A stretch of DNA of 64,000 nt from Azolla caroliniana. Taxonomy: Eukaryota; Plantae; Polypodiophyta. The stretch's first letter is position 1, and the number at the start of each line of letters is the position of its first letter. Location of the stretch: the NCBI GenBank assembly GCA_043228905.1, contig JBHGNT010000002.1:24366001-24430000 (forward strand). The letters are read 5' to 3'. Under the pieces are notes generated by a model. The model was not told the DNA's origin, searched no databases, and saw nothing but the letters and a program-made list of their open reading frames with translations. The translations under genes and the position numbers were made by a program. Below are positions 1-64,000 of this stretch, piece after piece.

Positions 1-299
1 ATCAGCCTGTTTGGAATGTAAGTGTATATGATCAGTTTAAACTGTTCTTTCATTGTTCTAGGTATGCAAATGCATGCCTTGTAGAGCAGTATAAAATCTC
101 ATCTCTGTTCCCATTTCTCATTTGATGTCCATGGCGGTGACGAATTTATAAACTTTCTGTTTTGTTTCTTTTGGGGAGTTTGATATGCCATAGAAAGAAC
201 AATTTCATTAATTTCGAAAAGTGATCAAAATGGTAGTTTTAGAGCTGTCTGACATCATGTGTAACTTGAGGGTTGCACATTGATAGTGTACTAATGCTG

Positions 300-2100
300 G
301 AGCTTCCCTAAGGATAATCCCAAGATGTCTCTGCATCATGTTAACTAAAATCTGCTTTATCAAAGGATAGAGGAGGGAGATTGGATGGTGGGCTGGATCT
401 GGCTGTAATATCTGCCTCTCAATCTTCAATTAGCGCAGGCCCAAACTCTGTGACTCTCTCTTCAGTCACACCTCAAGCTCACTTCCTATTCCCAATGCCT
501 GCTGTAAAGGGATTTGAGAATACTAGTGAAACTGTAGCTAAGAGGCTTGGAGTGCCGAAGAAGCATGTTACATACCTCTGTGTAGGACCTAAAATCTGCT
601 CTTGTGGTTGTAACTCCCGATGTCTGCAGGAAGCAGTACGAGTAGTCCGAGCTATCTCTGTCTGAGGCGCTCATAAGCTCCATGAAAGTAGACTGGTCAT
701 AGAAGAGGATGGTGTATTTGTACCTGATGCATTGGAAGGCTGAGCATCAACGTGTGTAGTGCTCCTCTGCATCTCTAACTCACCATAGCATAAGAGCTAC
801 ACAGAATCAACTGGCATGTGCTCTGGATGAAGCCTTCTCTCTGTCTCTGCCTGAAGCTGATGTGATGATATAAGAAGCTGACTAATACACACCTCACATT
901 GTGGGAGAGGTCTGTGTCCATGAAACTTGGTTGCATTAGAAATTTGAAAGTTATTAGTTGGCAATGTCAGAGAATGGTCTGCACAGAATGCTATTTTTGT
1001 TCCCTGAGGCTTCACTGGTTGCTGCCAAGTTCTGGCGATAGTCAGGGTAATATTATGCTGCCTAGTAATTTTGTTTTGCTTTCATGCTATACGGAACCAT
1101 GTACCTGCGACTCGTGTGTATTAGACTCTTGGCACTTCTGTGAGGAATCATAGGCAAGTCTGCTACATCTATCTTGCGGTGTGCCATGTCTGATAAATGT
1201 TACAGCTGTCACAAATAAGGCTTTGGTGCTGTTCTCTACTTAGCTTGGAGAAAGCCATGCTGCTTTACTTCTAATCATGTGGGATATCATCATCATCGAA
1301 AAGTTCTCTCCAAGGGATACCTTCCATCATAGTAATCTTCAGCATCATCATCCTGTGCAATTTTGGCACTGCAATCTAGGAGATCCTCTTCATCGTGACC
1401 AATGTTATGTGTTTCTAATGCACCATGATTTTCCTCCAGTCCAACCTTGACACTGTCTTCGCTCATGAATCAATCTATATTTTCATATCTGTGCACCGCA
1501 AAAGTAATGCTGCAACCAATGTATCATACAACCAAAGCCTTTGTCCTAGGTTCTTGGAACTTAATGCGAGCATTTTTTCTGTCCAAAGGTCCTATGAAAG
1601 CATATCTCTTCGTTGATCGATTCTCAGCTTCTCCCCTCATGTTGACCTAGGCCTCACAAAAGTGACCCATATACATATTAGGTCACAATCTCCACCACCT
1701 TACCCATGTATGGAAACTGCAATCCAAATTGGTTGATCCAAGCTGAAGAAGTATTAAAGAAATCGCTTTGATCTTCTGTGGGTATACTAGGAGATCTCAA
1801 TCATGACAAAACTCTTGTAATGCATCAAGATGGTCCTTGAGTTCTGGTGACTCTGATATGAGCACAATGTCTGTTATCTGCATTTAGTAACATTGAGATC
1901 AATGTGTGCCCCCAGTTCCCCTCCTTGTGCAATGTACTGCTGCATCTCCTAAAGATGGAGAGTCTACTTCGGAAATCTGTCTAGCTGCCACCCATCATCC
2001 CATATTGCTCAGACCATCCGTTAAACTAAGCTAGTTGCTGAATTTTACTGTTCTGATCTTCCACATGTTTGGTTCTGTGGTCCAGTAGGCAAGAAAAGAG
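300..2100 (-). mobile_element. Possible highly decayed LINE ORF1 relic in an HCF107 intron
   Basis: Minus-strand fragments near 1500-1700 (ICIWVTF...DLWTEKMLALSSKNLG) weakly resemble plant L1 ORF1. Many stops; boundaries approximate. Confidence 0.25.
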
Positions 2101-2283
2101 CATTCTTAATGTCATCACAGATGGTTCTGTCTTTGTTAGGTGTTCTTGAAAGCTAGTACTAACTTTTTAGGAATTCCTGCAAAAACACGCCTAATCTCCT
2201 TTTATGTGAGGCATTCCAAAGTGCCATGTTCTTGTTATATGATAAACATCGTAGCTGTTGTTCTAATTCATATGGTTATGCAG

Positions 2284-3314
2284 GCTTGGGGTTGGATGGA
2301 ATGGAAAGAGGGAAGTCTTGAGCTTGCTCGGAAATATTACAAGCAATCATTATCTATTAATTCCAGAAGCATGGAGGCTGCACGAACATTCCATGTGTGG
2401 CATCGATCAATCTTTAAAACTTTAGTTTTGCAGCCATGATTTGCATTGTTTATTAAGTTGAAACAGAGAGTGAAATTTTATTCATTCACACTTTACATCT
2501 GTCTGACAAATATTCTTTGCTATCATTAGGCTTGGGCAATTTTGGAGGAAGGAGATGGTAATTCGGCAGCTGCGAGGTTGCTGTTTAAATGTGCTCTGAG
2601 AGTTGATTCACAAAACGTCTTTGCATGGAGGTCTTGGGAAAAGCTAGAACTGAATCTCGGTAACAATGCACGTGCGGAAGAGATAAGGACGCAGTATTTG
2701 CAACAGGTTTCTTGCATCTGGGCTCTTATCATTGGAGAGGCAGTCCATTGTTTTGAGGAAATCATTACATGGAAGGGGAAGAGAAAATTACAACTCATTG
2801 CACGATTGAAATATTACATGCATACTCAAACAAGAAAAAACGAAAAACGAAAGTAGAAATTTCCTGTTTTTCACCAAGAAAAGCATGTACATTTAAGAAC
2901 AGGGGCAGTACATCACATCACATTGTTTTTGCTTGTTTTATGCATCATGTTGATAATATATGATGTTTTATGCAGAGAATTGAAGTGGTGGATGATGTTC
3001 CTTGGGAAGTTAGCTTCTCGAGTGTGTTTGCTCCCGCAGTCAACCGAATCAAACAACTTTTAGGGATTGGAGAGTCCCAACCAATGGAAGACGATGAGAA
3101 AGAAATAGATTTGCCCAAAGAAATTGTGGAGGTTATGAATAGGAGGAAGCTTGACATGAAGAAAGTGGATGATGATGAGCTCGATATTGAAGCTTTTATT
3201 CGAGAGGTTTTACCATGGAAATACAAGAAGGCAGAAGAAGGTTCAAAGTCGTTTACTAAAACAAATACAAAAGAGAGATCAAGACCTTTGATTGTGGCTA
3301 ATGTGACAAACTGA
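2284..3314 (+). CDS. HCF107: HCF107-like HAT/TPR chloroplast RNA-binding protein, last three exons (5' part lies outside the window)
   Basis: Exons 2284-2394, 2530-2706 and 2976-3314 have AG/GT borders and join in frame. Translation AWGWMEWKEG...AWAILEEGDGN...RAEEIRTQYLQQRIEVVDDVPW matches the HCF107 C-terminal HAT repeats as I recall them. Confidence 0.88.
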
Positions 3315-4240
3315 GAAGGAACTTGCAAAAGAAAAGCCTCTAGAAGAGGAAGAAGATTATTTGTGAAATATGAGAAAGCTTTTGGTGTTAATCTTGGATA
3401 ATGCCGGATGCAAAAGCAAAGAGGAATCAGCCCTGAACACTACTGAGAATGTACATTAAAATCCATTACTGTAAAGATTCTTCCAATTGAAGAAATAGAA
3501 ATGCCATGAGTTGGCCCCTGTATTGTTGCATCATCAAATTCAAATAATGCTTCGTCTTAACTTTGTTGTCAATGAATTCTCTAATATAGATATTATCTCC
3601 CATTCACAAGCATTCTCATTTGATTCAGTTCAAGGTTCACCATGCCTTGAACCTTATCTATATTTTGTGACTCAGCTATAAATATAATCGGATCTTGGCT
3701 CAATGTAATGAACATATTTATTAATGAACATGACTATGGATATTAGTTAAGGTTAACCATAAATTGAGCTTGGCAAGGTGCCCTTTTCTCAAGATCAGGT
3801 CACATTGTTTGAGCAATAATGAACATGACTTATTGAAGTCAACTCCAAAAGATTTGGTCATCTTGACCAAATGATCTTGGGTCCAAGGTCACCTTTATTG
3901 ATGAGTATGGAGGGCGCCACAATACTAATGTCAACCATGCATTAGACTTGCTAGGCGACTTGACTTCCTCAATTCAATGTAAATCTATGTTAGACTATGC
4001 TCTAGATTTGACCAAGAGCATATCAATTTGGACTTTCACGATCCAATGTACAAGCTTTGTTTGATCAAATTCATGGTCCTGGATGCCCTCAGTTTGAACA
4101 AGTTTTACATCAAATGCTAGATTATTCATGCAATCCAAAGCTTATGTTAGTTGATTGGCATGGTTTCATAATCAAAGTCAATGCCAACCATGCTATTAAC
4201 TTGACCATGCACTACATCAAACTTGGAAGAATTTATTCTA

Positions 4241-4314
4241 TGGGCTGAGATAGGTGTAGAACTCACAACCCCATGGTGCAAAGAACAATCCCTTAACCAA
4301 GTAGGCTAAACACC
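4241..4314 (-). other. tRNA-derived (SINE-head-like) A/B-box sequence
   Basis: Minus strand GGTGTT-TAGCCTACTTGG-TTAAGG...GTGAGTTCTACACC gives an A box and a degenerate B box at tRNA-like spacing. No intact cloverleaf. Confidence 0.5.
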
Positions 4315-5202
4315 AATGAAGACCTAATTTGTTGAGGCACATTTCGGGCACAAATACAATATCAAATGTTCAAATACGGCGTCAATGTCCATTATGTACC
4401 TTTGAATGTCCACCATGCATCCAAAGGGAAACATAGTTAGACATTGTTCATCAACACAAGGGCTCGGAGTCCTATTATACTATGAAAGGTTCATTCCCAT
4501 GTTGGAGGTCAATACTACAAAATGTCACCTATGATGTCTAGACAAAAGATAACTCATTTTACAATAGGTTAGACATTGGGAGACCATTTATAAGTATTCT
4601 TAAGTTAGGTTGGATAAGCAAATGAGTTTAGACGTCATTTTGCATTAGGTAAGATAGAATGTAGAAATGGGAGATGGATGCCAAATTCAAAAGAGGGCCG
4701 CCGCAACTAGGCCATTGGGATGTCTAGACTATAGGGACGACATAACACACCAAAGTTTGTTGGAGCCATTACATTTCACACCTGATCGGACACCGCACGA
4801 GGAGATGTGGGTCGAGGGACAAATAGCACACATACACTCTAATCTAGCTAAGTTTTTAGGTTTTGATGATGAGAATCTAAATATATATGATTGAGGGGTT
4901 TAGAATAGAATTGAGTCAAAAGAGTTAAAAATAGAGTGAAGAAAAGGAGAAGATTTATTTATTTTTCCTTCTCTTTTTTCTATTAAAACAAGGAAAAAGG
5001 TGAAGAAATGCCGCATTCTCAGCTACAATAAAATAGGTGGGTCCCTTAATTTAGCCATTCTTCTCTAATTCTTCAAAAAACAAAGACAATCTGTATCTGT
5101 CTTCAAAATCCAATAGTACTACTCTCGGGTTTCCTTTTGCCTTCTCCTTCTTCTCAATACTCTGTTTTGTTTTTGCCTATTTCAAGCCACTGTTTCTCTC
5201 AA

Positions 5203-6397
5203 ATGTATCTCTGGTTCTCTCTCTCATGCATCAATAATGGTATGAATCCTGCACCTAATATACTCACAAAATCATCAACCACCCACTTCTCAAACTATGT
5301 AATTGTGTGGATTATAATCCTGTTTGAAATCTCCCATCTGCCATCATCCATTGGTAATCGATCTCTCTCTATCTCTCTGTGTGTCTTGTCATTGAATCAT
5401 GTTTTGGTTTAGAATGATATCTAATTCATGAGCTTATTATGATTAGACATATGTGTGCATAGGTATAAGAGTGATAGTGAATGAATCCTATAGCACGGAG
5501 TTGTTGCTACAAGAACCTCTTCATCATAACCAAAGATCATCAAGGCCCAAGCTATATGTAAGAAGGAATCCAAACTTTCATTTTATTGTGGATACAATCA
5601 TCTCACTGCATACAGCATTTGTGGGTTTGCAAAATATAATATATAGATAGATAGATAGATATGTCTGCAAAAGGAAATTTGTGCTCTTGTATGTTGTTTT
5701 GTCTTGTTATGGTTGGTTGTGACTAACTTATGATGGTTTATGTTATTGAGCAAGTGTGAAACCCTTATTGATTATCATTATTGATGAAGATTCTACATGT
5801 ATGTGTCAAACCATCATGATATTTGTTTCTTTTTTATGTCTTAAGTAGGATAGTTTTTGTGGACCGAATCTATTTGTATGGTCTACTCTCACAAATTAAT
5901 ACAACAATGTCAAACTCAAGATTAGAGTTTCTTATTCTACATGAACTAGAAAAATGCAAGTTAACTTAGTGGTAGAGTGTCATTAAATCTCTTGCCAAGT
6001 GAATTGGTGTAGGTAATGTAAAGAACACTAAAGGGCTTATATTATCTTATGCATTCGGATGGTTCAACAAGATTATCTTTAATGTGAGTGTCTCATTTCC
6101 ATAGTCACTTGCACCCAAGGTTCAAACTTCATATTATGATGTTATATGCTAATGCATATGAAAGTGCTATCTAAACATTTACTTTGGTTCTTACAGATGA
6201 GCAATATAATGCCCAATCACGTGTTGGGGACAAGAAGGGTGCTTGGTTCATCACCGCCAAAGTGTGCTAAACAATGTGGTCTTTGCAAGCCATGTCGGAT
6301 TGTATTGATCCCAATTCACACCATACCATTAGGTGTGTCACAGTACTACCCATTGGTTTGGAGATGTGAATGTCGTGGAAAACACTTCATTCCCTAG
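5203..6397 (+). CDS. EPFL: EPFL (EPFL4/5/6-like) cysteine-rich secreted signalling peptide
   Basis: Exon 6197-6397 encodes GSSPPKCAKQCGLCKPC...YYPLVWRCECRGKHFIP, the 6-Cys EPF pattern. It splices in frame to exon 5463-5557 and to an exon ending at 5239. The start codon (5203) is uncertain. Confidence 0.85.
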
Positions 6398-6992
6398 TAT
6401 ATTTTGGTTGAAGAAAGACACCACAAGCTCATGCTAGGTGCTTGGCTACCGTTGGAGTGCTATCCCAATTGTACATTGTCAAAAACATTGTGATATCCTT
6501 TTGAAGGCCATAATATTGGCATCACATGAAAATAGGTTTTGATTCATATGGTGCTCATACTAAAAACTGAGGTGCACGGATATTGATTACTTCATTTTGT
6601 AAGCTTGTGTTGAAACTATTTAGTGGATATTGAAGCATGACACATTAATGTGTGGATATCTAATACTTAATTTTGTAATGTTATATCGAAACTATTAAGG
6701 GAATCATCACAAATACCTCATGCATCTCGCTTATAATTTGTGGTAAAATGAGATGTAGTAATAACACATGGTTAAGTTAAACTAATGACCTTGCCTTGGG
6801 CAAACGAGATTGATCAAGTAGCCTAATTGGCCTAAATCTCTTTCTAGATGATCCCTCCCTTAGACTTGTCTCACCTAATCTCTAATTAATTGACTTGCCT
6901 AATGTTGTGAGAGAGGAGAAAGGAAATGGAAATGTGAATATAGTTTGTTTTCATAACTAGTTTGAAATCAAAAACTCATGAATTGTCGTTTA

Positions 6993-7090
6993 ATTTTCAA
7001 TTGATAACTTTATACACTAGTTACTATGTTAAATAGTCTCTATTTTCAATTGATAACTTTATACACTAGTTACTATGCTAAATAGTCTCT
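6993..7090. repeat. 49-bp tandem duplication
   Basis: ATTTTCAATTGATAACTTTATACACTAGTTACTATGYTAAATAGTCTCT occurs twice in tandem. Confidence 0.9.
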
Positions 7091-8148
7091 TTTTCCTGTA
7101 GCAACAAACTGAAAATTTGTCGTTCATGTGTTTATATAAAGTAGGGAATATTCTTTTCCTACCTTGCCAATGAGGAATTAATAAACCTTTTGGTTGGATT
7201 TTCTTGCATGGTTTAGCACCCACTTTCAAACAACTAACACCTCGTCAAATTGAAAGGGTTGCAAGGTTTGCTGGTAGAAAGAGCAAAGATTTGATATAAG
7301 AAGCATTTATGTGAACTAAAACATGTGGATTGAATGGCATGAACAACTTTCGTGACATGTATAAGAATTTCATGAGAAATGGAAAACATGAGAAGTGTTG
7401 CTCCTTTAAAGGCGATGATGATGATTATTCATCTGTGGTAGGCCAATAACGTGACCAATGCATTGCATTATTATAGCCATATTTGTGTATGCAAAGGTTA
7501 AAACATTTGTGGCACACACATTCCTCCTAACATTTGTTTTACTTAGGAATGATCCTATGTTGAAGGGTTTGGGTCATTGAAAAGAACCTTACTTGTCAAT
7601 AAATAACTAGATTCCATTCCATGAATAAAATAAATTGAAACCATAAATTGTTGAAGTGTGTTACAATACAATACTGAGTAGACATATCAACATCTGCTTT
7701 GCTAAAGAGGTGGAATTTAAGCTATAGTAGAGTTTGTTAAATTAGTGACAAATTAGGGCAAGTATACGTTAGGAAAATCCGAATTTTTTTTTTGAGAATG
7801 TTGCCCCTTTATGTAGTTTCCTTGAGCAAGCAAAGAAAAGCATATATTTGAATGATGGTATATGTCATCTTCATGCACCAATTGTTAATACCCGTAAATA
7901 AAGAAAAGTATATACTTGAGGAATCACCATTATCTTTAACTTAGTACCAAAATAGATTGATCAGAATCTAAACTAAAATAGCAGACTAAATTTGATGAAA
8001 GATGCTATAGTATGCTAGCTTTGGGGAGTTAGAAAATTATTCAAGAATTTGGATTCCATACTTGGATATTGATTAAAGATTTTGAAAGAGAAACTATGTA
8101 AGGGAATATCATAAAATTTGGAAGATAAGTGCGCACAAAACAAAAACC

Positions 8149-9761
8149 ATGGGGTTGGTGCAATCTAATACAGTGACTGCTGGCAGAGAAGATGGATGGC
8201 AAGCAATGCAACAATTACCACCTCAACAAGATGTATTATCGGTTAGGACAAAAACAATGCCACCTTCAACAAGGAATTTGCAACCATGGGACCATGGTAA
8301 TGCTGGGGCCATTATTCCATCCAGCTCTAGTAACCCACAACAAATGCTAGGGTCTTCTTACAACGATCCATCGATAGAAGTGTGGACAAACATCTATTTG
8401 GTGTGTTGTGCACATAGTAGTAGTAACAACATGCCAGAGCTCATTGGAGGTCGAATGCCATCTGAGTTGTTGACCTTTGAAGGGAAGCGCCAGGCCAAAG
8501 CAGTGGGCCACTATTTCCTTTATCGTGGTCTCCAATTTGATGCAATCTTCACCTCTCCTTTAGAACGATCCAAACAAACTGCATTTCATGTTTGCCAGGT
8601 ATACATACACATGTTATTCTTCTATTTTCCTCTTGCATTCAACCGCTTCAAGGCATGACATGCACACGCACGTGCACTCACACAATCACTTCTTGGTTGC
8701 ATGCATTTGTTTGAATGTCTAGCCGTGGAAACGTTTGTGGCACATTTATGTGTTCGCGCGCGCACACACTTACCATAATATCAACTTAGGAATATATATG
8801 CATTATTACACAAGTTGCAATCATGGGTCACAAACACATACAGGGTGGTCATACACAAACATTTGCAGCATCCAAATCATACAATCAATATAGATTTTGT
8901 TTATTCATATATGTTTTCTTACTCTAGAATCGATACATTTTCACCCCATTTTTCAAATCCGTTTGCTAGTCAATTTTGATGAAGAATTTTATTAATAGGA
9001 AATGTTACGAGGAAGAGTTACATAACTTGTTTCCTAAATGCTTTCTTAAATATGTTGTTGCATTGAAAACATTACATCATTCTTATTCGACATGGAATAA
9101 GTATTAGGAACTTAACATTGGACAAGAAAAGATTGAGTTTGGGGAAGCTCTAATGGAAATAAGCCAAGGATTATGGGAAAGGTTACACAAACATGAAGTA
9201 TACACAAGAGAGCATCTTGCCATGGTTTATAACTTGCATCAAGATTTTCATGCTCCCGGAGGTGAATCCCAACGTCAAGTTGAATTCCGAATGATGGACT
9301 TTATAAACAATGTGATCCTTAATAAATCTATACAAGCTGCTAACCTCCATATAGATTCACGAACATACCGTTACACTAAACAAATCCCCTCAACACCAAC
9401 ATTGCAAGTTCATCCTCTAGAGGACAATGTTAATAGTTGCCCTAACATGCTTGTTAGTAAAAGCAATAATGAGGCTATCAAACCAATTGAAAATAGACGA
9501 ATTCATGCGACATCACCATCTACAAACATTGTAGATGATGGAAGCATTGATAAAGTGTTTTCTCAACAAATGTCACCTTATAATGTGCTTATTATCTCTC
9601 ATGAGGTGGCTATAAAATGTCTTTTAAAGGGAATTTTAGGATCAAGTGCTCACATGACTAACCACATCTGTATTGACAATGCTTCTATTACCATGTTAAG
9701 CCATTCAACGCATGTTGGTTGGAGAGTCATGCATGTTAATAATATTTCACATCTTGTATGA
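8149..9761 (+). CDS. Histidine phosphatase / phosphoglycerate mutase family protein
   Basis: Exons 8149-8598 and 9108-9761 (GT-AG, phase 0). Motifs LTFEGKRQA, FTSPLERSKQTA, EISQGLWE, APGGES, IISH and IDNASIT. Confidence 0.88.
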
Positions 9762-12281
9762 AATTTGGGAATGGATAATATGTTTGGTCAAATGTAGCTA
9801 TGATGCCATATTTTCACCATCTTAAATCTTGGCATGTGTGACTATGGTAACATTTATATATCCTGTGTAAATTTTCTTATACCTTTGAAATTTGAATTCT
9901 CAAAATTTTCGCACCTTGTTGAAAACCTTTATGCACATTTTGAATGTTTTGAAGGTCATCAATCTAATGTGACCAATTATAATCACAAATCAGCTGAAAT
10001 AGTATGCCTTGAAAGAAACTTCTCAAAAGCTCACTAGATTGGAGTGTGTGGTTCATACTTTGAGCTTTTCTAGATTAAACTAAAGACGCCATAGGCCTTT
10101 CCGTGTATGAACCGCACAAATTTCTCTATTTTAACATTTCACCAAATTTATGTTCCAGAATTCAAAGGACTATTGTACTTAACCTCTTAAAACCCAAGAG
10201 GATATAAAATAAGAAAGGTGGGAACAATGAAACTTTGCAATAAAATATGCATTCCGTTGAAGGTGAAAAATCTCTTACAACAAAAGGGGATATGTGAGAA
10301 TAACGATCGACAAATGCAATCATATTTGACATCATTTATTTGTGTTTCAAACCCAATAATCCTATGCTTGACCGCCTTTAGTCGTGAAAACTTTATGGGA
10401 TAAAAACTACAAAAATAGTCCTTGACAAACTCGCAAGTTGTAGTTGCGTAAAAGTGCATAAGGTTAATGTCTCGCTTGGGAATCTTAATCATGGGACAAA
10501 CTAATGCAAAGTTTACCCTACTTCTATTTTTGAGATGTATAGAGATATGAATGCCAAGGTATGCAATTTATATGACTACCAACTTATGGGACAAACTTGG
10601 ATCAATACCAACAAAAAGGTGGTGTGGTTAGGGTTAATCTCGTGTGCCAATAAAATAAGCTTCATCCAAACTTTGAATGTCATATAGACTCCACAAGATT
10701 TAGACTAATCTCATCCAATACACCTCTTATACAATTAAGAAGATGTTGAAGAGAAAATGCACACATCACATAGTAACCAGTTTGTGTTGGGCTATAGGAA
10801 TTTGTAAACTATTCTTCAATAGTTACAATACTCTCTTCCCACTCGTAACGTTTAAAAGATGTTGAGCTGAAAATGTACTAACTAGATGAATGTCAATTCT
10901 CTCGTCCAATCATGGCTTTTCATATGAATTATTCAATGTGACATGAATCCATGTTATGAAAAATGGAAATAGATTATAGGAAGTCATTTGGGCCAATATG
11001 CTCAAAGTAATAGGTATAACGTTTTCGCGAGATTTGTCAAGACGACTCATGAAGTTTTTGCTAACAAGCTAGAAATGAGGCATTCTTGCAAAGAGGCCAA
11101 GAAAGGTCAACATATGAAAATGTCTTTTCAAAAAAATTGTCTTACAATCACCTTTTAGGCAAAAACAACTCATTAAAAAGCCAAGAAAGACAGAACACCT
11201 CACTCAACCAAGCTTGCAATGTTAGACTGGATCTATAGACGACACTCTAAGGAAGTTTCTTTTGGGTAGGGATATCCTAGTTTCAAAGGGCAAAGTTTAG
11301 GAAACAAACACATAAACACATAGATTTTAGGCCAAAACAAAGGAAATGAGTTTTAGAGAAAATTAATGAAAGGGGTGTTTTGATGAGGAACCAAACCATC
11401 CCTAAATTTCAAACGGGAACGAGGGTCACGAATGAACTACGTATACAAAATTAGATACAAATCCCCGATGGAGAAATCTTCATACGGAGGGGTTGCAACT
11501 CTTTTGGATTGCTATATTTTCTTAGGATGTCATTGACAATGGCATCATTGGAGTGGGGACCTTGTCGTCGAGGACATATGTACATAATAAGGTGGTGTGC
11601 CCAAAATAAGAAGAAGAACCAAACTCGACAAAACCCTTCTATTCCCTACCCTCCTCTAGACACCATGGCCTTTTGTGTTTGAGTGTGGGATGATGTCCAA
11701 AGAGCTAAAGTGTTGGTCCACATTTGGTCAAGTGGGATTTGTTGTTCCAATTCGAGAAAACCCAGATTTCGATGATAGGTAGCTCGGAAAGTGATAAGAC
11801 GGTGGCACGTTTTTCTCGGCCGATGATGATGATGATGATGATGAACGATGGCCAGCAATCACGTGGGCGTCCAAAAGGCAAGAAGAGAGGATGGCAAAAC
11901 TAACAAAACGAGGAGGTCACAAGAGACAGAGAGACTATAGGTAGGTAGGTAGGCAGGCAGGTGTGTGTGTGTGTGTACGCGAAGAAGGAAAGGTCAAGAA
12001 TTGGGATGGGCGGGGTGGGGAGATAAAACTGAATGGATTGGATGGAAGAAATGGGCGAGCGACGGTTGGGCTGATGGTCAGGATATGGAAGGTAAGGCGG
12101 CGCGGCCGCCCAAAGCCCCACAGCCCTCCAATTGGGAGGAGGAGGAGGAGGCGGAGGCGGAGGATCTTCCCCCCCTCCCCCTCTCCTCTTCCTCCTCCGC
12201 CACAGGCCCTGGACAAAGTAACAAACACACACTCACTGCCCATAGCCATTGCTGGGCCGGCCACTAGCTATAGCTACTAGT

Positions 12282-14261
12282 ATGTCAGAGCTGTATGGCA
12301 GCAACAGCAGGCCCAGCTCCCCCAAACCCCCTACCAAACGCGGAAGCTCCGCCGCCATTCGTAGCGGCGGCGGCGGCAGCGGCGGTAGTGATGCCCCCCG
12401 AGCCCTAGCCCAACACTCGGGACCTTCCGAATTGTCACCCGTGGATGCGGGAGACGATAGCGCTGGAGCCGACCCCGATCCCGATCCCGATCCCAACGTC
12501 GATCCCAATGTCGATCCCGAACTCGAACCCGAACCCGAACCCGACCCCGACCCCCGGCATACCCCGGAAGCCAGCACCCGGTATCGCGGCATCCGCCGTT
12601 ACGCCGCCGGCGACAACTACCGCACCACCTACGTCTGCTGCGTCACCAACCGTGACTCCCCCCACAACAACCGCCAGATATGGCTGGGCCGCTACTACGA
12701 GCCCCAGGCGGCCGCCATGGCCTTCGACGTCTTCTGCCTCTTCAACCACCGCGACGCGCACGTCAACTTCCCGGCGCTGCTGCCCTTGTACTCCCGCTTC
12801 GTCCCGCGCCGCTCCCTGGACGCCCACGGCGCCTTCCTCCCCATCTCCGCCGTCGACCTGGAGATGATCAAGCACATCGGCTTGGGCCTCATCCGTGCCT
12901 TCTGGCCCGACTCCTGCGCCGCCATCCACACGCGCCGCAACCGGAAGGCGCTGCCTATGCCCTCCGCCGCCCAGGCCGGCGTGACGGCGCAGCATGCCGC
13001 CGCCCTGCAGGCGGGCTACTATAACGAGATCGAGGATGGGGTGAGAGTGGCGGCTCTTGTGTTCATGAGCACGCAGCGTGCATTAGCGCAGCAGGCGGCG
13101 CAGCTCCTCGGGGCGGCGGCGGCTCCGCTACCTCCTCCACCACCTCCTCCGTCGGTGGCGGCGGCGTCTCCGGCTCCGGCTCGCCACCAATCCCATTCTT
13201 TCCCACCTGCATCTAATCTCATGATCCACACCGCGTCTGTCCCTGTCCTTCCACAGTCGCCGCTCCCTGCGCCTATACGAGCCAGAAGAAGATTCCTGTC
13301 AGAAGAAGAAGAAGAAGAAGAAGAAGACTACTCCCCCCCCCCGCCGCCGCCACCGCAAGCCACAAGGCTCTTAGGAGCTCATGCTGACCCCCAAGTCTCC
13401 CAAAGGCAAGGACCTCTCACCGCCATGGCTCTCAGTTTCCCACACCACTTCTATGGATCTTCATCCGCCTCTTCTTCTTCTTCTTCTTCAGCTCCGCCTC
13501 CTCCGCCTGCTGCTGCTGCCGCCGCCGCTCTCTCCAGACTCTTAGCCTCCCTTCCTCCTCCTCCCCCTCCCCATGAACCTACTTATTCACATGACATCCC
13601 TACCATGCATGCTTTCCTGGGTACATCTTCGGGCGGTGGTGCCGCCACTACAGATGCGGAATCCCCGATCCCGCCCCCGGCATTGCCTCCACTGTCTCCC
13701 ACTCAACGAAGGCCGATCCCACACGAGCTCCAACTCTTCGACATGCCCGACCGACAATCACCACATCCTCCACCCCCAAACTTAGCACCTCCGCCATATC
13801 CTCCTCCCCCGATAGTTAGTTCCTCGCCGTCAACTCGGACCCTGCCATCCTTAGAGCTGTCCCTAGGATCTTTTGTCCCATCGCCCTCTAGGGATCCAAT
13901 GTCTCCATTGGGTTATATACAACCACCACCTAACCAACAACAACTAGTACAACAACCATGGAACCAACGACAACAATGCCGGCAACCTCGATTGTTCACT
14001 AATGTCGGAAGTGCCCACCAAGCACTTCCGGAAGCTGCCGACATTCTGCCGAGAGCACAGCAAGCGCACGACCCTATCGCCTCGTCCATCTCGAATTCTT
14101 CGCCAACCTTAGGGGAGCTTCATGTGAGGATGGCCAATAGTAATTATAACTCCTCTTCTGCATGGAGGTCCTCCAGTAGTTTTCCACATTCAGCACATAC
14201 GCTAGATCCTCATCCTAACCCTCATGATTATGAGAATGAAAGCAAAGAAGAGAAAAGATGA
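12282..14261 (+). CDS. Intronless divergent AP2/ERF-domain protein with Pro-rich C-terminus and EAR-like motif
   Basis: 659-aa ORF from ATG 12282. YRGIRR...RQIWLGRY...AAAMAFD...AHVNFP (about 12580-12775) matches AP2 YRG/WLG/AxxYD/NFP. LELSL EAR-like motif near 13851. Strong GC bias at third codon positions. Confidence 0.8.
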   Translation: MSELYGSNSRPSSPKPPTKRGSSAAIRSGGGGSGGSDAPRALAQHSGPSELSPVDAGDDSAGADPDPDPDPNVDPNVDPELEPEPEPDPDPRHTPEASTRYRGIRRYAAGDNYRTTYVCCVTNRDSPHNNRQIWLGRYYEPQAAAMAFDVFCLFNHRDAHVNFPALLPLYSRFVPRRSLDAHGAFLPISAVDLEMIKHIGLGLIRAFWPDSCAAIHTRRNRKALPMPSAAQAGVTAQHAAALQAGYYNEIEDGVRVAALVFMSTQRALAQQAAQLLGAAAAPLPPPPPPPSVAAASPAPARHQSHSFPPASNLMIHTASVPVLPQSPLPAPIRARRRFLSEEEEEEEEDYSPPPPPPPQATRLLGAHADPQVSQRQGPLTAMALSFPHHFYGSSSASSSSSSSAPPPPPAAAAAAALSRLLASLPPPPPPHEPTYSHDIPTMHAFLGTSSGGGAATTDAESPIPPPALPPLSPTQRRPIPHELQLFDMPDRQSPHPPPPNLAPPPYPPPPIVSSSPSTRTLPSLELSLGSFVPSPSRDPMSPLGYIQPPPNQQQLVQQPWNQRQQCRQPRLFTNVGSAHQALPEAADILPRAQQAHDPIASSISNSSPTLGELHVRMANSNYNSSSAWRSSSSFPHSAHTLDPHPNPHDYENESKEEKR

Positions 14262-15452
14262 AGGTTGAGAGAGAGACAGACAGTAATATGTGTCAAAAAG
14301 TGTTCACAAATCATAATAATACTAACGTAGGCTTCGACTTCTCCTCCTCCTGGTGGTAGTATTCCTTCTATATATAACCCACAAGCATTCCTTTGATGCA
14401 GCTGAAGATCTAAATTTTGATTAGTGTTAGGGATAATCTTGCCAATGTAAATTTCTCTCTTTTTTCTCTTATTGAATCTTTGATCCTGATCACACACTAG
14501 TAGTTTGACCTTATTTGTAAACAAAGATATCTCCAAGTCTCATAAGATTGTGTGTCAAAATCATTCATGTTTTCTTGAGTTCTGATCATTGATAAACATC
14601 ATTCGATATAACATGAGTGTATAATAATACATGGGCAGACCTATACTTGTAATTCAAATTATAACATTGGATTTGCTTGCTCGAAGAAAGGTGGTCTACA
14701 ATACAATTTTCTCTTTATTGTGTATGTGTATGTGATAGCTTGATATTAATACTTATTCTTGACTACCTTTGGGATCACATGACACGTGCATGGAACATAT
14801 CTTGGATGTTATATATACTTCTCCCATAAAAACCTAGTGAAGGATGAATATCTCGTCTCCCATGCTCAAGATCTAAAGGTGATTCACGAGGAGTATGATG
14901 ACTTGTTAGATAGGCATGATAATATAAGTGTTATACTTAACTCTCACTTCAAAAAGTTGATGACTAGTAATTGAGTTTTTTCTAATCATGCCAAGTAACT
15001 TCTTAGCACATTTCTTGAATTGAACACGGTAATCTTTTTTCTAGTAAGTGTAAGTGTCATCGTGAAAGAAAAAACACCACCACTACGAACTTGCAATGAA
15101 CTTTGGATCCCTCTAGGATTCAGACCACCAAGATTAACACATCAGTGCATTCTTCATCAATGGCTATACTCCCAAAGTATTGTTGAAAACATGATGACTA
15201 TATTTCCAATGACAATTTTTTAAATAGCTTCATTTATGAACTTGCCAACCATTTATCTTAATTCATCAATGCGTACAATAGATAGAATTTGATTATTTTC
15301 CTCACCCTTGACTGCATCCAAACTCATACGGCACTTTTGACCTTCATGACATCCATTATGAAATCATTTTTATTTGGCCTACATTTCTTAATGACACTAC
15401 AAGGTATGTACTTGGGCAAAAGGCATAGCTTCAATGACCTCACACAAAAACC

Positions 15453-15490
<38 letters not shown>

Positions 15491-15738
15491 AGAGAGAGAT
15501 TAATGTATTCTTAGATAGATTTTGGCACATTAGGCAATCGGTTACAATAATGGGATGTGTACCCATTCATCAAAAGTAAAAATAAAAAAACAAAAACAAA
15601 AATGGTTTAGAGTGGTACAAAATTGTTATGGGATGCAACATGTTCTATAAAGGAAGCGACTATGTGTTGAGACTAGTTTCATTCCATTTGAGTCTCTCAA
15701 AAATGAGTGGGGGGTTGAAAGGTTTCAATGCAAGTGCT

Positions 15739-15930
15739 GACCATAGCTTCTAGGCAAGGGTAATTCCCGTTCCCTTATTCTTAATTGCTTATGCACGGCA
15801 ACAACTGAGTTTGAACCCCGTTATTCGAGGGCCCGACCATAGCTTCTAAGCAAGGTTAATTCTCACTCCCTTATATTCTTAATTGCTTATGCACAACAAC
15901 AAGTGAGTTTGAAGCCCGTTATTCGAGGGC
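15739..15930. repeat. About 96-bp tandem duplication
   Basis: GACCATAGCTTCTA...CCCGTTATTCGAGGGC is present twice with few differences. Confidence 0.85.
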
Positions 15931-16547
15931 ATTTGGTTGCTCTTTGGTTTTCTACTTCAGTGAGGGAGAGGTTGAGCAACAAGGGAGAGGTTGAGTAGTG
16001 TAGGTGTGGGCGAATATTAGATGACTAGCATTTTGTAGTTTGTCGTCTCTATGCCCTTTTACCTCTAAGATATACTTGCCTAGTGTCTTTATGTCTAAGG
16101 TATCAAATCATTATGTCAAGATGGTGGGAGAGGATCCAAGTATGTTTTAGTATTTAAATTCTCTTATCTTGACATAAGTTAGACATTTACATGTAAAATG
16201 GTACTCATCCTCTATCTCTATGTGACATAATTTACATATCCCTTCCTCTCTTGGAACTCATTATCTCATCCATTTTCAATCTCAAGTTAGTGGGATGATA
16301 CTCTAAGTTGTCCAATGGCAACCCTTAGTGCATTTGAAAAGAACATATCTAGATATTTTGGTCATATAATAAAACCTAACTCAAAGAATTGCATAAAATG
16401 CTCCTTTTAGTACAATGTTTTAGATAGGAGTGGATCTAGTGTGTTGATCCATCAATGGTTAGTATAAAATTGCCATGTTTCGTGGTGTATCACTTTATGA
16501 TGGTTCCCATGAGAGATTAAAGTTTTACTACAATATTATACCATGCG

Positions 16548-16832
16548 TCTTGGCAAAAGGTCGAGTTCTTCCACTTTGTATCTTAGTGTGAACACATCCA
16601 AATAGATAGGGCTTAGTATATAAGCTCTAACCTAACACTGTAACAACAACCTTCTTGTATCTTGAGTCCTGTAGAGAGAGAGAGTTACAAAATAACGAGA
16701 AACTCCATTGAAGCTCCAACTATGTGTCAATCTATTGTTTTCTTCCTTGTCGCATATCTGTGTTGTTTGTTGTGCACATAACCGACAGGTCCTCCCATAC
16801 TTCCGCATACATATCGAACCCTATATACGACA
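16548..16832 (+). repeat. Copia 5' LTR
   Basis: Near-identical to 28019-28312, ends in CA, followed by the PBS, and contains an AG tract. The 5' TG is mutated to TC. Confidence 0.85.
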
Positions 16833-16834
16833 AC

Positions 16835-16846
16835 TGGTATCAGAGC
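16835..16846 (+). promoter_or_regulatory. Primer-binding site (tRNA-iMet)
   Basis: TGGTATCAGAGC, 2 nt after the LTR end. Confidence 0.92.
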
Positions 16847-16931
16847 AATCTGTTGTTTAGCGGCAACAAAACAACAGAGAAAGCTAAAAGAAAAGACAAG
16901 GTCAGTAAAAATCTCATTTCTCAAAAAGAGC

Positions 16932-19803
16932 ATGGCTTCAACATCCGGTACAGGAATTGAAATCCAGAAGTTTGATGGAAAAAAATTTGCCCTATGGAAA
17001 GAGATGATGCATGATGTGTTGATCATCAGAAGACAGGTCGAAGCCATTCGACACAATGAGAAACCTGCTTCGATGACAACCGAAGTGTGGAGATCCATAG
17101 ACAAAATCGTGTGCTCCACCATCCTAATGCATCTGGCCGAAAACGTCTACTTCAGCATGGCCAAGGAGACAACAACATTCTCGTTATGGGAGAAGTTGCA
17201 TGTTGTGAATGAAAAGAAGTTCTCATCTTTGAAACTGATACTAATCAAACAATTGTTCAATATGAAGATGAGAGAAACCGATACAACCACCTCCCACATC
17301 AACACCTTCAACTGGGTGTTGTTTGAACTCTCCTCCCAAGGGATTAACTTCGAAGAAGAAGTGAAAGCCCTTGCCCTCCTATCGAGCTTGCTGGCGAGTT
17401 GGGAGGTATTCTACACGATTTGCCAATAGTTGATGAAATTTAAATCTAGAGGAAACAATCGGCCAAGTCCTCACTGAGGATATTAGATGAAAATCGATGG
17501 GAATCACCATCGACGAGTCGGCAGAAGCCCATCACTAGACCGAGTCGATCGACCGAATTAGTAGATCGAGAGAACAAGCAAACAAAACCGGTCGGAATAC
17601 CAATCGGTCGAAAACGAGGGGAGACCGACAATGGTTGAAGTTGAGAATGAATCGATCAGGAGAATTCTACACCCACTGCAGAAAAGCCAGTCACAACATT
17701 TTCGATTGTTGTTTTCGATCAAGAGGAAAGAGAATGGTCGGCGATCCGAGCGGAATCGAGGGCGATTCGACTCGAACCACTCTCCAGTTGGAAACGAAGT
17801 CAATGTTGCCGACACCCGATCGGGAGAAATCCTCTCCTTAGAGGACTCAATGATCGGAGAGGTCCTCTACAGTGCGCAAGACACACATACGTGATTGCTG
17901 GATTCTGATGCCACATTCCACATGACCCTAAACATTGAATGGTTTTCAAACTATTCAACCGACGTCAGCGGCACCGTCCGACTCGCAATGGGCAGGAGTG
18001 CAGAATTGCAGGAATTGGCGAAGTACCAATTCAATTGTCGAAAACTTGTACCCAATGATGGCGATCGATCTAAAAGGGGCTGTGAACGTATCCGAGAAGA
18101 CCGACCCAAACTTATGGCATGGCCGACTTAGCCATATGTCTCATGCCGGACTCGATCGGCTAATGGCGGTCGGTTACATCCCAAAACTCTCGGCAAAGAC
18201 GGACTTCTATGAGCATTGTCGATATGGGAAACAGGCCCAAAGTTTGCACTCTCTTCACTATGAGATGGTACGACAACCTAGAGCTCGTACACACAAATAT
18301 ATATGGGCCTATGCCCGAGCGATCACTAGGAGGCTCCCAATACTTCATCACATTTGTAGATGATTGTACACGGAAGGTCTAGGCCTATTCGATTAGGTTG
18401 AAAGACGAAGCGCTCGAGGTCTTCACTCGGTGGATAACTGAAGTGGAGAACCGGTCAGGATACAAAGTGAAGACACTCTGATCTAACAATGGCAGTGAAT
18501 ACACCTCCAGAGCCTTCAAACAGTACTTGCCCAACAAAGGGACCCGGCATCAAAATACCATTCCATACACACCCATGCAGAATGGAGTGGCAGAACGGAT
18601 CAACCGAACGATCCAAGATAGGGTGACGGCAATGCTCCAGCAAGCCGGAATGAAGCTGGAGTTCTGGGCTGAAGCATTGTAAATGATAGTTTACTTGATA
18701 AATCGAACACCGTCGAAAGCAATCAGGCCCGAAGTGCCACAAGCACTATGGTCAAGCAAACAACCGACCTATGACAGACTTTGTATATTCGGATGTGACG
18801 CCTATGCATTCATCCCTAGGGAGAAGAGGACCAAATTGGCACCCCATGAAACAAAATGCATATTTCTCTGTTATGGAACCGATGGGGAAATCGGCTACAG
18901 GCTATGGGACCCAGAGAACCGGAAGTTGATCCGGAGCAGTGATGCGATCTTCAATGAAGGCTCTATTCTCTCTACACAGAACCAACACACAATACTGGGC
19001 AAAAGGTCTCTTTTAAAATCAATTGAGACGTCGTAGAAAGAGCAACCCATCGGGCCGAATCGGTGATTCGACAAACAGTCGAAATCAACTGAGCCGACAT
19101 CACCCCTACCTACCCCGAATCGGCAAGGGGTCCACTAGTCGAAAATGGGTCGACTACTCGATTGACAAGAACTGACAAAGATAATACTTCGAAGGCAAAA
19201 TCTGCCATGTCAATCAATCCCAAAGAAGGGAAGTATGACGTGACACCGGCGAAATCCCTCTATAGGGGCGAGTCATCCAATAGGACTCCTGACATCAGTG
19301 GTTCAACAAGTACCGATCGACCGATAGAGCCGATCGAAGGATCCGAACTGATCACTTTGACACCTACGAGATACGGATGAATTCGAAGGCCAACAAAGTT
19401 CTATCAATCGGGTCTTGACTACGTCAACTACACCGATGTAGGCAAACCAAGCACATACGAAGAAGCTATAGTTGCACCAGACACCGATACATGGCTACAA
19501 GTCATGCAATCTTGGATGGACTCGATTCGACATAATCAAACATGGGAGCTGGTCGAACTACCAGCAGGATGGAAGTCGCTACCCTACAAATGGGTCTTCA
19601 AGTACAAACATGTATCCGACTTTGAGAAACCCAAATACAAAGCTCGGCTTGTCGCGAAAGGGTTCAAATAGAAACATGGAGTTGACTACAACGAGATATT
19701 CTCACCAGTAGTCAAGATGACCACCCTTCGGCTCCTTCTTAGGGTCGTGGCGACAGAAGACGTGGAGCTCGAGTAGCTAGACATAAAGACGACATTTCTA
19801 CAC
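16932..19803 (+). pseudogene. Copia gag-PR-INT-RT (5' part), disrupted
   Basis: ORF fragments 16932-17429, 17895-, 17935- and 18683-. The RT is cut at KTTFLH by the insertion at 19804. Confidence 0.88.
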
Positions 19804-20095
19804 TGTCATGAACAGTACTAAGACAGAGAAGGAATTAGTACTAAAAGAAGTATTAGTACTAAGAGAGGTGAAGAACTCTCGAGAGAAGGAAAGAGTGAGT
19901 GAGAGGGAGGGAGAGAGAGATCGAGAGAGAGAGAGAGTGATGATAAGAAAAAATATATATTATGTGAAGAGAATGTACAATAGTAGCTAGGAGGCTTAAG
20001 ACTGGCGTTGAACCGATTTGGTTCGAAATAATGCCTTGTGCCTCCTTTTATAGTGTTCTAACGAATATTCTTGAAGTTTCTAGAATGTTCCAGAG
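19804..20095 (-). repeat. Truncated 3' LTR of nested gypsy element 1
   Basis: Matches 22057 to about 22350, then fuses directly to protease sequence. The outer U3 end, PPT and pol are deleted. Confidence 0.88.
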
Positions 20096-21499
20096 GCAAT
20101 GGGACGACCATCGACGACTACTACAAAGGCAGGACATGGGAGTTTTCTGAGAGATATCCGATGAGCTTGGGCAAATTTCCTATCCATGAAGCAAGAATTA
20201 GCTCCGGAATCTAGAAGTGCTAAGACATGTACTGGAGGAGTACTTTTAGTACTAACTGTTACTTGGGCTACGAACACATTGCTAACTTGCTTAGAGGGAA
20301 TGGAACCACTAATGGGCTGCACAGATCTAGGGTTGTCCAACCAAACGACTCCTATTTTGGCTGGACTTAGTCGTTTAACTCTTCTTCTAACTGACTAAGG
20401 ACATCGAATTTGTTCGCTAGATTTGGGCTATTAGTACTATTAGGACTATCAGATATCCCTACTGAAATAGACTCGGGTTTAGTACAATCAGAACTAGCAA
20501 CTATTTGGTTTACCTGCATTCTTGGCCTATGGGGACAGTTTACCGCGATATGCCCTGGTCCACCGCAATAAAGACATAGTCGGTTTGCTCGGCGTCGTTG
20601 CTTTTCTTCTTCCGATAGCGGTCCACAACGACGTCTGGTGTCAATTTCCATCGGAGTTGGAGTACTTACTGGAGGCGCATTATATGACTCCCTCGGAAAA
20701 GGTTTCGCTACCACTGAGGTGTAGGTAGGCTCTGATCTTGCCCTCGGAATCTGGAATTGTCATTCCGAACGTCGTTCAAAGAGGCGGTTGTCGCATCTCA
20801 CCGCGCGACTAATTGCTTCTGTTAATGACTTTGGCTCTTCGGGGAAGGTCAAGAGTAAATCCTTGACATCGTTGCGTAAGCCATAACGGAATTGCTCCAT
20901 CAATGCATGATCATCCCAAGGGATATCGGCCGCGAGTAGGCAGAAATCTGCAGCGTATGCGGAAGCTGGACGATCACCTTGGCATAATCGCCGGATTTTG
21001 TTGATTGCATTCCTTATGTTGTCAATATCTCCAAAACAGGCCTTAAACTCACTTATAAATTCTTCAAAACTGTTAAGTAATGGAGAATCCTTTTCCAACA
21101 ATGGAGCAAACCATGGTAACGTTGAGCCACTAAGGAGAGTGCCTACTAGTCCCACTCGTGATTGTTGAGCGGCAAGCTCAACTGGAGCCGGATCGGCTGA
21201 ATAAGCCTGAGCCAGTAAGCGAGATGAATCGGTATGCCGGTGAGCAACCAAGCCGGTAAGCAGTAAGGACCGGTGAGCTGGGGAGCCGGTATGCCGGATC
21301 CAATCCGTAACCGGAAGCCTAGTATAGGTTAGACTACTAGGCAGTTATAGTCTCATAGTTAGTGTCAGATGCTTGTGTGAGCATTGAAGTACACCGTACT
21401 TCTAACAGTCCCATGTGGACTTGTATAAATAGCGCTGATGAGCGCGTTGTAGATACAGAGCACAGAGTATTCATATAATTTTGGAAAATAGTGTGTTTT

Positions 21500-21537
<38 letters not shown>

Positions 21538-21958
21538 ACGTACTCTCTCTCTCTCTCTCTCTTTGTGTATTGTTCTTTCTAACGCTTCCGCAAGCAATCT
21601 TTTACAGTGATGCATCGATGGGATATCGAGAAGGATGCATTTGTATCACTAAACGTACCTGATTCAAAAAACCCCTAAACTGTGATCGGGTCCCATCAAA
21701 TTTTGCAGGAAAACCGATCTTGGGTTCTTTGTGAATCCCTTGAGTGCTTGATCCTTGTTGTTGTAATGATATGATAGTCGCTTCGAGTTGTTGTACACGT
21801 AGCGTCAGCTCCCCATGTTGTTGTTGTTTTTCAATCGCTATTTGTTGAAGATCCCCCAACAAACGATGCTTTTCTTGTTCTAGTGCTACAAATTTCTCTT
21901 TTAAGCACTGGAGCTCCGAGAAAACAGATTGGTATTCCTGAGTGCTAACAGTTTCCAT
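20080..21958 (-). pseudogene. gag and partial protease of nested gypsy element 1
   Basis: ATG 21958; interrupted by a solo LTR and an in-frame TGA at 20760-20762; gag stop at 20367; protease in the -1 frame. Confidence 0.88.
21163..21606 (+). mobile_element. Solo LTR of another family inserted in the gypsy gag
   Basis: TG...CA ends; perfect TSD GTGAT (21158-21162 and 21607-21611); removal restores gag YPIDAS-RVGLVG. TATAAATA near 21425, CT tract and CCGG-rich repeats. Confidence 0.9.
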
Positions 21959-22056
21959 TTTACTAGGGAGGATAAGAGGATTAATAAGAAGATAAAAAGA
22001 AGAGGAGGAAAGGAAGATACAGAAGGAAGATCGACCAACAGAAAATCGGTTCAAAC

Positions 22057-22491
22057 TGTCAGGAACAGTACTAAGACAGAGAAGGAATTAGTACTAAAAG
22101 AAGTATTAGTACTAAGAGAGGTGAAGAACTCTCGAGAGAAGGAAAGAGTGAGTGAGAGGGAGGGGGAGAGAGAGAGAGAGAGAGAGAGAGAGTGATGATA
22201 AGAAAAGATATATATTATGTGAAGAGAATGTACAGTAGTAACTAGGAGGCTTAAGACTGGCGTTGAACTGATTTGGTTCGAAATAATGCCTTGTGCCTCC
22301 TTTTATAGTGTTCTAAGGAATACTCTTGAAGTTTCTAGAATGTTCCAGAGAAATCTGGAATATACATCAATTTTCTATAATAAAACATAAATGAAAATAA
22401 TATTCTACGTATTACAATGTATGGTCTAATGGTCAAGAGCTCGACCCATGTAGCATAAGGTCATGGGTTCGAGTCTTGCCATATCATGACA
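22057..22491 (-). repeat. 5' LTR of nested gypsy element 1
   Basis: TG...CA ends; matches 19804 to about 20095; TATA on the minus strand; AG tract. Confidence 0.9.
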
Positions 22492-23704
22492 TACACGGAG
22501 ATCTGGAAGAAGACATCTACATATCTCAATCGGCAGGCTTCACAATGACAAGGGAGGAAGGTCACCTCCTATGTCGACTGAAGAAAAGCCTTTATGGCTA
22601 AAAACAAGCGCCAAGGATGTGGTACCAGAAGTTTGACTCCTACATTCGACTACTCGGCTACAACCGGTTCGACTCCGACCCATGTCTATATACTCGGCAA
22701 TTGGTCGACGAGTCCTGGATCTATCTGATCCTATATGTTGACGACATGTTGATTGTAGGAAGCAATCAAGCCGAAATCGAAAAGCTAAAGCAGAGCCTTC
22801 ACAACAAGTTTGCGATGATGGAACTCGGACAAGCCCGACACATTCTGGGAATGAGGATTGAGCCAAATCGAACAACAAAGACTCTCTGGCTCTCCTGATC
22901 CGACTACATGCAAAAGTCATTGAGGTGCTTCAACATGGAGAATGTGAAGCCAACATCAACACCACTTCCGACGTTGATCTGACTATCGGACAAAGACTCT
23001 GCTTCGACGGATAAGGAGAGAGAGCTCAAAGGAAAGATACCCTACGCATCGTTCGTAGGAAGTATCATGTACGTGATGGTGGCGACCCAACCTGACCTTG
23101 CCTATGTCGTAGGGGTCGTAAGCTGCTACATGTCAAAACAAGACGGAAGCATTGGGAGGTCGTCAGGCATATCTTCAGGTACCTAAGAAGGACCAAAGAT
23201 ACACAAATGACTTTCAGATCAACAAACCCGACCGAAGTCCAAGGCTATACTGACTCTGACTATGCCGAAAATATGGACAATCGGAAGTCGACATCATGAT
23301 ATATTTTCATCTATGGCAGCGGGCCATATCATGGAGGTCGAAGCTGCAAGAGTGCATAACTCTGTCCACCACAAAGGCAGAGTACATAGCAGCATCAAAA
23401 TCCAGCAAAGGAAGCCATCTAGTTGCACTGACTGTCAACCGATTTCTCGATGACAAGTCAAATCAACCAACCAACACCGACCATTTACTACGACTCACAG
23501 AGCGCGATACACCTCATAAATAATCTTGTCTATCATGCGAAGACAAAACATATTGAGGTGCAGTATCATCACATCCGAGAGCTCGTAACAGAGAAGAAGC
23601 TCGAAGTTCGGAAGATCAACACTGAGGTAAACATCGTTGATTGCTTGACGAAGCCACTCCCAAATCAACGCTTTAGAGCACTAAGGAAAAAGATGGGACT
23701 ATGA
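22492..23704 (+). pseudogene. Copia RT (3' part) and RNase H, disrupted
   Basis: Motifs GDLEEDIY, WYQKFD, LYVDDML, AISWRSKLQ...STTKAEY and KHIEVQYH. Confidence 0.9.
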
Positions 23705-23858
23705 GAAGCGACCGAGTAGAAGAACGCCGAGTGTGGAGCAGAAGTTAAGTCAAAGACATGCCCGACCGGACGAGCCGACAAGGCAAAGTCAAAAGAATCG
23801 GAAGCACAAGAGCAAGCACAAGCTAACAACAGACGATCGACCCAAAGCCATAGCGCGA

Positions 23859-24607
23859 TGTCGGGGTAGTTGTGGTTTGTGCGGCGAAGTCGCAAGGACT
23901 AAGGTTAAAAGGAGTTGGCTATATATTTTATCAGGCTTGTGCAACAATGTTAGAAAGATTAAGGATAAGAAGAACAAGAGTTAGAAGTAATATGCAAGAG
24001 ACGGATGAGCAAAGATAAGAGATAAGAGACAATGTATGATTTAAGAAGTGAAAATGTATTATAAGAATAAGGTTTATATTAACAACACAATATTTTACCA
24101 AAGTTACAATGTCGATCACAAGATGAAACCCTTCTCTACCAACTCTTGATTTGAACCCTCAACTTCAACTCCGAGAGACAAAACATTTCCCCAAATGCAC
24201 TAGCTTCTTTGCTTGATTATATTATTTGATTTCTTACTTTCTCTTCTTGATCACCCTATTTTCCCTTGATTCATCCCTTAATTCCTTGCCTCTCTTTATA
24301 AGTTCTCTCATGCATATGATGATATGGGGGTGCATGGCATGCATGGCATGCATGTGATGCATGATCACCATTTGGCGCACATGCTTTACATGTGATGCAT
24401 GATAGCCATCATGCTCATCTAAGTTCTAATGTATGAAGATACACATGTCATAAGTATGATGATAAAAATATAAGTATAGAAAATAACTTGTCCTAATGGT
24501 ATATGCTTCGTCCTTGGTGTGTGAGGTTATGGGTTCAAGTCTCTCAAATGTTACTTAACACAATATTGAAGGTTGTTTTTATATCGTGAAGCAAATCCTT
24601 CACGACA
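23859..24607 (-). repeat. 3' LTR of gypsy element 2
   Basis: Direct repeat of 26716-27419, adjacent to the polypurine tract on the minus strand. Confidence 0.92.
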
Positions 24608-24645
24608 CCCACCCCCTCTGAACTTGCACATTGGATGTGCAAAGT

Positions 24646-26651
24646 TCATCCAAAATCTTGAAAAAACTCTTCATTCCCTTTCCGAATTGGATGTTTCCTG
24701 AAGCACTCTTTGTTTCTTTCATGGTTAGGCCTCACGGTTAAGAATTGTATTGTCTTCCTTCCATCCTGAGTCTTGATCCTCGTGAAAGCCAAACCATCAT
24801 CAATCACGTTTGTTTCCATCTTTATTACATTGATGTATGGTTGACCAAGGATGACAAAGTAGGTTGATCTATCATGCGCAAAGAAATTTTGATCCACCGA
24901 CACATCTCCCATTGTTACTTTCACACTGGGACATGCTCCCAACAGATCCTCCATAGTCTCTGTGGCAACTCTTATTTTCCACCCATGATCTTTGTCGATC
25001 TACCACCATCCTTGAGCATAAAATTCCGATGAAATCATGTTAATCTTTGATCCATGATTGATCAAAGCAATACATGGAATTTGTTGCTCCCTAATTTTTG
25101 CAGGTGCCTTTGTTGTTGCTTGAGCCCAATGGTCCCTTATATAATGACTCCTATCCCCTTCATGAATCCCAACATCATTTATCTTCTTTAAACTTGCACC
25201 ATTAATTGTGCCACAATCCAAATCTTGGAGTATTGTTGCACACCCTCCCGTAACTTCTTCCATCAAATGTTTTATATTTGTCACACCTTCTATGTCCGAA
25301 GCAAGCGTGAAAGTTGGGTATGTCTTCCATTTTACTTTATTAGCTTCTTTTGACTCAGGAGCATCCTTTTACATCTCTCTTCTCTCTTGTTCTTGTGTCT
25401 CATGCATTTTAGCTAGATTAGCCTCCTTGGCCCTCTTTCGCTTCTCTTCCATTAGTACATCTTGTGCATTCACTTGGGCAAATGCTGATAGTGAGTCGAC
25501 CGGATCATTCCATCTAGTGAAGTTTTGTATTTCATCACCCGCTCTTTTTAATTCATCCACTCGAACCTTCCCTTTTCTTTCATACTTCGTCACATCTTGC
25601 CAAAAGCTAGATCCACCATATGAATCTTCTACTGGTAACCCTAAGGTTGTCAAAGATTGTATTGCTTGAATTGTTTTTATCTCAACATCTTTCATTAGCT
25701 TTTTCATTCCACCTTGCCCGAAGTTGAGTAGGAGTGGTTGTCGTGTCTCGGTCGAGTGAATCTTACCATCTTGATAGTAGATTTTATCATGATTAAGAGC
25801 GTTCCTATGTTCTTGATAGTCTTTCTTATGATGGTTGATATTGTCACAGCACATACACCTTCGGATCATTCCACCTCCTTGCCTTGACGAAGTTGAGCTT
25901 TGTCCCGATTCTAGCTTCGTCACTTCGATCGACAAGTCTTTCATGCCTTTCACCAACTCACGCAAGAGTGAATCTTCTATTTTCTTCTCTCCCAAGTTGT
26001 TTCCCATTTTGTCTCCCTTCCTCTCAGGCAACTCCATAAACCATAACTTTCTTTTACAAAAATGGTTGCACACCCTTTTCACCTCCTCCTAGTCTTTGGT
26101 AAGTCCACTTGGACTATTCTGATCTTCCAGAAGCATTCCCAAGTCCATCCTATCTTTAATATTAGTGTCTTGTAGAAACAATATTATTTTATCTGGCATT
26201 ATTATATTTCTATCCCTAACATTTAATTGCTCAAATCTTTCTGAAAACTCTTTTAACACTTCCAAAACACTTAAATGTTTATTAGACTCTACCCAATCCT
26301 TGAAAGCTCGCCTTGTCATCCTTGACATATCGTTGAGGTTGTATTCATTCAGTAATGCTCTTTCGAAAGTTGCCCATGTCTGATGCTCCCTCTGTAGCTC
26401 TTGGATCCTTTGTTATAGCCCAATCGTAGCAGCTCCCTCTGTAGCCCAATCGTAGCGACTCGACTAAAACTATTAATTTTGGCAGCTTTGTCGACTCCAT
26501 GTTTAAGAATTTCTTCATTGTAAATCTTCAAATATCTTGTTAAATTTATACCTTCGAAGATTCCTACTCGTGCAAGAATATTGTCGACGGCTTTGTCAAT
26601 GCTTGCTATCATCCCTTGCTCCCGCATCATTCGTTCCATCATCGTATACAT
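24646..26651 (-). pseudogene. Fragmented gag-protease of gypsy element 2
   Basis: ORF pieces 26651-26349, 26328-26089, 26082-25369, 25284-25000 and 24954-24646 (VILGQPY protease tail). Confidence 0.82.
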
Positions 26652-26694
26652 AAATAAGCCTCATTTGCTCCTCCATTTTTCCTTGTCGTCGCCT

Positions 26695-26711
26695 TCACGT
26701 CGGGTTCACCA
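26695..26711 (-). promoter_or_regulatory. Primer-binding site (tRNA-Trp)
   Basis: TGGTGAACCCGACGTGA is complementary to the plant cytosolic tRNA-Trp 3' end (TCACGTCGGGTTCACCA, recalled). Confidence 0.8.
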
Positions 26712-26715
26712 AATT

Positions 26716-27419
26716 TGTCAGGGTAGTTGTGGTTTGTGCGGCGAAGTCGCAAGGACTAAGGTTAAAAGGAGTTGGCTATATATTTTATCAGGCTTGTGCA
26801 ACAATGTTAGAAAGATTAAGGATAAGAAGAACAAGAGTTAGAAGTAATATGCAAGAGACAAATGAGCAAAGATAAGAGATAAGAGACAATGTATGATTTA
26901 AGAAGTGAAAATGTATTATAAGAACAAGGTTTATATTAACAACACAATATTTTACCAAAGTTACAATGTCGATCACAAGATGAAACCCTTCTCTACCAAC
27001 TCTTGATTTGAACCCTCGACTTCAACTCCAAGAGACAAAACATTTCCCCAAATGCACTAGCTTCTTTGCTTGATAATATTATTTGATTTCTTACTTTCTC
27101 TTCTTGATCACCCTGTTTTCCCTTAATTCCTTGCCTCTCTTTATAGGTTCTCTCATGCATATGATGATATGGGGGTGCATGGCATGCATGAGATGCATGA
27201 GATGTATGAGATGCATGATCGTCATTTGGCGCAAGTTCTAATGTATGAAGATAAACATGTCATAAGTATGATGATAAAAATATAAGTATAGAAAATAACT
27301 TGTCCTAATGGTATATGCTTCGTCCTTGGCGTGTGAGGTTATGGGTTCAAGTCTCTCAAATGTTACTTAATACAATGTTGAAGTTTATTTTTATATCGTG
27401 AAGCAAATCCTTCACGACA
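26716..27419 (-). repeat. 5' LTR of gypsy element 2
   Basis: Direct repeat of 23859-24607, followed on the minus strand by the PBS. Confidence 0.92.
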
Positions 27420-28018
27420 TCGATACACTTCATAAATAATCTTGTCTATCATGCGAAGACAAAACATATTGAGGTGCGGTATCATCACATCCGGGAGCTC
27501 ATAACAAAGAAGAAGCTCGAAGTCCGGAAGATCAACATTGCGATAAACATCGTCGATTGCTTGACGAAGCCACTCCCAGATCAATGCTTTAGAGCCCTAA
27601 GGACAAAGATGGGACTACGACAAGCGACCAAGTAGAAGAACGCCGAGTGTGGAGCAGAAGTTAAGTCGAAGACCTGCCCGACCGGACGAGCCGACAAGGC
27701 AAAGTCAAAAGAATCGAAAGCACAAGAGCAAGCTTGAGCTGACAACAGACGATCGACCCAAAGCCAAGAGCCAAAATCGGACATGAGCCGATCCAAACAA
27801 AATGAGCCTACTCGATAAAAGATGTTGCGAACAAATCGATCCGACCGATTCAGATAACCAGTCGAATCAAGTTAGAGAACGACTTCACCTCTGCCTACTC
27901 GGCTAGATGCCAATTGATTCGTAACTATAACTGTAGATTAAAATTGTAATCTAGGTTTACGGGGGAGATAAACCCATACAATTGTAAGTATAAAGAGTAG
28001 TCCTTTTACATGGGAGTT

Positions 28019-28312
28019 TGTTGGTATAAGAAGGCCGACTCCTTCCACTTTGTATCTTAGTGTGAACATGTCCAAATAGTTAGGGCTTAATATATAAGCT
28101 CTAACCTAACACTGTAACAACAACCTTCTTGTATCTTGAGTCTTGTAGAGAGAGAGAGAGAGAGTTACAGAATAACGAGAAACTCCATTGAAGCTCCATT
28201 TGTGTGTCGATCTACTGTTTTCTTCCTTGTCGCATATATGTGTTGTTTGCTGTGCACATAACTGACAAGTCCTCACATACTTCTGCATACATATCAAACC
28301 CTATATACGACA
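28019..28312 (+). repeat. Copia 3' LTR
   Basis: TG...CA ends; matches the 5' LTR; preceded by purine-rich GGGAG. Confidence 0.88.
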
Positions 28313-28699
28313 ATGAGTTAGTCTCTCCGAACTCCTAAAGTGATGGAGATGCCTTGAAAACTTGACGAGATATCCTATCTAGTGATTAGCTATGTATCCT
28401 ATTAATAAAAACTATAGTTGGAAGAAGTTTTTCTACTAGCATGGGGGATAAAGTGAACCATGCTCTAATGATTTCATGTGGCACTAATAACATCGTGACA
28501 AATGGTCTCTCTAATTGTGACCACGTGAAATATGGTAGCCCTCGACCAAACTACTGTTGCATACATGAGGGAAGGGGTTACTAATGAGTTTAGGCTCTTA
28601 AAAGCATGCTTGGTGGCATTGTCTCTCTAAGAGTGAGAGGGACACATATCATCTTGTTAGTCTATCTCTTATGTTGTTTGTGTCATCGAAAATTTACCT

Positions 28700-29330
28700 A
28701 CACTTAAAATGACTCTAAGATATACATATGATCTTACTACCTCAACTTGTCTATTAGATAGAGTTAGGTGACATTTCGTCCTAACCTAAGCATATGTGTG
28801 GAAGATAAGAACTTTAGTTATCCCCAGATTCACTACCAATCTTCTTTGTGCGCAAAAGTCATCTAAGGCATTAAGATGGCTTTGTAGGTCATGTTTTGAC
28901 TCAGAGAGTAAAACTATATATCGTCTGCAGAAAGCAAGATATTGAGTTGTGTGCCCCCAGGTCTACTTCGTTGCCTCCCTTAAGAGTCGGTGATAGGGAA
29001 CCACCTTGTTTTACACTAATGGTGCTAGTGAAGCAATTGGATAGGCCACCCATACGTTGTACGCACTTGAAGGCTTGCTCATATAATGTAGAGATGGCCC
29101 AAATCATTTCATCTAGTATCTCAAAGCTTTTAAGCCTATCAAACAAACGCTTTTGTAGGGACTGTGTTAAAGGCATAACGAAAGTTCACAAAACAACGAT
29201 ATAATTTCCTCTTGCGAACCTTGGACTAGTCAATTAAGAATCTAAGCATGAAGATATGGTCAGTAGTAGAAAAAGGCTCATCTAAAGCCGGCATGTTCGG
29301 TTGCTTTGAAGACTCAATGTGTCGATATAA
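28700..29330 (-). mobile_element. LINE reverse transcriptase relic
   Basis: SVKQGGSLSPTL (GxxQGxxLSP motif), LLSADDI and AFNTVP motifs in broken frames; boundaries approximate. Confidence 0.72.
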
Positions 29331-29946
29331 ATCTTTGAGCTATGCTTCCATCATTACACCATATAGTGTAGAGAGAGAGAGAGAGAGGACATAGTTTCTT
29401 GAGACAGAGAGGAAAAGAGCAAACGAGAGAGGCAAAAGAAAATCCTAAAATTGTTGTAAGCTGAAGGAGTAGTAACATAACTATTTATTCTTGAGTTTTA
29501 CGAAGGGTTATAAAAGCAAGTTAATAAATATTTCCATATTCACATATTTGATCTACACAGAGGGAGAGAAGGGGTAGAGAAGAAGAAGAAGAAGAAGAAG
29601 AAGAAGAAGGGGGTTTATTTCCAGAGAGACCCACTTCAACAAGGAGCTCCGTCTTCCTCTCGCCGCTTTCCAAGGTAATCTCCTGTCTCCATGAACACAC
29701 AGAATACCTAATCTAAACAAGGAAAACACGATTCTTGTTTCAAACCCTTGCTTCTTCTTCTTTTCTCTTCTGATGCCAAAGGCGGCGGTGCTCGTGATCC
29801 TGTGATGAATCTATCATCCATGGAAGAAGCTCTTTGATTGAGAGAACAATACTACCGGTTTCCACAGGTTTTTCTTAGGTTGTCTAGTTTTGGGCGGTTT
29901 TCATTTTGGGTTCTCTTCTTTTGGGATTTTTTCTTCGGCTTCAATC

Positions 29947-32900
29947 ATGGCCATGCCTAGTGGTGAAGAATGGAAGGAAAACCAAGATCAGTTCACAGCA
30001 TCTATGGATACATTCACACCATCAGTAAGAGCTTCCGAAATCTCAAAGGAAACTCATTCCATAGTATCTCAACCAAAAGAGATGCGAGGAACCCGGACTG
30101 ATTTTGTTATACCTAAAAACAAGCTCTCTGGGGCGCTTGTTCCAGTAACTAGAGCTAGTAAGTGGGAGCCAATCGAGTCAAAAACAGAACACTTTCCAAA
30201 GTTAGAACATTTGTCGAGTTCATCTTCGAGGAAGACTAAATGGGCGCCTGATTTGTCTGAAGATCCTGATGTGAAACGACGACGAGCCCTTGCGTTACAG
30301 GTAAGCATCATACTTGCTTGGTTTATTTCATGTATTTGTTCTCATTACAATGAATCTCACTCTTTTGGAAATATTTAGTTTGATCTGAAATATTGGGAAT
30401 GGGCAAAGAGTAGGGGAGATTTTAGAAACTTAGCCTTCATATTGGGTGATATATGAAAATTACTCTGATAAGCCGTATACATATCAACTTATGCTCATGT
30501 GCAAAAGGGAAAAAATAGTTATCCACGGATCAAAATATATATACTTGTGACCATGCTTAACTCTGTCGTAGATGATCAATGTGGTTAGTAACTAATTGCT
30601 TATGGTTAATGAACTTAGTTTAGAGATTAATTCTGCATTAATCACATAGATCTTTTCTCAACTAGTCTGATCAAGTTCACATTAATCTCTTTATAAAAAT
30701 ATTTCATCATCTACAGTGGCTCCATAAATTGTGATAAGAATCCTAAGGTTATTATGTAAGATTCTCCAAAATTAAATAGTTTAGAGTAAGTGTAATTACT
30801 TTACCTTTCCTATACAAGGACATAAACTCATCCCACAATGTTGGTACCAACTTTGTTGAACATTGTAAGGGGCATCAAGAAGGAGCCTCAAATTTAAACA
30901 AGAATAACTACATTTCCCTTTCTGACCATGACATAATAATTCGATAAATTGGGAAAACTGTAAGAGTTAATTTTTTATGTATAACTCAATATGGAGGGCG
31001 TTTTTGTAAATTTCCCTAAAAGTAGTACATTCTGAAGGGCGATGCATTTGAGTTTGAAGATAGGGTGCTAGGGGGTGGCCAGAGGGTTTGAGGTGAAACA
31101 CTTCCCATATGGACACCATACCATAATATATATTCCAGGTGCAATGTGTGTGCATTAAGCGATGTTGCTACCTGTGTCTGGTGCTACACATTTTGAGCAG
31201 ACTCGGGCAGAGCAGCTGGCTGCACAACTGGAGTCTGGTAGCTTGGGAATCGACTACAATGAAGCAACAAGGTCTCCTTCACCACCACCTGTCTATGATT
31301 CATTTGGGCATAGAATGAATACTCGCGAGGTCAGCATATATGCTTTTTTCAAATAAACAGCTTGCCAAATAAATAAATAGTGTCAATTTGTTACATGTCA
31401 CTCCTAACACCTTGAATTTGAATTATATCACTATCTGATTATAGAATAACACAGCAGAGGTCATCGTACTTTTCTTTTAAAGTAAACAAAAAAACGAGTG
31501 AATAAACAAATAAAACAGTGAATATCGAAGATAAGTTGTTATGTCTTAGGATTAACTCATGTTCGATGCCTATCAAATTTCAATTATCTATATGTGACTA
31601 TTTTTATAGGCGAGGAAACGAGAACAGCTGGACATGGAAAGACGAGATGCAATAGGTGAGCCAGAGGCCACTTCACTTTATGTTAATGAAAGCTTAACAT
31701 AAAATTTCCATTTTTGAATTTGGTTGATCCCACGGGCTAATCTATTTAAAGGTGATTACAGGCTACTTAAAACTTTTTGTTAATCTTTTGGTTGTAGGGG
31801 AATGCCTGAAGCTGAATCCAACATACAAGCCTCCACCTGGGTACAGGCCTGTACTTAAAGAGGCCAAATTGTACATTCCGGTAGGTCAACTATTACATAT
31901 ATTTATTTATTTAAAATGTATCCTCTTCTCCCTTGCACATTGTAATTGTCAATGATTGCTTCAGCTAATTATTGCACATTATTTTTATCTTTATATAAAT
32001 ATTTTCATTTCCATTGCTTTTGCTTTTTAGATAATTTCAATTTCATTCATTTGAACTTATAGGTTTTGGGGTGCTTCTCTTGAAATTAGTGACTTCGATT
32101 TTAGACATTAGTATCTACGCTGTACAATCTAGATGTTGGTGTATCATATTATCTGAGACTGTTTCTATTTGGATATGTTATTAATAAGTATATACAGTAT
32201 GCTATTTTTGAGATGGCCAAACTTTGTGCATATGCTTAGACATCTACGCATTGATTTATTGTCTACAGTTATCATCATCATTTTCTAGATGATCACCAAA
32301 GTTTATATCTTTGTTGTGTATTCAATTAAGTTGGAATTGCCTATTAGATCTTAATGTTTTTATATGTGTCTTTATTCAGATTATGAAAAGTCTTTATAAA
32401 AAGTCTGCTTTCCTGTCTTGCTTTTGCTGTTTCCTTTTTTGTTTCGTCCTGTATCCTACTGATAACCATGATGCAACATCTTGGCCATTTTTTCCCTCTT
32501 TGCTATATATCTAACCCAATAATATGGATCGTCACTGTGTACAATGTGCATAATAATACCTTTCACTACCTGTGAATAAACTCCCCAGTATTTTGTACCT
32601 GGTTTCTGATGGGAATAGTTTCGAAGTAGCATCATTACAATGTAATGGTCAATCTTGCATTGCATATCATGAACATGAAGAGCTTCCACTGTGCCATGTG
32701 GTCTTGTTCTTGCTGATGCATGTTGCTTCCTATAATGACTGCTCAAACTGCAGATTTATTTTAGGCATTGGAAGTATTGTAACTGACTTGAATATTAGTC
32801 ATCTCAGGCACGTGTTATCATGCAATGCTGAATAAGACCTTCACTGTCTACAATAACTAAAGGCTGTGCATATGTAGTTCTAATTGCCACCAAAACAGTA

Positions 32901-35900
32901 CTCAACGCTCATAAGGATTAAGACCTTGTACTCAGATGATAGAGTAGACATTATTTAAGAGTGTGATATCAATTTGAAAGTGTATTCTTAATGTAGTTGC
33001 AAAGTGTCAGATTTTCTGTTTATCTTTCACTTGTTAGAGCATGAAGTATTCTCCAAGTATTTTGGTTTCATCCGTGAGTTGCTGGGCATAATGGAACTGC
33101 TTAACTCAACACAGATGCAACAAACTCACTAGCCAAAGTATACCAGTTTGCTATTCATATTCTTTGTGCAGTACAAATAAGCTTGAAAATGGAAGAATTA
33201 CCTTTCTGTTCTTGTTATACTTTGTTTAATTTCTACTTAATAATAGTACAAAATGTGAAGCACAATAATTGAAAGATATTAGGAGATTTATAACCGACCT
33301 TAGAAGATTTTTTTATCAGGTAAAGGAGTATCCAGGATATAATTTTATTGGTCTGATATTGGGACCTCGAGGAAATACACAGAAACATATGGAAGCGGTA
33401 TATTCTCTCTTTTGCATTATCATCCATTAGACTTATTTAAGAAATTTGTAGAGCTTGACAAGTACATATATACATGGCAGGAAACTGGTGCAAGGATTAC
33501 TATCCGAGGCAAGGGATCCATCAAAGAAGGAAAGGTATTTTCTGTAATTTATTTCTGGGAAATATTATAATTGGTGATAATTATGAAAAGTTCTTAGTTT
33601 GGATGTGAAAATGAAATGGACACTCTTTCTCATCTTAAAAGAGTGGAGAGTCCCAAATGTTCAAAGGTATGTCTTGTGCATAATCGATTGAGTTTCTTTT
33701 TCCCCTGAAACCTCTGTTTCGATGTGTACCAATTAACAAGGAAAAGGATATCATGTGTGTTTGAATCATTTCTTCAGAAATAAGAAATTTAATCGAAGAT
33801 ACTTCTACTTCATAAGTGCCTCTTGAGTCTTCACTTTATTACTGACACAGGCTATGGTCCTCAATGACTTTAGTTGGGAAATCTTAAATTCTGTAAATGT
33901 GCATCTCAAATTTACTGGGAAATCTTAATTACATAGATTTCCATGAGTTCTATGCAATTTTAGATCAACCAGCCTACACTGTTCTTATTTCTCCGAAAAA
34001 ACAGAGCTGACTAATATTTACATGTTTTTGTTTTATTTACTATCTGGTAAGATTTGAGTTTTTTCCCTAATGCTCTTGAAATATAGTGTAATGTCGTTCT
34101 TAGTTGGGATCCATGCAGCATTGTATAAGTAGTATCACTCTTTGACAATGCCTAGCTATTTACAATGACGTATTCATTAATGTATTATTTATCTGGTCAC
34201 TTCTGGTGTATGTTTCACTCTTTATTGCCTTAGCATATGCAAACGCTGGATAAATTGTGTATTTTTTGTGAATTGTTTTTAGACCAATAAATCTCTTTTC
34301 ATCAAAATTGCATGATTTCTTCAGATTTTTCATTCTTCATATTCAAATGGATTCACTTTTTTGCTTGGATTAAAGGGTGATAATTGTGTTTGCAATATAT
34401 GATTAGTTTATCTAAACATGTCTTAACCTTTTGGTGGCAGGCACCTGTTAAACATTCAAAAGAAAATGATTATTATGAAGATTTGCATGTACATATCTCA
34501 GGAGATACATGGGAAAAAATTGATGCAGCAATAACTCTCATCAAGCCACTTTTGACACCTGTTGATGTAAGTCTTATGGGTAATTTTCAGACGTTTTAAT
34601 GAACAACAAGGTGTACCAAAACTTTCAAGATTTTCTTATTTTCATTCTATGTGTTACTTCAAAAAGGAGTACAGGAATGTTCATATAATGAAGCAACTTC
34701 GAGAGCTTGCAGAAATCAATGGCAAGTGCTACATTTAGTTAATCTCACCTTTAGTTGTCCCACTATGACAAAAACGTTTCCCAGATGATAACCATTTTAT
34801 CATCGGTTTGAAATATTATTGATGCAGGAACCGTAAGAGATATTACAAGATTTTGTGGTATATGTGGAGAAATAGGACACAGAGACTGGCAATGTCCCAA
34901 GGACAAGCTTCAATCTTTTCAAGCAAAGGTAATTAATGATCATATTGGCATATTTTTTACATCACATGATGATATTCCAATGTTATTTTCAAAAGGAAAG
35001 AATCAAACAATGTTAGAACATAGTTCCAAGGTGAAGGTTCCCTTATCTATTAACCTTGAAAATACCAAGAACGCCTTCCTTTGCCTTATCATTTCACTTT
35101 GTTTCTGTGCTGTTCAAAGCTTCCTTAATAAGCCCATGGGATTATGCTAATGAAATAAGATTTAGCCATATTACACATACACTTGTTCTAAAGCTGTTTA
35201 TTATGAGAGAGAGAATCAATTGATTACAAACACTTAAAACCCTTAGTACTGATCAAAATTCAAGTTTGTAAAAATTTATAGATAATAAATAAACCTGCTA
35301 AATTCTATTAAGCATGGAAACAGGTGATGGTAATGATGTGTCAATAAATTTTGTTAATTTTGGAACATAAATGAATTAAAATATAGCAATTGATCCTTGT
35401 TTTATTATCCTCTTCAGGTTATCTGTCGGCTATGTGGTGATGCCAGCCACCCAACATTTGATTGCCCTATGAAAATTGGTGGAGAGGTTGGTATTCAAAT
35501 ATTTTTGCTTCTCTTAATGGGGTAGTGAAATGCCATAATGAGGGTAAAGGTATAATAAGGTGGTCAATTGCCATAATGAGCTAAAACCATAATAAGGTGT
35601 TCAATTTCCATAATGGTGTTAAAGCATACAAGAGTGGTTACTCTACCAAGTTAATGCATAATTAGATACTGCTCAATTACTAATAAAATAGGTATTGTCA
35701 AGAACTTTACCTTCTGACCACCATTTTCTGCCTCTATTTGTGGCAAATAAAGGCAAGTGCGGCTTATGGGGCAGGGCCCTAAACCACTCCCTATATAACC
35801 TTCAGTTGGAAACGTGTAGTTTAAATTTATTCAAGTATATGAGTTTAAATTTATTCAAGTATATGGTGTTGTCTCACTGCAGGGAAAACCAATAGACAGG

Positions 35901-37619
35901 GAATACTTGAATTTCCTCGAAGAGATAGGTATTGGACGAGTAAATTCAGAAACACCTTCAGCCTCGGCTGTGGCAGCCAAGGTGGGAGTTGATTCTACTA
36001 CAGCAGAATCAGCACATTCAGGCTCATCCTTCAATGCTTTCATGGCTAGACCAGCGGCTGAAGGTTCAGGTGGAGGTGGAAGCGGAGGGTTTCCTAGGCT
36101 TCCTTTCCCACCCCCGGGACCAGCTAGCATGCAGTTTTTCAATACTATTCTTCCCCGCCTTTTCCAAGGTATGTTTCGAGGGTCTTTTCCAGGACCAGTA
36201 GGTCTTGCGATGATGGCAAGGATGTTTGCTGCTTTTGGAGGAAGATTTCCTTTTCCTCCTCCACCTTTTGGTTTTAGACCTAATATGCGTCCCCCGCCGA
36301 TGCCATCAACTACTCTTCCTGAGGGTGTTTCTCCCCCCATACCAGTGGACAACACAACCAATGTCGGGCCCGGAGATAATAAGGCTGCTTCAGAGCAAGG
36401 TACTTTTAACACAAGTGATACACCAATGGAAGGCAGAAGCCTTCTCAATTCACCAAGTGTATCACATGGAACTACAACTGAAGCTCCTTTATTTTCATCC
36501 ACACCGTTCCCCTCGAGTATTTCTTCAACAGTTGCATCGGCAATTCCACCTTTTCACACCACGTCTGGGGTATCGTCCTTTTCATCATCATCGGTGGGGG
36601 GTATGAATCAATCAGCAATGTTCCCCTCATTTAATTCTACAGTCGCCACTGAGGTTCCATCCAGTTCACACTGCAGCATCCCAAATCCACCAATACCAGA
36701 GACCTCACCTCCGCCATGGCCTCCTTCAGAATCACCTATTTCAGCTCCGTCAAATCCATTGATACCACCATGGCCTCCAGCATCAATTACTCCCATTGGA
36801 CCATCTAGTACAGTATTTCCAGTTTTGCCGTCAATCCGACCAGTTTTGCCTTCGGTTAGGGTTCCAGTTCCAGTTCCAGTTCCATCACAAAGCCTTGGTT
36901 TCACACCACTAGGAGGCCCAGTACATGTTCCTCCATCAGTATCTGTGAGGCCAGTTATACCCTTGATCCGCCCCGCTTTACCAATGTATACTACGCTAAA
37001 TTCAATAGATACACAAGAAGGTACTAGATTCACACCGCAAATGGCACAAGAAGTTTCTAGATTCACACCTATGACACAAGAAGCTTCCAGATTCACACAT
37101 ATTGGTCATGAATCCTCTAGATATACACATATGGCAGAGGAAACTTCTAGATTCACACATATTCCAGAAGATGCTTCAAGATACAGATATATGGCAGAAG
37201 AAGGTTCTAGATTCAGACATATGGCAGACGAAGGTCATAGGTTTGCATCTGGGTCTGCATGGAATGTGAACATAGATAAATATCATGTGAACACGGACAG
37301 CTATGCCATGGGTGAAGACAGGTATCCAGTTAGTGAGGACAGGTATCCTGTGAGAGATGATGGGTATCTCGCCAACAGGGATGGTTATCACATCAACAGG
37401 GACAGTTATCATGCGAACCCAGGTGGTTATTCTCAACAATCTCGACCTTCATGGGTTCCATCTCACTATCCTCAACAACACCAATCTTTTACCTCAGGCT
37501 ATACACCATCTATTGCCTACCCTAGAACAACATTTACTCCCGTGGCCCCGCTACCAGGGGCGGGTCCTTCTTTTGTATTAGAACCTCATGGAAATCCTGC
37601 TCCCAAGTCTTATTATTAA
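29947..37619 (+). CDS. SF1/branchpoint-bridging-protein-like KH-QUA2 zinc-knuckle RNA-binding protein
   Basis: Exons 29947-30300, 31201-31329, 31610-31655, 31798-31880, 33320-33397, 33481-33534, 34441-34566, 34667-34721, 34828-34928, 35418-35486 and 35883-37619. Motifs [39 protein letters not shown] and two CX2CX4HX4C knuckles. Confidence 0.9.
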
Positions 37620-38589
37620 CAGGAATAAATTCAGTGTGTGGAAAGCAAATAGTTTTTTCTCATCTTTTGAAACTTACTAATGTATGTTCAGGTATCTGAT
37701 TCAAAAAGCAACAGTTATTTCTTCAAATGAAATATTGAATGTTCACGGCAACCTTTGTGAACTTTTTCAATCCATTTAGTTGGAGGTTTTATGTTAAAAG
37801 CATTTCTTCAGTTGGCCAACTAATTATAATGCGGTTCTGAGCAAGGAAGATGTCCCGTGTAGGATTTGAGCCAAAGCACTCTTTGGAGTGTAGATCACGT
37901 GTAAGTTTAACACTCTAAGAGCTGAATGTAGCCATGTCATTGGGGTTTTGCTGTACACAATTTTTTATGTTCGATGGTTGATTCTAGTTGTATTATTTAT
38001 GTTAGTGATCCATACTCAATGGAAGAAACCTTAAAACCTTCATTTACTCTGGTTTGGCTAAATGAGTATAGTTAACTAGAATGATGAAGTATATAGTATG
38101 TCTGGCTCCTCTGAACATTTTCTTAAAAAAAGGTTTCTATATGCCTCTGAACATTTTCCTTGAAGAAATTGTTTCTCTGTGAACTAATGAATCTTGCTAA
38201 TGTAAAACTTTTTAACTACATTTCAATCATTCATGTTTTCAAGCTAAAAGGTCTTGAATTGACTAATAGTGTCTAGTAGGATTTATAATGGGTTTATAGA
38301 CTAAAACATGTTTTTATCAAAAAATGATGGTGCAAATTGATCTGGACGAAATGGTAGTGGGTTGGTTATCTAATTGTGGTGGTATTAATTGTTTACTAGG
38401 GTGTATGGTTGGTTAAAAAGATTATTTTGAACTAGACCAAAGATTATTTTGGTGCAAATTTTAAGAGGGTGCATAGATAAAATTTTGGTAAATTGGGTTC
38501 TCAATGATCTTAGTTATTTGTAATTTGTCATTGTGTTGATTAGCATTTGATCTATCAACACTACCTTTGAAGTTGAAGAAAGTGATGGT

Positions 38590-39693
38590 TAGATATGTGG
38601 TAGTTTTTGCATTTTTATTTTCCATGTATTTACAAAGTTTTTTGTAAGGTGACTCAAGAATGATTGTGTTTTTATTTTACTTGGATTTGACTCAAGGTAA
38701 AATTTGGCCTATTTGCTCCTCATTGATGTTGGTGATTTGAGAGTAATCTAGTATTTTTATTGATTGCACCTTAGTTGCTCTTGAAGAATCATAAACCTTC
38801 AAAATAGGATTTGTGCATGTTTAATGAGCATTAAACCAATGCGAAAGATGACATGACTAATGATGCGGGTGAACTAATGGTGGCCAACTATGGACAAGGA
38901 CTATGATATTGTTATATCCATAGATAGAAAGTGCAATATCGACATGAAGTAAAAATCCCTCTCATAGATCCCTCTGTGTGGAAGTAAGGGTAAGTCCTAT
39001 TTATGATGTAATGCGAAGGAAAATGTTCATGTTCTTTATTAAGAAAACTAATCATACTCTAAACCCCCAATACTAAAATCTAATTGAGCGAGAAATGACA
39101 AGCAAAAGCATACAAAACATTGCCAATTGATTAAAAGAGATGTGATGGTTTTGTCATTTTTATTTCCCATGTATTTACAAAGTTTTTGTAATGTCAAGAA
39201 TGATTGTGTTTCTTATTTTACTTGGATTTGACTAAGGTAAAAGTTGGCCTATTTGCTCCTCATTGATGTTGGTGATTTGGGGGTAATCTAGTAATTTTGT
39301 TATTGATTGTACCATAGTTTTGCTTGTGTAGAATCATAAACCCTCAAAATAGGAGTTGTACATGTTTAATGAGCATTAAAAACCAATGCATACGATGACA
39401 TGACTCAACCTAAAGAAAGATGATGGGGGTGAGCTAATAGTGGCCAACTATGGGCAAGGACTACGAGATTGTGATATCCATAGATAGAAAGTTCAATATC
39501 CTCATGAAGTAAAAAAATCCCTCTCATGGATCCTTCCTTGTGGAAGTAAGGATAAGCCCTATTTAGGATGTAATGTGTAGGAAAACATTCATGTTCTTTA
39601 TTAATAAAATTAACCATACTCTAAACCCCCAATACTAAAATCTAATTAAGTCAGAAATGTCAAGCAAAAGCACACAAAGCATTGTCAATTGAT
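38590..39693. repeat. About 550-bp diverged tandem duplication, possibly a gypsy integrase relic
   Basis: 38590-39131 aligns along its length with 39137-39693. A WWPTMDKD-like motif lies near 38878. Confidence 0.8.
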
Positions 39694-42600
39694 GCAAACA
39701 ACAATAAGTTGTAGATTCACATGCAAATGTTTCTTAAAATTCTTATATTTTAGCATTTTGGTGCAATGCCTTTTTACATCTTTCTAAGTGCTTGCATGGT
39801 CCATATGGCCTTTCTTGAAATCTTTATTTTTTTGAGCCAAGATTTGGGGGCTTCTGTCTATCTACTCGTCGTTGCATGAAGAACAAGATTTTATTGTTCA
39901 TGAATTTCATACTGGGCTTCTCTCCTTAGCTTCATGCACATTAATAACATTTTGTTGTTTTAGATTAGTTTATACCTTCAGCTTTTTAACATGTAGACCA
40001 TATATAAACCATTGGTGTGAATTTACTATTGTGTTGCTAAAACGAATTACGTTAGTCAAGCTCGGTAAATTCATACCTCAGAGTTGATGAATAAATACAT
40101 AATGTGATTGTCATGATGTTAAAGCAATCTTACGACGCTATATGAGTAAACACATAATAAGGCATTAAAAACTTGAACTTGTATGTCTGCGAACTATTCC
40201 ATTTTGACATTTTGTATTAAGCCGCTTATGAATATTCGTATTCATTGAGCAAGAGGATTCTTGTTTTTATTTTCCAAAAAAGAGGATTCTTGTTTTTAAA
40301 TCTACATAATTCATTGATTGGGATAATATTTTCGTTTAGTACAAAATCTAGATATTACAATGTATGTTGAAAATTTTAATTTGAAACAAGGAACTCCATA
40401 ACAATAAAAAGGAGAATGTATGGTGACTCACCACCATTTCTCGAACCCGTCCCCCCCTTATCGAGCTCATCTATGATCATGGCACTAATCGATGTCATTT
40501 AGTTTATCACAATAAATTAAGTAATGATGACAATATCTATTCATTATGAGATACTAGTTAATGATAATGAATATCCTATGGGTTGATGAATCTCCCAAAG
40601 AACATGTTGTCAATCTAATATTGGGTTTTACAATAACGAACACCTCAAACAAAAATATTATTTATTTTTTCAGTATACTACAGCTCCTTTAATGCATTAA
40701 AATAAAATTGGATGATAGTGATCTTTTCTATTTTTGGGTAATGTCCAATCAAATCCGAAAGAAACTAACTTTGACCTTTGATAACGTGCCCATTTAAATG
40801 TTGAGATCTTCATGTGCTCTTATCCATTATAATGCTATGGTGTGTTGGTTTTTTGTTCTTGAAGAAGTACAATGTATGAGGTAACGTAAGGTCCTAGTGC
40901 CCAACACTTGATCCATATGCAAGTAGGGGCGTATTGATGGTGTCAAAAAAGCACAATTTGGTTTGTGGCTTTTGAAGCCCAATCGGGGAGTGAAACAGAG
41001 CATGAAACTGTGAGCTCCCAAGTAGTGGGAGGAGAATCGAATCCCTGACCGCGTGCCTATTGAAGAATGAGTTGGCGACTTGTAGGCATTGGCCCGGTTA
41101 AGGGGGTACCCCGGGAGCCATAGTGAAAGCGAGTTGTATGTGTTTGCATTGTTGCTCAAGTGGCCCAAGGGTTGCATATGCTCATGAACCAAATGAAAAA
41201 CTATAGACAAACATATTCCCAAGTGTCGAGAGCATCAAGATCCTTTTAAAGTATCTCTAGTGTATCAAAAAGAGCAAAACATCATCCTCATGGAGCAATA
41301 TAGATATTATAATTTATTACTCCCATAAGAGTAATATATATTGAGAGCCGGTCTATGGTAAGGCCATATAGGCCTAAAAGAAGTATCCTTGCTTCACTCT
41401 AATGATGCTTGTATTCTCGTTGTAACATTCTCATATAAAACTTTTATATTGTTCATTGCATATAGGGTCATGTTAGACAAGTAACAACTAAGTGAGTTGA
41501 ATAATTTCTTTTTTTGTACTTTCGTATGTAATTCTTATTTTTCACCTGCTTTGAACTAAATTTATTTATGTATATTTGGTGAACTTATTCTTCAACAAAG
41601 TTGAGGGATTGTTTACCTTTCAAAGTGCATTTTCAATAGCAAACATTTTTTGTGAATTGTTCCACGTTGTGAAGGGCTTTCATGATGGGTACAACATCGT
41701 GCTTGTTTTTAACAAGACTTAAAACCACAAGCTGAGAAATTCAAAGTACAAATTGAACCACTAAATTATCATGTTTATGTTTTGAAGCTTTCCAAGTTCA
41801 ATAACTTTAGAAGTTATCATGATGTTTTTGAGATGACATAGAAGGAAGAAATACGCTTTTTGCATTGGTCTTTAGCATGCAATGTCTTGTTAAGGTTTTC
41901 CCAGGACTTGTTCAAGTGTGTTATAAAAAAATGTATATATCTTCCAATTATTAGTGCTAAAAAAATTTACATGTAGAACAAGACATCATCAAGGGCAAGA
42001 GGCATTTCCCAAAAATAATGTGAAAGCTAACCCATATATCAACCTGGAAGTTCAATTTTGGTTGAAATTATATGAAGACTTATACTATTTACATGGTTTC
42101 CACTTCAGGAACCGATGCACGTTTGTATGCCTTCTACACGTTTAGGAACCAATGGGCCATACATTACCCCATATATTTTCTCATACACATGCTCAACTGT
42201 AGGATTAGGCCTACTCCAATTGTATGGTTGTATCATATGATGTGCACGTGCAATCCAAAGGCATCTTCAAAAGCAAACAATTATCAATATGGAGATTCCA
42301 TCTTGACATAACCTTACTTTGACTTTTGTTCATTTATAGGCAAGGTTAAAGTAGACACAAAACAATATATTAAAAACATGGTTGAAAGGTGAATATAAAA
42401 ACAATGGGCACTCAAAGGTAAGGTGAAACTACACAATAGCTTTGATGTAGAGATATTATTTGATCCCTTGCTATCGAGACAAACACTCTTCAATGTAGGG
42501 AAGACGATGCTTCCACAATTGTGTTCAATGTAATGGGCTTTTGTAGGTAGGGTGGAGACTAATTAGACATATGACTCGAGGATGCATCAAATTTCCCTAC

Positions 42601-43668
42601 AATATATTGGGAAGTAAGATTAAAAAACAGTGAGGTCAAAACTAGCTATACATGCTTTGCCTCAATCTGCAAAAGCTCATAATGCTAGCTTTGTCATTTA
42701 AAATGCAAGAATCCCAATGGAAATCGTTTAGGGCTTCCAACCCTCTTTCATGACCGCATGTGTTTAACATGTGGTTGGGGAGAGATCTAAAACATTAGCT
42801 CAGCCTCACCTACATAATGTCATAAAGTTAAGCCAAATAACGCAATGTACCTAATGCCCTCTATGTAAGCTCATAAAGTTAGGTTATACAATGCAATGTA
42901 CCTATTGTCCTCTATGAAAGCTCATAATGATAGGTCATAAGTCATAATCTAGGGATCATAGCGATAAAATATCTAGAACCTATGGGGGATCGACGACTTC
43001 ATTCCTTATGTACTCATCACGAGTGTATCGAAGTTATGGAATGTTAAAAGTAAGGTGGGAAAATTTCTAGATCTTCATGTAAATCTGAAAAGTAACCCTT
43101 GTGGCATTAGTTCAATCCTCAGCTAAACCCTCTTTAACACTATAACATGCCATCACATACTCAAATGACTACCCTCAAAGGCTATAGTTTGCCATATTCA
43201 AGCGATGGGATCAGATGATCAGGAGTTCAGGATATGAGTTCATGAATACACACAATTTTCGAGATTTCAAAGATGATTTTAGTTTTGTGAAATTCGACGG
43301 TTGAGGTCGAGTGGAATACATAAAGCATTTTTTTAAATGACTATAATTAACCGCATGCGGCATCACATAATATATAGGTATGCTATAGCGGAGAAGGGTA
43401 ACCAGAGTTGGGTTTGAGGTTCATAGAACCAGGAGAGTAGGCTTAAGCTTTGCACTTAACTTACATTGAAGAACTTAGGCCCATAGTACGTAATATAGTC
43501 GAATGCATGAGCAAACATTTGTTTTTTTCATACGAATGCAAACGAATGCGTATGTTCTCAAAACATTCAAATGTTTTTTTTTATTTTACATTTTTTATCT
43601 TAACTTTCTTACCTTTAAAAAAAAAGTTACCTTATAATAAATGATTAATACAAAAGTACGGTATTTAC

Positions 43669-44136
43669 TAGCAATGGGCGCGGTTCGGTTTCTTGGCCTT
43701 GAAACCAAACCAAACCATTTATTTATATTAAAAACCAAACCAAACTGTTTAAATTTTATGAAGCCATTGAAACCGAACCATTTAGAGCGGAACCGTTTAT
43801 GAAAAATTTAGAACCAAACCAAATCAGTTTATCATAAATCAAAACCAAACCAAACCTATAAACTGATAAACCTATAAACCTTTAAACCTTCAAAACTTTT
43901 AAACCTTAAAACCAAACCACATAAGCCGAAACCGCTAAACCACTAAACCGTGAAATTCAAAACCGAACCGAACCCGATAAACCACTAAACCATGAAATTC
44001 AAAACCGAACCGAACCGAACCGGATCATAATATTTGAAACCAAACCAAATGGTTTATTTATCTTTGAACCAATAAACCGTTAAGCCATGGCTTAAAAGGT
44101 TCGGTTCGGTTCGAGCCGAAACCGTGCCAATCGCTA
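43669..44136. mobile_element. Non-autonomous hAT transposon (MITE-like)
   Basis: Perfect 8-bp TSD GTATTTAC (43661-43668 and 44137-44144). Imperfect TIRs TAGCAATGGGCGCGGTT / AACCGTGCCAATCGCTA. Dense AAACC/AACCG motifs inside. Confidence 0.9.
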
Positions 44137-44453
44137 GTATTTACCAAGCTGCGAGGGTGTTTACCATACTCGAATGGTTGAAACAATCGCGAATGCGAAA
44201 GCACGTATGGTTCCATAGTATGCAAGTTAGGCCTAGGCCCTATACCTAATTTACATGTATGGGAGGAGGGGTAGGCGATGCAATTTATGAAAACGACACA
44301 AACCACTCACCTATTTATATCCCTGCCCCCCACGCAGTGTCTGCGTCTCTCTCTCTCTGTGTGTATGTGTCTGTCTCTCTGAGAAACAAAACAAAGGCAC
44401 GGACACAGACAGACAGTCGAGACTCTCGAGCAGGAGACATAGCCACGAACTAG

Positions 44454-47200
<2,747 letters not shown>

Positions 47201-47654
47201 ATATTTGAAGGGGTTTTTCCTGGTTATTCATCAAGTGTTGAGGTAACTTGATGGGAGTATGTGGTTTGAAGAAGTATATTTGTTAACTGGACACTTATCA
47301 TCATTGCGTAGGTTCATAGGGATATGCAATAACTGCCCGTGTATCTTATTTTACCAAGTTTTTATTTTTATGTTCACATCCTCAATTTGAATTTCTTGTG
47401 CGAGTTCATGCAATGTTAATGATCACAATGCTGACGCTACCAATTGTATGGTCATATGATTGTCAGTGGAATGCAAAGGCAAGGGTGACATCGTTGACGT
47501 CCTGTGTTGAGTTTCCCTTAATCGTTTTTGTTTTTTTTGTTGATTTTTATTTGTTCTCTATCAGATAACTTGTGTGTTATGTGAATGCATTTCTTATAAT
47601 TGCAGTTAGATGCTTCTTAGGAGGCTTTCTTGAGGTTATTTATTAGAGCCTAGG

Positions 47655-48250
47655 ACATGTTGCGAAATCCTTGTATATTTTTGTTTCAATGATTAATATA
47701 TGTAAATGTTATCATGATGGTAGTGAAGGTAGAGAAGTGTTGCTATGTCATTTTAGGCACGTGTTGCAAATCGATAATGTTCTTGTATGATTTAGCGACA
47801 ATGAATGTTACATATATTACTTATTGATGGGAATGAAGAGATTGTAATTACGTTGCATGTGACTGAATTAAAAATTGTTGATTTTTTGTGTGTGTTAGTT
47901 TTCCTCAATAATATGATTTGGTGATCTTATATGTTGGAAGTCTTCTTGTATGTTTTCGTTTCAATGAATGGAGTATTACTTATGATAGAATGAAGGGCTT
48001 GCAATGACGTTGCATGTGACTGAGTTGAAAATTAATAATTTTGTTGGATTAATTTTCTGAAGTAATGTAATTTTACAATCTTGTATGTTGTATTTAATTG
48101 ATAGGAATGAAGAGCTTGCAATTATTTTGCACGTGACAGTTGAAAATTGATAATTTTGTAGTATATTAATCTTCCCAAATAATGTTGAAGTGTTCTTTCA
48201 CCCTCTCCTAAACGTTGTATTATTATTGATGGGAATGAAGAGCTTATATA
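47655..48250. repeat. Degenerate tandem array (about 5 units of 110-160 bp)
   Basis: TGATRGRAATGAAG core recurs near 47825, 47983, 48099 and 48227; the first three copies continue into GCAYGTGAC...AAAATT. Confidence 0.7.
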
Positions 48251-48814
48251 TTAGTTTTGTTTTTTCAAATAATATAATCCAACGTTTCCATTTTAGTGAA
48301 GGGTAACAATGCTATTGCACATTATCACATATTCTTAGCCATCTCATGATTCACAGGTTGCCCTTTGGGTTTTATGAGTATTCAAGTGATGGGACATGCT
48401 TTAAGTTGCATTACAGGCTATTCAAATCCTAGACTGATCTTACTTGAGGGGCTTTATATGAGAAAGGAAAACACAACATAAATGTTATGGAATAATGATT
48501 ACCTCGAGTCGTGATTGTGAAGGGATAAACAGGGAATGTCTATCTTGTGTAGGCTAATGAAAAATTGACACGGGTTGAACTAACTCAATATAGTTTTGAT
48601 GTGGTCCTTAAGAGGATGGGAGCATTTAATGGATTATATTGTTGGATTATATTGTTTTAATTCATGTGGATTATATTGTTTTAATTCATTAGCATGCTGT
48701 TGAAGGAAAGCTTAACAAGATATTAATGTAAGATTCATATCAACATTTCATGTTCTTGGTTTTACCCATCTTGGCTTAGTTCATTAGGGTCGAAATTATT
48801 CAATCACTAATACA

Positions 48815-51352
48815 TTAAAAACTTGCCATTACTATTTGTTCATGACTGACATCAACAATGATGTTGGAGATACACACATATGCAGCAGTTCCTGTTTCAT
48901 CCAATCTCACCACTTGTTCAAATGCAAGCTTTCCAACCTGAATATTCCTCCACTTTCTGCAAGCTCCTAATATCTTTTGCCATACAATTACGTCAGGATG
49001 CAATGGCATGTTCATAATCATTGCTACTGCATTGTCAATTTGGCCAGCTCGGCCGAAAAGATCAATGATGCAAGTATAATGATCCATAATTGGTTGCAAT
49101 CCAAAACCATGAACAAAGGCCTGCAAATATATTTGGCCTTCGCTTAGTAGACCTTCATGACTACAAGCATTAAGAATACTAACCAAAGTGACTGTATTTG
49201 GCTCAATGCCAACTTCTATCATCCTATCAACAAGCTCGAAAACAATCCTGCTCTCACCAAGTTGGGCATATCCAGTGATTAGGGTTGTCCATGAGACAAC
49301 ATCGGCACATGGTAGTCTATCGAAAATCACTTTGGCTTCCACAAGCATACCACATTTGGCATATGTATCGATCAGAGTGTTGCTAATTAAGCCCTCTGAT
49401 TCAAGACCTTTCGTCGAAACCTCAATGTAAATCTGTCTCGCCTTTATTGTAGCTCCTATGCTCCCACTTGCTTTCAATGCACAAACAAACGTGATGATGT
49501 TTGGAGAGAGTCCTTCAAGTTGTAGCCTATCGTAGCAACCAAGTGCTTTCTCCCCATGTCCATGTTCACACCAACCAGATATTAATACATTCCATGTGAG
49601 TAAATTTTGGACTGGAAGCTTGGAAAATATGTCCTCAGCTTCTCCAACTAAGCCACATTTGGCATACATATAAACCAAACTACCGCCCAGTAGCACCTCT
49701 TTTTCCAGGCCCTTTTTTGCAATATCAGCATGTATGGTTATACCTTTGTCTACATACCCTACATTTCCACAAATTTTCAAGATACACACATAAGATATTG
49801 CATTCAAAGAAATTCCCTCTTGCTCCATTTCTTTGCAACACTTGAAAACCTTCTCATTGTTTCCTAGTTCTGTGTATCCAGCCATAAGTGCCGTCCACGT
49901 AACAACATCTCGATCCAGAAGTTTATCAAATACTAGCTGTGCTTCCCTGAGAGAGCCACATTTTGCATACATATCGATCAAGGCACTACTGAGGAGCAAC
50001 TCTTTTTCTAACCCTGCTCTAGTGATTTCAGAATGTATTTCCCGACCTTTGACCACCATCAGCATTCCGATATTACCACAAGCTTTTAAGCTGAAAACGT
50101 ATGTTATAATGCTCTTGGCCATTTTGTAATGCTTCATCTCTTCGAAACAACTGAGTGCTGCCATATCATGACCATGTTCAACATATCCAGACATAAGTGC
50201 ATTCAACAAGATGGCATTTCGATCTGGAAGATTTTCAAACACTTTTCGGGCTTCTATAAGCAAACCACATTTCGAATACATATTCACCAGAGTACCACCA
50301 ATGAGAAGCTCGGATTCAAACCCTTGTCTTGAAATGTTGGCATGTATTTCTTGTCCTTTCAGAGTATTCCTTCTGGCTCCACATGCTTTCAAGGCCGACA
50401 TATATGTAATGGAATCTGGAGAAACACCTTCCTTACACATTTGCTGGAAATAGTGAAGTGCTTCCTCTTCAAAGCCATTTTCCACAAATCCTATAATAAG
50501 TGCATTCCAAGATATCACATCTTGCAATTGAAGCTTTTCAAATACTGCAAGTGCAGTTTCGAGCAGACCACATTTGGCATACATATCAACCAAGCTATTC
50601 CCAACGAGTAGCTCTGTTTCCAACCCTTTCTGGGCCACATTTGCATGTATTTCTTTGCCTTTATGAACGAGCTTTACACTCCCACAAGCTTTTAAACAAC
50701 AAACTAGAGTGGGTGAATCGGCTGATAGGCCAACAAGCAACATTTGTTTGAAATAATAAAGTGCTTTTGCACCAAATCCTTGTTCAGCATATCCAGATAT
50801 TAACACTGTCCATGAGACTATATCTCGATGTGGAAGCCCATCAAAAGTTTCTTGAGCCTTCTCAATTGAACCACATTTAGCATACATATCAACTAAAGAA
50901 CTACCCACAAATGCATCTCTTTCCAACAACCGAGTCGATGAGATATCTGCATGCAGTTTTTTACCACTTTCAATGTCATTAAGAGCAATGCAAGCCTTCA
51001 ACAAGGCTATATAAGCATAGCCACTAGGATAGAATGTAGAAGAAATCAGACCCATTTTCTTATATACTTGTAGGGCATGACGAGATTGCCCTGTTTTAAC
51101 ATAGTTTGTGATAAGAGTATTACAGGAGAATTGATCAGGAAATAAAAGCAAGTCAAAAACATGTTGGGCATGGTTAATGCTCCCAAGCTCAACCAATACT
51201 GAAACAAGATGGTTTCCTAATTCCTCTGGGAGGTCTTTTTGTGATGTGAAAACATCATATAGATGATGGGCATGAACCACATTCCTCTCTACTCTGCATC
51301 TATGGAGTAAACTCAAGAATTCTACAAAAGAGAGAGGATGGTTTACTAACAT
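48815..51352 (-). CDS. PLS-class pentatricopeptide repeat protein with E extension, no DYW domain
   Basis: Intronless 845-aa ORF with repeated LVDMYAKCG / DVVSWTALI / TFVCALKAC triplets. C-terminal HYTCIIDLFGRAG...VWQKILGAC (S2/E). Confidence 0.95.
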   Translation of the reverse strand: MLVNHPLSFVEFLSLLHRCRVERNVVHAHHLYDVFTSQKDLPEELGNHLVSVLVELGSINHAQHVFDLLLFPDQFSCNTLITNYVKTGQSRHALQVYKKMGLISSTFYPSGYAYIALLKACIALNDIESGKKLHADISSTRLLERDAFVGSSLVDMYAKCGSIEKAQETFDGLPHRDIVSWTVLISGYAEQGFGAKALYYFKQMLLVGLSADSPTLVCCLKACGSVKLVHKGKEIHANVAQKGLETELLVGNSLVDMYAKCGLLETALAVFEKLQLQDVISWNALIIGFVENGFEEEALHYFQQMCKEGVSPDSITYMSALKACGARRNTLKGQEIHANISRQGFESELLIGGTLVNMYSKCGLLIEARKVFENLPDRNAILLNALMSGYVEHGHDMAALSCFEEMKHYKMAKSIITYVFSLKACGNIGMLMVVKGREIHSEITRAGLEKELLLSSALIDMYAKCGSLREAQLVFDKLLDRDVVTWTALMAGYTELGNNEKVFKCCKEMEQEGISLNAISYVCILKICGNVGYVDKGITIHADIAKKGLEKEVLLGGSLVYMYAKCGLVGEAEDIFSKLPVQNLLTWNVLISGWCEHGHGEKALGCYDRLQLEGLSPNIITFVCALKASGSIGATIKARQIYIEVSTKGLESEGLISNTLIDTYAKCGMLVEAKVIFDRLPCADVVSWTTLITGYAQLGESRIVFELVDRMIEVGIEPNTVTLVSILNACSHEGLLSEGQIYLQAFVHGFGLQPIMDHYTCIIDLFGRAGQIDNAVAMIMNMPLHPDVIVWQKILGACRKWRNIQVGKLAFEQVVRLDETGTAAYVCISNIIVDVSHEQIVMASF

Positions 51353-53121
51353 CCTTTACCTTGTTTCATTTTAAGGATATTATTATCTCTTTCCCAAGTC
51401 AATCTTCCTCTTCCTGTCTTTCTTTTTCCTTCCTGTTTGTGGGCCTTCTCTTCTTCTTCTTCTTCTTCCACCATATTGGCAATGAATCCAATGTGGGCCT
51501 TCTTTTGCAAAGGCTAATTTTCTCTGTATCATCATGACAACTCAAGGGAAGCAAAGAAATGGAAATGGCTTGACAAGGCTGCTTCTTTGTTCCTGGAGAG
51601 CTAGAATGTATGCAAAATGAAGAGCGAAATGATGGTGGCTAAACAATCTCAATCTGGATGATGGGTGAACCAACAACGTTGGAACAAACATAGGAACTTA
51701 GTTCTACACCTCTATATTGGAATGGATGAGAAACTCGTGCAGGTAATTCCATGACATTTCTGAATCTCCAACCTTAAGTCCATGTAGAGCTTATCTTGAG
51801 GTGTTAAGTTAGGATGTGATCAAACGATATTGGGCATCTTCCCCTGAGTTTTTGAAATGCAATAGTACAATACAATCTTGGTCCTAAATTCTTTCTAATC
51901 ACATACACATTTGGTCCTAAATTGTGGAAAAACTTCAACTATGTAGTTACACACTTGTGCCACCATAAGAAGCATCAAATAGACTTTTCGGTTGACAATC
52001 AAAGGGAGCTACATAAATTGTCTTGGTAGCTCCATGATTCTTCGCTCATTATACCTACAAATGGCTTCTTCCAACACCTTGGGTACACTACGCCCTCATG
52101 GAAATTCTTTATGCCAAATCATCAAACCCAAGGGCATAGTGGACGAAAAGTCTAACTAAGCCTTACAAAGGGTGCACTTTAGGAGATGCTTATGTGTATA
52201 CTTTGAATTAGGTTCTCACCTTGGGAAAAGGAGAACACTTCATTCTCTTTTGGGTGAGGTATTTATTGCAAAGGATTGGAAACGATGATTCACTTGTCAT
52301 GACATCTCCATCAATATCAAATTTTATCCATCAACTCAAGGTCAATCTTGGACATAAGTTTCCAAACATGCAACTTGGATAATCCTTCAAGTGCATGTTT
52401 AGTCCGTTTCCTATTAATTTATGAAGATGAAACTATCTTTTTTCCATAGGATCAGATCTTGGGCACTTTGGACCATTTGGATAACATGAAATCGTGTCAC
52501 ATTTGGTGAACCGCCTCAAGACAATTTCTATATGATTGCCTACCTATAGTAGGCAAAAATCTCTCTACAAACATGTCAATTTTATTTTCAATGCTTGAGT
52601 GTCAATATTTTGTATTTTTTTTATTGGTGATTTATTATTATTATATGGTTGTTTAATACTTTGGGAAGTTTAAAGTTTACATTGAGTAAAGATAAAGGTA
52701 AAAATCCTCGTAAAATACAACCAAGCCATAGATAACGATAAAAATCCTCGTAAAATATTGGACTAGTAAAGAAGTGGTATCTAGCAAGAACAATGGAGGC
52801 CATAACCTTGCTAGATATCACTTCTTACTTGGGTTTGGAGCGAACCACCCCAAGGTTACCATCTACATTTTCATCAGCAAGACAATTGAGAGTGGGTGCC
52901 AACCCCTTCCAAGCTACTAATTTATATGATAAATAATCAAACGAACTTTGATCCCTACCTATGACCTAATCACTTCACATCATTAATGATAAAACCAAAT
53001 CCAATAGAAACTTCGCCATATTTGAAGACACAGTAAATCACCAATACCATTAACATTCATTGTTCCACCTAAATAATATTAAAATACAAAGATTAGGCTT
53101 TAAGGGTTGAGATTGGAAAAG

Positions 53122-53168
<47 letters not shown>

Positions 53169-53294
53169 AGCTTCATATCTAGGGATTAGAGCGAGGAAGA
53201 ACCCTACAAAAAGTTTATAGTTTCACTTTTATAGTTGGTCTTTATTTAACATTATTACAATTATGTCTCTTTCAAACTTTATACCGATTAAAGT

Positions 53295-53327
<33 letters not shown>

Positions 53328-54349
53328 GTATATTAGTTATATATATTATCGTTTTCTCTATTGACGTATATTAGTAAAGTGTCTTTGTTGTATTCATGGA
53401 TTGTAGCACAACGTCGAAGTTGGGGTTTCTAGCAAATACTAAACTTCCCCCTTCACCATCTTTTACTATTATTATGTAAAGTGGGAGTTGTAGCATCTTT
53501 CAATATCCTTCTTGAATGTTTGGTTTTTACTCAGACATTGTTCTTGCAAGGTCCGTGCTCAAGGACATCATTGGTTGTGTTAAGCACCCACCGAACATAG
53601 CATACCCAACGAAGATATTGGTATCTCATTCTCTATATTGTTCAACATTCCTGAGGAGCCTCTAGTATATCCATGAACTATAGTGTAGGACGTGAGATAT
53701 TTGAAGAATCTTTACATACTCTTACCATATCCCATCCTAATACATTCTCTCTCTTACCATCACTTCTCATTATTCTCTTCGTGTCCCTTTTTGTCTCGCT
53801 TACTTCTAGTTGTCGAGCTCTCTTGAAGGATGCTTCCCTCACATAATATGACGCTCTTTCATTGACTCAATAGATATAGAATAAGACATGTAACCACATA
53901 TTGATTATACACATGGTTACACTTCTTTTAACCTAAGGTTCACGCCTCTTACATTTCAACCATTCTTTAACTACATTGGATCATGCTACATCCCCAAGTT
54001 CTTTCACCTTCATCTCTCTTTTAATACATGCCTTGGCTCTGGTTTTATACATTTGTTAAGCTAGGTCCTCCATGACGATGTAATGATGAGGAGACCCTTG
54101 GCAATTTGTCAAATTGCATGCCTTCTCTTGAATGTTAGAACTCTTGATTGACATGTAAGTAGTGCTCGATTCACTCCCTTGGTTTTATGCACGACAACTA
54201 ACTTCGTGAATGTTACATCCACTATTGATATAAGTTGGCGTGTAAATGGTTGTATCTTAAAGATACGATTTAACACACATAATAAATAGTAAGGTATTAA
54301 AGCAAACAACCACAACCTTACTGCAAGGCAATAATACTTTGTGTGTATC

Positions 54350-54820
54350 ATAAGCATGCTTCCCCAAGTTTTGAGCCACCAATTATGGATTCAATCCTTT
54401 ATAATCTCAACTTTAAATTTAAATCTCAATTCTAAGAGAAAGTCAAATACATGGCGGTTGATGCTTCCACATACTCTAAGAGGTCAATATGAGGCAATAA
54501 CTGGTGAGCCTGATGATGTGTTTCGTAATCAACAAACATTTTAGAGAAATGTAGACAAAAGCAGAAGGTCTTCACCTCTTTTGGGGAGAGCATAAAGTGG
54601 AGATATGCTCCATCGAGGTGCTTTTTAATACCCCCATTATGGAAGGATCCCAATAATAGATGTGTAAATGTAGTTGTGTGAGGGCTTTTGCTATTCGACA
54701 TGTTGGTTGATGTGGGTATGGTGGTTGTGTTTTCATGTATAAGTTCTTGGAGCCTTTAGGCATCTTTCCATTAATATCAAGGTGAATCTTCAAAATAAAA
54801 ATCTTGATTCTCAGGTCAAC
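54350..54820 (+). mobile_element. Possible CACTA transposase relic
   Basis: KSNTWRLMLPHTLRG resembles the TNP2 KSHD...LLP..LRG motif; heavily decayed. Confidence 0.35.
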
Positions 54821-55651
54821 TTGATCATGCAAAATCAAATCATCTACCTTAATAATTAGAGATACATGTTACATAATAGTTTGAAATGAGCATGGAAGTT
54901 GAGGTGTCACCCCACATATGTGGTTGTGTTGATGCTACTAACGTTGGGTTGACAAGCAGTCACATGACACATTGTGATAAAGAGGTGGGAAATCCAATTA
55001 TACGTTATAAAAGTGACCCCCCAACTTCAATGTCCGAGAGGAAAGCAATTTATTGGACTATTTGTAGATGGACATGCATTTAAAAGATGCCAATTAGGAT
55101 CCAACTCATGCCAACAAGTATCTGACTATGCCTTTTCATGTCAATGCATTGACTTTCAAATAATAGATCCATAATATGTGGATATCCAACGAATGTGAAC
55201 TAACAAGCCACTCACAAGAAGTGGAATGACCTATCAAAACAATGAAGTCAATGCAAAAAGAAAAATTTCTGACATGCACCAAATTTTTTGGGGCTACAAC
55301 ACTAACTTGGAATAAATGCACACAAACAAATCATCAATCATGATTCATACTCGAGGCAACAAGGTTTTCCTAATTAGTCGCGTGACCAATTGAGTCTTAC
55401 GAACCGCATTCTGGGACCACGATTTTTGTAATAACTTAGTTGCCTCAATGAGTTTATTCTAAAATCAATGAAAATTGGTTTTCCATGCAAATCAGGTATT
55501 GCCAACGGTTATGTACTTTTGTGGTGAAATAGAGAATCAATTTTAAATATTCATACCACAATATATCAACTTTCTACTAAATGTTCCATCACGTGCCTTG
55601 TAAACACCACAATCTAGTTTTAACTATTGAAAGTAACATCAACATTTATCT

Positions 55652-55920
55652 GACACTTCATTTTGAGCTTATTACCTGGTTCTTGGGTATAAAGGAGGGG
55701 CATTTCAAATGTTAATGTAAATAAGGCAACACTTCATTTTGAGCTTATTACTTGGTTCTTGGGTATAAAGGAGGGGCAATTGAAATGTTAATGTAAATAA
55801 GGCAACTACCTACCACGCCCTTGAAGTTCATCAAGTTACCTGGTTCTTGGGTATGAAGGAGGGGCAATTCAAATGTTCACGAATGTAAATAAGGCAACTA
55901 CCCGCCTTCCACACCCCTGA
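55652..55920. repeat. Three-unit tandem repeat
   Basis: TTACYTGGTTCTTGGGTATRAAGGAGGGGCA...AATGTAAATAAGGCAAC occurs three times. Confidence 0.85.
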
Positions 55921-55944
55921 ACTTCCCAACTTGATGCCATTATG

Positions 55945-56010
55945 AAATGTACACCTTGAACCCATGACATTCTCATCTTTAGTGGACAACCTGACCAACT
56001 AAGCTACATC
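55945..56010 (-). other. tRNA-derived (SINE-head-like) A/B-box sequence
   Basis: Minus strand TAGCTTAGTTGG...GTCATGGGTTCAAGG. Confidence 0.55.
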
Positions 56011-56133
56011 CACTCCTTATGTTTTTTCGTATCTCTATAAATTTTGATACTTATATCCCCATCATGGCCTAGGCCTCGTCCATCCCATAGATCGCAATCA
56101 ATCTCCCATGGATGTTGAATAGATCTCTCCCTA

Positions 56134-56134
<1 letters not shown>

Positions 56135-56228
<94 letters not shown>
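56135..56228. repeat. (CA)n microsatellite
   Basis: Pure CA run of about 94 bp. Confidence 0.97.
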
Positions 56229-56229
<1 letters not shown>

Positions 56230-57028
56230 CGTCCACCACTGTAACATAACTCTTCCATTACTTCTGATCAAGCATTGGTTCAAACACGGAACAAATCGTC
56301 TCCATCGACTCGCTTGGTGTTACCGTCCCTCTCATCCCCAAATCTCAGGGACAAAGGAACCATGTTACATGGTCCCCCGACGAGACGAACAGTAAAGACA
56401 TGGATGGAGTGTGTGCCAGTGGAGATGTACCGAGGGAAAGGAGAGAGATGTCCGGGCGGGGGGGGGGGGGGGCGCCCAAGTGTGAAACGGCGGGGGATGC
56501 TTTCAGCCATTAAACCTGCTTTGAGCTTTATTTAAAAAAAGGCTTTGATGGCGATGGCGATGGCGATGGCGATGGCGTGATGGTGGTGGGTCTCTGCTGC
56601 CTGCAGCTTCTTTGACAAAGTAAGAAAGACGAGAGAAGAAGAGAAAAAAAAAAAGAAGAAGAGAAGAAAAGGAAAAGGAGGGTTCACGATCCTAAAGACG
56701 AGAATGTAGGGTCAACAGGAAGGGAGCAGTGGGGGGGGTGGGGTGGAATAAGAAGGAAGGAAGGAATAAGATCCATGGCCGCAAGAGTTTGAGAGCAAGA
56801 CAATCCATGGCCGCTGCAGGTACGAGCTTTAAGTTGAAGAGGGAAAGGGCGTCAGGAGAAGAAGATAAGGGAAGATCCATAGCCTTTTAGAGAGTGAGCG
56901 CGAGTAAGAGGAGATAAGATTTCAAAGGCATCTCTGCATATGTTCGTTTACTGCACATACATACATACATACATACATATATGTATGTGCATGTATTTCT
57001 GTTATGCGCCATCGCCATCGCCATAGCC

Positions 57029-60000
57029 ATGCGAGCGTACAGTCGAAGGCGAGCAACAAGACGATATTTGTTTAGTTGCTTGCTGCCTCTTTGTTTTGCT
57101 CCTCTCTTCTTCCTCTTGCTCTGGAGTCCTCTCAACAGTCCACCAAAGGATTTCTCTCCCTTCCCGCCACAATCACAGCAACGTTCTTCTTCTTCTTCTT
57201 CTTCTTCTTCCTTTCCCTCCTCTTCTTCATCACTCTCAGATCCTCTGCTTTGTTTGCATCCCTCTCATTTTGGTATCTTTGGCCGATACATGAATTGCTT
57301 CCCTCGTGTCAGAGGGCTGTGCATTTCTCCGTCTCAGGTATGCCTGCATTCTTTGCTTGGTTTAAGCACTCTAACAGGATGAGATTTTATAGAATCTGTT
57401 TGCAATTGATAAATAGATAAGTTGATTGTATGATCAACCTTGGAGGTAAAAGTATGATTTATGTTACTCAAAGATCTTTTACGCTCTAGCATGGTCTACT
57501 GAATCTGCCAGCAAATTAATAGACAAATAAATTGATTGTATGATAGAAATATGAATCAAGATACACAAAGTAGCATTTTCCTGTTCAGCTATCTTTGAAA
57601 TTAAGACGCATATAGATCATTTGATCGTAATATTGTCCTCTCAGGTCAAAAATGAGATTTGGTACCGAAAAGAAACGTATTCCTGTGTAACATGGAAAAT
57701 CAAGCAATCAATCGACAATATTATCACCCTGGGAGGTCAAATATGAGAGACATTTTCGTGTGTGACATGTTCCTAAGAGAGCTGTTCTTAATTGAGAGAT
57801 AGGTAAATTTGTGCGATCATGTTCTGAGATGGAATTTGGTCTATGATACCTTAGAGAAAGACCATATTATCATCTCTTCAGAGGCCAAAGTGGTTGATGA
57901 TCACGCAGCATTCCTAGTGTTATCAATGGTGGTTTCGTCCTTGTTAGGGGTTCTAGAAAGCTAGTATAACCTTGTAAAAAATCTTAAAAATCATGCCCGA
58001 TGTCCTCCTATGCAAGGCATTCCAAAGGGACATGTTCTTGTTGTATGTTGATGCAACACAAGTCGCATCTTCTCAATATTCAGCTAGCCCTCAATTTCTA
58101 TTTTTAATGCGTGAATATGTGTGCATCAGTGTGACAGCACGAATCACTCATATCGGCATGGGTAGCCATCCTCAGTAATCTGCCAATGTTGAGTGTTCAT
58201 GCAGCATGTACTTTTAAACTCTTTGAAGGATGTGAAAGTAGATTGGCCTTCTTCCAGTTTCTAGAAGTATTAGAGAGTACGAGGGTGTACTCTTAATCCC
58301 TCTTAGCAGCATATAAATTTCTTTTGCATTTTCATGATTTCATTCCATAAGCTTGCTGAAATGCTTCTTCCCAAACTCAGATCCATTAAATAGATTTTGC
58401 ACCATGCACGCATCGAATACTATTGCTCTAATATTCCATCTTTGGGTTGTGTTTAAGTGGCACATGTTCTCAAATTCATAATATTGGGCTGTGCTGGCTT
58501 CTTTTCTTCTAGTTAGAAACATGTTTGAAGTGTGTTGGGTAGGTATGTCAACTCTGGGATATTTGTATCTATGCACCACTTCAATTTCCTCGTTTTAGAC
58601 AGAGGCATTTTTATATTTTTAGGTGAAAATCTGCGAGAATCCTTCAATTGGCTCTTCCAACAGTCCATCCATCTCAATACCAAAGGCATGTAACCATTAC
58701 AATGCAAAATCATGTGAAGTACCATCAATTATGCGATTTGATGGTGAACGGCTCACATGTCCTGTTGCATACTCTTCAAGTTGCTCTATACATGAATCAA
58801 AATGGATAAGTGGTTTGTCCATGGTGGCAGATCAGCGTTACCTTCCTTATGGAAGGCCAAACCCTCACCATGAGGCAGAAAAAATCATTCCAGCATTATT
58901 GATGCAGCAGAAGTTGAGGGAACTCCTTAACAGTACCTTATATTGGTTCTCATACCAACAGGATCTTTCAGAATGGGCTAGAGGATTTTTAAAAGCCACT
59001 GGTATGGATATCAGTGTCAAATTCATGCAGTTTCCCAAACAAGATGAAGAATCCATATGCTTTGAAGATGCAGTCATATTTTCTGGACCTACAAATCTAT
59101 GGTACATCCCAGATGTGACCTGGAACGAGTGGATTCGTCAACAAGTTTTGAAGTATTGCTCCATTCCCTCTGTAGGTAAAGTTGACCTTTTCTTTTTATG
59201 GATTAAAATTTCAACCGCATATTATGACTTTGTTTAAAGTTATGTCATTAAAGAAATTTTGTAATTGATCTCAGTTTTCCGCATGAATCTTTTAGTGGCT
59301 CTGTTATATTAAAAACACAGTTAAAACTCCAAATCTCCGTAACTGATGTCAGTTATAGATTTTGAAAGCCCCTTATACCCACAAACCTCCATCAAGACTA
59401 CAAACCACCAAAGCTGCAAATGTAAAAGCTCATTTCAGAAGGTTCAGTTTCCTCTTCTCTTCCTAATGCATTGGCAACCAATCTATGAAAGTATAGCTGT
59501 CGAAGAGCATACGTGGTTTTGAGATGGATGCCACTGATTCATTTTCACATAAACAATTATGAAGAACAAATAGCCTGATATAATTTCTTTATTATCTTCA
59601 TGGAAGAAATGGCAATATTGTACATGATCATATGGCATTTGCATGTGGTTACTGCCACAAAATAGAATGTGGATAGGAGGGAGAGCTTGCCTTCCGAAGT
59701 TGATTGTTTCTGTTAGACATGCACATTCCATGGGTGTGTGTGGTACATATCCATTCTCAGGCGATATGCATATGCCGCTATTAAGAAATCAAAACAATGG
59801 GAGTAGCAAAATTCTTTTGAATTTGTTGTCAATGCAAAGAACAAGTGCTGATTCAATTCTCATGCACATCATCTGTCAGGCTTAGTGATTTCAATTAATC
59901 AATTTTGTCAGGTATAATGTACCAAACAACTGTTTGCTGTTTGTGATTACATCATTGCAAGCTGGAGCTTTCACATAGATAAAACTTCTTGGCCAATGTT

Positions 60001-61790
60001 TCCCTTAATTTGAAATTTGTCCCTAAATCTGCAACCACAAGCTCTCATTTAATAACCTTGTTGGTGCATCTTTCCTTTCTCTGGGTATCCACAAACATCG
60101 GAATGGAAATATAATACCAAGAAACTTGGAAACTGCAAAGTCTGTAGCAACCAATTTAATTTGTCCGGTGTCCAATACCCAATGATCTACTACTGGATAT
60201 GTATTTCTCCTTGGTTTGCACATGGTGTTTTGGCTGTTAAAGAGTCAGCCAAAAGTCCTGGTTCTTCCACTATGGCAGCATATTCATACCTACTTCAGAA
60301 GAGGCAAGGAGTTGATTTTGCTTCATGGTGAAGAGTTGAATCACATGGAGATGCTGGTGGACTCATCTTAGTTCATTATAAATAAGCACACGTTTTCACT
60401 TCAATCATCTTATCATCACAAACATTCTGAATCATAACCTTAATAAGGTGGTTTTTCTCCATTCTTGTGAAAATATTTGTTCATAGCCAACGAAGCTTGA
60501 TATGCTGATCTTACATTGCTACATCATTTATAGTGATATTGTGATTTTTGTATCCAGCTTGTGATCATGGTTGTATCTGAAGTGTTTTCCTTGTCCTCTG
60601 TCACTGAAGTTTTGTTAAGCTTCAACAATTCATGCTAAAGCCCTAACCTGTTGGATGCTGACTTTTGATTGTCTTGTGTGTGCTGTTCTAGATATTGTAT
60701 ACTCACTGCTGGTATTACTAACATATTATCAGTTTGTTACTAACATAATTTGTGCTTTCTTCTTTCCTGCAGCAAAATGCCTCTTGGCCTTTGAAAACAG
60801 CAGCAATTCTTGACCGAGCAGGTCGTACACGCCACTTTGCAAATAAGCAGCTGGTAGTGTGTGCTTACTTTGCTTTGAAATTAGTTGTCAAAATACTTGT
60901 GACTTTTCTCAGGTTTTGTTTGAGGTTCTTGCAGGTAGCAAATTCAGTCGAAAAAGTGCTTAAAATCCCTGTTAGGCAGGCCTTTGGTGGAGTTGGGTCT
61001 TTCTGTGAGCAGGTAAAAAATATGATGAGTTGGTGAAAATGAATTTTATCTGCAGCTTCACGATATCAATGATGGGATTTGGAGATGTTCAAATTGCATT
61101 CTGCAATAATAATCACAAACAATACCTTGGGGTATGCTTAGAACTTCATGCTTAAGCCAAGAATGATCATGCAGGTTAAAGCTGTGGTCCAAGATGATAT
61201 TCTTATTGTTCCCCATGGGTCACAAAATACAAATCTCATTTTTGCTCGACCTGGGACAATTATAATTGAGGTCTCTTTCTCTCTACCACGTGGCTTTGCA
61301 TAGCATTTTTATGTAATATGATGTATGTGACTAAGTTCTCTTTTCTTGATTGGAACATTCATGTGCTAGTACTAGAATAGCCGGCTGTAACAGTGAAAGA
61401 GATGATTTATAATATTCTATTATATGTTTAGTATCTTGACAATCTACTTTTCTGAAATCTACTGTGATATCATCGATATGGGCAATATCTCTTATATTGT
61501 AACTACTGTGCTTTTGTGCTTTTTAGGTGTTTCCTTATCTATTCTACACCGATGCACTACGTAACTTGACACATGCAGGAGGGGTCCAGATGTTTGCAGT
61601 TCTGGGAAAACAGCCAAATAACTTTCTTATGTGGCTCTTCTCCTTGGTTGGGTGGGATCTATGTTACTTTCATATCAGATGGTGCAAGAACTATGCACGG
61701 CAACAACCCATTATTGTTGATATAGTAGAGTTCGAGAGAATATTGATTCAAATATCCCAAAGTTATACTCATCCTCCCTCTTTGCTATAG
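57029..61790 (+). CDS. Glycosyltransferase family 61 (DUF563)-like type II membrane protein
   Basis: Exons 57029-57337, 58623-59171, 60773-60853, 60935-61012, 61175-61270 and 61527-61790, all phase 0. N-terminal basic tail and TM helix; motifs PNPHHE, CFEDAV and PHGSQNTNLIFARPG...IEVFP. Confidence 0.85.
59650..60560 (+). mobile_element. Copia RT/RNase H relic in a GT61 intron
   Basis: STTGYVFLLG near 60185, followed by W..KSQ...SSTMAAY-like fragments; boundaries approximate. Confidence 0.55.
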
Positions 61791-62917
61791 TTAAATTCTT
61801 ATGGACACAAGTCTTATGAAAGTGATAATTACTTGCGGTTTTTGTAGCTTGTATTTGTACCGTTACTATGACATTTCATTTCAATCTTGTATTGCAGTTA
61901 TAAGACCAAACATTTTAAATGGGTTCCTGTCTCTCTCACTCTCTGTCATTCTAGATCATTCTCTAGGGAGATGAATGCAGCATGTGATGGATGTCTTGGA
62001 TAAACAAAGTGTTATGCATAAAGTTTATCGATGCAAGAAGAGGAAATCTATTCTTGATATGGATTGTCAATTCAAACGTTGGGAAGCCAAGGATAGACAA
62101 CATAATAAGGTGGACAAGCTACAAGCAAGATGGAGGGAGAGATGGTAGTGATGATGTATTATTGCCCTGTTTGAGTCAAATAAAATAGAACACCCTTGTG
62201 TATGGAGATCTTGTTGTCACTCATGTTCTGGTTGACGGAACTATGTATGTACATAAGCAGTACAATATTACTTGCATTACAATGTTTGAGCAAAATGTAA
62301 GGTTTTCATGGAATAAAATGGACGTGCAAAAGAAATAAAAGCCTTCAATGTAAACAACAGCCTCAAGATTTAGAAAGGTTAAAGACATCATTTATGAAGT
62401 ATGTAAGCTTTATATTGGTGTTCAATTCATCTATACATTCTAAGATAAAATGTTGCATGATTGCAGCTCGTTTTAAGCATTGAAATCTTTCTAATGGTTT
62501 TCCTTAGTCACTATCATTTTCTAAAGTTTTATCAAATAATGCATTCCATCTTCATTTATTTTTTACAATTTCAGTTCAGAGTGTTCAACTCATTTACGTT
62601 AAAAGATAAAGCATTTAATGATTGCAAAGGCAAACTTGAGCTTTCTAATGGTTTCCATAGTCACTGTAATTTGCTAATATTTTACCAAATACTTCATTCC
62701 AGATTGATTTAGTCTTACAATTTCATTTCAGTGAGGCCTAGTATTGCTGAGAAGCCTAATCTGACAAGTTTTTTATAATAACCATATTTCCAGATAAAAA
62801 ATAGTTCAATAGCATCATGGTACACATGTAATGGCTTGTTTTCTATTTACTCTGTCTGAATGTCGAGTACCAATACTCAATAGTCAAATCTCTTGCTGTC
62901 TAACTTCTGTACAATCA

Positions 62918-63376
62918 TTATGTCCTGAATGAGTGAGTAACATTTATTTGCTGTTTATCATAACGAGACAAGCAACATTGCATTTGTAGCTCCTTCAGCC
63001 TCTCAAGGTCAAACTTCTTTTCCCTCATTAGCTTTTTTTGTTTAGAAGAAAGCAATGTGCACATGAAATCTCGATATGACGGATCTCTATTGGTAATAAC
63101 AAAAAAGAAGAAGCCTACCCAAAGGCTACTCGAGGTAACGAAGAATGTGATAGGCTCCATAACATCCCAGGAAAGGTCCCAGAATGTGAGGCGGAAGAAG
63201 AGAGCTGATTGTGCTGCAAAAGCACCCAAGGATCCCCATAGCATATTTCGCACTTGTTGATGTGCAATTTTGTCTATCTCTGCTTTCTCCTTTTCAAGCC
63301 TTGCAAGCTCCTTTATTCTTGGATCATCATCATGAGCTAAAGGTAAGGGTATAGCCTTAGATAATAATTCAGCAAC
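62918..63376 (-). CDS. MCU: Mitochondrial calcium uniporter, last exon (5' exons not identified)
   Basis: Acceptor AG at 63377-63378. VAELLSKAIP...DDPR..EL..LE.EK..ID, two TM helices and the selectivity motif FWDLSWDVMEPITFF. Confidence 0.92.
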   Translation of the reverse strand, partial: VAELLSKAIPLPLAHDDDPRIKELARLEKEKAEIDKIAHQQVRNMLWGSLGAFAAQSALFFRLTFWDLSWDVMEPITFFVTSSSLWVGFFFFVITNRDPSYRDFMCTLLSSKQKKLMREKKFDLERLKELQMQCCLSRYDKQQINVTHSFRT

Positions 63377-64000
63377 CTATAAAACACAATATTAACTGAC
63401 ATATTTTAGACAGCAATCCAAGTAAAGAGCAACATTTAAAAGATACAAACTTCAAATTTTAGAGAAAAATCATGAGAAACCGGTGAAAGCTCAAAAATCA
63501 GACAATTTTTTAGTGTGGAATCTAGCAAATTTCCACTAACATTTAATAGCATTTGAAAGAAAACATGCATCGGAAGTGAGCTAAAAGAAAACATATTGAC
63601 ACTTGGTATACTCAGTCCTCTATGGTGTACATGGATTAGAAGTATGGAAAGAACTCCTCATGTTACTTCCCTAGATATCTAGACACACTTGCACTAATGT
63701 GTAATGCCCATGTTAAGAAATTTAATACCCTTAGTTGGAGAGAGGCAATGGCCAAGGGAAATAGGAACTCAATCTCTCATTTTCATAATCCAGCATCTGA
63801 TTGCATGCTTAGACAGAGGTTAAGGAGTCCAACCTCTTGTTTATTATTGAGCAATCATCACTCTTGAACCCATGTCAGATCCACTTTTAACAAGGGATTA
63901 AGCGCACAAATCAAGTTAGATAACAAGAACCATTTGATGACCACATTGCAAGCTAAATGCAAAATCAATCTAGCCAACGATACCCTGTTTGAGGGCCAAG

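Follow-up and report, generated by a model that had tools for sequence, protein, structure and literature searches.

Pol III promoters in long terminal repeats (LTRs) have been described for short non-coding elements, in which they are used as the element's own promoter. The closest described group is Helenus (TRIMp3; Kojima 2024, PMC10886601), which, as characterized in the passages of that paper devoted to it, carries tRNA-like A and B boxes in the LTR, a feature shared with the retrotransposon named here element A. According to the same passages, Helenus members are short non-coding TRIMs of 311-1263 bp, whereas the relatives of element A encode gag-pol with a chromodomain and a second gypsy-type element of the same locus, element 2, encodes gag-protease. 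The Helenus cassette is in sense orientation, near the LTR 3' end in the supplement entries; that of element A is antisense and located at the U3 end, its mirror image. The Helenus boxes were proposed to be the element's own promoter, whereas the relatives of element A keep a Pol II TATA box. A tRNA-complementary PBS serves as a criterion for Helenus; element A is self-priming instead, and element 2 has a TGG-type PBS. Since three defining features of Helenus (short non-coding structure, sense orientation and tRNA PBS) are absent from it, element A is not a Helenus member. The survey followed only those Repbase LTRs with part of a tRNA that were shorter than 1 kb, and longer carriers were noted in passing (PMC10886601).

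The Cassandra and Ajax TRIMs also contain a Pol III internal promoter in their LTRs, and Cassandra occurs in land plants including ferns (PMC10886601). As presented there, these are non-autonomous elements with 5S-derived promoters (A, IE and C boxes) for their own transcription, unlike the tRNA-type cassette of element A. With the Tcn1 clade of the Tf1-Sushi group the element A lineage shares self-priming, the PR-RT-RH-IN-chromodomain order and, likely, a non-seed-plant host (PMC6317226, PMC2864245); Tcn1 has, however, been reported from mosses and Selaginella, not from ferns, and the passages on it in these two papers mention no tRNA-like LTR cassette. A U3 complementary to the T and D arms of a tRNA, as in element A, has been described for Ty3 (PMC5371799) and for HIV-1 U3-R. 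Both match their own primer tRNA, whereas the element A lineage has no tRNA primer and retains only the universal box positions at gene spacing. Finally, tDNA barriers and ETC sites act through TFIIIC-bound boxes, the mode proposed below for element A, but they are fixed host loci and not mobile (PMC2040200, PMC12409998); ETC sites, as outlined in PMC12409998, consist of an extended B box without TFIIIB, whereas the element A cassette keeps half of an A box too.

The literature search, thin in its coverage of subscription journals and Repbase notes, did not turn up any coding LTR element described as having an antisense A/B pair in its U3, although Kojima's Repbase remark may cover such cases; the relevant passages of PMC13570524, PMC2864245 and PMC3286476 give no account of an antisense U3 arrangement. 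Judged from sequence, the antisense U3 cassette in coding LTR elements represents a variant of Pol III-box-bearing LTRs, lineage-wide and selected, for which we infer the function discussed below.

Element A and its antisense cassette

The window, i.e. the whole 64-kb stretch of DNA analysed, contains a retrotransposon nest in which a copia element hosts two gypsy-type elements, both on the minus strand. The copia host is delimited by LTRs at about 16557-16833 and about 28031-28313 and possesses a gag of the PF14223 family. Element A (19804..22491, minus strand), nested in it, is a deleted copy of a self-priming chromovirus, of which gag, with Pfam gag matches, and part of the protease are left. 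Its 5' LTR (22057..22491, minus strand; 435 bp, U3 end at 22491) is defined by TG..CA ends, a TSD (TACAC at 19799-803 and 22492-96), the alignment to the other LTR and full-length matches in the loci described in the next section. The 3' LTR remnant (19804..20095, minus strand) differs from it by 9 substitutions over 292 aligned positions and is devoid of the U3 end and the cassette, so that the deletion of the other LTR over this region, mentioned in the preliminary description, is borne out. This deletion joins the remnant to the protease region and took out the U3 end, PPT, RT and integrase. The TATA box of the Pol II promoter is located at 22301..22307, the self-primer (the predicted RNA 5' end, complementary to the PBS) at 22263..22274 and the self-priming PBS, which is not tRNA-complementary, at 22043..22056, all on the minus strand. 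A solo LTR of a third family (21163..21606, no strand assigned; TSD GTGAT) lies inside the element A gag and carries no cassette according to the PWM scan given below. The 64-kb window contains no tRNA gene. Its host reading frames include a long PPR protein (48815-51355, minus strand), a histidine-phosphatase exon (9108-9761, plus strand) and two proline-rich frames (12246-14261 and 35820-37619, both plus strand), one without a Pfam match and the other with a 30-bp tandem repeat. For one host exon the sole named homologue comes from Adiantum (50%), a weak indication that the host is probably a fern.

The cassette resembles in its layout a tRNA-type (type 2) Pol III promoter, whose B box consensus is GGTTCRANYC. 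Three elements have been identified, all on the plus strand and thus antisense to element A; (i) the A box at 22422..22432 (TGGTCTAATGG), an exact match to TRGYNNARNGG; (ii) the motif AGGTC at 22458..22462, similar to the tRNA variable loop (positions 44-48); (iii) the B box at 22466..22475 (GGTTCGAGTC), separated from the preceding A box by 33 nt and from the LTR end at 22491 by 16 nt. The positions of the TATA box and self-primer place the cassette at the outer U3 end in antisense orientation. The location of both boxes, their distance from the terminus and their polarity had thus been read correctly from the letters; the cassette likewise runs straight into the LTR end, with no SINE tail or TSD of its own, as had been stated. 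It may have originated from a SINE head. ARAGORN and Rfam made no tRNA call at the cassette. A paired-box PWM, trained on 13 of the scored LTRs and therefore partly circular, gave 6 matches in the window (mean 0.0 in 30 shuffles) and 48 in the 357 kb of loci (0-1 in each of 10 shuffles), with no match in the copia LTRs and the nested solo LTR of the window. Two weaker tRNA-like box pairs on the minus strand (about 55950-56010 and 41715-41770) lie outside the mapped LTR elements, the first adjoining a 76-bp tandem repeat.

The class of the lineage is visible in the relatives L007 and L011, which are about 5.6 kb long, have open gag and pol frames with the order PR-RT-RH-IN-chromodomain, and carry the chromodomain PF00385 in pol, at the integrase C-terminus, a region deleted in the window copy. 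The distance from TATA to self-primer is 32-33 nt in 11 of the 13 LTRs for which a PBS was found (39 nt in L065, 28 nt in L078), and primer and PBS covary over 10 LTR types (permutation p=0.0001). A PBS that is not tRNA-like, its complement about 32 nt after TATA and this covariation together indicate self-priming, a property marking the Tcn1 clade among plant chromoviruses in the classification of Neumann 2019 (PMC6317226). Judged by self-priming and domain order, the element A lineage is probably a self-priming Tcn1/Tf1-like chromovirus; the best PDB match is Ty3 Gag-Pol. In L018, L011 and L029, which belong to the subclade with a second box pair inside pol (see below), the PBS and self-primer have changed to a B-box-like word (perfect except for G52 in L018), for which no role was found. 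The shared word TYGAACC hinted that the self-primer might pair with the complement of the B box in U3; this was rejected, the own motif being no better than others (p=0.999).

Distribution and conservation of the cassette

The preliminary description saw the cassette in one LTR and proposed a search for it in other family copies and in both LTRs; it is present there, in a high-copy family and with 3' LTRs included. Contigs of four DNA runs from four organisms were mapped on 22200-22540, and the summed contig depth of the B-box bin, taken as a measure of presence and not of copy number, was about that of the rest of U3 in all four runs, with a sharp drop outside the LTR. Behind 22491 the loose contig ends (50-98 contigs per run) run into a polypurine tract, which indicates that 3' LTRs carry the cassette too.

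A search with a gag alignment (45/83 homologues) confirmed 384 stretches, and the best 80 of these led to 78 metagenome loci. Such collapsed assembly contigs, which stem for the most part from a single group of related assemblies, do not represent independent genomic copies. LTR starts were defined by a PPT plus TG, blind to the boxes, giving 26 in the main clade (gag identity to the query 63-100%) and 8 in distant elements (49-54%). Not counted were L017 (9 nt of LTR), the purine-rich non-LTR matches L015:8083 and L069:2145, a start occurring in duplicate (L009, L078) and any locus in which no start could be defined by a PPT. The PWM revealed paired boxes in 25 of the 26 main-clade starts, L046 being the miss, and an antisense B box with at most one mismatch to GGTTCRANYC is present in 24 (0 mismatches in 17, 1 in 7, 2 in 2). 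These 26 starts fall into 9 types at 70% identity, between which the first 130 nt are near-random (59% alike vs 52% for shuffles). Among the distant starts the pair was found in two (L071, L073) and not in L059, L065, L072, L075, L076 and L078; in L059 and L065 a B-like word stands alone at 24 nt from the end, an ambiguous situation that was scored negative. The six distant starts without a pair show that the cassette is dispensable for the wider group. In all LTR matches of the lineage it is antisense. The expected enrichment of A and B boxes across LTR families thus holds as a strong position and strand bias in related families, but it is not general, as the copia LTRs and the solo LTR have no match.

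On a gag tree of 68 rows (28 unlabelled, midpoint root) the cassette label needs at least 2 changes, forced by the starred branches, which could be either two gains or one gain followed by losses. Scans of viral contigs gave nothing relevant, the single match, L080, having no A box at the right spacing and looking like chance. The profile search of genome contigs gave one gag locus, L079, in which no LTR start was found.

The comparison of LTR types separates what is kept from what drifts. The commonest U3 6-mers in 10 types, searched without anchors, are the complements of AATGGT and GTTCGA (8/10 each), whereas the best GC-containing 6-mer in 300 shuffles reached at most 6/10 types; an unanchored alignment of the 10 types lines up both boxes. 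The A-B gap is 32-33 nt in 17/17 types (searched range 30-35), while the distance from B box to LTR end drifts between 11 and 54 nt and that from cassette to TATA between 107 and 201 nt. The kept positions are T8, A14-R15-T-G18-G19, the TWAG-like bases that follow, AGGT 44-47, GTTCRA 53-58 and Y60-C61; the spacer sequence, positions 49-51 and 59 and the flanks are free, and changes fall on the degenerate box positions R57, N59 and Y60. Of the A box, the 3' half ARTGG is kept across types and the 5' half is loose, with T10 instead of TRG in 7/13. The variable-loop motif, none of whose positions was used as an anchor, is kept at A44 in 15/17 LTR types, G45 in 15/17, G46 in 16/17 and T47 in 17/17. 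C56 of the B box is changed to T in L025, L039, L067 and L046. Within family A the identity is 39/40 in the A-box 3' half and 138/144 from AGGTC to the B box, against 668/743 in the upstream U3 and 175/198 in the spacer.

Selection on a Pol III/TFIIIC-type box pair in the element A lineage, acting on its sequence, spacing, strand and position and without a common RNA structure, is well supported by these sequence comparisons. The same data bear on the explanation by a passenger, in which a tRNA or SINE head was captured once in an ancestral LTR and has been copied along without function. According to PMC10886601, "not a few" of the LTRs in Repbase include a piece of a tRNA, the stems of the cassette have decayed and some copies have broken B boxes, as a passenger might. 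However, the boxes are the best-kept words of a U3 that is otherwise close to saturation in spacer and flanks, the gap has retained its length where neighbouring distances drift, and the polarity is the same in three placements; with the unanchored 6-mer test largely refuting it, a functionless passenger is hardly credible.

The decay of the tRNA fold is seen in the cloverleaf pairing of 17 types (acceptor 48/119, D 40/68, anticodon 32/85 and T 39/68 cells), which is near the permutation means. Nominal signals at the tRNA register (acceptor p=0.023, D-stem Watson-Crick p=0.026), two among 56 tests, may be an ancestral residue, and no convincing cloverleaf covariation was found across the 17 LTR types. 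A long hairpin over the cassette, overlooked in the preliminary description (22418..22491, no strand assigned; z -4.85, 0/200 shuffles) is specific to family A, in which z ranges from -3.6 to -5.0, against -1.8 to +1.4 in 12 other types and element 2. The family A spacer is now complementary to the B-box side, so that in the genomic RNA the PPT is immediately followed by a long hairpin. Two candidates were rejected on these grounds; a functional tRNA or kept cloverleaf, by the stem pairing near permutation and the hairpin confined to family A, and a hairpin MITE inserted in one copy, by the family-wide cassette and the absence of the hairpin outside family A.

Element 2 and the pair inside pol

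Element 2 (23859..27419, minus strand; 3.5 kb) contains a gag-protease frame without RT, belongs to the DUF4100 gag family and has a TGG-type tRNA PBS, which we take to be that of tRNA-Trp. Both LTRs carry an antisense cassette on the plus strand. The left one (24489..24541) has the A box at 24489-99 and the B box at 24532-41, with a gap of 32 nt and 66 nt from the LTR end; in the right one (27301..27353) the boxes are at 27301-11 and 27344-53. The contig depth over the cassette bin (6543 and 9559) is within the range of the other LTR bins of this element.

In the preliminary description both elements were said to share the same kind of cassette at the same LTR position and orientation, together with a common core, yet to differ in priming. 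The difference in priming stands, self-priming in element A against a TGG-type PBS in element 2. A similar antisense pair in U3 is also common to both, but at 66 nt and not 16 nt from the end. The 17-mer core occurs three times in the window at up to 2 mismatches, in element A and both LTRs of element 2. Its exact form is common only to family A and element 2, but it is largely a generic tRNA variable-loop/T-arm consensus; two more types are 1 mismatch off and 14/17 lineage types lie within 3 mismatches. Outside the anchors the two cassettes match at 19/51 positions, inside the range of 14-25 for unrelated types. Given this value and the near-matching 17-mer in other types, an exchange between family A and element 2, one of the two origins suggested, finds no support, and a separate capture by element 2 would be the simpler reading. 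The other suggested origin, repeated acquisition, is supported by the at least 2 changes on the gag tree and by element 2 and the copy inside pol as separate placements. A comparison with tRNA-Pro was the best of 20 (25/51, the next 24/51; spacer p=0.044, uncorrected) and gives a weak hint that the element 2 cassette might derive from it.

Several further features of element 2 were recorded. A second B-box word is present in both LTRs (24148-24157 and 27005-27014, minus strand), in sense orientation to the element and without a good A box. A duplicated stretch of copia sequence, 346 bp long and 93% identical, lies on either side of the element (23505-23850 and 27421-27766), and its 4-bp flanks differ (GCGA and TCGA). 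Two insertions into separate copia copies may have recombined to give element 2. Each of the 4-bp flanks agrees with NCGN, the target preference of Phygy according to PMC6317226.

The second placement within the element A lineage is an antisense A/B pair with a gap of 31 nt, situated in frame in the protease-RT linker (about 2920-3010 of L011, minus strand). Its carriers form one subclade (L011, L018, L029, L030, L032, L042, L044 and L047), and it is absent from the other loci having a protease-RT linker. In L011 this linker exceeds that of L007 by about 20 residues. GTTCGA is kept in four sequence types of this pair while the encoded residues around it differ.

Possible functions of the cassette

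As selection maintains the boxes in chromoviruses that encode proteins and have a normal TATA box nearby, and does so in the reverse orientation, they must do something other than serve as the element's promoter. The favoured reading, to which we give an even chance and which makes the anti-silencing or boundary role of the preliminary description plausible, is that the cassette is a DNA module which binds TFIIIC and TFIIIB and protects the Pol II promoter from silencing by the flanking DNA. According to PMC12409998, TFIIIC binds tightly to the B box and weakly to the A box and places TFIIIB upstream. tDNA and TFIIIC sites are described as chromatin barriers in yeasts (PMC2040200, PMC12409998), and dispersed Arabidopsis tDNAs as lying in open, less methylated chromatin (PMC7544208). 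The tRNA-derived A/B pair, kept antisense at the outer U3 end, would by analogy work as DNA. Host TFIIIC would bind the boxes and load TFIIIB on the AT-rich U3 between the boxes and TATA, where the 45 nt upstream of the cassette are 73-87% AT in 13 types. TFIIIB would then sit 100-200 nt from the Pol II TATA box, between promoter and host flank, and the bound module could hold the promoter open against silencing from that flank. The antisense polarity would direct any Pol III transcription away from the TATA box, and a module pointing outward would place its TFIIIB site inside the LTR, so that it travels with every copy.

Some observations are not explained by the insulating module. Yeast TFIIIC is reported to tolerate gaps of 32-93 bp (PMC12409998), which would account for the lower bound of the spacing but not for the absence of longer gaps, and the TFIIIC model gives no reason for the conservation of AGGT 44-47, which lies beyond the B box as usually defined. 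In fission yeast, as reported in PMC2040200, a tDNA acts as a barrier whichever way it points, so that the strict antisense polarity requires the additional assumption on polarity made above. In Arabidopsis, methylation silences tDNAs that lie in clusters even though their boxes are intact (PMC7544208), hence boxes alone are no guarantee of open chromatin. The loose A-box 5' half, the changed C56 in L025, L039, L067 and L046, the near silence of the family in poly(A) RNA (see below) and the six distant starts lacking the pair likewise speak against this reading.

A working Pol III promoter, whose antisense RNA tunes the element's own expression or replication, is in our view rather unlikely; the transcript, with the same reservation, would either start in the 3' LTR, cross the PPT and enter the region of integrase and chromodomain, or leave the element from the 5' LTR. 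In favour of this explanation, both boxes, and not B alone, are retained at the spacing of a tRNA, the sequence upstream is rich in AT, and the polarity is always antisense, the copy inside pol included. It is, however, opposed by the lack of a conserved terminator (a T run of at least 4 inside the LTR after the B box in only 5/14 types), by the scarcity of CAA within the 20 nt upstream (3/13 types) and by the lack of a conserved RNA fold. Two poly(A) RNA runs of a related organism gave 37 and 25 reads over the whole 2.4-kb stretch (about 12.6 million records each), which marks the family as nearly silent; these data are very thin here and cannot test Pol III output. In these thin libraries there was no read-start hotspot, and the cassette-bin reads were mostly in the element-sense mate direction (5.15 vs 0.94 and 2.17 vs 0).

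The pair might also act in the genomic RNA, where the U3 complement of the D-loop and variable/T-loop would anneal host tRNAs or their fragments and aid packaging, strand transfer or plus-strand priming, which we judge quite unlikely. An HIV-1 U3-R sequence similar to the tRNA-Lys3 gene reportedly promotes minus-strand transfer; this precedent and the conservation of AGGT 44-47 outside the B box speak for such annealing. The position just behind the PPT and the strict antisense orientation also resemble Ty3, for which a bipartite PBS is described, with the T and D arms of the primer tRNA pairing with U3 (PMC5371799). The lineage is self-primed, however, so no primer tRNA needs a second site. 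Furthermore, positions 49-51 and 59-60 vary freely, the spacer is free in sequence but fixed in length, and the pairing of a self-primer is no stronger with the U3 motif of its own type than with those of other types (p=0.999).

A role in integration, with TFIIIC near the cDNA end tethering the pre-integration complex or the LTR mimicking a tRNA gene as a landing pad, seems very unlikely. The B box does lie 11-54 nt from the att end, but the best-supported joints and loose ends listed do not cluster into a hotspot of insertion upstream of the A box, element A itself is nested in the copia RT region of a window without tRNA genes, and the copy inside pol is far from any end.

Extended to all placements, the insulator reading becomes more tentative. 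In at least 2 unrelated gypsy lineages of one plant group, protein-coding elements may have taken up a backward tRNA promoter more than once and turned it into a portable TFIIIC/TFIIIB insulator shielding the Pol II promoter, a possibility we rate somewhat below even. Its placements, put forward with similar reserve, would be the U3 end in two lineages and an in-frame position inside pol in one subclade. If true, this would be a cis-acting anti-silencing strategy built from the host Pol III machinery. If the boxes are barriers, they would make it possible to test directly how elements with a chromodomain remain expressible where their surroundings are silenced, and whether TFIIIC insulates in plants. 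Through a family of high copy number, many TFIIIC sites would also be scattered over the genome, together with tRNA-like false positives.

Genes of tRNA type were also encountered on the contigs of the lineage. Host tRNA-Asp (L040, 128-201) and tRNA-Pro (L058, 3892-3963) genes or pseudogenes are present, too few for a statement on targeting. Positions 1-10000 of L042 form a tandem array with a period of about 400 bp, composed of degenerate intron-containing tRNA genes, presumably Tyr-like, and interrupted by a chromovirus.
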